DNA of 64,000 bases from Prorocentrum cordatum (taxonomy: Eukaryota), in the NCBI GenBank assembly GCA_963575745.1, contig CAUYUJ010000117.1, positions 1 to 64,000 of the forward strand. Reading direction: 5' to 3'. Position numbers and translations under genes: made by a program. The notes beneath the pieces are model-generated. The model was not told where the DNA came from. It saw only the letters and a program-made list of their open reading frames with translations, and did not search any database. This document shows, in pieces, positions 1 through 64,000 of the stretch (positions within the stretch are counted from its first letter, which is position 1; the number at the start of each line of letters is the position of its first letter).

Positions 1-39
1 CATCACCATTTATGAATAGAATACTGAAGTCTTGGCAAC

Positions 40-520
40 AGTTTCGCACATGGAGAGCGGGTAATTTTCAACATGTGGCTCTCGCCTGAGCGCCGCGCAC
101 ATTCCTTGTGAACATGTGCAAGGATTTCACGGATTGAGGGCGGATGGTTTTACACATGTGGCTCTCGCCTTTGCGCCCATCCATTGTGAACATTTGCAAG
201 AGCTTCACGGGTTTGAGGGCGGGTGGTCCTCAAAATGTGGTCCTCGCCTTAGCGTCGCGCACACTCGTCTCGAACAGTGGCAAGAGCTTCACGGATTGAA
301 GGCGGGTGGTTTTCAACATGCGGCTCTCGTCTTAGCGCCGCGCACATTCGTTCTAGCAAGAATGTCAAGAGCGTAACGGATTGAGGGCGGGTGATTTTCA
401 AAATCTGACTCTCGTCTTAGCGCCGCGCACATTCGATTGTTAACATTTGCCAGAGTTTCACGCATTGAAGGCGGTTCGTTTTCAAAAGGTGGCTCTCGCC
501 TTAGCGCCGCGCACATTCGT
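40..520. repeat. Degenerate tandem repeat, ~83-bp unit (core GTGGCTCTCGCCTTAGCGCCGCGCACATTCG), about 6 copies
   Basis: Core motif recurs near 78, 161, 240, 323, 407 and 492, with diverged but alignable linkers. Confidence 0.85.
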
Positions 521-1042
521 TTCTCATGGTTCGCGTACTAGAAATGATATTTTGGAGCCACCCACGATTGTCAGTGTGTAGCAGCTGCGTTGATTCGCGG
601 TGTTGAAGTCCCAGACATGGTGTTCTGGCACGATTCAGGATCGCCAAGACGTAACTGTCAGGTTAACTCGTGGCGTTGAAATCCTGGGAATGGTGTTTTG
701 GTGTGCTTCAAGATGTCCACACGGTTGTCCCCCCATGGGGCAATTCCCTCAGTGGAGGATGGCCCCTCGTCCTGTGAAGAGGGATCTTGGAGGCAGGGTG
801 TATTTCAACATCGCTGAAGAGTCGTGGATTTGAACTGGTCCTCCTCCTCCTCATCATCCTCCTCCGCCTCCTCCCTGCCAGAGATTGTGTCCCACCGTGG
901 CCAGTCGTCGCTAATCTGCGCCGACCTCCTCCTACTCCTCCGCCTCCTCTTCCTCCCTGCTCCCTGTTCCCTGCTCCCTCCTTCTCTACGTCCTCCTCCT
1001 CCTCCTCCTCCTCCCTCCCCCTCCTCCTCCTCCTCCTCCACA

Positions 1043-1620
1043 ATTACTCAATATGAATACTACTCTCCCTCTTCCCCTGATGACGGTTTGAAAGTGTCCG
1101 ACCCCCCCACCCCCGCGTACTGTTTTTTTACACAGGTTTCCCCGGAGTTGGGTTTTCGCCTGCATTTTTTTCAAAATGCTGCTCTCGCTGAGGCGCCAGC
1201 CTCGTTTTCGGGCCCCGCTCGTTCCGAATCGTGCTCCCGCTGCAGCGCTGGCCTCATTTCCGTGCTTCCGCTCGTTCCGAATCGTGCTCCCGCTGCAGCG
1301 CTGGCCTCATTTCCGCGCTTCCGCTCGTTTCGACTCGTGCTCCCGCTGCAGCGCTGGCGTCATTTCCAGTGCCATGCCACGGCATGCAATGCAATGCTAG
1401 GTTGATACTGCGCTTTGCGGTGCTCTTCTACGCCATGCCATGCCGTGCTCTACAATGCATCGCGTACCCTTTCGGGATCATTGCCCTGCTCGACATCCGA
1501 CTGTGCGAGTAGAGAGGGGATCTGCGCCATGGGAAGGGATGGGAGGGAGGGGTAGGATGTCAGATATGACGCGAGCGCACCTAGCTTGCCCTCCTCCCCC
1601 TCTCCCTCCTCCCCCTCCCT
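1043..1620 (+). repeat. Dispersed non-coding element, copy 1, with 3 internal ~53-bp tandem units; inverted copy at 43130-43940
   Basis: Head 'tactcaatatgaatactactctccctcttcccc', units 'cgctcgttccgaatcgtgctcccgctgcagcgctggcctcatttcc' and tail 'gggagggaggggtaggatgtcagatatgacgcg' all occur reverse-complemented at 43130-43940. Confidence 0.85.
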
Positions 1621-2544
1621 ATGTTCTTCTGGCAGGGTGCTGTATTGCTGTTTGTTGGTTTCTTCAAGGCGAACACGGAGGAGGTTGTTAAGCTTGTTCT
1701 TATTCCAGCTATTGTTGGCTCTGAGACTTTCTGGTGGTTTGCCCTCCCAGGCGGTCGGCGTGCTAGGGGATGGTTTCCCTTCTGGCACACCGCCTGGGGT
1801 TCAGCGGCTCGCTACTCTGGTCTATGGTGGTGCCCTCCCAGGCGGTCGGCATGCCGGGGGCTTTTTTCTTCCCTGGTGGCACACCGCCTGGGGTTCAGCG
1901 GCTACTACATCGTGGGCTTCAAGTTCGAGGAACCTGAGGGTGCTGGGTATCACGGCATCGTCTTTACGATGCTGGCCCTTGTGCTCAATAATGGTGAGGA
2001 TTGCTGCCATACTTATCCTTCGGATTCGTCTTCAATGCCCACTTCGGCACACATATTCCCTTGTCAGTGTATTTCAATGTTCGCTTCAGCTTTGTATGTT
2101 AGTGGGAGTGTTGGTGTGACGGTCGCAGTCTTCTGGATTCAGTTGTGGGTGAGACGGGCGGCGTCAGTATTGCCTTCGGTCTGCATTGCTTCGCACTCGG
2201 GGGAGCTACCTGACGTCTTGATGGCGCACCTGTCATGTGGTGGCATCTTGTTCGAGGCTGTCCTTTCCCGCGGGCGTCGTCGCTTCAGGTCTCCATGGTC
2301 TTCGTCCACTGAGCTGGGGGAGGCGAGAGGTTTCGTTTAGGACAACGTCCTGGGACTCTTACTCCTACTCCCACTCCTCCTCCTCCTCCTCCTCCTCCTC
2401 CTCCCCCTCCTCCCTGCAACTGCCTCCTATATTCTTTGTCCTGGTAATTCCTCCTCCCTGTCGCACCCCGAGGCCGGTCGAACGGGCGGGCTGGGCGTTT
2501 CGCCTGAGACTTCCCCACCATTTATCATTCTGTAACTAAAACGT

Positions 2545-3270
2545 TACAGCAGCTTCACGGAAGGAGGGCGTGCCATTGTCAAAATGTGGCTCTTGCCCTC
2601 GCGCCGCGCAATCGTCGTTGCAGCAGCTTCACGATTGGAGGGCCACTTTGAAAATGTGGCTCTCGTCTTCGCGCCGCGCACATTCGCTTTAGAAGTTTGC
2701 TGCATCTTCGCAGATGGAGGGCGGGCCATTTTAAACATGTGGCTGTCGCCTTAGCGCCGCGTTCATTAGTCGCAAATGTTTGCGACAGTTTCACGGTCGG
2801 TTGGCGGGTGATTTTCAACATGTGGCTCTCGCCCTAGCGCCGCGCACATTCGTCCTAAACGTTTGCAGCAGTTTTGCGGATGGAAAACTGTGCCTTTTCA
2901 AACTGTGGTTTTTGCTTTAGCGCCGTGCGCATTCGTGTTAAGAGGTCACCGCGCTGTCAAGGATTGTCATGGTTAGCATTCGGAAAACGGTGCTTTGACA
3001 CGGTGTCGGACTGTCAGGGTGCAAACGTTGATTCGTGGTGTTGAAGTACCAGAAATGGCGCTCTGGCACGATTCTGGACCGTCAAAATGCAGCAGTCACG
3101 GTGATTCGCGGCTTTTGAGCCCCAGTTCCAGATTCTCAAACGGTTGGCTTCCAACGGGGCGCTCTCCCCCCAGTGAAGACGAATCCTTGCCGGTGCTTAT
3201 GAACAGAGGAACTTGTAGGGAGGGCTTATTGCAGAAACGCTATGTGAGCCTTGAGTTGATAACGCTCCTC
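2545..3270. repeat. Second ~83-bp array (2545-2940) plus a tail homologous to 590-830; a diverged duplicate of the window start
   Basis: Same core at ~2589, 2659, 2742, 2825 and 2907. Tail 'gtgttgaagtaccagaaatggcgctctggcacgattc' matches 'tgttgaagtcccagacatggtgttctggcacgattc' at ~601. Confidence 0.8.
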
Positions 3271-3531
3271 ATCCACCTCCTTCTCCTCCTCCTCCTCCTC
3301 CTCCTCCTCCTCCTCCCCCTCCTCTTCCCCCTCCCCCTCCCCCTCCCCCTCCCCCTCCTCCTCCTCCTCCTCCTCCTCCTTTTCCTCCTCCCCCTTTTCC
3401 TCCTCCTCCTCCCCCTCATCTTCGTCCCGTTGGCAGGGGGCGGCCCCCGACCCGCCAGCAAGAATGCCCAGGACCAGCTACAGGCAACAACAACAAGGAT
3501 GAGGGGGGGTGACGAGGGGCAGGAAGGACAG

Positions 3532-3666
3532 TAGGAGGAGGAGGAGGGAGAGAGGAGGAGGAGGAGGAGGAGAAGGAGGAGGAGGAGGAGGAAGAGGAAA
3601 ACGAGGAGGAGGAGGAGGAGGAGGAGGAGGAGGAGGAGGAGGAGGAGGGTGAGGAGGAGGAGGAGG
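3532..3666 (-). repeat. (TCC)n microsatellite forming the 3' tail or target of LINE-A
   Basis: GGA repeats on the + strand directly abut the LINE 3' UTR. Confidence 0.9.
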
Positions 3667-3765
3667 CTGCAAGAACGATGCCTGGCGGTCCCCGCCCCAG
3701 CTCGCCACAGGAGAAAAGGATGGGCGGGCACTCCGCCACGGGGTGCCGTCCCGCCCCGTCCTGCC

Positions 3766-6700
3766 TCAGTCCATGAGGCATTCCCAGAAAGCGTCGCACT
3801 CCTCCTGTACCAGGGAGCGCGGTACCGCTTCGAGGGAAACCTTCACTGCGTAAGGGTTCCTGCCTCGGCGCAGGAGCGAGAGGCGGTACCCTGCGGTGGG
3901 GTTCGCTGGGGCCGCAACGCAGGCGCCCAGGAGCTTGCACCCCCTCTCGCTCGAAAAGACACCGCACCGATCGCAGAATGTATACTGGCCCACGCGGTGC
4001 AACTCGTGCCCCAGGGCCGCTCCACGGAGGGCGGGAGAAATGTCTCCTTCCCCTTCCCCCCGCCCCAGCCCGACTCCCCAACGACGATCCACCCTCATCT
4101 TACCCAGGCAGGGTCTGCGCGCCAACGCGCGCCTGGTCTTGCTGGAGAAAGCCTTGCGGCCACACGTCGAGCAACGCCACGCCCCCCTCCTCCAGAGGAG
4201 GACGTGGGCTCGGGCCCCCTCGGGCGGCCCTTGCCGCCGTCGGCGGGCCCCGCTGGAGCCCGCGGCAGGCCTCCCCGTGGAATCCCCGAAATCCGCCGTC
4301 AGCCCCGTCACCCCCGCCACCAGAGTCAACACCGCCTGGACCTCCGCCGAGCGGGTGGTCCAGGTCTGGGCCTTCCACGGGGGGACCTCCTGCATGTCGG
4401 CCCCTAGGCGGGCCTCATTATCTGCCAATTGATTCCCTTGAAAATCGAGAAGGCTTTCGTGCGAGTCATCGTTTGGCCCGCGAGCATGGGCCTTTACCTT
4501 GGCGGCCTGGAAGTCGCCTTCTTGGCTGAAACTATCCTGGAGCTGGGCCCAGATCCTGCCCCGGAGGTCGGCGTGAGGCCTCCGAGGGCTGCAGCACCAG
4601 CGGGGACCTCTACGGAGGCCTCGAATGACTGAACTGTTGTCGATCCCTACCCTCAGCGGAGGGTGGGCGCTATACAGCAACTCGAGCAATCCATACAATT
4701 CAGCACGGAGGACGGAGGCGAGGCCACGCAGCCCTGGGAGGGTACCCCGCATGGCCTTGACAGCCCCCCCGTCCTGGTCCAGGAAAACGAAGCCCCAACC
4801 GAAACTCTTGAGCCCTGGTGGGCCTCTGGCCGATCCGTCGGAGTAGGCCCGCCCTGAGACCAGCGGGGGATTCACAAAATCGGGGTTTTCATCCTCCAGG
4901 GCAGAAATCCAATCAGACTGCGGGTCCTCCAGGGGGTGCTCGTGAAGCCCACGGGAGAAGAGGAGGGAATCCGAGGAGGAGGATTCAGCACGATGCACGA
5001 TCCCTTGGAGGCCCTCAACCTCGGCGACGGTGGCTCTCGCAGCTCCCCGGTCTGGGCAGCAACAGAAACGATGGTGCTGACATCCGACTTCAGCGCCACA
5101 GGTTTGACAGGACCTGTCGTCCCCGAAACCCGCGCGCCAGACCTTTTCCTGGGTCCAGAAGTCTCGGCCTATGTAGGCCAGGATAGCCGATCGCCTCTGC
5201 GGCGATCGGTTAGCCTTTCGCCGAAGGAGAGCCCGAATAGGCTCGAGGAAAGGACGGGTGATTCCGAGGTCCCTGGAAGCCGCCCACGAGGTCATTACCG
5301 CAAATTCCAAACGGGTCCAGATCAGCTTCTTGAGACACTGCGGTGCCGTCCTACGCAACTCCCAGTGCTGCCCGAGATGGTCGGAGAAAACGTGAGGGGC
5401 AGGCCGCGTCCACGAGAGGAGATGGAGTGTGGCCCAGACGGCGGAGGCAGGTCCTTTTATCTGTCTCCAGGGGTTGCTCCCAGGCTTGGCGGCAGCGGCC
5501 GCCGCAACAGCTCTGCGCCACCCCGCAGCCATGATCTCATCATGGTTGCCAGCAAAGATAGCCTCCGCCCATTTGAGCAGCGGCTTCGTGCAAGCGTCGG
5601 CCAGGGGGTCGCAGCGAAGCGTCCACAGGCGCAGCAGTCGGTCCTTACCGATTGCGTTCCCGCCCAGCGCTGAAGCCATGAGAGCCCTCGCTCGGGTGAG
5701 CCGAGTCGGGTCCATTCCGAGGCAGACCGCCCCATACAGCACAGAGGGGAGAAATCCCATACGCGCAACTTGAAAGGTGCGCGCGCCCTGCTTGCCGAGA
5801 CTCGATAACTTACTTCTACGTCGCCGAGCGCTCCCCATCCTGGCATCGGCTCTGGCGCGCAGCGACGCAACTCCTCCTCCCGCCGAATCAACTCCGAGCT
5901 GCGTGCTGTTGGCCTGGACCTCCAGTCCAAGGCTGTGGGCCCAGCCTTTGATGCGGGCTCGCAGGGGGCGCTGCGCTGTCATGATGAACCCCTTGCCCTT
6001 CGGCTTGTCTGGTCGGACCCTGGAGACGGGGATCCCACGGGCCTCCATTTCTTCTATATACTGGGTCGTGGCCGCATGCAGCGAGGCCGAGACATCCGCC
6101 TCCGCACCTCGCGCCTGAATGCTTAAACCATCGACAAATAGCTTCAGCTGCATGGCAGGGTGCTCTTGCGCCAACCCGTCTACAACTGACAAGATGGCTA
6201 GCTTGAGGCATCTCGTGCCCCCCGCTGCTGCCAGCAACGACTGCAGAGACTGTGGTGACCGAGTGCACCGACACCACGCCGCGGAACGAAACAAAACGCG
6301 TGGCTGTGTATATTGAGATCAGGAGCTTCAAAAGCTGCAACCGAAACTGATGCTTGGGCGCCTCGGCCCACAGCAAGCACATCGTGACATGCTCGAACGC
6401 CTTCTCAAGGTCTAGGACCGCCGTGCCCGTCACCTCCCCAGGTTGGGCTCCTTCGTCGAACAACATTTGCTGCCATATCGCTTCCTCTGAGCCCCCGCCT
6501 GGCGCCGCGAAGTCGTAGTCCCGTCGAATCTCCCGCTCCCAGTCGTGGGGCTGGTGCGAGTGCGCGCGCTCCACCAGCCGCGCGGCAGTGGTGAGGGGGC
6601 CGATGGGCCTAGTCCCCCCACCCTGCTTGGCCAATAGAAAATACATCACGTAGCGCAGCTGGGGGGGCCACCTGGCCGTGCGCGACACATATGCGACGAA

Positions 6701-9492
6701 GGCGGCCAGGAACGCGAGCCCTTCGTCCCCCAAGCTCGCGAACCACCTGGGGTGCCAGTTGTCCACCCCGACCCCCGTGTGCTCTGGGAAGGCCCTGCAT
6801 ATGGACCTGATGTCGTCCGCTGTCGGCTCGACCATGCTATGCTCGAAAGTGGTCGCCTCCCAAGGCCGAGGGAGCTCGCCTCGGCTCTGGGCGCCGTGGG
6901 AGGTCCAGAGGTCGATCCACTTCAGCGCCTCCAGGTCCACCGCGGCCTGTGGACAGGTCATGTCCAGATTGGTGTGCCCTCGGGCCCCGAGCGTGGGGTC
7001 GACCCCCTGGCGCCACTTCGACATGCGGTGGACGAAACCTGCGCCTCCTTGTGAGCCGTCCTTGAGCCTCTGCCGCCACGCCTTGGCCCTCTGGTCTCGG
7101 AGGCCCTGCTCGATGACGTGGGCCTGCTGCGTGGCCCGACGCTGCAGCTCCATCGCCCTGGGGGCGTCCTCCCAGAGCGCGTCGCCGTCCCAGGTGAGGT
7201 CGCCCAGCGATAGGAGCTCGGCGTGCACGGCCTTGGCGTCGTCGCCCAGCGCGTCGCACCAGCGGGCAGCACCATGGTGGAGGCGTCTGCGCAGGCGCCG
7301 CCACTGGTCGGCAAACGGCTGCCAGTCGCGCCGCTGGCGGGCCGCCTGCGCCAGCCAGACGATGTCCCCGACGCGGCTGGCCACCCGGCGCCATGCCCTG
7401 GAGCGCGTGGTGCCCCTGGGCCTCGCATGCGCCTCTGGGCCTGCGATCGGGGCTCTGGCCCATCGAGGGTGCCCCCCCTGCCAGTGTAGTCGGCCTCGCC
7501 AACGAGGTCGTGGATGCCCTGCAGGTCGTGCTCGGCCGCCGCCGAGAACTCAGCCCACAACTCCTCCAGCTCGGCGTCGCTGTAGCTTGCTCCGCTGTCG
7601 AGGATCGGCCAGGCTGGAGGCTCCCGACGACAGCCCACGGGGAGGCGAGTCGGGAAAGCACGGGGCTTGACCAGCCTCCAGCCTAGCCGCTCCCGCAGCG
7701 GCCTCTCCGCCGCGATGGCGGCGGGGCTGTGCGGGGCGGTGGGCGCGTCGAGCACCTCCGCTGCACCGAAGGCTGACGCGATGCGCGTGTCCACCACGAA
7801 GTAGTCGATGACCCTCCCGCCTCCCTTGCCTTGGCAAGTGGGGGCGGCCGAGGAGAAGATGGTGCCCCCGACGTCGGCCACCCAGCCCGTGGCCATGAGC
7901 GTGTCGGGGGTGTTGTGGAAGTCGGCCTGGAGGACCCACGGGATGTCGCAGGCCCTCGCTAATTCTCCAATGGCGTCCAAGATGGACAGGTTGCGAACCG
8001 TCCAGCCCTCGGAAACCCAGAAGTAGGCGCTGAGGACCATGAGGCCACCACGAAGAAACCCAGGGGTCCAGGCCGCCACCAGCCTTCCTGGCGATCCTGG
8101 CGGCGAGAAGTCGAAGGTGTCCACGCCCTCGAGGTAGGTGAGGCCCACGCAACGTGGGGCGACGATCCCCACCCCTGCCACTCTGCCGCCACCTGGCCCC
8201 ACCGCCGCGGGAGCTAGGGCGACGGTGAGGTGCCTCTGGAAACAGCTGGCACTGATCTCGCCGACGTAGTCGCTGGTGAGGCGGTGCTCCTGAACCAGCA
8301 TGATGGTATTCCTGCCCAGCGGCATCTCGTCCAGATGGTCGACGAGGGTGCCCCAGGCGCTGCCGTTGAGGCCTCTGAGCACCATGCCAGGCTTTGCGTG
8401 GCGCCCCTTGCCTCGAGACCTGGGCCTCCAGTATCCCTCTCCCCAGCTGGGCTGCATCGGCCACCCCCACGTCGGGGGAGCCGAGCTGGGGGCGCTCGTG
8501 TCGAGAGGCGTCGACCACCCGCACGTCTGCGGCTCTCGGTCCCGCGAGCACATCGCTGATGGCATCGACCACCCGCCTGGCGGCGGCACCAGCGAGAGGG
8601 GCGCATGGGGGGAGGCATCGGCCACCCGCGCATCCGCGGCTCCCCACTCATGCGCCACTGGGGCCTCTTCTGAGGCGTTTGTGGCCGTGCTCAAGACTGA
8701 GCTGACATCCATGTCGGGCTTGGCGTGGCGCCCCTTGCCTCGTGGTCGGGAGTTCCAGTATTCCTCTCCCCAGCTGGGCTGCATCGGCCACCCCCCCGTC
8801 GGGGGGGCCGGGCTGGGGGCGCTCGTGCCGGGAGGCTTCGACCACCCGCACGTCTGCGGCCCTCCGTCCCACGAGCTCATCGCTGACAGCGTCGACCACC
8901 CGCCTGTCGGCGGCATCAGCGAGAGGGGCGCATGGGGAGAGGCAACGGCCACCCGCGCATCCGCGGCTCTCCACTCATGCGTCACTGGGTCCTCCTCCGA
9001 GGCGTCCGTGGCCGTAGTCGAGGCTGGGCTGACCCCCATGCCAGGCTTGGCGCGTCGCCCTCTGCCCCGCGACCGAGGCCTCCAGTAACCCTCTCCCCAG
9101 CTGGGCTGCATCGGCCACCCCCTCGTCAGGGGAGCCGAGCTGGGGGCGCTCGTGTGGAGAGGCGTCGACCACCCGCACGTCTGCGGCTCTCCGTCCCACG
9201 AGCACATCGCCGATGGCTTCGACCACCCGCCTGTCGGCGGCATCAGCGAGAGGGACGCACGGGGAGAGGCATCGACCACCCGCGCATCCGCGGCTCTCCA
9301 CGCATGCGTCTCTGGGGCCTCTTTCGTGGCGTCCGTGGCTGTGCTCGAGGCTGAGCTGCAGTCCAGCCGTCGGAGCCACGGCGCGAGCAGCTGGCGGCGG
9401 AGCGTGTCCGCGCCCCTGAGCGCCCGCCGCGCCCAGGTGCTTGAGGAGGAGCTGTCGCCGTCCCCGTCCAGGATGTCGAGGCCCTCCTCCAT
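3766..9492 (-). pseudogene. LINE-A ORF2 (repeat region, APE endonuclease, reverse transcriptase, RNase H, Cys-rich tail) with two frameshifts
   Basis: Split over ORFs 6958..11070, 5888..7384 and 3766..6294. Frameshifts fall in G runs at 7472-7478 and 6218-6223. The RT catalytic motif reads FVDG, not (Y/F)xDD. Start at ATG 9492 is a guess. Confidence 0.85.
8382..9360 (-). repeat. Three 327-bp (109-codon) in-frame tandem repeats upstream of the APE domain
   Basis: Unit starts at 8382, 8709 and 9036. Peptide AADARV..SLMPPTGGWS..QTCGWS..GWPMQPSWGE.YW occurs three times. Confidence 0.95.
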
Positions 9493-9763
9493 GGCTGGGA
9501 CGTGGGCGCTCGTCCCCACGATGAAGGCGACCCGCTTAGGCCCAGGCTGCCTCCGCCTGCTCGCCCTTCGGGGCAGCTCCTCCAAGTCGGGCGGAGGAGG
9601 CGCCCCCCATGTAGTGGTAGTGCTCGTAGAGGTGGTGGGGGTCGCCACGACCCCGTCGATGTCGGGTGGGACGGCTGGCGCTCCTCGCCTCCGCGCGGCA
9701 GTCTTGCCTCGGCCACGGCGTGGGCGCTGACGCCACCTTCGCCAGCCTCGCGGGGCTGGTCCT

Positions 9764-10891
9764 TCAAGCTGTGCTGGAGTCTTCGTCGGCCGCTGGGGGC
9801 TTGGCTGCTGCCCGCTCCAGGATCCTGGCTCGGACGTCCTGTGCCAGCTCGCGCTTAGTCCTGCCTGTGGCCCCCGCAGGAGCATTGGCGCCTGCAGCGC
9901 CGCCTCCGCTGGCTGCAGCAGCGTCGCGAGCACCGTCAGCGCCAGCAGGGGGAGGGGCTGGTGGCCCCGCTGTGGGGGCCGCCTTGGCCGCGGCCGCCAC
10001 TGGCTGCTTGCCGTCTGCGCCGCCTTTGCCTGCCGCCTTGCCTGGTGGCGCCGCTGAGGCGGGAGCTGCAGCGGCCTCTGGCGGGGGAGGCTCCGACCGA
10101 GCACTCTTGCTCTTGAGCCTGTCGCTGAAGGCCTTGAGGTCCGCTCGCATCGCGGCGAGCCCCTCTGCCGCTGGGCCGAAGTGCCTCTTGACCTCCGACT
10201 GGACCTGCTTGACGAACTGGCCCATCTGCTCCTCGTACTGGCGGTGCTCTTCAGGCGGGATGTCGAGTCCCTCCAGGTCGAACGCCTTGCCTGGCCGCAC
10301 GCTGAGGATATCCAGGTTGCCCTCGAGCAGCTGCGAGAGGTCCAGGGCTGGCGTGGGCCCCTCCGCAGGCGCGACGACCTTGGGCGCCGCTCGGGCGTAG
10401 GCCGCCTGGACCGCCGCCTCAGCGTCGGCGACCTCGAGGACCCAGGTCTCCCGCTGCTCCTTCTGGTCCTGCAGCCACTGCTCGCCCTCGGAGATGCTCT
10501 CGATGGTCCTCTTGAGCGCTGCTTCGGCCCTGCGGAGCCGCGCCTGGGCCTGGTTGAGGGCGACGTCTGGGTGCACGTCTGGAGGCTGCGCACGGGCGAG
10601 CGCCTCGAGGTGCTGGACAGCCTCTGCGTCGCCGTCGGGGAGGGTGGCCCGCAGCTGCTTGAGAAGCTCCTCGCGGCTCGGCTTGACTGACGGGCGACTG
10701 CGGCGCCGCGAAGAGGCGCCGCTGGGGCCCCAGGCGCCCTGCGGGGCTCGCTCTTGTGAGGTGGCTGGCTGCAGACCTCCCTTGCACTTGTAGCACTCCG
10801 ACCTGTTGGTCCAGTTCCACTTATATCCACATCCCCTGCACTTCGCACACTGGCTTCCAGTCTGCTGATCATCCTTCTCCCTGCGCCCCGT
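9764..10891 (-). CDS. LINE-A ORF1: RanBP2-type zinc finger + coiled coil + Ala/Pro-rich tail (~375 aa); start codon reads ACG
   Basis: CRGCGYKWNWTNRSECYKC motif followed by heptad-like ALNQAQARLRRAEAALKR. No in-frame ATG between the SL relic and the finger; ACG at 10891 would give M-GRREKDD. Confidence 0.75.
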   Translation of the reverse strand, partial: TGRREKDDQQTGSQCAKCRGCGYKWNWTNRSECYKCKGGLQPATSQERAPQGAWGPSGASSRRRSRPSVKPSREELLKQLRATLPDGDAEAVQHLEALARAQPPDVHPDVALNQAQARLRRAEAALKRTIESISEGEQWLQDQKEQRETWVLEVADAEAAVQAAYARAAPKVVAPAEGPTPALDLSQLLEGNLDILSVRPGKAFDLEGLDIPPEEHRQYEEQMGQFVKQVQSEVKRHFGPAAEGLAAMRADLKAFSDRLKSKSARSEPPPPEAAAAPASAAPPGKAAGKGGADGKQPVAAAAKAAPTAGPPAPPPAGADGARDAAAASGGGAAGANAPAGATGRTKRELAQDVRARILERAAAKPPAADEDSSTA

Positions 10892-11044
10892 GCGCGACCG
10901 TGAAGAACTGATCTCCTGCCCGACCAGTACAGTACAGGAGCTCCTCGGAGCGTGAACGAAAATGTGAGGGAGCCTGCCTTGCCCAGCAGGCCCCTGATGC
11001 GCGGGCCGAGCCTGCTGGGCAGGCCCCTGGTCCCTGCAAACCAC

Positions 11045-11070
11045 CTCGAGAAATGGTTTACTTGAGCCAA
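11045..11070 (-). other. Relict dinoflagellate spliced leader (TTGGCTCAAG, 11070-11061) followed by a possible second degenerate relic (CCATTTCTCGAG)
   Basis: Exact match to the last 10 nt of DinoSL (DCCGTAGCCATTTTGGCTCAAG), located precisely at the microsatellite/LINE boundary. Confidence 0.8.
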
Positions 11071-11185
11071 GGAGGAGGGGGAGGAGGAGGAGGAGGAGGA
11101 GGAGGAGGAGGAGGAGGAGGAGGGTGACGAGGGTGACGAGGAGGAGGAGGAGGAGGAAGAAGAGGAGGAGGAAGAGGAAGGTGAC

Positions 11186-11217
<32 letters not shown>

Positions 11218-11304
11218 GGAGGAGGAGGAGAAGGCGGAGGAGGAGGAGGAGGGGGAGGGATATGATGATGATGATGATCATGCTGATGATGATGATGAGG
11301 AGGA
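11071..11304. repeat. (GGA)n/(GAT)n microsatellite between LINE-A and the YR element
   Basis: Directly visible. Confidence 0.9.
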
Positions 11305-11476
11305 GGAAAACGAGACTCAAGCTGGGGGGCGGGGGGCCTGCAGCGGCGGGGCGCCGGCTGCGGTGCCGCTCGCCTGCCGCCGGCGGCTGCCGACATGGTG
11401 CGTGCTGACCTTTGCACCGACGTGGGGTGATGCTTGGTGCAGGTCCACCAGCCCAGCCCAGGGTCTGCACCCCCGC
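11305..11476 (-). repeat. Split direct repeat B2 (3' terminus of the YR element)
   Basis: Matches 11691-11851 except a 10-nt insertion (ggcggctgcc) and one extra C. Confidence 0.93.
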
Positions 11477-11564
11477 AGAGCTGCGGGCACAACTGGGGAG
11501 TGGCACCCCAGCAGCCCAGCCTTTCCAACCCTGCCCACGGTCTACCCCTGGGTGGGCGGGCGGG

Positions 11565-11851
11565 CAAAACCAGGGAAGGGGCCCTGGCCAACCTAGACCC
11601 TCCGGTCCTGAACCAAAACTGCGCGGCGCCCCCCGCCCCGCTCCTCTCCCTACGTTTTCCGTGACATGCAATGCTAGCCTCGCTGTCTGCGGAAAACGAG
11701 ACTCAAGCTGGGGGGCGGGGGGCCTGCAGCGGCGGGGCGCCGGCTGCGGTGCCGCTCGCCTGCCGCCGACATGGTGCGTGCTGACCTTTGCACCGACGTG
11801 GGGTGATGCTTGGTGCAGGTCCACCAGCCCAGCCCAGGGTCTGCACCCCGC
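11565..11851 (-). repeat. Internal B1-A2 junction (B1 11691-11851, A2 11565-11693, sharing the TCC trinucleotide)
   Basis: + strand 'gctgtctgc GGA aaacgagac' joins copies of the two termini. Confidence 0.93.
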
Positions 11852-11892
11852 GTGTATGGGCTGGGCGCGAACACCCCACGTGGCGCCCGAAC

Positions 11893-13350
11893 TTACATGC
11901 GCTCTGGTTCGGGCTCGCTGTCGCTGTGGTCAGCAACGAGCTGCGCGCGCGCACCCGTCTCGAGCTCGTGCGGCTTCATGTATGCCATGAAAGCCGCAGA
12001 TCGCCAACCACCTGCTTGTAAAATCTCCCACAAAGGACATCCTTGAGCTGCCATGTCCTGAGCGGTTCCACGCCGGAACGCGTGCGCCCCTGCGTTCTCT
12101 ACACCGCACCGCGCGGCATACGCCCGCGTCTCTCGGAGATAGGCGTGGTACCAAAAAGAGAAAACTCTCGTTTGCCCGCTTGACCTGGCCCTCCGCGCTG
12201 CTGCGACAAGCCGGCGCACGGGGCACATGCGCGCCCCCTGTGCTCTACACGCGCAGTCCCTGCGAATAGCCACGGGAGCTGTTGAATTTTTCCTGCTTGC
12301 CAAACTTACGATGGCACATCGCTCTGTAAATTCAACGCCAGAATGGCGACCACGGAAAAACGGGCCATGCATCAGCGGCACAAGTTCCGCGCCAGCGCGG
12401 AAAAGAAAGCCGCGCGCCACGGCAAAAACATCAGCCAGTTCATGCTTGCCTTCGGCTCCAGCTGCAGAGATCATGTGTTTCACGACATGCCCGTGCAGAG
12501 CCGGGCGGACGCGAACTTGGCCAGCGCCCCTGCGGCGCGCCCCTTTGACCATCTGCTGCGCGCCTCCTCCCCACCAGGTGTTAGGTAAGTCCAACAACTT
12601 CTGTGCCCACCGAAGGTGTTGCACATAATTTCGCAATGTCGGCCCGTGCGGGACAAACATCGCGAATTGGCGGACACTGTCAGCTGTAACGGGAAAGTGT
12701 GGCAAGGAGAAGCATTCGCAAAACTCCGCCCAAGCGTAAAGGGCGCTGCGTACTGTCTTCCAAGAGCCACGGACTGTTTCCATGGCGGCACGTCTGGAAC
12801 CCTCTCGCAACAGAGTTTCCTGATCCACCCTCGCTGGCAATCCGCGCTGGCTCGCCTGGAGATTCGCTAACCTTTGTCTCGGCGTCCCCGTACTGGGGAC
12901 AACTGCCGAGAACCGTTCCTGAAACGACTGTCTGCACAGCGCCTCGCACCTAGCAGTCTCATCAAAAAAGTCCCCAAGAGCGTGCGCTACGTCGTACCCG
13001 GTAGAGTGGGAAGATATGACTTGTAACCACGTTTGCCCTGGACCGGGCCGAGGGCGCAAGGCGGAAACCAAGGCGCTCACCTTGGGACCTCTGCGGTGGC
13101 CAACACCACGCGGAGCAGGCCAAACAACAACGGCGCGCTCTTCAGCCAGTGATCTCGCCACGGAGGGCGCCAGGCCCGCGCCAGCGTGTAGACCCCGTGC
13201 GGGGAGGCGCCGCAACCCCTTCGGGCTACGGCTCCGTGGCGCCGCTAAGCCTACAGGCGTCGGCGGCGGTTTCCGCGGCTCGGGAGATGGATCCCGCCGG
13301 CGAGGGCGATGGAGCCCTACTGGGCAGATTGGCCGGGGGGCTCCAGCCAT
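11893..13350 (-). CDS. Tyrosine recombinase (phage-integrase family, DIRS-type)
   Basis: Catalytic set R (FLFRAGAE), K (SRKNS), HxxR (GAHAFRRG), W (AGGWRS), Y (FMAY). In-frame ATG at 13350; frame open from 13416. Confidence 0.92.
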   Translation of the reverse strand: MAGAPRPICPVGLHRPRRRDPSPEPRKPPPTPVGLAAPRSRSPKGLRRLPARGLHAGAGLAPSVARSLAEERAVVVWPAPRGVGHRRGPKVSALVSALRPRPGPGQTWLQVISSHSTGYDVAHALGDFFDETARCEALCRQSFQERFSAVVPSTGTPRQRLANLQASQRGLPARVDQETLLREGSRRAAMETVRGSWKTVRSALYAWAEFCECFSLPHFPVTADSVRQFAMFVPHGPTLRNYVQHLRWAQKLLDLPNTWWGGGAQQMVKGARRRGAGQVRVRPALHGHVVKHMISAAGAEGKHELADVFAVARGFLFRAGAELVPLMHGPFFRGRHSGVEFTERCAIVSLASRKNSTAPVAIRRDCACRAQGARMCPVRRLVAAARRARSSGQTRVFSFWYHAYLRETRAYAARCGVENAGAHAFRRGTAQDMAAQGCPLWEILQAGGWRSAAFMAYMKPHELETGARAQLVADHSDSEPEPERM

Positions 13351-14000
13351 GGCGCCCCCGGGGGGGGGGGGGCGAATCGCGGCGCCCGTTTCCTTCCCCG
13401 CCGGCCGACCTGTCAAGCCGTTTTGCGCGAGTCACTCATCGTGCGCACAGGTTCCGCCAAGTGCAAAATCGTCGTCGTCGTCGCCGCCGCCGTCGCCATC
13501 GTCTCCTCCACTCCCTCCTCCGAGGACCGGAGAAAGACAAGGCAGGGGGAAACGAGGAGGGTGAACAGAGAGGGAGGGGGCAGGGGCAGGGGCAGGAAAG
13601 AGCGAGGAGGGGGCAAAACCCCAGAGCAGGTAACACGGAGAAGGAAAAATGAGATCTCCCTCTTCGCTCCCGTGCCGACACGACGGCGGGATTTCCGGCC
13701 GCGTTCGCAGGACAGCCTTGGCTACGCAATGTGCGCCCCAGGAGGGGTGACAACATTTCCGACAGCAAGTCTCGGCGCGGCCTGGGGTCGCGGGTGGGCC
13801 GGTATACCCAAAAACGGATACAAAGGAATGATGCGAGCACGCGCGTGACCAGATACCCAGAGTCTTTCAGCAAGGACGTGAACGGAGGAGGGCGCCTGGA
13901 GGGGAGGGAGGCGAAGGAGGGGGCAGGGGGGGAAAGGGAAGTGGTGAAGAAGCAACAAGGAGAGCGACAATGGGATGCCAGAGCTTCGCGCGTGCGTGTG

Positions 14001-15976
14001 TCACGGGTCAGCGAACACTGCGTCAAGGGTCGGCCACCGCAGGGCCCGGCGATGGAAATCGCGCCATGGTCCGAGGATGTTCCTACTTAGACAATCAGCT
14101 GGGTTACTGGCAGAAGGCACCCAGCGAAACTCAACGCAGGCGTGCGCCTGAGCAGCGGCAATCCACGCATCACCCGCGATGCTGTTCAAATCTTGTTTTC
14201 GTGACCAACCGGACACCATGACATCTTTTGCACACGTGTTATCTATGAAAACCAGGACCCTTCTGCCAGATACCTCCCGCCTCCAAGTGTGCAGCGCTGC
14301 GGCTACAGCAAGGAGTTCAAATGCATTTATCTGCGTGCGCCTCGCGCGCAAAATGCGCAGCCAAGACTTTGGGAGAATTGCTCATAGCATATTCCCTGTG
14401 CTCCCGGTGAGTCCACACTACTGCGGCTCCAACTCCCCCGGTGCCTTCGGCATCAGTATAAAGAAGCATGTCAAAAGCCGCCTCCGCGAGTTCGCGGACG
14501 TGAACAACGCTGCCAATCTGCTCCTTGAGCAAGCGAATCCACCAGCTCAGACAAGAGCGCTCCCGGCGCGTGAGCGTACGACTGGCGTGACTACTTGCGG
14601 CTGCCCGCCAATAGAAGGGCCGCAAAAATGAACGCCCGACTCGGCCGAACGCTCTCTGACACGCAAAATTTAAACGCCCTGCGAACCTGGACGCCACGGC
14701 TTGAGACATAGACCCGGAATCCAAGATTAAGCGCAACTCGTGGACCCACGCGTTTGCTTTCTCGAACCCGAGGGGCCACGTGACTTCGCGTGGCCCAACG
14801 CGCACGTCGCATCCTAGCAAAAATATGGAGTCGCACATGCCTGCAGATTTGCGGGGATCGAGCTCCCAACCTAACATGGCAACCAAGTCTTGCCATGTTT
14901 GCTTTGCCCTGTGCGCGTGCGCGGAGAGTTCGGCAAGGAACGCGTCATCCACGTAAATGAACAACACTAAACCAAACAAGCGCACAGCGATCCTTTTAAT
15001 CGCCTGCGCGCACCTCCACCAGGCGTACACGCCGCCAACGGCCCCGAAGGGCTGAGTGAGCAGTTGCGAAACCTTCCATTGGTTGCTGTCCGTGTCAAAC
15101 ACAAGGCACCACATCAACCAGGATTGGCCGATGTCCGGGCACACCGTTGTAAAAAGCAGAAGCGAAATCATCCTTTCCCACAGAAACTGGGGCGACGCCC
15201 TGCGGCGACGAATCGCCAAGAAGGCGCGTCAACAAAAGCACCGCGTGCGTTAAGTGGTCGTGAGTGTCATTCCACACCTTTTCTGTAGAAAAAGCGAAAG
15301 AATTGACGCCGTTGTTGCTAAAATTGTCGATTACACGAACCTTGTTTTGGCCATTCCTGGTCTCGTTGACGCCGAAACGTTCGACTAGTAAAACGCTGCT
15401 CAAATCAATATCTGACACCGCGGAAGGGGGGGCCACTTTGCCTACGCCGACTTCCTCGCAATGCTTCCGCCACACTTCCGCGGCGCAACCGCACGGCGTA
15501 GCCTGCGCAAGCGTGCGTGCGTTGACCTCGCGGCAACGCGCCTGGAGATCCGTCGGACATGGGAGGCAGCCGACGGCTTCCCTGCCATGGACCAACAGGG
15601 GCCCATCTGCCGGCTTCCCGACGCCTCCCGCGTGCATCGCCCCCGACACCGGGAACCCAAACGTGAGATGATCAACGAGGCTGGCGCCCCCGTGGTCCGC
15701 TGCCTCCAACATCTCCCGCAGGAGCGGCACATGCAACTTACCTACGGTAGTTTGAAACTGCGCCGGCACCCTGCGGCGCCACTCCTGCCTTGCAGGCTCG
15801 AGGGCCTGCGCCCGCCCTCGCCGAAAACGAAGGGCGCGCGCCCTCTCGGAGGCCACGGCGGCGGCGTCGGAGGCGACAGCCTGAATATTTGTAACGATAT
15901 CTGGATCCAACGAAGGAAGCCCATGCAGGCACGTTGACGACGCGCGATTCTGCGCGATATGCTCCTCCGGAGACAT
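14001..15976 (-). pseudogene. YR-element pol: reverse transcriptase + RNase H with two 1-nt frameshifts in homopolymer runs
   Basis: KVRVIDN, KDDFASAF, QPFGA, IYVDD, LYTDA, INAFELLAV, FIDN, WVPSASNPADCLSR. Shifts at T runs 15151-15155 and 14350-14353. Confidence 0.9.
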
Positions 15977-16369
15977 CGCGCCACCTGGGTGCCCAGGCCC
16001 GGGGGCCTCCTTTCCGGCGAGCGCGGCAGGGGGCCCGCGGGTGCTGCCGCCAGGCAAGCAAGAAGAAACCGTGTCTGCCTGTCTGCTGCGCCTCTGCGGG
16101 CTGCTTTGCGCCCGTTGTGAAGAGCAGAGGGGGCGGGGGCAAGGGCGCAGTGAGGGGCAAGGAGGGGGGGGCGGTGGAGGGGAGAGGTGGGCGGCGGAGG
16201 AGCGCAGAGGACTCTATGGACCCGAGGCGCCATTGCCCGCAGAAGAAAAGAGCTGGCGATCAGCCTGCCTCCTGTCACGACACGAAGCCGCGGCCTCACT
16301 CGCAAGCGGCCCCTCCCCAACGGGTGGAATGTCCCTCGAAATCCAAGCACAAGTTGCCTCGCCGCCGCT

Positions 16370-17749
16370 TCAGTAGCCCTTGCGGGCGCCCTTCGGCGGG
16401 GCCGCCGGCGGCGGGGGCCGCGGCGGGAGCTGCGGCCGGGGCGCCGCCCCCTGCGGCGCGCCGCCCTTGCCCTGAGGCCTACCCCTGCCGCCGCTGGCAG
16501 CGCCGTCGCTGGAGTAAGCCCACTGCCGCTGCCGCGGCGCCTCTGCCGGCGCCTTGGACCGGGAAACCTGGTCCCGCACCTCCGACTTCACGTGGGTGTC
16601 CACCTTCTCGAAGGTCACCGCCGGCTTCGCGTGCGGGTCCCTGTTCTCCAGGCGAGTGGCCAAGTGCTGCCACTCGCGCCTGTCCAGCTCGTAGACTACG
16701 GCCACGTTGCTCTCTTGTGCCAAATGGCACAAATCCAAAAACCTCCGGAGAAGCCTCTCTATCGAGACCGACTCGACCCCAGTCTCTGCCTGCAAGACAA
16801 GTTGGGAAAGAGAGCGGCTCCACCAGCACGAAGCGAAGTGCGCGAAGGAAGCGTATTCCTGACCTTTCTGAGCTTTCCGGAGGGAGCTGTCCACCGACCG
16901 CCGGAGCGGCTCGAAGGTGTGCTCCAAGTCCCCGGAAACCCAAGGCAGGCGGTCGTGGGCCGCCTTCCTCCTGGCCTTGCGCCAGAGGGGCTGGAGCGTG
17001 GCAGACTTGGGGAGGTTCTCCAGAGGGAGCCCTTCCAAGCCGTACTTGGCGAGGGCCTTGCAGACGTCGATAGACGACGTCTTCTTGTCGTTCGTGTCCG
17101 AAGAGGAAGCCGACCGGGACCGGCCCCTTCGGTGGCGCGTGGCGTGCCTGGCGCTCTTGGCGACAGCCTCCATGGCCTTCACGGATGCCTCGTTGAACGC
17201 ATCCGACGCTCTCGTCGGACCCGCCGGGGGTGGTTCCGCAGGCTGCTTCTGGATCCGCTCGACCACAGCAGACACGAGCAAGAAGGCCGTGGTGTCCACC
17301 TCGCGCTCTAGTGGGTCCCTGCAGACCTCCTTGACGATTTCTGGATTCAGGAAGCGGAGCTGCCAACCAGAATGGATGCCCGCATCCTCAAGGCGCCCTG
17401 CGACGCGGAGCAACTCCCCCTCCTCGACCCGCGGGGGGCACAAACGACGCAAAGTAGCCTCTACAGGCTCGGACTCGTAGTCTGCAGTTGGGGTCCTGCG
17501 ACCCTCCTTCGAAGGTGAACGTGCCGCCCGTGCGGGCGATGGCAAGACTTCGTAAACCTCTTCGGCCCTACGGCCCGCAGCACTCTCCTCGGCCCTGCGG
17601 CCTGAACCAACTTCCTCGGCCCTGCGGCCTGAACGTGAACGCCCTCGCCTCCGCGACCGACGTGGCTGGAGCGCTGCCCGCGGCTGCCTGCGGCGCGAGC
17701 GGGACCGGTCGCTGGGGCTGCCCGACCGGCGCGGGGACGGGGCCGGCAT
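16370..17749 (-). CDS. YR-element ORF1 (gag-like, 459 aa, RS-rich N-terminus)
   Basis: ATG 21 bp after repeat A1; uninterrupted ORF upstream of pol; helical segment VYELDRREWQHL typical in position for DIRS gag. Product assigned by position. Confidence 0.75.
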   Translation of the reverse strand: MPAPSPRRSGSPSDRSRSRRRQPRAALQPRRSRRRGRSRSGRRAEEVGSGRRAEESAAGRRAEEVYEVLPSPARAARSPSKEGRRTPTADYESEPVEATLRRLCPPRVEEGELLRVAGRLEDAGIHSGWQLRFLNPEIVKEVCRDPLEREVDTTAFLLVSAVVERIQKQPAEPPPAGPTRASDAFNEASVKAMEAVAKSARHATRHRRGRSRSASSSDTNDKKTSSIDVCKALAKYGLEGLPLENLPKSATLQPLWRKARRKAAHDRLPWVSGDLEHTFEPLRRSVDSSLRKAQKGQEYASFAHFASCWWSRSLSQLVLQAETGVESVSIERLLRRFLDLCHLAQESNVAVVYELDRREWQHLATRLENRDPHAKPAVTFEKVDTHVKSEVRDQVSRSKAPAEAPRQRQWAYSSDGAASGGRGRPQGKGGAPQGAAPRPQLPPRPPPPAAPPKGARKGY

Positions 17750-17769
17750 GGCTGACCCGGGGGGGATGC

Positions 17770-17898
17770 CAAAACCAGGGAAGGGGCCCTGGCCAACCTA
17801 GACCCTCCGGTCCTGAACCAAAACTGCGCGGCGCCCCCCGCCCCGCTCCTCTCCCTACGTTTTCCGTGACATGCAATGCTAGCCTCGCTGTCTGCGGA
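17770..17898 (-). repeat. Split direct repeat A1 (5' terminus of the YR element)
   Basis: Identical to 11565-11693. Confidence 0.95.
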
Positions 17899-17905
17899 GG
17901 AGGAG

Positions 17906-20900
17906 TTCATGTTTCCCCCCCGGGGGGGTAGAACGCAGTGTGTTTAGATGAGGGGGAAAGCAGCATCATCATCCTGTCCCTCCTCGTAACTAGGCTCAGG
18001 AAGCGGCGCCTGCTGGGCCTGACCAGTGGATCCCAGGGGGGGGGGGCCTCCACGGGGGCCGAGGGCCCCCGAGGGGGTTCCGCCAAAAGCGGGTCCAGGA
18101 AACCAGCTGATCCTCCCTCTCCTCCCAGCTCCCTGGCCGCCACGCGGCGTCGGATGGCCTCCAGCGCTGGGTGAGGTCGCCACCCTGCCCTGCAGGGGGT
18201 AGCACTGCCCGACATCTGGGCTGTTGGGTCTGCAGCAGCCGCACGCGGTCAACAGCAGAGAGGATGTGGAGGACCACCACAGGGGCACGGTTGGACTGGG
18301 GGTGGAGGCCTCGCATCATCCTGCCTAGTCGACAGCGCGTGGCAGAGGAAAACATCTGGCCTGGGCACTTATTCTCTGGTCGTTTGCTGAGCCGCTCCGT
18401 ACTGCAAGCCCCGCAGCGGCGACAAACACCAAGGAAGGACCACTCGAAAGACGAGCGAACACCAACGAATGCCCCATCTTTTCTCGGCCCTTGAGAAACT
18501 TGAAATTCTCGCGCTTATCCACGCAGCCCGTCATCTCCGAACTCTCCGCACACGTGTTGGCTGCTCGGACCTGGCAGTCATGGCTGATAGAGCCACCCTG
18601 GGTGCCTGGGACAGCCGTCCAGGCCTGCCACCGATGGGCTCCAACTTCCCGTGGTCTGGAAACCTTGGACCGAGCAGGCAACTGCGCGAAAGAGAAAAGC
18701 GGAAGGACCGCTCCAACAACTCTCGCTGCAGCTCTGGCCTTCATAATCCGACGATCAAGGTCGCCCAGGCCCCCAGGACTGTCCCGAGCATGAAGTGGCA
18801 CAACATGCTTCGCATGCCCATCAGCAACACGATTGGCAAAGAGTCCTCTTCTGTTCAGGAGGCAGTGCTTTAATGACATCCATACTACGGTGAGCGGGCG
18901 TGCGATGTGCCCGTTCGATATATAAGCCACGTCTCAGTCCTGCATACTCTGAGCGGCTCAGCAACACTTGGGATTGGCTCTGGTTGTGTCTCCGGACAAC
19001 GCCGAGGCAATCAGAGTGAACCTGGACTGGCTTGCAGACGACATCGGCAGGGGCAACGATGGCCATCTGCTCAGCTGCCTGAGGGGCCTGAGGCAAAGAA
19101 GGCCACGCAGGCCTGTGAAATCGCGCCACCATCTCCTCTGTCCGCGACCTCATATTCACACCAGCATAGGCCGCCCTCGAGAGCTCGCGGATGGGGCTAC
19201 GCGTGCACGACCCATCGACGACGACGTCGACGACATCGCCCAAAACCGAGAGATCCTCAAGAGGGTGGCCATCCAGCGTGAGCACCTCAGGATATCTCTG
19301 GCCGGTCGAGGGTTGGAGGTAGCACGACGGATGCTTGAAAACAAGACGGGGCCACAAAGGATCTTCGCCCCCCCGCCTGCAAAGCCTCGGCGATTATCTC
19401 AGCGCTCCAAACCTTCTCTCTAGCCTCGACCACCTCTGGCACCTGGCAGCCCCACATTCTGTGATGAACGCTATCTGCGCTCCCGCACATAAGCCATCTC
19501 CCGCCATATTCATATCCTAGCGGCTTTAACTGACCGCTAATAACAAAAACAGCCATAGTGAAACAGGTCACGATTTCATGCTTCTGACGTTCACTTTACT
19601 TCTTAGACCTGCACGCGCACGTACGCACTAAGTCAGCACGCGCTCTAACACTGTCACCGTGCGTGCCTACACTGCGCGCCGTGTCACGTTCGCGCTGTCT
19701 CTGCATAGCTTCGCGCAATAGAAGTCTCACAAGAGAAGGTGATGTGTAAAGAAGCGATACCTCAATCCCTCGGTCATCGATCCACTCCGAGAAATTCTTG
19801 GGCTCCCACTTGACCCTCTGGAGGCGCAGCAACATTCTGGCACTCGGGCTCTTCGTTCTGCTCCAAGGTAGCTCAGGGTCTCATCTGTCGCGAGCGATGC
19901 GATGCATATCCTCGGTCTGCAGCGCCGCGAAAAGATCGCTCCTTCGCGGCCGCCGTCGACCGCGGGGCGGTTGCCCAGGGCGCCGCGGGCGCCGCAACAG
20001 CATCTGCAGCAGGGTCGCCATGGAGCAAACGCTTTGCCATGAGAGAGGCCCCATCGATCGGGGGGTGACTTGAAACTGAACAGCGTCGCGCGGGCCCGTC
20101 TCAGCTCGCAATCGCCCATGCCGGGCACCGCGCTGCCATGGGCCCAGGCTGGCTTCAAACCAACAATGCGAATCTGAGACATCCAATGCTTTCCGTCAGC
20201 GAGCCACCTCCGAAAGCGCAGAACTCGGAGAGAAGGAAGCTTGAATTGTCGAAACCGAAGCCGTCTCTTACGAAGCGCACCCTCGGTCGAACGAGTCTGC
20301 CCAGGAACGAACTCGACCCGGGGTTGAGCGAAGCAGATGTAACTACACCTTCAGGCAATCCTCGAACGCGAAGCTGATGAGTTTTGCCAACAAGACCGGG
20401 CTGGCTGGCTACCGTTATGGCTTTCGATTCCGATATGTCAGCCTTGAGCTCCTGCTCCAACATATTGTAGAAAGCTGCTGCTGCTTCGGGGGCAGCTCGC
20501 AATGGGTTGCATTTGTCCCCCATCCCCAATATCGCGTCATCGTCGGTCCACGAGGATGGGCGAATCGTCGGATGCCTTAACGTGGAGGCATCGAAGGCCT
20601 CAATCGCATAGACCTCCTCGAAGGCATCATTGAAGCTCTCACCTGCAGGGGGGCCGCTGGATGCAAAATAGACCACAGCGTGGAATGCTGGGCCAAGACG
20701 GACGAGCCTCGGGGACCCCCCCAAGTTGCACAGAACCTTTACAATGACCTGAGGGAAACCTTGCCGATGAGCTCTATCGCGTAGGAGGTCTAACTGGGAG
20801 GATTCGTAATCTTTCTTCCCATCCCACTGGGCTTCCCAAGACGACCTGGCCCCTGGGCTCCGCGACCTCCGAAAGGGCCGCGTGGGCCCACGCGCGCGCT

Positions 20901-23900
20901 TCACAGCTCTTACCAGCCCCAAGCCCCCAGTGGCCCCCTCTCCGCGTTGGCAAAATCGGCGAAGCCTCTCCCAAACGCACGCAGAACTAGCCAGCAGGGG
21001 AATGGCGCGATGACCTCCTGCAAGCTGATCGATCAGCGGAAAACCAGCCACGTAACATGCCGTGGGAAAGAGGCCGAGCCGTTCCGCAGCTTAATATAGC
21101 ACGCCGAGGGTGGACATGCCAGCATCTCCCAAGAGACAGATGTGCTCCGGATGGAAATCATCCAACGTAGAAGAAGTGAACTGACAAACGTTCCTGGATG
21201 CACATCAGATCTCATCGATTGAGGCCCGACGAAAACAATCTCGATCAGGACATTCGGCCACTGGCTGGGTATCAAGAGCATTCCGCTGCGCCTGCAGTGG
21301 CCCCGCCTCGCTAGCAAGGATATCGCCGGGCCGACTCGACAGACATCCTGGCGCTCGCTCCGCTATGCTTGGGTTCCAGAACTGCAGAAGGCGCGCGATC
21401 TTATGCATGAGCGTGGCAGAGCCATTCAAAGCCTCGTCGCACCACTGTTTCTAAGACCCAGTGCGTTGCTTCGTGGCGGCGGTGGCGGCATGCTCGAACC
21501 GCGTGATCATGCGCCCGGCGAAGGCGGAGGCTCGGTCCCACCGCGGATGCGCAAGCTGCGAAGGATACTCTCTCACCAGTTCACGAAAGGCCCGCACCTG
21601 CGCATCAAGTCGAACATCCAACCCGGATAGTCCTCCGCCGTACGCGCTTGATGGAGCTCGATGACTGCGGCGTTAGACTGCGGCGCGGGATCCTCCTCCA
21701 TGGTCATCTCAACGTCGTGGCATGCTCGATAAAACCATTTCCATCCACGGCGCACGTGAGCGTCATCAGTAGCATGTAACTCTCTTCCCAGGACTGGAAC
21801 CCATCCTGCAGCACCGATCTCTGGTGGCCACCTTCACCGGGAAGTCCAAAACATCTGACATCTGAGAGCTCCACCTCCGCATCTCTCCGAAGACAGTCCA
21901 CGCGTGGTTGAGCTTCTGCTGGGCCGCCGGCACTTCGTCGTGCTCAGCAGCATGCGCCGCGTGATCAGCAAGCTCTCTCGCAGCATGATATGCTCGGGGT
22001 CCTCGCCGAGGGCCAACAGGAGGGCAAACAGGGGGGCGCGCATGGGGGGTGTAAACCAAAAGCTTCAGCTCGAGAACACCAGGCCGCACATGTAGTCGGA
22101 CAAGCTTGCGAGGGCCTCCATGCGAACACAAAATGTAGTCAATGGTCGTCGCCGTGCTCGACATGATGCATGCGCGGCGGGCAGGCGCCACGGCGCATCA
22201 GGCCAGCTTTGCGCGCGAAGCCCGACTCCTCATCCGCCTGAGGTCCAACTTTCCAATCAGCACCTGCCAGGAAAGAGTCGAACCTTTTGGCGACGCTCAA
22301 GCCTTGCATCCTGAGGATGTGCGCGTTCGCCTCGCCGAGGCCCGCCGCGCAATGCGCGCGCGCAGAGTGCGCCGTGATCCCGGGCCAACCAAACACATCC
22401 ACTTGACTGAGATAAGCCGTCCCTTGATGATCTCGCCTCCTGCTGGGCCCCATCTCAATCCCAACTCCGCGCGGACAAGGTCTGCAACTCCCGCGGAGTG
22501 TGATACGCGCTCGCGCTCAAAAGAAGGACTGCGTAACATGCGGTATGCGAGCGTTTGAGCTGCGCGATGTAGATCAGCAGCTGCCGTATCCGCTGTGCCG
22601 ATCTCCTGCGCACATACAATTCGCGAGTCTGAAGCGCGCAGTCGATCGAGGATCGTGGCCCGACTGTTGCCAGTGCGCGACTCAAGATATTGCACCTTAT
22701 CATCCTCACATGTGGGAGCACCTCGAAAACCTCTTAGCTGCGGAACCACCTGCCCCGCACGTGTCGCGGGAAGTCCACGCAGGTGCGGCACGGGTTGGGA
22801 CGATGTCGCAGGCCGAGGCTCTCCATCACATCGAAGGGGGTCAGGAATACTGCACCTTGGGGCGCTTGGCCACCCAGGCGTGCAGCTGCTCCTCGAACTG
22901 GCATTTGTTCCCCGCGAAGGCGAGCAACTTCTCCACATCCTCTGGCGACAGACCGTGGTACTCGGGCATGGGTTCATCACGGGGAGCAGCATCACCTTCT
23001 GGAGCATGAGGTGGAGCGTCCGCTGCAGCCGCATGGGGGCTGGAAGCGATCGCCGCCTCCTTGAGCAGCTGCTGGTACTTGGCGGAAAACGGGTTTTGTA
23101 GGAATTCTTTGATGCCAGCATTCGCATCCAGGACTTCATGTGGGAGACTGGGGGTTGATGCAGGCTCCGCCGCAACGGGCAAAGTCCTGTGCAGCTCCTC
23201 TGCGAGAGCATCGACCTCTCGCTGCATAGCGGCTCCGTCCTCAACAAGCCCGGCGAGGGCGTGATATGCCTTCGCAATGAGCTCGGGCTGGGACTGTATA
23301 CTGCACCGTGCCCCTTCTCAAGCTTCTTCTGTGCTGACTGAAGGCGGAAGGCTGCGTACGTGTGCTGCTGAAGAGGTGGCTCGCTGCTCCTTTGAACAGC
23401 GCGGGCCTCTCGTAGCTGCTCGTGCAAACACTTCTTGGCTGGATCTGCATCGTCGACCTGATCCATCTGATTTGAGGGCATTCTCCAAGGACTCGATTCT
23501 GAGCGCTCGCAAATCGTCAGGATCCTCTGAGCGAGGAGCAGCATCGCTATGACTGTCGCCACCCTTAGACGCTGAGTCTTGGAGTGCCCCTTTGAGACGC
23601 TGTTCCAGCTTCTGGTCCATGGCTTAAGGGTGATATGCTGGATGAGATCTGGGGGTGTGCCCGGCGCCCGGCGCCCATCTGGCCCTTTTGGGGTGCATTG
23701 GTAGGCGGCGACCTCTCGCCCTCCTTGGCATTCTTTTTTGCTGCCTGCACCACGCGCTGAGGCGCAGCAGCTCCACACATACACTTGATACGGCAAGCCC
23801 AATTCGCAGTGCGAGCACGTTGCGAGCAGGCCCAAAGAGGCATGCCAGGGCCTCGAAGCACGGAAGCATCGCCAGACATGCTGCAGCAGCCGTGGCGACT

Positions 23901-23986
23901 CAATAGCTGAAAAACCTTGGCCCGCCGACGTAGGCCGTTCTGAAGATGGCGTCGGCAAGCTCAGAAATCTCTGAGCCTGAACGGCT
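17906..23986 (-). mobile_element. LINE-B: decayed full-length non-LTR retrotransposon with the same domain order as LINE-A
   Basis: Fragments across frames: Zn finger (WACSQ..NWACRIKCMC ~23800), coiled coil (22841-23227), APE (IVCAQE, TIDYIL), RT (GGHRAIPLL, PAG, WTDD), RNase H (VVDGSC, QAAE, HSDC, ANRVAD). Many stops and frameshifts; flanked by (TCC)n. Confidence 0.85.
23969..23986 (-). other. Degenerate SL-like motif AGCCGTTCAGGCTCAGAG at the 5' boundary of LINE-B
   Basis: 12/15 identity to DinoSL AGCCATTTTGGCTCA followed by GAG, immediately after (TCC)n. Confidence 0.5.
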
Positions 23987-25596
23987 GGAGGAGGAGGAGG
24001 AGGAGGAGGGGGAGTAGGAGGAGGAGGAGGAGGGGTAGGAGGAGGAGGGGGAGGGGGGGGAGGAGGGGGGGGAGGGAGGAGGAGGAGGAGGAGGAGGAGG
24101 AGGAGGAGGAGGAGGAGGAGGAGGAGGAGGAGAGGAGGAGGAGGAGGAGGAGGAGGAGGAGGAGGAGGAGGAGGAGCGGGAGAAGGAGGGGGAGGGAAAG
24201 AAGATGAGCTTTGCTGTGGGCTCGGTCAAGGAGCGCGCCCGTACTCCAAGCGGCAGACATGCAGGGCGTCGGTGTCAGCGTTGTGATCACGGTTGGCCCG
24301 ACAGAGAGCTTCAGATTGGCCAGACCCAACACAACTAACGAATCCCACCCTTCCCATCGTCTGGGTACTTGTGTCAACACTCACCCAGACTCGCACCGAG
24401 GGGTCACGAGGGCAGTGGCCTAGCATGGTGTCAGTCCGCTGGCCCTCATGGTACACACACAGTCTCTCACACAAATGATCATGTCTTGGGGGCTTGCGCC
24501 ACCAATCGGGGGTGGATCTAACCCTGGGGGTTCAACTGGGGAAATCAAAAAATACCTCTACCGCTACTCCCCGGACCTTTACCGGGGTGCATTCTGACCA
24601 GGAGTTCGACGCGAATCCAGCAGTGGTGACGAGGGGTTCCCAGGAAGACCAAAGGAGGGGAAACACGAGGGAAGAGTAGCGGTGTGGATACCTTTTCCTC
24701 CTCCGACAACCCGGAGTGGATATAGTCGGGGCTAAACACCTCTAGCAGAACACCTTTTATCGAAAACGAATCCGGAACAGGCCTGGCGGGCGCAAACCCA
24801 CGGACGGTACGGCCGCGACACCCTCTCAAGAACCAAACGAAAAAGACAATTCGCGGATCGGCTCGGCATGGATGGAGGAGGCTCTATCAACGTCAGAACC
24901 ATAGGGAAGCACAAGTCAATGCCTCGACAAGAATCGCCTGGCCAACCCAAGCCTCAGAAATTCATGATGCAGCTCGAGACAATTCGCGGATCGGCTTGGC
25001 ATGGATGGAGGGGGCACAGGGAAACGCAGGTCAATGCCTCGACAAGAGTCGCCTGGCCAACCCAAGGTTCAGAAATCCTTGTGCAGCTCGGGAAACCCGA
25101 AAAGGGGGCTCATCGTGCAAAGCCTTCTTGGAAGCCTCCGAACCCCTTCTCAGAAGCCCCCCTGGCTTGTCAGAAGGCCTTCCAGTCGCCCCGCCCTCCC
25201 CTGCCAAAACCCGGTCGAAACGGGCCCTGGGACCCCACCCGAAGCCCATCCTGGCCAGTTTTCCCAGTCGCGTCTGGCTGTGGCGACGAGGGCGTCCTGA
25301 AACACCGAACAGCATACAAAACGACGCCGTCATCATCGTCGCCTTCCCCATCTGGCCCGGCCCCGTCCCTGTGTGCGCCGCCGACCTCTTCTAACTTTTG
25401 GACGCTCGAAGTGGTTACGGAAACCATGGCACGATGCCCCACAACAACTGTGGTCCAAAACCGACAGCGGCCGCTGTTTGGGCGGGCGGCTTTGTGTCTG
25501 CAGTGGACAACGTCCGCGGCGGTCCGGTTCAGAATGAACATGACCTGCTGTTGGTCTTTGCACCCATTCTTTCGCACCCATTTCGATTGTCCCGAC

Positions 25597-25835
25597 AACT
25601 GTCGGGGATCTTCTGACTCGGGTCAATCCAAACCCGGGTCTGTCAGCCCTTGCAACATCCTGCAAGACCCTGCAAGATCCTGCACCCAAGCCCGGGTCAG
25701 CGCGAAGGATCCTGCAGGATCCTGCCCCAAAGCCCGGGTCAGTGCGACCCTGGCCTCTGCAAGATCCTGCAAGATCCCGCACTCTGGCTGACCCCCGTTT
25801 GCATTGACCCCCGTCTCAAGGCTCCCGACCGACAA
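25597..25835. mobile_element. MITE-like element with ~45-bp imperfect terminal inverted repeats and internal GATCCTGCAA units
   Basis: 'gtcggggatcttctgactcgggtcaatccaaac' vs 'gtttgcattgacccccgtctcaaggctcccgac'; partial copy at 27090-27200. Confidence 0.6.
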
Positions 25836-26102
25836 CTGGCTTGGCCCCCCCCGTTGATCGCCGATAGGGACCCGATTGCCCATTGATCGCCGATAGGGAC
25901 CCGATAGCCCCACCCCGCCCAAGAAGGTGTGGATTCACGATCGGAGCCTATCGCCGATCTATCGGCGATGTATCGCCGACTCCAGGTCGATGCACAACCC
26001 CCATATGCCAATCCCCCCCTACCGTTGCCCCTGACCATGTCGATTGTTCCGACAACTGGCTGGGCCCCAGGCTCCCGACCCGCCCGCGCCCACCCCGACG
26101 GC

Positions 26103-26159
26103 CTGCTCGCTGCTGAGGGCCTCGCAGGCCCTGCCCCCGTGGCTCGGCATCGCCACGAC
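26103..26159 (-). CDS. TSP1-repeat protein exon (VVAMPSHGGRACEALSSEQ)
   Basis: cag|G acceptor, CAG|GC donor, 57 nt, phase 0/0; continues RTRE into the PxxGGxxC part of a TSP1 repeat. Confidence 0.8.
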
Positions 26160-27211
26160 CTGCCGCCAGCGCTCAATGCTCACTGACGTCGCGCAGAAAG
26201 GGGGGCCCCTGGACAACGACGCCGATTCGTCGTCGTCATCCTCCTCCTCCTCCTCCTCCTCCTCCTCCTCCTCCTCCTCCTCCCCCTCCTCCGCCTCCGC
26301 CTCCGCCTCCTCCTCCGCCTCCGCCTCCGCCTCCTCCTCCTCCTCGCCTCCGCCTCCTCCTCCTCCTCCTCCTCCCTCCTCCTCCTCCTCCTCCTCCTCC
26401 TCCTCTCCTCCGCCTCCTCCTCCTCCCTCCTCCCCCGCCTCCTCCTCCTCCTCCACCTCCTCCTCCTCCTCCTCCTCCTCCTCCTCCTCCTCCTCCTCCT
26501 CCTCCTCCTCCTCTTCCTTTCTGGGGCGATACATCGATGACGACGACGTCGTCGACGCCGTCGTCGATTCGGAAGCTTCGCTGGGCGTTTCTGGAGGGTC
26601 TCGTCGCCACGGCTGGACGCGGTCCAGAAAACTGCCTGGGATGGGCCCTGGGAGGTGCCCAGAGACTCAGAGACCGGTACGGAGCGCATTCTGGGGGCGG
26701 GGGGGAGGGGCGAGCGAGGCGCGGGGCCCGAGGGAGGAAACGTCAACATCAGATGTTGTGATGCTATTTGGCCCGTCCCCAGGACCACTTGTGCAGACTT
26801 CGCCTTGCAACGTCTCCGCGTAGGCTTCGACCGCGCTGTGCGTCCGCCAGCGCTGCGACTAACAAGTTGTCTACCCTTCTTAGGGCCTCCTGGGGGTGAG
26901 GGGGGCCGTTGGCGAGGCACTGGCTCAGGGGGGAACATCGACCTGGAATCGGCGATACATCGCTGCTGATGGGCCCTCGCTGTCGAACCGCACGTTCCTT
27001 GGGCGGGGTGGGCTGTCGGGCCCTCTCGGTGATGAATGGGGCGATTGGGGTCGATGCCATGCCTCCCCCCCAGGCTTATCCCCCCCCTCAATTTTCGGTC
27101 GGGGATCTTCTGACCCGGGTCAATCCGATCCAGACCCAGGTGAGTCAGGCCTTGCGGGGTCCTGCAAGATTCTGCAGGATCCTGCACCCAAGCCTGGGTC
27201 GATGCGCCCCT

Positions 27212-28990
27212 GGCCCCCTCTACAGGCGGATTTTGGACGACAGATTAAGAAAGTACATCCCAAATACTCCCAAATAATCAAAACATGCTCAGAAATCGTC
27301 CCCAGACTATTTTTTGGACTATCTTTGACTTTGCCTCCTGTAGAAGGACGCGCCCGACTTAACCCTTGAGCCCCGCTTCGGGTAATGATTCGGCTCCCCG
27401 GCGGCCGCTCGGGAGACGAGCTGGGCGCCCCCGGAACGCTAATAGGCGGGGCGCGGCGGCTGCTGCTGGAGAGAGCAGGCCGAGGCTGGAAACAAAGCTG
27501 CCGGGGACCGGACAACAACGCCCGACGACCTCAGACCTCGAGCCACAACGCTGCCCCCAGAAGAAGCCTTGCATGATGGGCCTGTTTTCCACCACCACCG
27601 CCATAAGTTGGAGGGGGAGGGGGTCCTCTTCCTCCTCTTCGTCCTCCTCCTCTTCGTCCTCCTCCTCCTCCTCGTCCTCCTCCTCCTCCTCCTTCCCCCC
27701 CCCATCCAGCCCATGGTGGTGGTGGTGGTGGAAAACAGGCCCATCCTTGCCAGCGCGAAAGAGACGCACACAATATATAACTCCAAGGCATCGCCAATGC
27801 GCAGTCAAACTGCGGAGTCTGCATCCCGCCCGGGGGAGTACGGGAATTTTATGACTTATGGGTGGGATCTGGTGTTTCCTGAACTAGAGCTGCATTCGAC
27901 CACATCAGGGGCGCGGGATCCCGCCCAGACAACGCAAGACGGGTGGTTTGCTAGGCTTCGAAGGGGTGGGGTGGGGGTGGGTGGGTGGGGGGGGCCCCAC
28001 CCGAGGCCGCTGGCGTGGCGGGGTGATCGTGATGGCAGGCATAGCATGCCATCGGGCGAACTGACAAAAATCCAAAAATCACTTTCGCTATACCGATGTA
28101 TCCCTCCTCCCTCAGCGCTTGGACGCCCGAAATGGGTACGGGAAACATGAGTACGATGCCCAACAACACATGTTGTCCAACACCGACAGCCGCCGCTGTG
28201 CAGAAGGCGGCGCTCTGCCTCAAATGGACAACGTCCGCGGCGACACCGACATCGAATCCGGTCCAAAATGGACAGGGCATAGTGTCGGCCTTTGCGCCCA
28301 TTCTTTCGGCACCCACTTCGATCGTCCCGACCAGCGTCAGGTCCGGCGTGTCCTCCTACAGGCGGATCCTGGACGAAAACTCCAAAATAGTCAAAGAAAT
28401 ACTCCCAGGTGGTCCAAAGTGGTAAAACAAAATCGTCCCCAGAGTACTTTTGACTATCTTTGCATACTCCTCCTGTAGAGGGGACACGCCCGACGTAAGC
28501 CTTAAGCCCCTCCCCGGGGGGGGCGCGTGGCCGCTGCGCCTCTGGGCGCGCGTGCGCGCGAGAGGCCGGCTCCCTACTGCTGCCCCTCTCGCCTGCCCCG
28601 CCCGCTCGCTCGCCGCCGCGCCTCTTGGCGGCGTGCCCCGCGGGCAGGCCGCGCGGCTCGCTGCCGCACGCAAATCTTAGCTCGGGCAGGTCCCCCCGCA
28701 GGGAGTTTTTGGCGAGCAATACCAAAAATACAAAACAAAAACATCCAACAAATACTCCAAAATGATCAAGAGGTCGTCCCGAGGCTATTTTTGGACTATC
28801 TTTGAATATTTCCTCTGTAGAGGGACAGGTCCGACTTAACGAAAGTTGGCCCATTCGCACCGGCGCGTTCGCGCGCGCACCGCCGCCGCACCTACAGGCG
28901 GATTTCGGAGGACAAATAGAAAAAAAAGTCAAGAACTGCTCAGAGGTAGTATAAAGTAGTCGAAACATCGTGCCCAGACTATTTTTTGAC
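27212..28990. mobile_element. Cluster of ~160-bp MITE copies (27212-27362, 28337-28498, 28677-28839, partial 28890-28990)
   Basis: Shared TIR TTA(A/G)GTCGGGC(A/G)TGTCC..CTACAGGCGG / CCTCCTGTAG..GGACACGCCCGACTTAA and internal 'cgtccccagactattttt'. Confidence 0.8.
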
Positions 28991-31269
28991 AAAGCTTACA
29001 TATTCCTGCTGTAAGTAAGTCATGAAGCAGGAATGCGGATAAAGTAGATTGTGCTCGGGCACGCCCAGAGGGTAACCTAACGCAGAAAAAAAAAGATCGA
29101 TTCTTGAAGTAGGAATGCGCTTGACGTAGATCGGGATCTGGGAGTCCAAAAACACCTACTTTCAACGACCGACGGCTAACCCTCTCCAGAGATGCCTGGA
29201 AGAGGTACCTCGACGCTCCGACCGCGGGGGCAGGGGGGGTGCGGGCACGATGCGCGGCGACGCGGCGCGGTCTGGGGCGCCACCAGATCTGGGCCATGAC
29301 GGTGCAAAAAAGAACTCCTTCTCCTCCTCCTCCTCCTCCTCCTCCTCCTCCTCCTCCTCCTCCTCCTCCTCCTCCTCCTCCCTCCTCCTCCTCCTCCTCC
29401 TCCTCCTCCTCTCCTCCTCCTCCTCCTCCTCCTCCTCCTCCTCCTCCTCCTCCTCTCCTCCTCCTCCTCCTCCTCCCCCTCCTCCTCCTCCTCCTCCTCC
29501 TCCTCCGCCTCCTCCTCCTTCTCCACCTCCTCCTTCTCTGCCTCCTCCTCCTCCTCCTCTTCCTCCTTCTCCTCCTCCTCCTACCCGCCGCCGCGTCCCC
29601 CTCTCCGTGCCACAGGACATCCTCCGCGCCTGCCATACGAGTGCGCCGGCGAGCCCAGGGGGGAACGCAGAAAAGTGGGCGGGCCGTCCGAGGAGTATCG
29701 GAAGGCCTCGGGCCTGCCGAGAGGCCTCCTGAGCCTCCCCCGAAGACGGAGGCGCCTTCCTGGAAGGCCCCGGGAGCTTCTTGTGAGAGCCCCGCCGACT
29801 TCGCCAGGACGGCCTGCCCCCCCGTCGCACTTCCCCGCCGGGCGCGCCGCCGAGGGCGAGCTCCCCGTCCCACCCCGCCGCCTCCGCCTCATCCTCCTCC
29901 TCCTCCTCCTCCTCTCCTCCTCCTCCTCCTCCTCCCCCTCCTCCCCCCCCCCCCTTCCACCTCCGCCTCCTCCTCCTCCTTCTCCTCCTCCTCCTCCTCC
30001 TCCTGCTCCTTCCTCCTCCTCCTCCTCCTCCTCCTCCTCCTCCTCGCAGCGCGCGTGGCCAAGACGCCAAAAGAGAGTGGGTGAGTGTGTGCATGTGTGT
30101 ATGATTCGTACCAAGAGGGGTCCAAACGGGTCGCTCTAGAGTGCTCTACAAGGGCCAGTGCCGCACGCTGTATACTGTAGACATGCCGATTGATTGCATC
30201 CGCATTGGGGAGGCGTGAGTGTGTGTGTGTGTGAGAGTGTGTGAGTGTGAGTGAGTGTGTGTGTGTCTGCCTGTGAGCACCCCAATCCGCATCGCACACC
30301 AGGCGTGCCCACGTCTTGCTTCAGGCCCCTGTGCTCGTGGCTTCCAAGGGGAAACAGAGAGAGAGAGAGAGAGAGAGAACGTCGATGGCATCCGCGCCGC
30401 ACGCCCCGGCTGGGCCGTCGCAACGCACACGTATCAAGACACGAGAAGGACATGACACAAAGGCACACAGTCGACCCGTATCGTGAGGCTGCGAGGCAAG
30501 GACGCAGGGGCCTTGGACGCCCATTTCGAAGCTTTTCGAGCGGGGCGCGGCCAACGAAAGTGGCGAAGGATGGGCTGAGGAGAGAAGGATGCAAGGGCAC
30601 CCTTGGGCCCTTGGGAAGGTTGCCCATCCTTGCCATGCGGGTCGACTGTATATCAAGCCCTAGGCTGTGGAGAGGCCCCGCAGCCTCCGCCCGCCCCCAC
30701 AGACGGATCACCGCGGCAGCGCAACCAGCCTTCCCGAAATCGGCCACCGTGCTCCCTGGCGAGTTGAGGCGTGGTAGGAACGGCAGATGACCGACGCAAG
30801 ATGGCGGGCCGCCAGCGCGGCACGCCGCATTGCCAACGAGGGCGCTTACGCGCGGTCTTACGCATGCAGCTCACGCGCCAATGTCGGAGAAGACGACCCA
30901 ACTTTTCTACGTCGCTCAAGTGCTGTCTGGTAGTCGGGTGAACTCTAACATGGATGAAGGATTCGTGGACCTGGCGCGTGCGCGACAGATCCTCGGATCG
31001 GGGAACAAGGAAACCTCGAAACATGAAGCCAATGCCGCCTGATTTGGCGACGTAGCGCGTCGATCGCGTCGATGTTGCATGGAAACGGGACCAGCCGCTA
31101 CTCCACGCGCCATCCTACATGTGTGCGTTTCCTTGAAGTGGGGTTCACGTAAACCTGATCGGACAAGAGCAGGGAGCGCAGATGTTGTCCTCTGGGCTCG
31201 TAGGCATGATGGCGACAACCAGGCGGCGGATGACGAGGATGGCAACATGGATTACGGGAAGGGCCACAT

Positions 31270-32365
<1,096 letters not shown>

Positions 32366-32923
32366 AAAATCACGGCTCCCCCTAACCTGGCGAGACGAGG
32401 TGCCACACGTGACGGCCTCTCGTGCCCCCTCGAATAATAGCCACCCAGAAGACTGGACTGGCACGGTGGTTGGACCTGCCGCAGGCAACTGGATACTCCA
32501 TCAGGGCCGCCCGTCCCCCAAGGCCTGTCGGCGGTGCAATTAAGCCGAAGGCCACTGGATTTCGGTCGCCGCCACTCAGCCCGCCACTGCCTATTGGCCC
32601 CGTTCTCCCTTCCGCATCCTGCGCCCAATCGGGGGTACCAAAACCGTGTGGTGACGGACCGCGCGGTGACCCCGAAATTCCCATAGATCCCACCGCGCTG
32701 TCCGTCCGTAACCGCACGGTCTTTGGACCACGGAGGCCCCAGTCGCTCGAGACGTCCTCGGAGAACGACCCAAGTCCCCAAACCGTTCGGTGACCCCAAA
32801 TTCCTACGGACTCTCCACGCGGTGTGGCCACCATATCGTTTGAGGCCCCCCGAAAACTGGTCTCTCCCCAAGACCGTCGGAGCCGGCCGCGAGGTCTCTG
32901 CATATGTCCTCGGACCTCGATTC

Positions 32924-33135
32924 TCGATGCGGGCAAGACTTATATCCATGTCCTCTGCGTCTTGGAGTTTCTGGGAAGGGGCGCCAAAATGCCGAAGCGC
33001 AGTGGATGTCGATCAAATTTTGCCTCTAGGGGCCAGACTCTTTGATCTACATCCGCTGCGCCTCTGGTTTCTGGGGAGGGGATCCCGGAACTCCAAGACG
33101 CAACGGATATGGATACAACTCTTGCCCGCACTCGA
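32924..33135. repeat. ~210-bp imperfect palindrome (foldback/MITE)
   Basis: Arms 'tgcgggcaagacttatatccatgtcc..tgcgtcttggagtttctggga..gcgcagtggatgtcgatcaaa' and 'tttgatctacatccgctgcgc..tcccggaactccaagacgca..ggatatggatacaactcttgcccgca'. Confidence 0.85.
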
Positions 33136-33647
33136 ACCTCCCTCATCCAACCTGGCGTGAAGGAAGCGGGTCTTGTGAGCCCCGGGCGGGTCTGCATCTT
33201 TGCGGCGCATATGGGGGCCCTGGCAGTCCAGGCGAGGCAATTTGAAGGCCGATTTGGGGCGACATTTCGCGGCGGCCGGGAGGATGGCCGAGGTGCGGGG
33301 CCGGTAGGATGGCCGAGGTGCGGGGTTCGAGAGGATGGTCGAGCTGGTAACCAACCATTCGGTGCGCGACTGTCCCAGACCACCTGGTTCTTACAAACCG
33401 GGTCCTGGACCTCCCGTGGCCTGGGGCGGGGCCAGGAGGAGGAGGAGGAGGAGGAGGCGGAAGAGGAGGAGGAGGATGAGAATGGCTGTGTGGTCGTGTG
33501 GAGGGCCCCCCAAGAACCCGAGAACGGGAACACACATCCAGGACTCCTTGCCTCCAGGACCCGCTTCCTTCCTGCTAGATTCTCGAACCCTCTCTCTCCA
33601 CCCTGAGTCGCGGAGGAGGTGGAGGGGGAGGAGGAGGTGGAGGAGAC

Positions 33648-33728
33648 CTCTCTGGTCCGGTAGTGGTGCCCGCCGTTACAGGAGCAGGAGCATTCGCTCC
33701 ACTCGTCCCAGTCGCCCCAGGCGCAATC
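33648..33728 (-). CDS. TSP1-repeat protein exon (DCAWGDWDEWSECSCSCNGGHHYRTRE)
   Basis: Canonical CxWxxWxxWSxCSxSCxGG..RxR motif; cag|G acceptor, GAG|GT donor, 81 nt. Confidence 0.9.
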
Positions 33729-34302
33729 CTGGGCGCAGCGGGTCGTCGTCGGCACCAACGGCAAGGGGAAGGGGCAATGAGGAGCGAGCGGGCGACCATA
33801 TTGCACATCAGCGCGCCATCACCAGAAACATGAAGCAGGTTGTCCACGTGCAGACCCGATGGCAACTGTGGTGGGCGGAAGGAGATCGAGGATACAGTCC
33901 CTTTGACGTTTCTGGGCCTTCAGAAACCTCCGAAAGCATCCAGAGGCCTCCAGGTACCTCCGAGGACCTCCAGGGCCTTCGGTAGACCTCTGGAGACAGC
34001 AGGTCGTCCTCGTCGTCGTCGTCGTCAAAGAACTTCTCGGCTGTTCGCGTGTTCTGGACGGTGCGGGAGGTATCGTCCTCCTCCTCCTCCTCCTCTTCCT
34101 CCTCCTCCTGGGTGTGAGACACTTTCTCCTCCTCCTCCTCCTCCTCTTCCTCCTCCTCTGCGCTGGGTACTGCGAGCTGCCAACTCCGACGCTGCCCTCA
34201 CCTCTTCGGCGGCCAACGCCGCCATTGGGGGCGGAAGTTTAAGTGTCTCTTACATAGAAAACAGTCAAAGGGGGCCGCAGCGGGCAATATACATGTATAT
34301 AT

Positions 34303-34357
<55 letters not shown>

Positions 34358-35854
34358 GGAGACAGAGAGAGAGGGAGAGAGAGAGAGAACAAGAGAGAGA
34401 GAGAGAGAGAGACAATTCTTACGTGACCCTGAAATAGAGGAGGAGAGGAACTACAAGTACCTTCGCCTGTTTGCGTGGCAGCGGCCACGCCGGGCAGTGG
34501 TGCTGGCGGGGGGAAGCACCACCAGCCCCCAGCACGGGAAGGGCAACCTTCGCCGGCCCTTCTTCAGGGACCTCCCGAGATCTCGGGGGACTTAAGAAGC
34601 ACTCAGACTGATCCAACTGTACAAGGGTAGGACTGTGGCAGGCGCTGAGGCGAGAGCGCAACTTGGAACAACCGAATAATGCTCCACGCGGAAATACTCG
34701 TACGAAGAACGAGCGTCTGCAATACTGCGTGTGATATTCTATACGCGCTAGGGCGGATCAATGATTCCACGTGGCCGACTTGGGAATAGAAGCGAGTACT
34801 ACTTATGTTTCGGGGTTGTGGAGTGACAGGGGTGTGGCAGGCGCCGAGGCGAGAGCGCCATTCGAACAACCAACAATGCTCTTGTTCTGGATGGGCATAA
34901 CAAACAAATCATCCAATTGCCTTAGAAGTCCCGCGTGTGAAACGTCACACGCGGAAGGCGCGGGTCAAATCTTGAACGTGGTCAGGGGAGACAGGATCGG
35001 ATTCATGATGGGTCGTTGTAAAATTCCACCACAAACGAGAAAGGGAGAAGGCGGAAATTATGATAAGGCACAGGAGGAGGTCACCAGACGTCTCTGGAGG
35101 CCCCTGCCTGGATATTCAGACTCCTCCGGCAGGCTAAAGGGAGCAGCCCCCGTCCACAAACCTGTATCTTCGAACCTCGATCCGATCGATCTTCGTCCCC
35201 GTCTTCAGGACTCCCCTTCGAACAGTCGCCACACGCGACAGTCGCCAGCGCACCGCCGTCACAGGTCTGCCCACATCTGCGCACAGCAGCGGGGTGTGGA
35301 CGAAGACTGGGAGGGGTGAGGTAATTGCGCAACGCCGTCGCCGCCACCTCCCAGGAGATCGTTGGGAAACCAAGAGGTACCGACACCGCTGACCCCTGGA
35401 CCTCTCCTGGGGTGCGTCCTGACCAGCATTTCGAGGCGAATCCAGCGGTGGTGACGAGGGCCTCCAAGGAGGCCCAGGAAGGGGAAAACGGGCGAGGGGG
35501 TAGAGGTATGTGGGACGCACAAAGACGTACTAATACTATATGTTCTCCTTGGAGGCGTGCGTCCGACCGGAACATGTAGTATACCCATCTTGTAGTCTAT
35601 CGTTTCCCGAGCTGTGTGGCCAGAAAGCGCCCACCACGACGCATGTACTACAAGGTTGCTTGGTGCGCGCGTCGCCCCTTGGGGGGCGACGCACATATAG
35701 TAGAAGTATGCTGGGATGACGCCGAGTATGGGTACCTTTTCCTTCTCTGACATCGACGGGGGGAAAACAGTCCAGCGGCTGCGCTGCTGCCGGCGCGCCC
35801 GGGCCTCAGAGCCTGCACGGACGTCCCCCTTCCGTTCCCCGGGAGGGCGCCGTC

Positions 35855-35897
35855 CTGCGGGGTCGGGCACTCTTCGTCCCCGTAGGACTGATGCAGC
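35855..35897 (-). CDS. TSP1-repeat protein exon ((R)LHQSYGDEECPTPQ)
   Basis: gag|G acceptor in phase 2, matching the upstream exon; CAG|GA donor in phase 0, giving CPTPQ-DCAW. Confidence 0.75.
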
Positions 35898-36899
35898 CTC
35901 GGCAACGGACAATCGATCGCACGCGATTGACACCTGAACATCACCATTCAAGCATGTGTGTATACATATATATATATGTATGTATATAGATTTCCCTCTG
36001 CATATATACATTAATGGATGCGATTATAGAAATACAGGTACACATGCCTATGTATACACGTATTCATTCCTGCATGCCTGGCTTGTGGCTGGGTTATACC
36101 CATGGCGGCAGTGCGACGCGTACGTCGCAGGCACGAGCGGATAAAGCATGGACGCGCATCCCACCGATCCAGAACAGAAAGGCAATTCCGTGGCCTCCCA
36201 GGTGAAGGGCCAGCCAAGGCGAGCCGCACGCTCACGCGCACACGCACGCACGCGCGCAGACTTTTCATCGGCGAGGCGTCTGGCACAGAAATCGTAACCC
36301 AAAAAACGGCCGAACGCGCGCACACCTTTCCTTCGCCAGCGCGTTGCCACTTCCGCGCGTCCACAAATCTCGGGATGCGAGACGGAACTTGCACAACATC
36401 ACGTGCCCACACATTTTTGAATGGCGGCGCGGCCGCATGAATCATGATGCAGCAGGGCCAGGTCAACCGAAACGAGTCCCAGGCTACACGCGCGCCTTGC
36501 GCAAACTCCTAAGTAGGCCCGGGGAGGAGCGTGGTGCTCACCCGTAAGGATGCGCGCTACGCACGGGCGACGAAGCATGACCTGCACGCGGCAGGAGCGG
36601 GTCAAGTCACCCATTGGGAGGCAGCGAACTCACGAAAGGAGCAAGCGGGAGGGACAGTAGGCGCATGATGAGGTCTCAAGGCAGCAAGCTGCGAGGCGGA
36701 GATCCTGGGCCGCAGCGGCGGCGGGCGGAGGCAGGGGCGAGGGGCGAGTTCAGAAGGGCGCGTGCACTGCAAGAGCACCGCCTAAGGAGGCGTAGGACGG
36801 CGCGGACCTCGGCGGGCCTCGCGGGAGTGCTGCCCAAGGTTCTGGTTCACAGTGTGGCCGCCTGGTTCCAGGAACCCCAGGAGGGAGGCTAAATCACTG

Positions 36900-41080
<4,181 letters not shown>

Positions 41081-41525
41081 TTGGCGTCGCGGCCACGCGC
41101 GCGGCGGCGCGGCGTGGTAAATGCCGCGCGCAGGGGCGCGCGCTGGCGGGGCCAGCTCGCGCAGCGCGCACACGCAAACGCGAATGCACGATGTTGCGCA
41201 CGCACGTCCGCACCCTCTTAGAACTCGCACGCCCACAGACTTGCATGTGCAAGCCCGCGCGCGCGAAAACTATCGCACGCATGTTCTGGATTCGGACCTG
41301 CACGACAAAGGCAATAAGACGTTCGCAGCTGCGCTCCTTGGAGGGGGACAACGTCCAAAAAGCCAACGCCTACCCGTCTCCCGCCTCCTCCTTCTCCCCT
41401 CCCTTCCCCTGCACCCTTCCTCTGCCTTCCCCCTCCTTACCCCCTCCCCACTCCTCCCCCCCCTCGTTGCCGTTGTCGTCCGTGCCCCTGCCACCGAGGC
41501 CCTGAGCATCTGCAGACGGAGCCGC

Positions 41526-41599
41526 CTCCGAGAAGTCTCCACCGTCCCGTTGGTGCTGCAGGGCTGCAACTCTGCCAGGGTGCCTTTGCACCCCTCGTC
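41526..41599 (-). CDS. TSP1-repeat protein exon (DEGCKGTLAELQPCSTNGTVETSR)
   Basis: CxGxLxExxPC end-of-TSP1 motif; gag|G acceptor, GAG|GC donor, phase 0/2. Confidence 0.78.
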
Positions 41600-42099
41600 C
41601 TCGCGACACAGCACGCAACATGGGCAGACACGCAGAAGAGGATACGGTCGTTCACGACATGTGCCTCGCACATTACAACACGCGAGCTGTGTCGCATTCA
41701 ACGGCGTGAGCGCACGATCTGGTGGCTCGAGGCAGCGCAGGAGGGGGGGGCAGGGGCAGGATGAGGCGAGAGGGGAGGCGGAGGAGGAGGAGGAGGAGGA
41801 GGAGGAGGAGGAGGAGGAGGAGGAGGAGGAGGAGGAGTAGGATGAGGAGGAGGAGGAGGAGAGAATGATGGCGATGAGGCGGAACTTATTTGTGATGGTG
41901 CCTCCTCGAAATGCTTGCCCTACGCCAAGCGCGCTACAGTCATCTCTGTGTGCTCACGAAAACTACCTCTGCACGGAATGCTGTACACGGTGCGCTTGGG
42001 ACGGGGAGGGCGAGAATGGGCGGGTAGGAAGAGGTGCGAGCAGCCTGACGGGCAACTGAGGGTCACAGGGGCGTAGCTGGCTGGGAGTGGGGCTATACA

Positions 42100-42240
42100 G
42101 CAGGGGTCCGACCACAAGAAACCTGCCACAAGAAACCCCACCCTGAGACCCCAGGGCGTCCATCGATTTTTGGTGTGGGAGCGTGACGAAGAAACCCAGG
42201 GCACCCTGGAGGCAAGCAGGGTGTTTCTTGGCATGGGCCC
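42100..42240 (+). repeat. Dispersed repeat; second copy at 58550-58715
   Basis: 'accctgagacccca..cgtcca.cgatttt..gtggga..ccagggcaccctggaggcaagca.ggtgtt.cttggcatggg' present at both sites. Confidence 0.8.
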
Positions 42241-43129
42241 CTACTGTGCTCGTACGGTGCCTCTTCTGCGAAGACACCCACAAGCGGTAGCCCAGGCTCT
42301 TCGAGCCAGCTCCAGAGGGGGGCGGGGGAGCTGGGTGGGGGTGGAAGCGCTTCCTTTTCCAACGGGAGGGCGTGAACGTACCGTCGGTCCTAGGACAGAA
42401 TAACATGCTTGAAGAAAATGAAACCCTCCGCCAGCCAATGGAGAGCGTTCGAGGGTGCACAAGCACATCCAACAAAAACGAGGAGCATCAGGGTACCCTC
42501 CCCGAACCGACCTCGATCTTATAATATCTCGGACCGCCTGTACGCAACCCTGGGCTGGGTAGGGGTGGAAGCGCTTCCTTTCCCCCAAGGGCGGGCGGCC
42601 CGCGTCCGCGCGGCGGGCGGCGGGCGCGAAGGCCCTCCTCGACCTCCTTGACCTCCCCCTCTACTATCCTCCTCCTCCTCCTCCCCTCCTCCTCCTCCTC
42701 CTCCTCCCTCCTCCTCTCCTCCTCGACTGTCCTCCTCCTCTCCTCCTCTTCTCCTCTCCTCCTCCTCCTCCTCCTCTCGCCCTCCTCCTCCTCCTCCCTC
42801 CCCTGTCCTCCCCCTCGTCCTCCCCCTCCTCCCCCTCGTCCCCCCCCTTTCCTCCCCTCCTCCCCCTCGACCTCCCCTCCTCCTCCTCCTCCTCCTCCTC
42901 CTCCTCCTCCTCCTCCTCCTAGACCTCCTCTTCCTTCTCCTGAAGAATGAAAAGCACCAGGGTGACAGCACCACCACCAGAACCACCACCTAACTCCTCC
43001 TCTTCCTTCGCCTCCCTGGCCCCGGGCTGCGCCGCGTGGACTGAGCCCGGCGGCCCCGGCCGCGCCACCGCCCCCCTGCGGCGCCGGCGCACCCCGCTCC
43101 CGGAACGCTCCCGCGCGCGTCAGGAAGAG

Positions 43130-43549
43130 GGGGAGGGGGAGGGGGACAAGCTAGGTGCGTGCGCGTCATATCTGACGTCCTACCCCTCCCTCCCATCCCT
43201 TACCATGGCGCTGATTTTTCTATCCGCGACTAGTGGTGGTGGTGCGCGTCGTGCGGCGTGCGTGTGTGCGTGGTTTGTGGTGTGGTGGTTGTGGTTTGTG
43301 GTTGTGGTGGTGGTGTTGGTGGTGGTGGTGCTGGTGGTGGTGCTGGTGGTGGTGTGGTGGTTCTGGTGGTGGTTGTGGTTGTGTTGTGGTTTGTGGTTGT
43401 GGTGGTGGTGGTGGTGGTGGTGGTGGTGGTGGTGGTGGTGGGTGGTGGTGGGTGGTGGTGGGTGGTGGTGGGTGGTGGTGGTGGGTGGTGGTGGTGGTGG
43501 TGGTGGTGGTGGTGGTGGTGGTGGTGGTGGTGGTGTGTGTGTGTGTGCG

Positions 43550-43592
<43 letters not shown>

Positions 43593-43940
43593 GTGCGCGT
43601 GTGCTGGGGCATGGCACGGGAAATGACGCCAGCGCTGCAGCGGGAGCACGAGTCGAAACGAGCGGAAGCGCGGAAATGAGGCCAGCGCTGCAGCGGGAGC
43701 ACGATTCGGAACGAGCGGAAGCACGGGAATGAGGCCAGCGCTGCAGCGGGAGCACGATTCGGAACGAGCGGGGCCCGAAAATGAGGCCGGCGCCTCGGCG
43801 AGAGCAGCATTTTGAAAAAAATGCAAGCGAAAACCCAGCTCCCGGGAATCCTGTGTGTAAAAAAGCAGGTCGCGGGGGGGGGTCGGCTACTTTCAGGCCG
43901 CCATCGGGGGAAGAGGGAGAGTAGTATTCATATTGAGTAT
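43130..43940 (-). repeat. Dispersed non-coding element, copy 2 (inverted relative to 1043-1620), with a (GGT)n/(GT)n core
   Basis: Same head, 53-bp units and tail as copy 1; different middle. Confidence 0.85.
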
Positions 43941-43944
43941 TTAT

Positions 43945-45349
43945 TGTGAAGGGAAGAGGGAAGGGAAGGGAGGGGGAGGAGGAAGGGGGGAAGGGGATGG
44001 GGGAAGGGAGGGGGGGAGGGGGGGGGAGGGGGTATCGGGATGGGGAGGAGGAGCGGGAGGGGGAGGGGGGGGGATGGGTAGGGAGGGGGATAGGGGAGAA
44101 AAGGGAGGGCAAGCGAGGGGGGAGGGGGGGGGCACCCGCGGCAGAAAGTAGGAACCCGCGCTGGGCGACCCGGCTAGCCAGGTGGGAAGTTGTCCTGAAA
44201 GAAAAAGGAAAGGGAGGAGGGAGGGGAGGGGGAGGGAAGGGAGCGAGGGGCATGGGAAGGGAGGAGGGAAATAGAGGAGGGGAATGGGGAGGGAAGGGGG
44301 ATGGGGGAGGGGAGGGAAGAGGAGATGGAGGAGGGGAGGGGAGGTGGTGGGTGGGGTGGGATCGGGGAGAGGGAAGGGGGAGGGACGAAGGAAGGGTGGG
44401 GGCATGGGGGAGGGCGGGTGGCAGGGGTACGGGGGAGCGGGGGAGGCGCGAGGGAGGAGGAGGTGCGGAAGCACGTTGGGCTAGTTACTTCCATTTCGCA
44501 GGTGTGCGTAGTTTTTCCGCGCCGCCGCGCGTCCTGCTTGTCCCGGATGGGTCCCAGAGAGGACCCCCGAGGTACCGTGTGCATAGAGTCACGCTGCATC
44601 GGAGGAGTGGGAGGAGTGGGAGGAGGAGGAGGAGGAGGAGGAGGAGGAGGAGGAGGAGGAGGAGGAGGAGGAGGAGGAGGAGGAGCAGGAGGAGCAGGAG
44701 GAGCAGGAGGAGGAGCAGGAGCAGGAGCAGGAGCTGGAGCAGGAGCAGGAGCAGGAACATGAGCAGGAGGGAGGGACGGAGGGAGGGACGGATGGATGGA
44801 TGGAGGGAGGGAGGGAGGAGGAGGAGGAGGAGGAGGAAGAGGAAGAGGAATCATTACCATAATACTATAATACGGAAATGAAGAATATCCATAGAAACAA
44901 GAATACTAGTAATAGTATTAGTAATACTAACAATACTAATAATACGACTACTGATAATACTAATAATACTAGTACTACTAATAATAATGATGATGATGCT
45001 GCTGATAATAATAGCAATAATAACACTAAGACGATTGATACGACAAAACTAAGAATGATATGCATACTCATAATACTAATAATAAGCAGAACAATTAGAC
45101 TAGTCCTAAGAATGCTAAGAAGAAGATTTATGATAATAGGAATAACAAGAATGACACTACGGAGAATACTAAGACTGAAACACTAATAATAATATTGGGA
45201 ATACTACGGATAACAATAAAAGAGGAATACACATATTAACAATCATAATTCGAATCAGAATAAGAGGAGGAGGAGGAGGACGAGGAGGAAGAGGAGGAGG
45301 AGGAGGACGAGGACGAGGAGGACGAGGAGGAGGAGGACGAGGAGGAGGA
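43945..45349. repeat. Low-complexity block: G-rich purine tract, (GGA)n, AT-rich (AAT/ACT)n, (GGA/GAC)n
   Basis: Directly visible. Confidence 0.9.
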
Positions 45350-48300
45350 TAATCGTTTAGGAACGTTTAGTTTAACCAGAGGCCCGATTGGGCCCCGCAC
45401 CCCAGGCAAGAGGAACAATCACCACGCAGGCACCAAAACCCCGAGCGTGACCTTCGCTCCCCGAGGCTGAGCTGCGGGACCCTCCTTGGGACCGGTGCGC
45501 GTTCGGGCTTCGGTTCGAGAGCTTCCACAGCGGCCTCCGAAGCCTGCTCGCCGTGTGCGGCGGCAGCAAGGAGGGCTTCCTGGACACGGAGGGTTCCCCG
45601 AGGCGGGCCTTCACGTCGGGGAAGCAGACCCCTCCGAATGCGATTGAGATTCTCATCGACACCAAGGTTCTCACCCCGACAAGGTAGGCGCAGGTGGTGA
45701 GCATCGCCACCATTCACGATCGAGGTAGAGAAACCACAACGTGCACAATACGTGATACAATGGAGAGGCACAGCATGCAGGGTGTGAGAGGGATGGAGGT
45801 CCAGGGCTCCTCCCCCTCCTTTCTGAAGTTCGGTCGCGGCCACAGACACGGACGCGCCGCTACGAGCCTCGGCCGACGGCGTCGACATGGGGCCTGAACA
45901 TGCAAGAGGTGGCCGCGAAGCAGAGCAGCTGGCTCTGCCCGACCACGCACAGGCAGCGCGTGCAGACCCAACGGCCAGTCCCGCACTGTTGCAGCTCGTG
46001 CGACGAGGAAACACAGGCCACGGCGGCAGCAGAAAGGACGGGCCGTCGCGGCCCCATGCATCGAATTCCACGCTGCAGGTCGGCATCAGCCGCGAGCTCG
46101 ATGGTTTGGCAAGCCCGCTTGCGGACCATGCGGGCCTCCACGTCCACGACGTCGGTGTGCGGCTCTGCCCCAGCGAGCCTGAGCCCAGACCACGTCAATC
46201 TCGCCAGGGGGCCTGCGCCGCCGCGCCTGGCGAGCTCGCTGCCGCAGGCTCTCGTTGGCACGCCCAGGCTGGACGATGGCCAACCTTCTCTCCCAGCGCC
46301 GCCAGAGAGGCTCGCGGTCTGTCACGTACCCCAGGTCGCCGCCGGCGGACTCCAGCGCCAGCGCGCAGCCGAGGATCTCCGCACGTGGTACCGTCTGCCG
46401 TTTGCCAGGCACAAGCGCAGCGCGGAACCATGCCAGCTCAGACCACGCACCCTCTTTGTCCTGGCCCAAGACCACGATGCTGCTGGCGCAGCGTTGGCGC
46501 CTCCAGAACCATCGCCGTAGACCGCCACGAAGCCGTCGTCGCGCCTCGCTGCCTCCAGCGCGTCGCCCGCGCCGAAGGACACCGCGGCCCGCTCCGCCCG
46601 CTGGTCGCAGAAGACGGGGGTGGTCACGCAGCGGGCACCCCGCGCAGCCACGTGCCAGGCGAGGACCCATGGCCGGCGAGCGCCCGTGGCGCCAGGGTTG
46701 CAGTGGAGTCAAACTCCTCGCCCTCGTTCGCAAGACGCTGCCAAATCGTGCGCGCCAGTGTCTCGCTCGCGCAGCCGCGCCTCGCGCGGCCCTCGAGGTC
46801 CAGCGCGTAGCCAGCATCGGCGCGACGGGCTCGCGTCCACTGGCCCCCCGCGGCCACAGCGAGGGTGAGACCCCGCTCGGCATGGCGAGCCTCGCGCCTT
46901 CAGCTTCCTGAGCTCGCGCGCGAGCAGGAAGTCCGCGCCGTCGACGAGGCCGTCTTCCTGCGGGTGCGACGACGCCTGCTGCAAGAGTTGGCGTCGGAGG
47001 TCCTCCTCGACATGGCGGAGGCCGCGCGCGGGCCCCAGCCCGCGTCCAGCAGCGTAGCCTGCAGCGCGCCCATGGGCCCACGGACCCGCCTCCAGCGCCA
47101 CTTGCCCACGCGCTGTAGAGCCCCCGGGACTCTCGGCCAGGCGCGCCTGATGCGACCGCGCAGCGACGCGTCGGAGAACCGCAGGCCGCGCCGCGAAGCC
47201 ACCAGCTGCAAGCGCAGTGCGATGACGGGGTCGTGGAGCCCCATCGTGGCCGCCAGCGCGGAGGTGAGGCGGCGCCCGCGAGCCGCGCCGCCCGCTGCTT
47301 GACCGGCCCGTCGACGTAGCTGTCGTGCCAGTCCAGGAGGGGCGCCGTTCACCTGGTGGCCGTGGGCCGACTGCGGCAACGCGCCCGTGGCCCACGGCCC
47401 TCGGCTTTCAGTCGGTCTGGCTGCGGCATGTCGAAGCTTCGCGACGCGCCCCGCCTCCGGGGTCCAGCAGCGACGCGCGCCGACGCCTCGGTCCGCGCCC
47501 TGCGACGCCCCGAAGCCATGTCGACGCCGAGGTTGACCGCCATGTCGGCTGCCGAATGCCGGGCGCCGATCGCCTCCAGACTGCCCGACAGGGTGGCTGC
47601 TAGCTCGTTGTTGGGCGCCGCGAGCGCCGTCTTGGGCGATCAGATGAGCTCCTGTTCGTCCATGCCGCCCTTGGGCGCCTTGGACATGCGCGGGGGCCCC
47701 TTCCCCGCGGCGCTGGCTGACCCCTCGCGGCGGATTGCCGCGTCGTCGATGAAACTCCTCAAACCAGCCCGCGGGCACGACGCCTGCGCCTCCCGCAGCG
47801 GCGGGCGGCGGTGCAGCTCGCCGAAGGAGACCCTGTGCGCCGAGCCCGCGGCGACAGAGCGGGTCGCCTCCGCCTGCGCGGAGCACCCGCGGTGGCTGTC
47901 TTTCAAGTAGCGCGGCGCCAGGAAGAGCTGCATTTTCTGGGCCGCCGCCGCGGCGGGGTAGTGGAGTCGCTCCGCTATGGCCGCCAGCTTGGCCAGAGAT
48001 GCTGCGTCGTTGAAGGTCTCCGCGTCCAGCAGGAGGGCCGCCTGCAGCCCCGTGCCTGTCTCATCAAGAGGACGGCGTGCCAGCGCTGCGCGCGGCACGC
48101 TGGGGCCACGGACCGCGGCGTCCCAGAGCGCGCCGGGCTCCTCGGTCCAGGCCGACGTGACAGCCGAGCCAGCCGAGACCAGATCTTCGGGGCCAGCGGG
48201 ATGGGGGCCGCCGGTGCGCTCGCCGCCCGCCTTCTTGGGGAGAGCGCTGCCGATGGCGCTCGTCAGCGGGCGCGGCCCGCAGCCCCTCTCCTCGCGACGC

Positions 48301-48570
48301 GCCCGCGGCGGCTGCAGCTCCTCGCGGCCCTCGGGCGGCGGCCTCTCTCGAGGTCGCCCGAGCCGCGGCCGTCGGCGCCTCTCGCCTGCTGCGGCCCTGG
48401 GCCTTCGAGGCGCGGTCGGCGCTGCTGCGTTCAAGGGCCCCCCATGGGGGATTCCCTGGCCCAGGCCAGGAATCGGTGGGAGCGCGCCGCAGTGCACTCC
48501 GCCGCGTGGCCTTCGGGCGCGCGACGTGGCCGGGCTCGGTCGCGGGGGGGCCGTCCACCGCCTGTTCTTG
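45350..48570 (-). mobile_element. LINE-C: 5'-truncated, decayed non-LTR retrotransposon (RT-RNase H-Cys tail) ending in (TCC)n
   Basis: LPKKAGGER, LLLDAETF, VAAGS, FIDD, NLGVD, YGDGSGG, TVPRAEI, YVTD, YCARCG across shifted frames. Confidence 0.85.
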
Positions 48571-48989
48571 CGCAGAGGGGACAAAAACACCAAAAAAGGC
48601 CCCGAACACGCCCCAAGTGGCACCCCAATGGAGCCCCCCTGGCCCCGGGTGCCACGTCCCCGTGACATCTCGGGAACGCTCCCGGTACCGCTCCCCCAGG
48701 CGTTCCAGAGGGCCTCCACAGCGCTCCAGGAGGGCCCGAGACGCCTCCCAGGAGCCCCCAGACTGTGAAAGGATGGTCCAAAACGCTCCCAAGCAGCCCA
48801 AGTCAGCCTTACCACGGCTCTCGAGGCTCCCAGGTAACCTCCAAGAGACCCCAAGAGAGGTCCGAGAGGCGTCCTGGGACGGCCAGAAAGAGGCCAAAAT
48901 CGCATATTTTCATTTGTTCCCAACCATCCTGTGGTGTTGGTTGTCCTCGTTTTGAAGAAACGGTCCCCGCGTTCTCCTCTCCTCTCCTC

Positions 48990-49064
<75 letters not shown>

Positions 49065-49076
49065 GATCATCATCAT

Positions 49077-49126
<50 letters not shown>

Positions 49127-49162
49127 GCTCATCATCATCATCATCATCAGCATCAGCATCAG

Positions 49163-49193
<31 letters not shown>

Positions 49194-49194
49194 G

Positions 49195-49251
<57 letters not shown>

Positions 49252-49304
49252 GCATCATCATCATCGTCATCACCCACCATCATCGTCATCACCACCATCA
49301 TCGT

Positions 49305-51005
49305 CACACCTCTCACACGTTTCGTGGCCCCATAGGGAGCTCCACCGAAGGCCCCAGTGCTGCCGCCCGCATGCGTCCCCTACACCCATTTCGGCACACC
49401 CCTCACACGTTTCGTGTCCCCATAGGGAGCTCCACCGAAGGCCCCGGTGCTGCCGCCCGCATGCGTCCCCCAAACCATTTCGGCACACCCCTCACACGTT
49501 TTCGTGGCCCCATAGGGAGCTCCACCAAAGGCCCCCTTCCGCCTCCCTAGCGTCAGCCACAACCCCAATTTCGGCACACCCCTCACACGTTTCCGTGGCC
49601 CCATAGGGAGGCTCACACCGAAGGCCCCAGTGCTGCCGCCCGCATGCGTCACCACCCATTCGATACCCCTCTCACACGCTTCGTGGCCCCATACGGGGGG
49701 GGGGGGACTCCACCGAATGCCCAGTGCTGCCGCCCCCAGTGCTGCCGCCGCATGCGTCAGCCCCGCACACCCACATTCGGCACACCCTCCACACGTTTCG
49801 TGGCCCATAGGGAGCTCCACCGAAGGGCCCCCGTGCCGCCGCCCTCATCCGATCAGCCACACCCAATTCGGCCACACTCCCTCACAATACGCTTTCGTGG
49901 CCCACTAGGAGCTCCACCTAAGCCCGCCAGTGCTGCCGCCGCCCCCACACCCAATTCGACACACCCCTCACACTTTTCGTGGCCCCATAGGGAGCCCCGA
50001 AGGCCCCAGTGCCGCCGCCCGCATGCGTCAGCCACACCCAATTCGGCACACCCCTCACACGTTTCGTGGCCCCATAGGGAGCTCCACCGAAGGCCCCAGT
50101 GCCGCCGCCCGCATGCGTCAGCCACACCCAATTCGGCACACCCCTCACACGTTTCGTGGCCCCATAGGGAGCTCCACCAAAGGCCCCAGTGCCGCCGCCC
50201 GCATGCGTCAGCCACACCCAATTCGGCACACCCCTCACACGTTTCGTGGCCCCATAGGGAGCTCCACCGAAGGCCCCAGTGCTGCCGCCCGCATGCGTCA
50301 GCCACGCCCAATTCGACACACCCCTCACACGTTTCGTGGCCCCATAGGGAGCTCCACCGAAGGCCCCAGTGCTGCCGCCCGCATGCGTCAGCCACACCCA
50401 ATTCGGCACACCCCTCACACGCTTTCGTGGCCCCATAGGGAGCTCCACCGAAGGCCGCAGTGCCGCCGCCCGCATGCGTCAGCCACCTCCAATTCGGCAC
50501 ACCCCTCACACGTTTCGTGGCCCCAGCCCGCATGCGTCAGCCACGCCCATTTCGGCACACCCCTCACACGTTTCGTGGCCCCATAGGGAGCTCCACCGAA
50601 GGCCCCAGTGCCACCGCTCGCATGCGTCCCGCACACTCATTTCGGCACCTCCACCAAACACAGCGTTTCGTGGCCCCACAGGGACCTCCACCGAAGGCCC
50701 CAGTGGTGCCGCCCGCATGCGTCACCCCCACCCCAGCACAGCATTTCGTGGCCCCACAGGGAGCTCCACCGAAGGCCCCAGTGGTGCCGCCCGCATGCGC
50801 CACCCCCACCCAGCACAGCGTTTCGTGGCCCCACAGGGAGCTCCACCGACGGCCCCAGTGGTGCCGCCCGCATGCGTCACCCCCGCCCAGTACAGCGTTT
50901 CGTGGCCCCACAGGGACCTCCACCGAAGGCCCCAGTGGTGCCGCCCGCATGCGTCACCCCCACCCAGCACAGCGTATCGTGGCCCCACAGGGAGCTCCAC
51001 CGAAA
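49305..51005. repeat. Satellite array, 90-bp unit switching to a ~76-bp variant near 50650
   Basis: 'attcggcaca' at 50041, 50131 and 50221; unit cacacgtttcgtggccccatagggagctccaccgaaggccccagtgccgccgcccgcatgcgtcagcc. Confidence 0.95.
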
Positions 51006-51576
51006 GCGGCACCCGCAATGCGATATTCACAACTGCACATGGTTGGGTCCTTCGCCAGGATAATTTTTTCTTGCTGTTTTTGGCTTCTTGCGTTTTCGAG
51101 CTTCCAACGGTTCAAGAGCGCCGACGAGGCTCCCAAGACCGCCCCAAGACCACCCAAGAGATCCTCAGGACGGCCCCAAGACGGGCCAAGAAGGCTCCAA
51201 GACTGCCGAAGAGGCGCCCAGGACAGCCCCAGACCAGCCCAGAACAGGCCCAAGATGGGGCCAAGAGCGGGAGCAGGAGGCTTCTAGAGACCTCCGAAAG
51301 GCTTCCGGGACCACCCAGAGGCCCCCAACACCCCCCCGATCCCTGAGAGGCCCCAGAAAGACCCCGACGAGGCCCCAAGAACAGCCCAAGAGAGCTGCGA
51401 GAGCCGTCCCGAGAGAGCCCACAGAGGGTAAAATCCAATGGTTTTTCCCGACCATCCTGTGGTGTTGGGTCCTCGTTTTGAAGAAACGGTCCCCGCGTTC
51501 TCCTCTCATCTCCTCCTCTTCCCCCTCCTCCCTCCTCCCATCAGCATCGTCATCATCATCGTCATCATCATCATCG

Positions 51577-51633
<57 letters not shown>

Positions 51634-51689
51634 GCATCATCGTCATCACCCACCATCATCGTCATCATCACCATCATCGTCACAACCAC

Positions 51690-52058
51690 CTCTCACACGT
51701 TTTCGTGGCCCCATAGGGGAGCTCCACCGAAGGCCCCTTGCTGGGCCCGCATGCGTCAGCCACACCCATTCGGCCATACCCCTCACACGTTTCGTGGCCC
51801 CATAGGTAGCTCCACCGAAGGCACCAGTGCCGCCGCCCGCATGCGTCAGCCACATCCAATTCGGCACACCCCTCACACGTTTCGTGGCCCCATAGGGAGC
51901 CCCACCGAAGGCAGCAGTGCCGCCGCCCGCATGCGTCAGCCACACCCAATTCGGCACACCCCTCACACGTTTCGTGGCCCCATAGGGAGCTCCACCGAAG
52001 GCAGCAGTGCCGCCGCCCGCATGCGTCAGCCACATCCAATTCGGCACACCCCTCACAC
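51690..52058. repeat. Second 90-bp satellite array running into the assembly gap
   Basis: Same unit, preceded by the same header and (CAT)n as at 48920-49300. Confidence 0.92.
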
Positions 52059-52158
52059 NNNNNNNNNNNNNNNNNNNNNNNNNNNNNNNNNNNNNNNNNN
52101 NNNNNNNNNNNNNNNNNNNNNNNNNNNNNNNNNNNNNNNNNNNNNNNNNNNNNNNNNN
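52059..52158. other. Assembly gap (100 N)
   Basis: Run of N. Confidence 1.
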
Positions 52159-52253
52159 GAGGACGAGGAGGAGGAGGAGGAGGTCACTTCTCCCTTCGGC
52201 GCGCCGCCGTTCGACGGCGAGGCCCCTCTGGTGCGGCGCCGTGAGTGCCGCGC

Positions 52254-52421
52254 TTAGGCCGGGCATGTCCCCCCAAAGGCGGATTTTGGAGGAAAAGTTC
52301 AACAACAATTGGCCAACAAATGTTCAAACACAGTCAAAAAGAAGAGTCAGAAGATCGTCCCCAGACTATGTGTTGGATTATTCTTGAGTGTTCCTCCTGT
52401 AGAGGGACATGCCCGACTTCA
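52254..52421. mobile_element. ~160-bp MITE copy
   Basis: ttaggccgggcatgtccc...gggacatgcccgacttca termini. Confidence 0.8.
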
Positions 52422-53011
52422 GGCACGCGCAGGACGCGGCTCCCTGACCTGGTCGGGCCACGCTGCTTGGCGGCGAGCGAGGGGGGCAAGTGAGAGGGAG
52501 AAGGCCTCTACTCCGAAGGCGGCGAGGCTTCTCAGAAACACCGCGCCTTCTGAGAAGTGTTTTCTGCGCCTTCGGGGAAGTCTCAGAACACTTCTCAGGA
52601 AGGCCAGGGGACTCCCGAACCTTCCGAGAAGGCCCGCCCCTCCTCACTACTTCCCCCCTGGGCCGGCCTCCTCCTCCTCCTCCTCCTCCTCCTCCTCCTC
52701 TTCCTCCTCCTCCCCCTTCTTCTCCTCCTCGGTCCTCCTCGGCCCTCCTCCTCCTTCTCCTATTCCTCCCTCTCCTCCTCCTTCCCCTCCTCCCTCTCTT
52801 TCTCCTCCTCCTCTCCCTCCTCCTCCTACTCCTCCCCCTCCTCCTCCTCCGAGCCTTCCCCCCTGGGCTGGCCGCCGAAAGACGCGGCGATCCCTGACCT
52901 GGTCGCGCCACGCTGTGCAGAGGGGCGGTTGCCCGCACGCGCGGTCAGGATCGCCGGCGGTGCCCTGCGAGTCGCACACGCGCGCGAACGACGCGTTCCC
53001 GCTCAATGCGT

Positions 53012-53180
53012 TCGGATGTTGCTAGGAGCACCCTTGGCCCAAGGTGCCCCTAGGATTCTCGGGGTGGCCCAGACGGCCTCCAGAGCACCCCATCACGAGG
53101 CCCAGAGGGCCCTAGTGGCTCCGAAATGGTGCGAAAAGCTGGGGGCACCTTGGGCCAGGCGCACTTCTAGCAACACCCGA
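53012..53180. mobile_element. MITE-like element with ~40-bp imperfect TIRs
   Basis: tgttgctaggagcacccttggcccaaggtgcccctag / ctgggggcaccttgggccaggcgcacttctagcaaca. Confidence 0.7.
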
Positions 53181-54159
53181 TACGTCTCCCGCATCAAACA
53201 AGCGCCACGCACGTGACCGGCTGGGCGGCTCACCCGAGACATGGTGGAGAAACTGCTCAGCGTTTCACTGACACTCTGGGCGCCAGCCTGAGGTGTCCCT
53301 CCTTCCTCACCCTCCTCTTCCTCCTCCGCCTCCTCCCCCTCCTCCTCCTCCTCCTCCCCCTCCTCCTTCCCCTCCTCCTTCTTTCTGGTCTGGGCGCCAG
53401 CCTGAGGAATCATTCCCACTCAATGCGTTTCCCGCACGACGCAAAACACCACGCAAGTGATCCAAGAACAAACAGGTCATCCGACAACTGGTACTAGACA
53501 ACCCATTGTGTCACGTGCGCTTTGGGTCACAGAATGACGCCATGCATTCCCATGCGATACGTGTCCCGTAAGAAGCAGGCACCACGCAGGTGACCCAAGG
53601 GCGGGTGGGTCATCCGACAGCTGGTTAAGAAACATCGATTGGTTCATTTTCATTTGTGGGGCCTCAAGATTACGTCATGCATTCGCACTTTCCCCGTGTG
53701 AAGAGGCACCACACAGGTAACCCACGGGCGGGTGGGTGACCCGAAAACGATCCACAAGTTCAAGGTATTGCGCTCTGGACCTTTGAATGCGGCTATGCAT
53801 GCCACTCGATATGTTCCCCCAGCGAGGCAGGCACCACGTAGGTTACCCAGCAAATCGTAAAATAGCCTGTCGCACTACAGTTTCGCAATCACATATCACG
53901 TGCTGAATTATCGACGGTCGTGTTGACAAACATGCTCGATGTTCCTTGGCGCGTTTCAAACTTGCACCGGTTTCACACCAGGACTTCGCTAAGGTGGTGG
54001 TTCCTGAGGCACGCTGAACTGTTTCATTAATTTCCCAATTCTACGACACTTGCTTAAAAACAGTCTTCGACCTCTACGAAATCTGTTCGATCGGGTTCTC
54101 AAGCTCTACGAAACATGCCCACACATCCCCCAGCCGTGCATACATGCGTTCGCCAATAA

Positions 54160-54990
54160 ATCCCACCAGCCCTCTGGGCGTAGGTAGTCTAGGGAGCTTT
54201 CTCTTCCAACCCCCTTCTTCCCCTTCGGGGAAGGGTTCACCCCTCCCCTTTTACCCCCTCCACGGGACTTGGACGGGGCCGGTCGCGGGTAGTTACAGCG
54301 TCCAAGATGGCCCAAGGTGGTTCCAAGAGGGCCTCAGAGAGTTCAAGATGGCATCCAAGATGGCTCCAGAAAGCGCAAGATCGCTCACGATGGTTTCCCA
54401 GGTACTCCAAGGGACCCCAAGACCGCCTCAAGACGGCTCCAACTGGCCAAAGAGCTCCCCAAGGAGGCCCCCAAGAGAGGAAAATCGCTCGAGCATCTGA
54501 GGAAAATCTATGTTTTTGGGGCTTTCTCGCCTTTTCGCTTCCGCTGGCCATCCGAGGCCTCAGGATGGCTCCAAGAAGGACCAAGAGGGCCCCAAGAGGA
54601 GCCAAAGAGAGCCCCAAGACTGCTCCAGGAGCGCTCAAGGGCGCTCCAAGAGCGCCACAACAGGCGGTTTTAGGCACTCTAAAAGGGCAGGGCTAATTAA
54701 AGCTCCCCTCTGTTGTATCGATGTCTTTCAAGATGGCCCCAAGAGCGCCCCTAAAGCTCCCAAGAGCGCCCCAAGAGGGCCCCAAGAGTCGCCCAGGCGG
54801 CTCCAAAAGGCGCCCAAAGTGCCTCCACAAGGCTCCCAAGAAACCCCCAAGAGGCATCAACAGAATCCCCGAGGCAACCAAGACGCTCAAAGACGGCCCT
54901 GGGCCCGCCAAGATGCCCCCCCAGACGCCCCAAGAGGCCCCCAAAAAACTTCCAAGCGACATCCGAGGAGACTCCGAGAAGCAATCCAGA
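54160..54990. repeat. CCAAGA-rich degenerate short-period repeat element (related tracts at 51120-51420 and 56750-57390)
   Basis: Recurrent (G)CCCAAGA(G/C)G units of ~10-11 bp. Confidence 0.75.
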
Positions 54991-56203
54991 AGCTTCTGGC
55001 TGTTCTGTTCGACCTTTGTCTCCTCCTCCTCCTCCTCTTCCTCCTCCTCCTCCTTCTCCTCCCCCTCATCCGCTGACTCCTCCTCCTCCTCCTCCTCCTC
55101 CTTACTCCTCCTCCTCCTCCTCCTCTTCCTCCTCCGCTTACTCCTCCTCATCATGTTCCACGTTCTTCTCCTCTTTCCTCCTCCTCGCCCTCCTCCTCCT
55201 CCTCCTCCTCCTCCTCCTCCTCCTCCTACCCCTCCTCCTACCCCTCCTCCTACTCCTCCTGCTCCTCCTCCTTCTCGGCCTCCTCCTCCCGCCCCCTCTG
55301 GGGGTATGGCTTCCTACCCAGCCCTTGAACTGCATGCTCTTCCACATCCCTGATCAAGGCAACTCGTCTGGGGATCGTTTCTGGATGAGCTGGTAGGTTT
55401 ACTTTTGGTACGCGGGCGCGCGAAGACGAGTCGAACGCCGTGCAAGCTAACGCGGGCTGCGCCGAAGCAAAGGGAAAACAGCGAAGTGAGTGGCGCCTGG
55501 CTCAGCGCGGAACTGGGCTCAGCGCGGCCAACATGGTGCGGGAGGCATCACAAGTCATTATCAGAGCCACGTCAATCGAAATTGCGGTACCAGGTAACGC
55601 ACGGCGTGCCCACTGAGGTGCCAAATAGTGACGCAGGTACGGTGTGGGCGAGCGACCACGCACATGGAAAGTCAGCAACTGCTGGTGAGTTTACTTTTTG
55701 TCAGCGCCGCAGGCAGGCGAGCGCGCCGGCGGCGAGTCCAGTCAGAGCGGGGCGCGCACAGACGAATTAGCCTAAAGCGGTGGGCCGGAGCCTCACGCAG
55801 CACCTTAGCGGCTGGCCGTCGAGTGGAAAGGGCAGGCGGTAGGCGGGTCACCAGTACTGCCAACCTCTCCCGAGGCGTCTAGGAAGTGTTGACTTGCAAC
55901 AGGAAAGTCCAAACCATATGCCAACGCACAGAGAAATACAAAACCAAATGGGGATTCATATTGAACTCAACACATGTATTTTGTCCTGATTATATTTAAG
56001 ATGCCGGCTCAGCTGCAGGGCCGTCTTGGGGTACCCTTGGGCCCGTCTTGGGCCGATCTCAGGGGGTCATTCGCCAAGTGGGCGCGAGCCTGCACTCTTC
56101 TCGCGGGAGACCCTTCTGCAGCTTGGCGCAGGACTCCATCCGAAGATATCTGGGGTCACTGCCACCGTGTTGCCCCAACTGCTCGGGAATCATTGGCCTT
56201 GGG

Positions 56204-56364
56204 TTAGGTCGGGCATGTCCTCCTACAGGCGGACTCTGGGCACAAAATTATAAAATATCCAAACCGTACTGAAGAATAGTCAACAAATGCTCAAAAAACG
56301 TCCCCTGACTATTTTTTGCCTATTTTTGAATTTTCCTCCTGTAGGAAGGACACGCCCGACTTAA
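56204..56364. mobile_element. 161-bp MITE with ~30-bp TIRs and an 8-bp target-site duplication GCCTTGGG (hAT-like)
   Basis: gccttggg at 56196-56203 and 56365-56372 flank TTAGGTCGGGCATGTCCTCCTACAGG...CCTGTAGGAAGGACACGCCCGACTTAA. Confidence 0.88.
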
Positions 56365-57895
56365 GCCTTGGGGGGTCTGCTGGGCCGTCTTGGGGGTCTC
56401 GGAGGAGCGGCTCGGCAGCGCGAGGAGGCTCGGCGCCCCGCTGAGTGGACCAAGACGAGACGGAGCGGGGAGAGGTCAGGTCGGCCCTGTCCCCCTACGG
56501 GGGGATTTCGAAAAATTCGCCGGCCCAACGGGCCAAGGGCGTGCTAAGATCTCCGGTAGCTGGTTAACAATATTCTGGTTCGCGCGCGCGGGGCCGCCCC
56601 TGGGGGTCCCCGGACGAAAAGCACCCCGGGACACCCCCGGGACACCCCCGGGACACTCGGATCAGAGATGCCAGACCGGGCAATTGTTCGACACCCCTCA
56701 CGAGGATCGTGGCCTCCGAGGGGAGGGGCGCAATCGACTACCCCCCCTCCTGACCCAAGAGGTCCCCAAGACTGCCCAAGAGGCCCCCGAGACGCCCAAA
56801 GAGTGCTCCAAGACGCCGATGATGACCCCAAGACGGCCGAAGAGGCCTCAAAGTGACCTCCAAGAGACCTCACAAGAGGGCCCGAGAGGCCAAAATCAAT
56901 AATTTTACTATGGTTTTGGAAGGATTTTGACCTTGTCGCCTTTTCGGCCATCCGATGCTCCAAGACGACCCAAGAGGCCCCCAAGAGCGCCCCAAGACGG
57001 GCCAAGAGGCTTCCAAGAGGGCCCCACTAGGGCCCAAGAAGGCCCCGAGACGCCCAAGAGGCGCCCAAGACGGCCCAAGACGGCCCCAAGAGGGGCCCAA
57101 GAGGGGGAGCACGAACCGACAACTCGAGCCTTCCGCCCCAAGAGGGCCCCAGGAGGCCCCGAGAGGCCCCCAAGAAGCCCCCAAGAGGCGACGAGATGCC
57201 GCCAAGAGGCCCCTAAGAGGCCCCAGGAGGCCCCCCAGGAGGCCCAAAAGAGGCCCCAGAAGTTCAAAAATGCCTCCCAGGCGCCCCCGAACAGCTTCTC
57301 AAAAGACCCCAAGAGGCCTCCCGAATAACCTCCCAAAGAAGCATCTTGACGACGACCATGTTTGGCCCCAAGAGCAACACAAGATGCCACCGAGAGGCTT
57401 CCTCCTCCGCCCCTTCCCCTTCCTCCTCCTCCTCCTCCTGCTCCTCCTCCTACTACTTATCTTCATCCTCCTCCTCTCCTTCTCATCCTCTCATCCTCCT
57501 CCCCTCCCCTTCCCCATCCTCATCTTCCTCCTCCTCCTCGGCGGCGCCACAATGGCCCCGGGCCAGTAGCGATCATGCAACATGGGCCGGCGGAATGAGC
57601 GAAGCGATTGAATAAAAGTAGTCAAAACATATTCTAACATTGTCAAACAATACTCCAGAAATAGTCCCCCGACAATGTTGTGACTATTTTGGAATATTCC
57701 CCCCTGTAGAGGGACAGGCCCGAGTTAAGGGAAGGGGATGGGAAGAGAAGAAGGGACGAGGGGGAGCCAGGATGCGGGGCGGGGAAGATGGGAGGACGTG
57801 GAGGGCGAGACGACGGTGGAGAACGACGGCGCCAACACCGAGGACGACGCCCGCGGCGACGCAGCAGCCGCTCCTTCGATCGCTCGCACGTGGAC

Positions 57896-57951
57896 CTCCT
57901 GCGCTGCCTGCGGCCGATCCCGCAGGAGATGTCCGTGCAGGCGCCCCAGTC
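57896..57951 (-). CDS. TSP1-repeat protein exon (DWGACTDISCGIGRRQRR(R))
   Basis: WxxCxxxSCGxGxxxRxR motif; cag|G acceptor, GAG|GT donor, phase 0/2. Confidence 0.8.
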
Positions 57952-59714
57952 CTGGGGGACGGCGCCGGGGGGGGGGTGGGCTTAGGACAAAGGAGGGCAG
58001 GATCAGCCAGCATCGAACGGGGAAACCGGATCGGATCGTTCGGACCGGGCCACACTTGCGCGGAGCCGAGGTCGGCTCGAGGATCGGCCGCGCCAGGATA
58101 CAGGAGCCAGCCGTGCCAGCATCGGGCCGAGGATATAGAAGCCGGACGCAGAAGCAACTCGGGCCGCACCCGGTGGACCGAGCCATCGGGAACGGGTCGG
58201 ATCCAGCCTGCTAGAATCGACATCGAGTCAGACCGAAGGTAGCTGCACACCCACCGCAGGAGGAGGAGGAGGAGGAGGAGGAGGAGTAGGAGGAGGAGGA
58301 GCAGGAGGAGGAGGAGGAGCAGGAGGAGGAGGAGGAGCAGGAGGAGGAGGAGGAGGAGGAGGAGGAGGAGGAGGAGGAGGAGGAGGAGGAGGAGAGGGCC
58401 TCCGGAGGCCGAAGGCAGCCGCTCAGCTGCCGCACTCGAGGGGGTCTGGGCGGGGGGGCGCCGCTGCCGAAGCGGGGCGCCCAGGGTGCTCCAGTCGGCG
58501 AGTGCAGCGCTCGCCCCTCGCGGGAGATGGCAGGGATCCGCGATGCAGTGGGGGCCAGTCCACAAGACACCTTCCACAAGGAACCCAACCCTGAGACCCC
58601 ATGACGTCCACCGATTTTGTGTGGGAACGTCGCGCTGTCCATGGCAAAACCATCGACACCCAAGAAATCCAGGGCACCCTGGAGGCAAGCAAGGTGTTGC
58701 TTGGCATGGGTCTCCACTGTAAGGCTGCAGGCCCCTTGGGCACCCATGGCGAAGCGTTACGAGCGGGGCTGGCCATCGAAACGGAGTCAGGGATGGACCG
58801 AGAAGGCAAGGATGCACGGGTACCCCCAGGAAAGGTCACCCATCCCATGCCATGGCTCGGGCGTCCATTCCCCGTGCACCTGTCGATCTCGTGCGTGTTT
58901 TTTTTTGTTGGCTCGATGATCCAGGATGCTCCTCGATGGTCCTCGCCGAGAGAAACATGCACACGGCCGGGAGATGCCAAGATCCTTGCTGTCGGCTTCG
59001 GCTGCGCCACAGACTTTCGGACCTCCGCGCAGATCTCTTGGCTGGGGCGCCCTCGGCGGGCGAGCGAGTCGGGAACCCTTCGGCCGATGCCCACGATACC
59101 CACCTCTTCGGGGGTTGCCAACAGGTGCCCTGCACGATTTCCCCCGGGGCCGTAGGCGACCCGAGGAGGAGGCGGAGGAGGAGGAGGAGGAGGAGGAGGA
59201 GGAGGAGGAGGAGGAGGAGGAGGAGGAGGAGGAGGAGGAGGAGGAGGGGAGGAGGAGGAGGAGGAGGAGAGGAGGAGGAGGAGGAGGAGGAGGAGGAGGA
59301 GAGGAGAGGAGGAGGAGGAGGGAGGAGGATAGGAGGCGGAGGAGGAGCAGGAGGAGGCGGAGGAGGAGGAGGAGGAGGAGGAGGCGGAGGAGGAGGAGGA
59401 GGACGGGTCGCCTAAGCCCTTCGGAGAAAGCCTCCAAAGTGCCCCTGGCCGAGGCCCTCCTGGACCTCGTGACGGGTGCTCTGGAGGCCGTGGGGGGCCC
59501 TCCTTGGACATCCTCCCTCCCTCCCTCCCTCCCTGCCCCCCCCCCGCTCCCTTCCTCCCTCTCCCCCTCCCTCCCTCCCTTGGGCCAGGGGCACTTCTGG
59601 CACCACCCGACCTCTACACGCCGAAAGCTGGTGCAGGTGAAGCATCGGCGCCACGCCTCGAGCAAGACTCCCCGAGGAGGAGGAGGAGGAGGAGGAGGAG
59701 GAGGAGGAGGAGGA

Positions 59715-60300
59715 GCAAGAAGCCAGAAGCGGGAGAAAAGAGGAGGAACCATACCCCAGACGCCGAGATTGATGTCTGCGATGGGGACCCCGTGCAAGGG
59801 TGACCCACGGATTAACCGAGCACGATGTCGGAGGGCTGAGAAGGAGGTGTTCAGAAGGTTTTCGGCGAGGTTCGTCATGGTCTCCAGAAGATTTTGGGAG
59901 TGCCTTGGCGCGGGAGGACGAAGAAAGAAGATTATACCCTCTTCTTGGGCGTACGCGATCATGGATTGCGGATCTTTTGAGGGACCACGTCAGCAGACGA
60001 CGCCCACAGGAAGGGGTGAGGAGCGGACGGATACAGGACGTTCGATGCAACAGACCAAAGTCAAGATGGCACGACGCTGGCGCACCGCGTTCCGGCGTCA
60101 ACGGCCATGGATATGGCGCCTGTGCAAATATTGCCGTCATGGGAACGGCGTAGCGCGACGCGCGCTCGAGCCAGCAACGAGTGCGAGGAAACGTTCAGAG
60201 TGAAAGGGTGGTGTCCTTGATCGATAGTCTTACCAAGAATTGTAATCTTCTCGCCGATTTTCCGAGGGGCGGGGGCATGCTCGTCCTTCCCATCATTGTC
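59715..60300 (-). mobile_element. Possible highly decayed 3' LINE fragment ending in (TCC)n
   Basis: ITILGKTID resembles an RT thumb LG motif and the tract ends at a microsatellite; no catalytic motif seen. Confidence 0.3.
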
Positions 60301-61145
60301 ATGGCGCACACGCTTCAACCTTCTGCCTCTCTTTCTATCTCTCTCTCTCTCTCTCTCGCTCCTTCTCTCTCTCTCTCTCGTTCACGCCGTTGTATATAAC
60401 ATTTATTTGGCGTAAAGCTTCCTCTCTCTCTCTCTCTCTCTCCTATTGTTGTTGTGTAAATTTCTCTCAACATGCATATTATGCATATTCATTGAAACTC
60501 GATTCCCCAGTCAATGCTTGCACTGAAGGGGTCCTACCGGATATTGAAGGATGTGGCGGACATTCCAAACCAATTTCGGTAGGCGGGCAAATTCCCCGGT
60601 TCCCCGTTCTGGGTTCCGGGGTTCCCGGTTGCTGGTTCCAGACCGATTTCGGTGGGTTGCGGGGTTCCCGGGTTTCTGGGTTCCCGGGTTCTTGGTCGAT
60701 CTCCTTATCGATCGGTCTCACCATCGATTTTACTACCCACCTCCCCATTGATCTACTATAGATCGCACGGGCGATCTCACGATCGATCTCACTGAGTCGA
60801 CTTCACGGTCGGTCCCACGATCGACCTTACTATCGTCCTTACCCGCGATCCCACGATCGGTCTCACTATCAATGTCAATATCCATATCACGAATTCGAAC
60901 CATCCACACATTGTTTTGTTTTGTGGTGTGCTGTTCTATGTTTGCGTATGTGTATGTACGTACTTATACATGGATTGATATGTGAATGTTTTTTTTCCTC
61001 TCTCCCTCTCTCTCTCTCTGAATATATCCCCTCCTGCCACGCTCACTATTCTAATGGTACGCGCGTTGCTCGCAACCCTGTCTCTCCTGGTCTCTCGGTC
61101 TCCTCAGGCTCTCGGCAAGCCTAGAGAAAACACCTCCCTGATCTC

Positions 61146-61184
61146 CTCCCAGTCGCCGAGCGTGTAAGTGTCCTGGCAGGAGTC
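61146..61184 (-). CDS. Probable TSP1-repeat protein exon (DSCQDTYTLGDWE)
   Basis: cag|G acceptor, GAG|GA donor, 39 nt, phase 0/0; joins to give LGDWE-DWGAC (WxxW motif). Confidence 0.6.
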
Positions 61185-61789
61185 CTGGCGTGTGTCGCTG
61201 CAGAGGTGGCGATACTTCCGATGAGCAGCATGGCGCAGGGTCACCAATGTGGGCGACTGGGTGGATAAAGGACACCGGCGCCACGAGGGGGCTGTGGAGA
61301 AGTAAGACCAGGATGAGGAACAGGAGGGATGACACAAAAACGAAATGAGGAGATGGGAGAGGTGGAGGTAGAGGAGTCAGATGACACATGGTGCGCACAT
61401 GTTGGCGCGTATGTGTCGCCGCGCAGAGAACATCAGGAATAGCGGGCGAGCGAGCGAGGCGGCGACGAATTGAAGGTCAAAGCCACGGGAGGGTGCAAGA
61501 AGGTAGGATCGGAGAAAGAGAAATAATAATGATCATGACGATGGTGCTGAGGATGAATGGTGATGAGGATGAGATCGGTAAGACAAGATGACCAAGCAGG
61601 AACGGAAGAAGAGCAAACAGAAAAGGAACAACACCAACCAAACACTGCGCGCCAAGAACCAAACTTAGGGCGAAAAGTCAACGCTGGCCCACCCGATGCA
61701 GTTCTGTGTTCCCCCCCCCCTCGCAGGCTGTGCTTGGAGGGATGACAGGCATCCCGGACCCCAGAGAGGGCTGGAAGGGCCACCCTCAA

Positions 61790-63010
61790 ACGGGGCGGAT
61801 TTAGGGTGACCCTTCCAGCCCTCGGCGCACACCTCTCAGAGGTCGCTCGGCCGCGGCCCAGCGCCAGCGGCAGCGGCGGCAGGTTCGGGGCAGGCGCGGG
61901 CCCAGCGCCACCCTCCCCAGCCAGTTCGGGTGAGCTGCCGCGGGGCGTCGTCGGCGCCAGGCTGGACTCCTCGGCCAGACCCAGGCCGCCCTCCGCGCCG
62001 CCGGGCGGCTGCCTGGGGCTGCGGAGCTCCGTCGGCTCCAGGCTGCCCCGCTCGGTCGGCTCTGGGCTGCGGCCGCCCGGCTCGCCCGGCGTCGCGCCCG
62101 GCGCCCCCTCCGCCTCGCCGGGCCTCGCGTCTGCGTCGCCGGCGCGGAACCGGAGCGCCCGCGGCTCGTGCCGGACGCCGGCGTCCTGGCATCTGCCGAA
62201 GAGCGCCGCGTCCTCCTCCTCCTCCTCCTCCTCCTCCTCCTCCTCCTCCTCCTCCCCGAAGTGCGGCACACAGGAGCGCAGCATCCGAACGGCGCGTCGC
62301 GCCAGCTGAACGGTGCACCGGACCCTCCAGAGGAGCAGCTGGTGGCCGCGCAGCCCACGGCGCCGGGCCGCCTGCGCCGCCATCGCGGAAAGCATCACGC
62401 TGGTCTCCGGGTGCTCGCGGCCCCACGCCGACCAGACCATGGGCCTGTAAGTGATGTCCTGCGCCCGCAGCTCCGCCTCGTACTCCTGGAAGTCCCCCTG
62501 CTTCTGGCGGTACACTGCGTCGCAGCAGTCCGCGCCCGCGACGGTAGCGTCGGGGCTCGTGATCCCAATGTCCAACGCCGCCAAGCGGCCCGGGAGAGCC
62601 GCTGAGGTCAGGATATCCGCAGGGAGAAGCGCTGGAGCCTTAGAGGGAATGAGCCCGAGAGCTTCGGTCGCGGCGGTGGGGTCTGCTAGGTGCCCAAGCC
62701 GAAGCACCTCGCCCCGGACGTCGTAATGCCCGCGGGTCGCTTCCGGCAGGGCAGAACAGGAGGGCGTGGGAGCCAGTCGCACCCAGCGAGGCGCCGCACC
62801 GGGCGCAGAGCGAGTCGGGGCTCGCGCAGACTGCGCCCACCCGGAGCCGGACCGCCACCTGGAAGTCGCTCCTGGGCACCACTGGGCCACGCGCGCGCGA
62901 GACCCGCCACAGCCACTCGTGCGACACAGAGGGGTCACGCAGCTCCAGGAGGCGCCGGCGACGGTCCTGCAGCACCGGCGCGTCCAGCTGCTCAAGGAGG
63001 CGGACGTTGC
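61790..63010 (-). mobile_element. 5'-truncated non-LTR retrotransposon fragment with zinc knuckle and restriction-like endonuclease (CRE/CZAR-like)
   Basis: VAVRLRVG, CARC-x8-HALC, TRGH, E, PADIL, LDIGI, YRPMVWSAWGR; one frameshift near 62760; 3' boundary uncertain. Confidence 0.8.
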
Positions 63011-64000
63011 TTGGAAGAGATCTTGGACGAGGTCGCAATATCGACTTCGCGCCTAAGAGTGTCTCCATCGAATCGAAATCATTATTTCGGGGAACCAACT
63101 TTTGCGAAACGGCGACCCCGTCTGAGACTGCATTGAACGCGCCATTTCGACCAAAGTTAACATTTCGGGCTCAGAATCGGCATGGCGCTTCCGCCAAATA
63201 CTTCCTCCAACGCAGAAGTCGAAGCCCGTCCGGTTCAAAATCGAAATGGCGATTTCGCCCATGGTTTCCCCCGAATCCCCATTCGAGCCCTTTCGGATTC
63301 GAAGTCAAAGTGGGGGCGTGCTGCTGCTGCTTGCAGGCCCTGGCGCACAATGGTGCGCTGGCCCCTGCCTGCCGTTGGGACCTCAGTTCGCCACTGTCTT
63401 GGTAGAGCCACGCAATGGGCAACCACTTTGGTAGCGGCGATGTTGAAACTTTTGGCGCTCTTGGACACCTGATTGGGGGGGGCGAGGGAAGGGGATGGGG
63501 GGGGGGCAAGACAATTTATCGGCGATTCTGCAACGCCCCCCCCCCCCTTCCCGAGCCCTATCACGCCCCATTGGCGCGCGCGCTGACGGCGGGGAGCTCC
63601 CTCGAAGAGCGAGCGCAGCCTGGGCCTGCGATTCATGCAAGAGCCCAGCTCTGAAACAGGGGCCCTCTCCCATCCTGAAACATAAAACAAACGCCGCGAC
63701 GCATGTACATGCAGCAGAAGGGGGCTTGAAACATGGGCAACGATGCCTGATGCTGGCGGGCGTCTCATGTAGCAATCCCGATGTGGAAAAGGGGCCGCTC
63801 AGCGTGCGCGCAGCTGCTGCACACGGTTAGGCGCCCGTTTTGAAATGTCTAAGGAGTCTCAAAACTGCGCTCCATGCGAGTTATGGTCGCAAGCCTTTAA
63901 GACGGGCGCGCACGCGCGATGGCCGCGCCGTGAGCGCCGCTTTCGCGCGAAGAAGTCTCAACCATGACGCCCGCTCCCCCTGCCGACTCGCCTGGTGGCG

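What the first reader, a model, noticed from the sequence alone, without database searches (positions are those of the whole stretch)
11045..11110. Full-length LINE starts with a relict spliced leader directly after a (TCC)n tract: candidate promoter-less retrotransposon released by trans-splicing
Seen: on the minus strand (TCC)n is followed immediately by TTGGCTCAAG, the last 10 nt of DinoSL, then TAAACCATTTCTCGAG (possibly an older relic), then the 5' UTR. Known: dinoflagellate mRNAs are SL trans-spliced, and retroposed genes keep relict and tandem SLs. Inference: the LINE RNA was SL-capped before reverse transcription. Once inserted, the (TCC)n target could act as a polypyrimidine tract and the relic's terminal AG as an acceptor. 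The element could then be cut out of the host intron transcript by trans-splicing and regenerate its 5' end without an internal promoter or ribozyme.
Basis: partly seen in the sequence, partly recalled or inferred. Interest (0 to 1): 0.9.

Follow-up and report, generated by a model that had tools for sequence, protein, structure and literature searches.

The report
Spliced-leader relic heading a dinoflagellate LINE
A 7.4-kb jumping gene (LINE) begins with the last 10 letters of the dinoflagellate spliced leader, and other copies keep at least 19, so its RNA was trans-spliced like a host mRNA before being copied back into DNA; whether this replaces a promoter is untested.

Summary
On the minus strand a (TCC)n tract is followed by TTGGCTCAAG (11070-11061), then TAAACCATTTCTCGAG, then a 7.4-kb non-LTR retrotransposon (LINE-A, ends 3669).

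The 10-mer alone is not significant in the window: 0.19 are expected by chance. Three results make it a real spliced-leader (SL) relic:
- It sits exactly at the element's 5' edge.
- A second LINE 13 kb upstream starts with a degenerate SL-like 15-mer after its own (TCC)n. These are the only 2 of 33 scoreable (TCC)n ends that do so.
- In public-run contigs of this multi-copy family, 2 contigs in each of 2 runs continue upstream into more DinoSL. At least 19 nt are contiguous, with a further partial SL before them.

The second half is untested or weakened:
- (TCC)n flanks both ends of the LINEs, so it is better read as their 3' tail or microsatellite target.
- No host gene or intron is detectable. 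The neighbours are other retroelements on the same strand.
- No RNA data were available.
- This copy has about three frame disruptions.

Reuse of the relic's AG as acceptor fits the invariant CTCAAG|TAAACC junction but is not shown.

The parts
11071..11304 (-). (TCC)n-rich tract with an (ATC)n island, directly upstream of LINE-A. Read as the 3' tail of LINE-B and the insertion target of LINE-A. It continues the short (TCC)3 at 17899-17907, from which the insertion of element C separated it.
   Evidence: Sequence. Tract listing. Flanks of element C are ...aactcctcctcc | C | tcctcctcatcatc....
11061..11070 (-). Relict spliced leader: TTGGCTCAAG, the last 10 nt of DinoSL and the first letters of the inserted cDNA.
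   Evidence: sequence; DinoSL as printed in papers; score statistics; other copies continue into at least 19 nt of SL at this same place.
11045..11060 (-). TAAACCATTTCTCGAG, the first nucleotides of the LINE RNA after the trans-splice junction. It may be a very old degenerate SL relic or a conserved leader motif. ATTTCT(C)GAG recurs at the same relative place in LINE-B.
   Evidence: sequences; only CCATTT matches DinoSL, p about 0.07. Homology with LINE-B is by eye only.
10873..11044 (-). Rest of the 5' UTR. It holds an acceptor-like TTTGCAG ending at 11034, where some family contigs diverge downstream.
   Evidence: table 7: loose ends 'before' 11034 in X1 (3 contigs) and 'before' 11040 in X3 (1 contig).
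9764..10872 (-). ORF1-like region. A CxxC...CxxC zinc knuckle (10849-10784) and a coiled-coil-like protein lie in a frame that is open from 11062 to 9764 but has no ATG before the knuckle. The only nearby ATG (10872) is out of frame with it.
   Evidence: No Pfam family at E<=0.01; two sub-threshold chance-level matches at E<=0.1.
8382..9358 (-). 3 x 327-nt tandem repeat inside the element, between ORF1 and the endonuclease.
   Evidence: 86% matches.
7474..8298 (-). APE-type (EEP) endonuclease region. The GDFN motif reads ADFH in this copy.
   Evidence: BLASTP to P0010 (E 6e-25) and P0007 (E 3e-20), over the parts of those proteins that Pfam calls Exo_endo_phos. No Pfam hit of its own. Weak PDB matches to EEP-fold proteins only.
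6158..7477 (-). Reverse transcriptase, in a different frame from the endonuclease.
   Evidence: RVT_1 at E 5.8e-4, below the Pfam cut-off. HMMER gives 1630 relatives at E<=1e-3, best P0001 at 2.6e-80. The relatives carry RVT_1 above the cut-off. Frame changes shown.
3766..6222 (-). RT C-terminal part, RNase H (about 4399-4848) and a Cys-rich tail; third frame. The stop codon is at 3766-3768.
   Evidence: RNase_H at E 9e-4. 36% identity to P0001 over 534 aa, E 3e-91..
3669..3765 (-). 3' UTR, ending ...catcgttcttgcag.
3534..3668 (-). (TCC)n tract directly after the 3' UTR: the element's tail and/or the rest of the split target tract. The variant 'ctcgtcaccc' occurs on both sides of LINE-A.
17907..23986 (-). 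LINE-B, an older degenerate LINE of the same superfamily. It begins right after a 189-nt (TCC)n (24175-23987) with AGCCGTTCAGGCTCAGAG (23986-23969), then ATTTCTGAG.
   Evidence: sequence; 12 of 15 matches to DinoSL, p 0.0036 per 30-nt window. RT homology (E 1.8e-13; E 1e-22, 21618-18929). The 3' end is inferred.
11305..17898 (-). Element C, a DIRS/Ngaro-like tyrosine-recombinase retroelement with split direct repeats (A1-coding-B1-A2-B2). It is inserted in the (TCC)n between LINE-B and LINE-A and has no SL-like start.
   Evidence: RVT_1, RT_RNaseH and a weak Phage_integrase match. Repeats 17898-17759 = 11693-11554 (97%) and 11849-11691 = 11473-11305 (94%). SL score 5, p 0.39.

Best explanation
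LINE-A (minus strand, 11070-3669) is a near-full-length but frame-disrupted copy of a multi-copy dinoflagellate non-LTR retrotransposon. Its order is ORF1, APE endonuclease, RT, RNase H. Its RNA is matured like a host mRNA, with the 22-nt DinoSL trans-spliced onto the nucleotide that now reads T of TAAACC (11060).

Target-primed reverse transcription copied that capped RNA almost to its 5' end. For this copy the cDNA ended, or was joined, inside the SL, so only the last 10 nt (TTGGCTCAAG) were kept.

The insertion went into a (TCC)n tract that is the 3' tail of the upstream LINE-B. LINEs of this group end in (TCC)n-type tracts and land in them. That explains (TCC)n on both flanks and the head-to-tail, same-strand arrangement.

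What is shown: the sequence, the SL identity, the longer SL in other copies, the fixed junction, the flanks on both sides, and the domain content.

What is inferred: trans-splicing recurs at this junction in every generation. Priming through a (UCC)n tail is what targets (TCC)n. The precursor RNA comes from read-through transcription rather than from a promoter of the element's own.
For: Sequence and coordinates. DinoSL as printed.

Family evidence. The 5' region is multi-copy: 167 contigs were laid from run X1 and 48 from X3, at 85-100% identity. At place 11070, 2 contigs in X1 and 2 in X3 run on with AATGGCTACAG(G/C)CAAAATG... on the + strand. That is the complement of more DinoSL, giving at least 19 contiguous nt plus a second partial SL. 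The join to TAAACC is the same as in the window.

Position statistics. The LINE-A edge scores 10 (p 0.0012) and the LINE-B edge 9 (p 0.0036). These are the only 2 of 33 scoreable (TCC)n ends with a score of 9 or more.

The junction falls exactly at the 3' end of the SL exon, as trans-splicing predicts.

LINE nature. RVT_1 and RNase_H are weak in this copy. HMMER finds 1630 relatives, and relatives have Exo_endo_phos + RVT_1 + RNase_H above the Pfam cut-offs. The endonuclease region aligns to those domains. There are no terminal repeats.

(TCC)n lies after the 3' ends of LINE-A, LINE-B and LINE-D and before the 5' ends of LINE-A and LINE-B.
Against: There is no RNA evidence: no RNA run holds the stretch, so ongoing trans-splicing at 11060/11061 has not been observed.

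Only one genomic copy could be read in full. No whole genome is held, and both metagenome scans found nothing.

The family evidence rests on four short Logan contigs and consensus strings of 30 letters or fewer, with agreement of 0.87-0.9. The runs are labelled 'DNA?' by guess.

The SL units seen in other copies are not a clean SL. There is a T between the partial upstream unit and GTAGCC, and the upstream unit lacks CAAG. Simple trans-splicing does not explain that.

Some contigs share the first 30-37 nt and then diverge downstream. This is unexplained.

The organism is called a dinoflagellate only on the strength of the DinoSL itself. Whether (TCC)n is tail or target cannot be separated with one copy per family.
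Confidence: 0.85

Rival explanations
1. The element has no promoter. Because it lands behind (TCC)n, every copy gets a polypyrimidine tract, and the relic's terminal AG is the acceptor. Read-through RNA from a host intron or an upstream unit is cut there by SL trans-splicing, which restores the exact 5' end in each generation.
For: The junction CTCAAG|TAAACC is invariant in the window and in 4 contigs from 2 runs. A lineage that has cycled many times carries only 1-3 SL units, not a long stack, so splicing must usually remove or replace earlier relics. A Y-rich tract plus AG lies within 10 nt in this copy. LINE-B lies head-to-tail upstream and could supply read-through RNA. No Rfam ribozyme is found at the 5' end. 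There is a precedent in a host gene: the A. carterae PCP gene has an SL-like sequence exactly at its trans-splice site (PMC2488372, passages).
Against: No transcripts were seen. No host gene or intron is detectable. Other copies carry a second partial SL and, in X1, ATC repeats upstream, so neither the exact one-SL regeneration nor a directly abutting (TCC)n is general. (TCC)n also follows the 3' ends, so its presence is explained by tail or target choice without any splicing role. For dinoflagellates the passages I read report only AG, with no consensus; the word 'pyrimidine' occurs 0 times in PMC2488372. 5' truncation at integration can also keep the number of relics low. An internal promoter was not tested.
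Confidence: 0.3
2. A one-off capture. An ancestor acquired the SL once, and the relic is now ordinary inherited 5' UTR. Transcription starts from a promoter within or near the relic (the TTTT/TTTG promoter idea for DinoSL relicts), and the window copy is just a 5'-truncated insertion.
For: The SL units upstream of TAAACC look alike in X1 and X3, including the odd T and the partial unit. That suggests inheritance rather than fresh addition. LINE-B shares ATTTCT(C)GAG after its SL-like unit, which hints at an old inherited leader. The promoter hypothesis for relicts is in print (PMC5585692 and PMC6050394, passages).
Against: Dinoflagellate mRNAs are described as SL trans-spliced (PMC7245778 recovered DinoSL in only 13.5-50% of full-length transcripts), so a fresh SL would probably still be added in each generation. 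The window's 10 nt are a perfect match to the SL although the copy has frame disruptions, but 10 nt is too few to weigh. The window copy has lost the TTTT/TTTG motif.
Confidence: 0.15
3. The LINE is site-specific for SL RNA genes (like SLACS/CZAR/CRE/NeSL), or the SL comes from RT template-switching onto the SL donor RNA (like U6-L1 chimeras).
For: SL sequence directly abuts the element. SL-gene-targeting LINEs exist in other trans-splicing lineages (recalled; the phrase occurs in papers listed, which I did not read).
Against: Only 10 SL nt lie upstream, preceded by (TCC)n. The downstream flank is (TCC)n, not an SL intron. The join is exactly at the end of the SL exon, whereas a target-site or template-switch origin would carry SL-gene flank or the SL RNA intron. 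The endonuclease is APE-type, not restriction-like.
Confidence: 0.03
4. Chance match of a 10-mer next to a microsatellite.
For: 0.19 matches are expected per window, and 18 of 100 shuffles have one.
Against: It sits at the exact edge. LINE-B shows a second case. The match extends to at least 19 nt in independent contigs.
Confidence: 0.02

Closest known systems
DinoSL-relict retrogenes ('recycled' processed cDNAs; Slamovits & Keeling 2008 as cited in PMC6050394, PMC7245778 and PMC12014239; Song et al. 2017, PMC5585692)
   Same: A DNA-encoded, 5'-truncated DinoSL lies at the 5' end of a retro-copied unit. Tandem partial relics occur in some copies. The AG in or after the relic is discussed as an acceptor.
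   Different: Here the retro-copied unit is the retrotransposon itself: a multi-copy family whose every propagation cycle passes through an SL-capped RNA. It combines this with (TCC)n flanks. The papers I read treat RT-encoding 'retrogenes' only as a GO category (PMC5585692). None states that a LINE family starts with an SL relic.
SymbioLINE and other Symbiodiniaceae LINEs (de Mendoza et al. 2018, PMC5890265; passages)
   Same: Dinoflagellate LINEs with Exo_endo_phos + RVT_1 + RNase_H, conserved UTRs and no poly-A tail. DIRS elements arranged A-coding-B-A-B sit beside them, as element C does here.
   Different: ORF1 here is a zinc-knuckle/coiled-coil protein, not a DNMT. That paper mentions the spliced leader 0 times. 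Direct relatedness was not tested.
R2 and L1Tc/ingi: LINEs released from co-transcripts by a 5' HDV-like ribozyme (abstracts of PMC3774820, PMC3185411 and PMC4035085, seen in the listing)
   Same: The same problem and the same logic: an element that is co-transcribed with its surroundings needs a precise 5' end. A short 5'-terminal hallmark is shared by different elements; compare Pr77 with the first 30-37 nt shared by divergent contigs here.
   Different: The cut here would be made by the host trans-splicing machinery, which also adds the cap-bearing leader. No ribozyme family matched. L1Tc transcripts are described as unspliced.
SL-gene-targeting LINEs (SLACS, CZAR, CRE, NeSL-1; recalled, not read here)
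   Same: A LINE physically joined to SL sequence in a trans-splicing organism.
   Different: Those elements insert inside SL RNA genes, are flanked by the 5' part of the SL exon, and use a restriction-like endonuclease. Here the 3' end of the SL is attached, truncated at its 5' side, and the endonuclease is APE-type.
Microsatellite-targeting or microsatellite-tailed LINEs (abstract of PMC4640811; family names recalled only)
   Same: The same simple repeat lies on both flanks, and the elements are nested head-to-tail on one strand.
   Different: The (TCC)n specificity and its combination with an SL-derived 5' end are new. The abstract refers to restriction-like-endonuclease elements, whereas this one is APE-type.

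Membership tests
Non-LTR retrotransposon (APE-type LINE) | Reverse transcriptase of the LINE type | tested here: met
   RVT_1 at E 5.8e-4, below the cut-off. phmmer finds 1630 relatives at E<=1e-3 and 592 at <=1e-10, best 2.6e-80. Of the 12 relatives scanned, 5 reach RVT_1 above the gathering score and 5 more match it below that score.
Non-LTR retrotransposon (APE-type LINE) | Apurinic-like (EEP) endonuclease N-terminal to the RT | tested here: met
   By transitive homology only. 7474-8298 aligns to the Exo_endo_phos parts of P0010 (E 6e-25) and P0007 (E 3e-20). It has no Pfam hit of its own. The AF2 single-sequence model was unusable, pLDDT 37. The GDFN motif reads ADFH in this copy.
Non-LTR retrotransposon (APE-type LINE) | No terminal repeats; simple-repeat or A-rich 3' end; variable 5' truncation; many copies | tested here: met
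   Self-BLAST finds only the internal 327-nt repeats. The 3' UTR is followed by (TCC)n. The family is multi-copy in X1 and X3, and the window copy is shorter at its 5' end than those copies.
Non-LTR retrotransposon (APE-type LINE) | Target-site duplication | tested here: inconclusive
   Both flanks are (TCC)n, so a duplication cannot be delimited.
DinoSL-relict retro-copy | Genome-encoded sequence identical to the 3' part of DinoSL at the 5' edge of the copied unit | tested here: met
   10 of 10 nt at 11070-11061. At least 19 nt in other copies.
DinoSL-relict retro-copy | Transcripts that carry a fresh DinoSL, with or without the relic | not testable with these tools
   No RNA run holds the stretch.
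DinoSL-relict retro-copy | Host is a dinoflagellate (uses DinoSL) | tested here: inconclusive
   Inferred only from the SL sequence in the window and in X1/X3 contigs. No genome is held. Taxon look-ups failed.
SL-gene-targeting LINEs (SLACS/CRE/NeSL type) | Insertion inside an SL RNA gene, with SL-gene sequence on both flanks | tested here: not met
   The upstream flank is (TCC)n after 10 SL nt, and the downstream flank is (TCC)n.
Ribozyme-processed co-transcribed LINEs (R2, L1Tc) | HDV-like self-cleaving ribozyme at the 5' end | tested here: not met
   No Rfam family reaches the gathering score in the window. At E<=1 in 10600-11400 there are only spurious archaeal C/D-box matches on GAT repeats. 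Divergent ribozymes could escape this search.
Microsatellite-specific LINEs | Copies consistently flanked by one microsatellite in one orientation | tested here: inconclusive
   Met for LINE-A (both flanks), LINE-B (both flanks) and the 3' flank of LINE-D. The 5' end of LINE-D is hidden by an N gap. In X1 contigs ATC repeats precede the SL units. The 3' ends of other family copies were not seen.

The most novel reading that the evidence does not exclude
This LINE group has turned host SL trans-splicing into its own way of making a 5' end. By priming on and landing in (TCC)n, each new copy is placed behind a pyrimidine tract. By copying its SL-capped RNA to the end, it carries an AG exactly at its first nucleotide. 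Any read-through transcript, including one from the LINE upstream in a head-to-tail array, can then be cut there, capped with a new SL and used again. The result would be a promoter-less, ribozyme-less, self-renewing retrotransposon. It would also identify LINEs as the machinery that makes the SL-tagged retrogenes of dinoflagellates.
Probability: 0.3. Interest if true: 0.85.

Novelty: new variant of a known kind. Interest (0 to 1): 0.62.

Why it matters
DinoSL relics are the standard tag for retrogenes in dinoflagellates. The reviews I read state that it is unknown which reverse transcriptase makes those retrogenes, and they lean towards LTR elements (PMC6050394; PMC5585692).

A LINE family whose own copies start with the SL shows two things. 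LINE RNAs are trans-spliced like host mRNAs, and this LINE machinery copies SL-capped RNA to its very 5' end. That makes the question testable: do SL-tagged retrogenes share this family's (TCC)n-type tails and target tracts?

It also offers a possible third solution to the problem of how a LINE makes a precise 5' end without a promoter, beside internal promoters and 5' ribozymes.

Practically, counts of 'retrogenes' based on DinoSL relicts will include retrotransposon copies.

Tried and rejected
- Whole genome: none is held, so 5' ends of all copies could not be aligned.
- Metagenome contigs: an exact 25-nt 5'-UTR pattern gave 0 hits. An ORF1 protein scan gave 600 pattern matches, none confirmed.
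- Viral contigs with the RT: no match.
- RNA runs: no RNA holder is listed, so nothing can be said about expression.
- X2 and X4 gave only 4 and 2 contigs, with 22-36-nt partial matches or one 236-nt piece. This is not evidence of anything.
- Another copy of LINE-A in the window: none.
- Another DinoSL relic in the window with 3 or fewer mismatches in 15 nt: only the finding itself, with 1.57 expected by chance. An ungapped 21-nt scan was not informative.
- AF2 of the endonuclease region without an alignment: pLDDT 37, not used.
- PDB sequence search: only E 0.3-0.8 matches.
- Atlas look-ups failed. No taxon names were obtained.
- Earlier notes of this scan: nothing relevant.
- ORF1 of LINE-A against a LINE-B frame: no similarity (the frame chosen for B was not that of its ATG). 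I had suspected a shared zinc knuckle by eye and drop that claim.
- The downstream loose-end consensus strings of X1 and X3 are not in the window.
- Literature: four searches and passages of seven papers gave no statement that a LINE family begins with an SL relic. Supplements were not opened, and subscription papers (for example Slamovits & Keeling 2008, Lin et al. 2015) were not available, so a prior report may exist.

Full report
**Observation.** On the minus strand the window reads ...(TCC)n cccctcctcc TTGGCTCAAG TAAACCATTTCTCGAG GTGGTTTGCAG.... The 10-mer lies at 11070-11061 and the 16-mer at 11060-11045. DinoSL is printed as DCCGUAGCCAUUUUGGCUCAAG in PMC6050394 (passages) and PMC7245778, so the 10-mer is its 3' end. 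The exact 10-mer occurs once in the window. Shuffles give 0.19 on average, and 18 of 100 have at least one match. The motif alone proves nothing; the case rests on where it lies and on other copies.

**What follows the motif.** Downstream on the minus strand lies a 7.4-kb non-LTR retrotransposon, LINE-A.
- The 5' UTR is about 190 nt.
- An ORF1-like frame has a CxxC...CxxC knuckle (10849-10784) and a coiled-coil-like sequence. It is open to 9764.
- A 3 x 327-nt tandem repeat follows (8382-9358).
- An endonuclease region (7474-8298) aligns to the Pfam-certified Exo_endo_phos parts of two relatives, at E 6e-25 and 3e-20.
- The RT piece spans 6158-7477. RVT_1 is below the Pfam cut-off, but phmmer finds 1630 relatives, the best at 2.6e-80.
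- An RNase H and Cys-rich C-terminal part ends at the stop codon, 3766.
- Of 12 long relatives scanned, several carry Exo_endo_phos + RVT_1 + RNase_H above the gathering scores, for example P0010.
- There are no terminal repeats.
- The copy is damaged. Against P0001, ORF2 lies in three frames: 7944-7474, 7477-6158 and 6222-4780. The only ATG before the knuckle (10872) is out of frame with it.

**The flanks.**
- The 3' UTR ends ...catcgttcttgcag and is followed by about 135 nt of (TCC)n (3668-3534). The element therefore has (TCC)n on both sides, and the variant 'ctcgtcaccc' occurs in both tracts.
- Upstream, the tract at 11304-11071 is cut off from a short (TCC)3 at 17907-17899 by element C (17898-11305). 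Element C has RVT_1, RT_RNaseH and a weak Phage_integrase match. It has split direct repeats arranged A1-coding-B1-A2-B2, at 97% and 94% identity. That is the DIRS arrangement described for Symbiodiniaceae in PMC5890265.
- With element C removed, the (TCC)n tract directly follows the 3' end of LINE-B (23986-17907). Its RT is recognised by a family HMM (E 1.8e-13) and by tblastn of relatives (E 1e-22).
- A third LINE, LINE-D (RT at 48293-47499), also ends in (TCC)n (45337-45266). Its 5' end is lost in an N gap next to a (TCC)5.
- All four retroelements lie on the minus strand. With n = 4, and with LINE-A and LINE-B linked by tail-targeting, this is not significant.
- The window holds 34 (TCC)n tracts on both strands, so the repeat is common here.

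**A second case in the window.** LINE-B starts right after a 189-nt (TCC)n with AGCCGTTCAGGCTCAGAG ATTTCTGAG. Its first 15 nt match DinoSL at 12 of 15 positions. Only 0.36% of 30-nt windows score as high, and 0.12% reach the score of LINE-A. Among the 33 scoreable (TCC)n ends, only these two score 9 or more; all the others score 6 or less. Element C, which is not a LINE, has no SL-like start (score 5, p 0.39). Both LINEs have ATTTCT(C)GAG soon after the SL unit. I saw this by eye and did not test it formally.

**Other copies.** No genome is held and both metagenome scans were empty.
- Sequencing-run look-up listed ten runs holding a small share of the stretch's words, none of them RNA.
- Laying the contigs of four of them on 9400-11090 showed a multi-copy family in X1 (167 contigs, identities spread from under 90% to over 99%) and in X3 (48 contigs). 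X2 and X4 gave only a few partial matches.
- At place 11070, 2 contigs in X1 and 2 in X3 do not continue into (TCC)n. They continue with AATGGCTACAGGCAAAATGATGATGAT (X1) and AATGGCTACAGCCAAAATGG (X3) on the + strand.
- Read on the element's strand, these give GTAGCCATT directly before the window's TTGGCTCAAG. That makes at least 19 contiguous DinoSL nt. They are preceded by a T and a further partial SL (CCATTTTGGC in X3, CATTTTGCC in X1), and in X1 by ATC repeats.
- The 10-mer is therefore the remnant of a longer SL, the join to TAAACC is fixed, and the window copy is 5'-truncated within the SL.
- This excludes chance. It also argues against insertion into an SL gene and against template switching onto the SL donor RNA. 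Either would bring SL-gene flank or the SL intron, and neither would end exactly at the exon's 3' end.

**Mechanism.**
- Shown: an SL-bearing RNA of this family was reverse-transcribed, and the join is at one site.
- Inferred: SL addition recurs in each cycle, since dinoflagellate mRNAs are described as trans-spliced (PMC7245778 recovered the SL in only part of its full-length transcripts). A (UCC)n RNA tail pairing with nicked (GGA)n explains why the LINEs land in (TCC)n, in one orientation and head to tail.
It fits the fixed junction and the small number of SL units in a lineage that must have cycled many times.
- A. carterae PCP is a host-gene precedent for an SL-like sequence sitting exactly at the trans-splice site (PMC2488372).
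- Against that step: no transcripts were available. The same paper reports only AG, with no upstream consensus. The extra partial SL in other copies shows that the outcome is not always one clean SL. 5' truncation can also prune relics. (TCC)n is already explained by tail or target choice.
- No host gene or intron was found. Of 135 ORFs outside the retroelement block, one has a TSP1 match at 32943-33818 and one a sub-threshold MBDa match in the 90-nt tandem repeat.
- No Rfam ribozyme was found.

**Unexplained.** Some contigs share the SL and the first 30-37 nt, up to ...GGTGG or ...TTTGCAG, and then diverge downstream. These are the loose ends 'before' 11034 in X1 (3 contigs, agreement 0.68) and 'before' 11040 in X3 (1 contig). 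Those sequences are not in the window. This could mean sub-families or non-autonomous derivatives that keep a short 5' hallmark, as Pr77 does in trypanosomatid retroposons (abstracts).

**Literature.** I made four full-text searches. I read passages of PMC12014239, PMC10235124, PMC5585692, PMC7245778, PMC8045281, PMC5890265 and PMC2488372.
- None says that a LINE family begins with a DinoSL relic.
- The nearest hint is that 'RNA-dependent DNA replication' is enriched among DinoSL-tagged retrogenes (PMC5585692).
- Supplements and subscription papers were not seen, so the finding may be in print.

**Verdict.** The trans-splicing-as-promoter-substitute model remains open, at about 0.3. The class is a new variant of a known kind: an SL-relict retro-copy in which the copy is the LINE itself, combined with (TCC)n tail or target use.

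Noticed in passing
window 11305-17898 (minus strand): A DIRS/Ngaro-like tyrosine-recombinase retroelement (RVT_1, RT_RNaseH, weak Phage_integrase). It has split direct repeats A1 17898-17759 = A2 11693-11554 (97%) and B1 11849-11691 = B2 11473-11305 (94%). It is inserted inside a (TCC)n tract.
   Followed up: partly
window 17907-23986 (minus strand): LINE-B, an old and heavily broken LINE of the same superfamily. Its 5' edge after a 189-nt (TCC)n reads AGCCGTTCAGGCTCAGAG (12 of 15 matches to DinoSL), followed by ATTTCTGAG, which resembles ATTTCTCGAG of LINE-A.
   Followed up: partly
window about 45340-52160 (minus strand): LINE-D, with RT homology at 48293-47499 and a 3' end followed by (TCC)n at 45337-45266. 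About 3 kb of 90-nt and 77-nt tandem repeats (49301-52058) lie upstream of the RT. The 5' end is lost in the N gap 52059-52158, beside a (TCC)5.
   Followed up: partly
window 11034-11040, in contigs of runs X1 and X3: Some family contigs share the SL and the first 30-37 nt of the element and then continue with unrelated sequence. This may be a short 5' hallmark shared by sub-families or non-autonomous derivatives.
   Followed up: partly
window 8382-9358: A 3 x 327-nt tandem repeat (86% matches) inside LINE-A, between ORF1 and the endonuclease. It is in frame with the endonuclease as a repeated 109-aa unit.
   Followed up: no
window 37157-41076: About 3.9 kb of a (CACACG)/(CA)-type short-period repeat with extreme strand skew (AT skew up to 0.88).
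   Followed up: no
window 31465-32366 and 48993-49306: Long (ATC)n/(CAT)n microsatellites. ATC repeats also sit inside the tract upstream of LINE-A (about 11262-11297) and upstream of the SL units in X1 contigs.
   Followed up: no
window 53-519 and 2539-2937: An 84-nt tandem repeat family (76% matches), present in two blocks.
   Followed up: no
window 1123-1384 and 43602-43863: A 262-nt inverted repeat pair, 95% complementary and 42 kb apart. Probably two copies of a small repeat in opposite orientation.
   Followed up: no
window 10872-10849: The only ATG upstream of the ORF1 zinc knuckle is out of frame with it. In most X1 contigs, two substitutions at 10881/10880 create another ATG in the same (non-knuckle) frame. 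The true ORF1 start is unclear.
   Followed up: partly

What the first reader, a model, noticed from the sequence alone, without database searches (positions are those of the whole stretch)
11295..11315. YR element integrated through a TCC core that matches the (TCC)n microsatellite
The internal B1-A2 junction, which is the predicted circle junction, reads tctgc-GGA-aaacg. The left end reads gaggagGGA-like repeats into aaacg and the right end reads tctgcGGA-ggaggag. Removing the element restores one continuous (GGA)n run with no other duplication. Inference: the recombinase crosses over at a 3-nt TCC core, so the abundant (TCC)n tracts serve as attachment sites. This would be a microsatellite-directed integrase.
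Basis: partly seen in the sequence, partly recalled or inferred. Interest (0 to 1): 0.75.

Follow-up and report, generated by a model that had tools for sequence, protein, structure and literature searches.

The report
Ngaro-type retrotransposon in a GGA repeat
A 6.6-kb jumping gene that inserts with a Cre-like tyrosine recombinase sits in a short GGA repeat and shares one GGA triplet with it; this fits the known three-base integration rule of its class, but one copy cannot show that it seeks out microsatellites.

Summary
The element (window 11308-17898, minus strand) is a DIRS-order, Ngaro-type retrotransposon. It encodes a gag-like ORF, RT, RNase H and a Cre-like tyrosine recombinase (profile vs Cre, E 9e-14, all catalytic residues aligned). 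It has split direct repeats that overlap on one GGA/TCC triplet.

A 3-bp circle junction that recombines with an identical genomic triplet, leaving no target duplication, is already the published model for this order (PMC3266345, PMC7192593). That part of the reading is supported but not new.

The microsatellite-directed part is not shown:
- There is one copy only.
- 617 of 2857 GGA/TCC triplets outside the element (22%) lie in perfect runs of 5 or more units, so a plain TCC-core element lands in such a tract about one time in five.
- The insertion is in an 18-nt minor run, not in any of the 21 long TCC-type arrays.
- In a repeat whose unit equals the core, a shared triplet and an added triplet look the same.
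- No other copy with flanks could be fetched.

One contig of another run joins internal-B-A-internal, which suggests tandem or circular forms.

Verdict: a new family of a known kind, of modest interest.

The parts
11070..11258 (.). Imperfect (GGA)n array (63 units, 82% matches) about 40 nt left of the insertion. It is not the insertion site itself.
   Evidence: (TRF)
11262..11297 (.). (GAT)n tract between the long (GGA)n array and the short GGA run that was hit.
11298..11307 (.). Left half of the target: a GGA run ending in the left copy of the triplet (GGA 11305-11307).
   Evidence: 3 perfect GGA units end here, the triplet included
11308..11473 (-). This is B2, the 3' terminal repeat, in the element's sense orientation.
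   Evidence: identical to 11694-11849 apart from a 10-nt indel
11474..11564 (-). Unique 91-nt linker between the outer A and inner B repeats. It resembles neither end of the internal region.
   Evidence: alignments fall to random level; no other hit
11565..11690 (-).
   Evidence: with the triplet, 129 nt identical to 17770-17898
11691..11693 (-). Triplet GGA (TCC in sense) at the internal junction. This is the predicted circle-junction core.
   Evidence: A junction-spanning contig exists in run X1 (record 1) and in run X4 (record 23).
11694..11849 (-). It lacks 10 nt that A1 has; the X1 contig has an insert of the same length at that place.
   Evidence: 10 nt put in behind 11764
11896..13431 (-). 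Tyrosine recombinase ORF (512 codons stop to stop; first Met at 13350). Catalytic R168, K204, H273, R276, W299 and Y307 of the 335-aa C-terminal part; the Tyr codon is 11982-11980.
   Evidence: profile vs Cre E 8.8e-14 over Cre 39-341; Phage_integrase matched by 8 of 9 members; the window's own protein only at E 0.02, below Pfam's cut-off
14004..14381 (-). RNase H part of pol. It is in a different frame from the RT in this copy.
   Evidence: RT_RNaseH E 0.0028, DNA_pol_viral_C E 7.6e-4, both below Pfam cut-offs; X1 contig lacks 1 nt at 14377, which would join the frames
14320..15228 (-). Reverse transcriptase, second part, with a YVDD motif.
   Evidence: (RVT_1 E 0.00099, below cut-off), (Atlas features: RVT_1 clusters, score 0.94-0.96)
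15098..16213 (-). Reverse transcriptase, first part. It overlaps the second part in another frame, so this copy has a frameshift near 15151.
   Evidence: X1 contig lacks 1 nt at 15151; an A at the edge of an A5 run
16373..17797 (-). ORF1, gag-like by position only (475 codons; first Met at 17749).
   Evidence: no Pfam hit
17770..17895 (-).
17896..17898 (-). Right copy of the triplet GGA.
17899..17905 (.). Right half of the target: GGAGGAG, then non-repetitive sequence (TTCATG...).

Best explanation
The finding is the left end of a 6.6-kb Ngaro-type (DIRS-order) tyrosine-recombinase retrotransposon on the minus strand, window 11308-17898.

In sense orientation it reads: A1, then gag-like ORF, RT, RNase H and YR, then B1, A2, a 91-nt linker, and B2. 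The two repeat kinds overlap on one TCC (GGA on the + strand) at the internal B1/A2 junction, and the same triplet stands at each outer end. All of this is shown.

The mechanism is inferred, following the published model for the order. A transcript is copied into cDNA and closed into a circle whose joint reproduces the internal junction. The Cre-like recombinase then exchanges strands between the TCC of that joint and a TCC in the chromosome, leaving the element between two TCC copies without a target duplication.

The site hit was a (GGA)5 run. In this genome region 22-35% of all TCC/GGA triplets lie in such runs. An element that needs only a TCC core will therefore often land in (TCC)n tracts by mass action. 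Active recognition of the microsatellite is not needed to explain this copy and is not shown.

This copy carries two frameshifts in pol relative to contigs of another run, so it is probably not autonomous.
For: - Structure: repeats and junctions.
- Coding strand and domains: RVT_1, RNase H, RT-like features. The YR profile matches full-length Cre at E 8.8e-14, with R, K, HxxR, W and Y aligned to Cre's catalytic positions.
- Layout: A1-[ORFs]-B1A2B2 without a methyltransferase is the published definition of Ngaro (PMC8547959 section 11; PMC13465315 Background).
- The 3-bp junction rule is in print. [quoted passage not shown] PMC7192593 section 26 says the same.
- Short donor = target motifs have been seen in real time for a YR transposon: CryptonF-1_cRei ends in CACCG and targets CAYCG (PMC9977147).
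- The B-GGA-A junction also stands in contigs of two other runs, X1 record 1 and X4 record 23. The triplet therefore belongs to the element rather than to this site.
- Null model: 617 of 2857 triplets lie in perfect runs of 5 or more units, and 1007 of 2857 in runs of 2 or more.
Against: - There is only one copy, and the pre-insertion allele is unknown.
- In a repeat whose unit equals the core, a shared triplet and an added unit cannot be told apart.
- Cre-type enzymes cut 6-8 bp apart (established knowledge, recalled). A 3-nt identity is short for that, and no lox-like inverted arms flank the junction: the best is 7 of 11, reached by 651 of 2000 shuffles.
- Domain hits to RT and RNase H are below Pfam's cut-offs.
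- The window may be richer in TCC tracts than the rest of the genome, so the 22% null may be too high. That would favour the directed reading.
- The X1 contig joining internal-B-A-internal suggests that the element's own junction may be the preferred target.
Confidence: 0.55

Rival explanations
1. The recombinase, or a partner such as ORF1, actively prefers (TCC)n tracts. The TCC junction has evolved to exploit the most abundant microsatellite as a harmless, repeated attachment site.
For: - The insertion lies in a (GGA)5 run beside a 189-nt (GGA)n array.
- TCC-type arrays are very abundant here: 21 arrays of about 3.5 kb in total by my count of the rows, and 64 perfect runs of 15 nt or more.
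- Published DIRS1-like junction triplets are mostly NTT (23 of 28; PMC3266345), so a TCC core that equals the local repeat unit is unusual.
- Ngaro families can have strong target preferences, apparently set by ORF1 (Cafeteria Ngaros in virophages; PMC8547959).
- Other retroelements of GC-rich algae do target microsatellites (Chlamys PLEs; PMC8557442 and PMC9977147).
Against: - One observation with a null probability of about 0.2-0.35.
- The hit is an 18-nt minor run, and none of the 21 long arrays in the window carries a copy, a solo repeat or a relic.
- No similarity between junction and target beyond 3 nt.
- Eight distant relatives in metagenome contigs show no TCC runs or other simple repeats. 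In L001 the 3' repeat ends against non-repetitive DNA. This is weak evidence: these are other families, and assemblies break at microsatellites.
Confidence: 0.25
2. The integrase needs only the triplet, or has a regional preference. The location reflects survival or neighbourhood: insertions in neutral, repeat-rich, TE-rich DNA persist, or the element homes to TE clusters.
For: - The element abuts a LINE-like retroelement in the same orientation. A 1439-codon minus-strand ORF starts in the (GGA)n array, with weak RVT_1 and RNase_H hits further on.
- The window is dense in satellites and microsatellites.
- DIRS-1 is enriched in centromeric heterochromatin (PMC7192593 abstract, listing).
Against: The repeats are identical over 129 nt and 78 nt, so the copy is young and selection has had little time to act. 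One window says nothing about the genome-wide distribution.
Confidence: 0.12
3. The flanking GGA copies are a 3-bp target duplication, or a chance register match of a blunt insertion into the repeat, rather than a recombination core.
For: Within a (GGA)n target, one register in three would give GGA on both sides. The pre-insertion allele is unknown.
Against: - The same single GGA stands between B and A at the internal junction and in junction contigs of two other runs. A site-specific duplication would not explain that.
- The element encodes a Cre-like YR and no DDE integrase was seen.
Confidence: 0.05

Closest known systems
Ngaro retrotransposons (DIRS order), e.g. the Cafeteria burkhardae Ngaros (PMC8547959); definition in PMC13465315
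   Same: About 6-7 kb and GC-rich. Split direct repeats A1-[ORFs]-B1A2B2. ORF order gag-like, RT/RNase H, YR. No methyltransferase domain seen.
   Different: A unique 91-nt linker separates A2 from B2. The junction triplet is TCC. No tree was built, so clade membership is untested. The Cafeteria types prefer virophage DNA; this copy lies in a trinucleotide repeat.
DIRS1-like retrotransposons (PMC3266345)
   Same: A 3-bp circular junction that equals the triplet at both element ends, and integration without target duplication.
   Different: DIRS1-like elements have inverted terminal repeats plus an internal complementary region, a methyltransferase domain and a different ORF order. Their triplets are mostly NTT (23 of 28), with only one GC-rich case listed.
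CryptonF-1_cRei of Chlamydomonas (PMC9977147)
   Same: A YR element whose short terminal motif matches its target (CACCG / CAYCG). Insertions were observed directly, which supports the short-homology model.
   Different: It is a DNA transposon without RT. Its motif is 5 nt, it also excises, and its target is not a microsatellite.
Chlamys and Naiad Penelope-like elements (PMC8557442, PMC9977147)
   Same: Retroelements with a documented insertion bias for microsatellites ((C)n, (CA)n, (TA)n), some of them in GC-rich algae.
   Different: They use a GIY-YIG endonuclease and target-primed reverse transcription, not a recombinase. The bias was shown on many copies.
Cre recombinase of phage P1 (PDB 7rhz, 1nzb and others)
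   Same: Full-length sequence-profile match (E 8.8e-14) with all catalytic residues aligned.
   Different: Cre acts on a 34-bp site with 13-bp inverted arms and an 8-bp spacer (recalled). No such arms are detectable at this junction, and the shared core is 3 nt.

Membership tests
DIRS order (tyrosine-recombinase retrotransposons) | Encodes a reverse transcriptase | tested here: met
   RVT_1 E 0.00099, below Pfam's cut-off of 29.6 bits. YVDD motif in the translation. Atlas feature hits to RVT_1 clusters, score 0.94-0.96. Split over two frames in this copy.
DIRS order (tyrosine-recombinase retrotransposons) | Encodes RNase H next to the RT | tested here: inconclusive
   RT_RNaseH E 0.0028 and DNA_pol_viral_C E 7.6e-4, both below cut-off. 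The position is right.
DIRS order (tyrosine-recombinase retrotransposons) | Encodes a tyrosine recombinase with the catalytic R-K-H-R-(H/W)-Y set, instead of a DDE integrase | tested here: met
   The profile of 9 sequences matches Cre 39-341 at E 8.8e-14. R168, K204, H273, R276, W299 and Y307 align to Cre's catalytic positions. Phage_integrase is matched by 8 of 9 members; the window's own protein reaches only E 0.02. No integrase family appeared in the Pfam scans of the element's ORFs.
DIRS order (tyrosine-recombinase retrotransposons) | No target-site duplication; a 3-bp junction triplet repeated at both ends | tested here: met
   GGA at 11305-11307, 11691-11693 and 17896-17898, and nothing else is duplicated. 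Caveat: in a GGA repeat this test is weak.
Ngaro superfamily | Split direct repeats A1-[ORFs]-B1A2B2 relative to the coding strand | tested here: met
   Sense order: 17898-17770 (A1), ORFs, 11849-11694 (B1), 11693-11565 (A2), linker, 11473-11308 (B2). The 91-nt linker is an extra.
Ngaro superfamily | Lacks the methyltransferase domain of DIRS1-like and PAT-like elements | tested here: inconclusive
   No methyltransferase family appeared in the Pfam scans. Only about 570 nt of low-complexity sequence lie between RNase H and the YR ORF. Not all three frames of that gap were scanned.
Ngaro superfamily | RT or YR groups with Ngaro in a phylogeny | not tested
   No named reference Ngaro, PAT or DIRS1 sequences were available from the tools. 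The nearest proteins are unnamed.
Microsatellite-targeting mobile element | Copies enriched in the repeat above the frequency expected from the core motif alone | not testable with these tools
   One copy in the window. No genome is held. Scans of three collections gave 0 hits. The loose ends at the element's termini were not displayed.
Microsatellite-targeting mobile element | This copy lies in the repeat more often than chance allows | tested here: not met
   617 of 2857 (0.216) GGA/TCC triplets outside the element lie in perfect runs of 5 or more units.

The most novel reading that the evidence does not exclude
This Ngaro family has tuned its circle-junction triplet to the unit of the host's most abundant microsatellite, and its integration machinery prefers tandem TCC. 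(TCC)n tracts would then act as thousands of redundant, harmless, orientation-defining attachment sites. That would be a microsatellite-homing tyrosine recombinase, for which I found no precedent in four literature searches.
Probability: 0.25. Interest if true: 0.65.

Novelty: new member of a known kind. Interest (0 to 1): 0.3.

Why it matters
As it stands, this is a cleanly resolved, young copy of a rare class of retrotransposon in a GC-rich, probably marine, eukaryote. It gives one more example of the 3-bp junction rule, with an unusual GC-rich triplet.

If the family really homes to (TCC)n, it would be the first tyrosine-recombinase element known to use a microsatellite as its attachment site. 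That would explain how such an element can spread with little harm to the host. It would also offer a natural recombinase with a very short, highly repeated target.

The contig from another run that joins internal-B-A-internal is a handle for testing whether DIRS-order circles or tandem arrays exist in vivo, which is an open point of the transposition model.

Tried and rejected
**Searches for other copies with flanks**
- No genome is held for the window.
- blastn and tblastn of the element against the window found only itself. The end motifs with up to 3 mismatches found no further copy.
- An exact 22-nt B-end motif gave 0 hits in metagenome contigs, genome contigs and viral contigs.
- A protein search with the junction-spanning minus-strand frame (11297-11929), meant to catch ORFs running into other copies' flanks, scored nothing among 2891 candidates.

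**Read laying**
- The stretch 11262-11315 was skipped as a repeat.
- The loose-end table was filled by the (GTC)n tract at 13469-13503, and 53 rows were not shown. Neither other flanks nor an empty site could be seen.
- No joint from about 11307 to about 17899 was listed. That is no evidence against an empty allele.

**Distant relatives L001-L008 (28-39% identity)**
- Only L001 showed a split-repeat-like pair (835-941 and 1235-1341). Its repeat ends at ...TTTTC against non-repetitive DNA.
- L003 showed nothing clear.
- None of the 8 loci holds a TCC-type run or other simple repeat. They are too distant to bear on this family.

**Other checks**
- Lox-like inverted arms around the junction: not significant.
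- The linker as a deletion remnant of a second full unit: rejected, because it resembles neither end of the internal region.
- Earlier findings of the scan: none for this genome or sequence. A word search gave three unrelated DIRS/Ngaro notes from other genomes, which were not used.
- Papers, read as passages or search listings only. None of the listed hits describes a microsatellite-targeting DIRS, Ngaro, PAT or Crypton element. Goodwin & Poulter 2004 and Poulter & Butler 2015 are not in the library and were not seen.

Full report
**What is there**

The window is GC-rich (56-73% in 2-kb windows), eukaryote-like and full of tandem repeats (76 TRF rows). The finding's coordinates are the left end of a 6.6-kb element bounded by two kinds of direct repeat.

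On the + strand the order is:

| Part | Coordinates |
|---|---|
| A1 | 11308-11473 |
| unique 91-nt linker | 11474-11564 |
| B1 | 11565-11690 |
| triplet GGA | 11691-11693 |
| A2 | 11694-11849 |
| internal region | 11850-17769 |
| B2 | 17770-17895 |
| triplet GGA | 17896-17898 |

A1 is preceded by GGA at 11305-11307. With the triplet included, the B copies are identical for 129 nt. The A copies are identical for 78 nt and then differ only by a 10-nt indel (169 columns, no mismatch). Identity stops exactly at the triplet on both sides.

**Coding content and strand**

The genes are on the minus strand.

- ORF1, 17797-16373: 475 codons, gag-like by position only, no Pfam hit.
- RT in two frames, 16213-15098 and 15228-14320: it has a YVDD motif and a weak RVT_1 hit at E 0.00099, and its Atlas features match RVT_1 clusters.
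- RNase H, 14381-14004: weak RT_RNaseH and hepadnaviral RNase H hits.
- Tyrosine recombinase ORF, 13431-11896.

The recombinase's C-terminal 335 residues have 8 relatives at E 0.001 or better among 8000 scored candidates. All are unnamed and the best is 55% identical. A profile of these 9 sequences matches Cre recombinase over nearly its whole length (E 8.8e-14). Arg168, Lys204, His273, Arg276, Trp299 and Tyr307 align to Cre's catalytic residues. Pfam's Phage_integrase model is matched weakly by 8 of 9 members, with the window's own protein at E 0.02.

Read in the sense direction, the layout is A1-[gag, RT, RNase H, YR]-B1-A2-linker-B2. This is the published definition of a Ngaro-type element: split direct repeats and no methyltransferase (PMC8547959 section 11; PMC13465315 Background; passages read). 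I built no tree, so superfamily membership rests on architecture alone.

**State of this copy**

Contigs of run X1 lack one base at 15151 and one at 14377. By my frame arithmetic, each deletion would join the adjacent pol frames. The window's copy therefore has two frameshifts, or two assembly errors; 15151 lies at the edge of an A5 run. The repeats are identical, so the insertion is young, or the repeats were homogenised during replication.

**The 3-nt core**

The only sequence shared by the internal junction and the target is the triplet, and nothing else is duplicated. This is not new. For DIRS-order elements the accepted model is that the circle's 3-bp junction recombines with an identical 3 bp in the genome without a target duplication. 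[quoted passage not shown] PMC7192593 section 26 restates it. For a YR DNA transposon the same donor-equals-target rule was seen in real time: CryptonF-1_cRei ends in CACCG and targets CAYCG (PMC9977147).

The triplet belongs to the element rather than to this site. Contigs that span B-GGA-A occur in two other runs: X1 record 1, with 2 other letters in 349 nt, and X4 record 23, with 3 in 157 nt.

What is unusual is a GC-rich triplet; only one GC-rich case appears in the table of PMC3266345.

There is one caveat. Because the target's unit equals the core, this particular insertion cannot tell a shared triplet from an added one. Also, a 3-nt overlap is short for a Cre-type enzyme (recalled knowledge), and no lox-like inverted arms flank the junction.

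**Is it microsatellite-directed?**

The site, with the element notionally removed, is a perfect (GGA)5 run of 18 nt. It is separated by (GAT)n from a 189-nt imperfect (GGA)n array.

TCC-type repeats are very common here. By my count's rows there are 21 arrays totalling about 3.5 kb, and one search finds 64 perfect runs of 15 nt or more.

That abundance is what weakens the inference. Of the 2857 GGA/TCC triplets outside the element, 617 (21.6%) lie in perfect runs of 5 or more units and 1007 (35.2%) in runs of 2 or more. An element that needs nothing but a TCC would therefore land in such a run about one time in five.

Further points against active direction:
- None of the 21 long arrays holds a copy or a relic.
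- Junction and target share nothing beyond the triplet.

I could not obtain other copies with flanks:
- No genome is held.
- Three collection scans with the B-end motif gave nothing.
- A protein search with a junction-spanning frame gave nothing.

Eight distant YR relatives from metagenome contigs (28-39% identity) carry no simple repeats at all. One of them, L001, ends its 3' repeat against non-repetitive DNA. These are other families on short contigs, so this counts for little.

My reading is as follows. (TCC)n tracts are very probably frequent targets because they are dense in cores. An active preference is possible (about 0.25) but not shown. The window may over-represent TCC tracts; if so, the null probability is lower genome-wide and the directed reading gains.

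**An unexpected joint**

In run X1 a 1056-nt contig (depth 7.07, similar to the element's other contigs at 5-12) runs from 17073-17769 through the 129-nt B repeat into A and on to 11913. It is internal-B-A-internal, without the linker, and carries a 10-nt insert behind 11764, at the place where A2 lacks the 10 nt that A1 has.

That is the sequence expected of a head-to-tail tandem of full units or of a unit circle. A de Bruijn-graph artefact cannot be excluded, because contigs do not resolve repeats. If the joint is real, the element's own junction is a good target for its recombinase. This would fit the clustering known for DIRS-1 (recalled; the PMC7192593 abstract notes centromeric enrichment).

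**Neighbourhood**

Immediately left, in the same orientation, lies a LINE-like retroelement.
- A 1439-codon minus-strand frame begins as poly-Ser in the (GGA)n array.
- Weak RVT_1 and RNase_H hits follow further on.
- The endonuclease-like stretch I saw by eye has no Pfam support.
- The element ends near further TCC-type arrays at 3265-3666.

The YR element thus sits in a nest of repeats and retroelements. This leaves room for regional preference or survival bias as an explanation.

**Verdict**

- The element is a new family of a known kind (Ngaro-type DIRS-order retrotransposon).
- The 3-nt core is the known rule of that order.
- The microsatellite-homing idea is an untested hypothesis, resting on one insertion with a null probability of about 0.2.

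Noticed in passing
window 17073-17769 joined to 11565-11913 (run X1, record 1): A 1056-nt contig of another run reads internal-B-A-internal without the 91-nt linker, at depth 7.07, like the rest of the element. This is the form expected of a tandem array or a unit circle of the retrotransposon; an assembly artefact is not excluded.
   Followed up: partly
window 15151 and 14377: The window's copy has one extra base at each place relative to X1 contigs. These split RT and RNase H over three frames, so the copy is either defective or carries assembly indels.
   Followed up: partly
window 3769-11277, minus strand: A LINE-like retroelement lies directly beside the YR element in the same orientation. 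A 1439-codon frame starts as poly-Ser in the (GGA)n array and holds a 3 x 327-nt tandem repeat (8382-9358), then weak RVT_1 and RNase_H hits. TCC-type arrays lie at both of its ends (11070-11258 and 3265-3666).
   Followed up: partly
window, whole: TCC-type trinucleotide arrays are extremely abundant: 21 arrays, about 3.5 kb of 64 kb, on both strands. GGA+TCC triplets number 3107 against about 2320 expected from base composition.
   Followed up: partly
window 13469-13503 (inside the element, between RNase H and YR): A short (GTC)n-like tract attracts enormous contig depth in all four runs, up to 38,700. This is a generic microsatellite match that swamped the loose-end table. It is no sign of element abundance.
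   Followed up: no
runs X2 and X4 (marine metagenomes), window 12865-13053, 17699-17855, 11565-11721: Short contigs identical or nearly identical to parts of the element occur in marine metagenome runs: X2 has 189 nt and 157 nt without a difference. The host or a close relative therefore probably lives in the sea.
   Followed up: no
window 37157-41076: A nearly 4-kb (CACACG)/(CA)-type array with extreme AT and GC skew.
   Followed up: no
window 49301-52058, gap of 100 N at 52059-52158: A 90-nt satellite (about 13 + 4 units, 76-92% matches) preceded by (CAT)n arrays at 48993-49306 and 51539-51682. The assembly gap follows it directly.
   Followed up: no
window 925-1384 and 43602-44066: A 470-nt inverted pair (85.5% identity), each copy holding a 53-nt tandem repeat (1180-1372; 43614-43793) next to a TCC-type or GGGAGG-type tract. 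These may be the two ends or two copies of another repeat family.
   Followed up: no
L001:835-941 and 1235-1341: A distant YR relative (34% identity) on a metagenome contig has a split-repeat-like pair 400 nt apart downstream of its YR gene. The repeat ends in ...TTTTC, resembling this element's ...GTTTTCC end, and abuts non-repetitive AT-rich DNA.
   Followed up: partly
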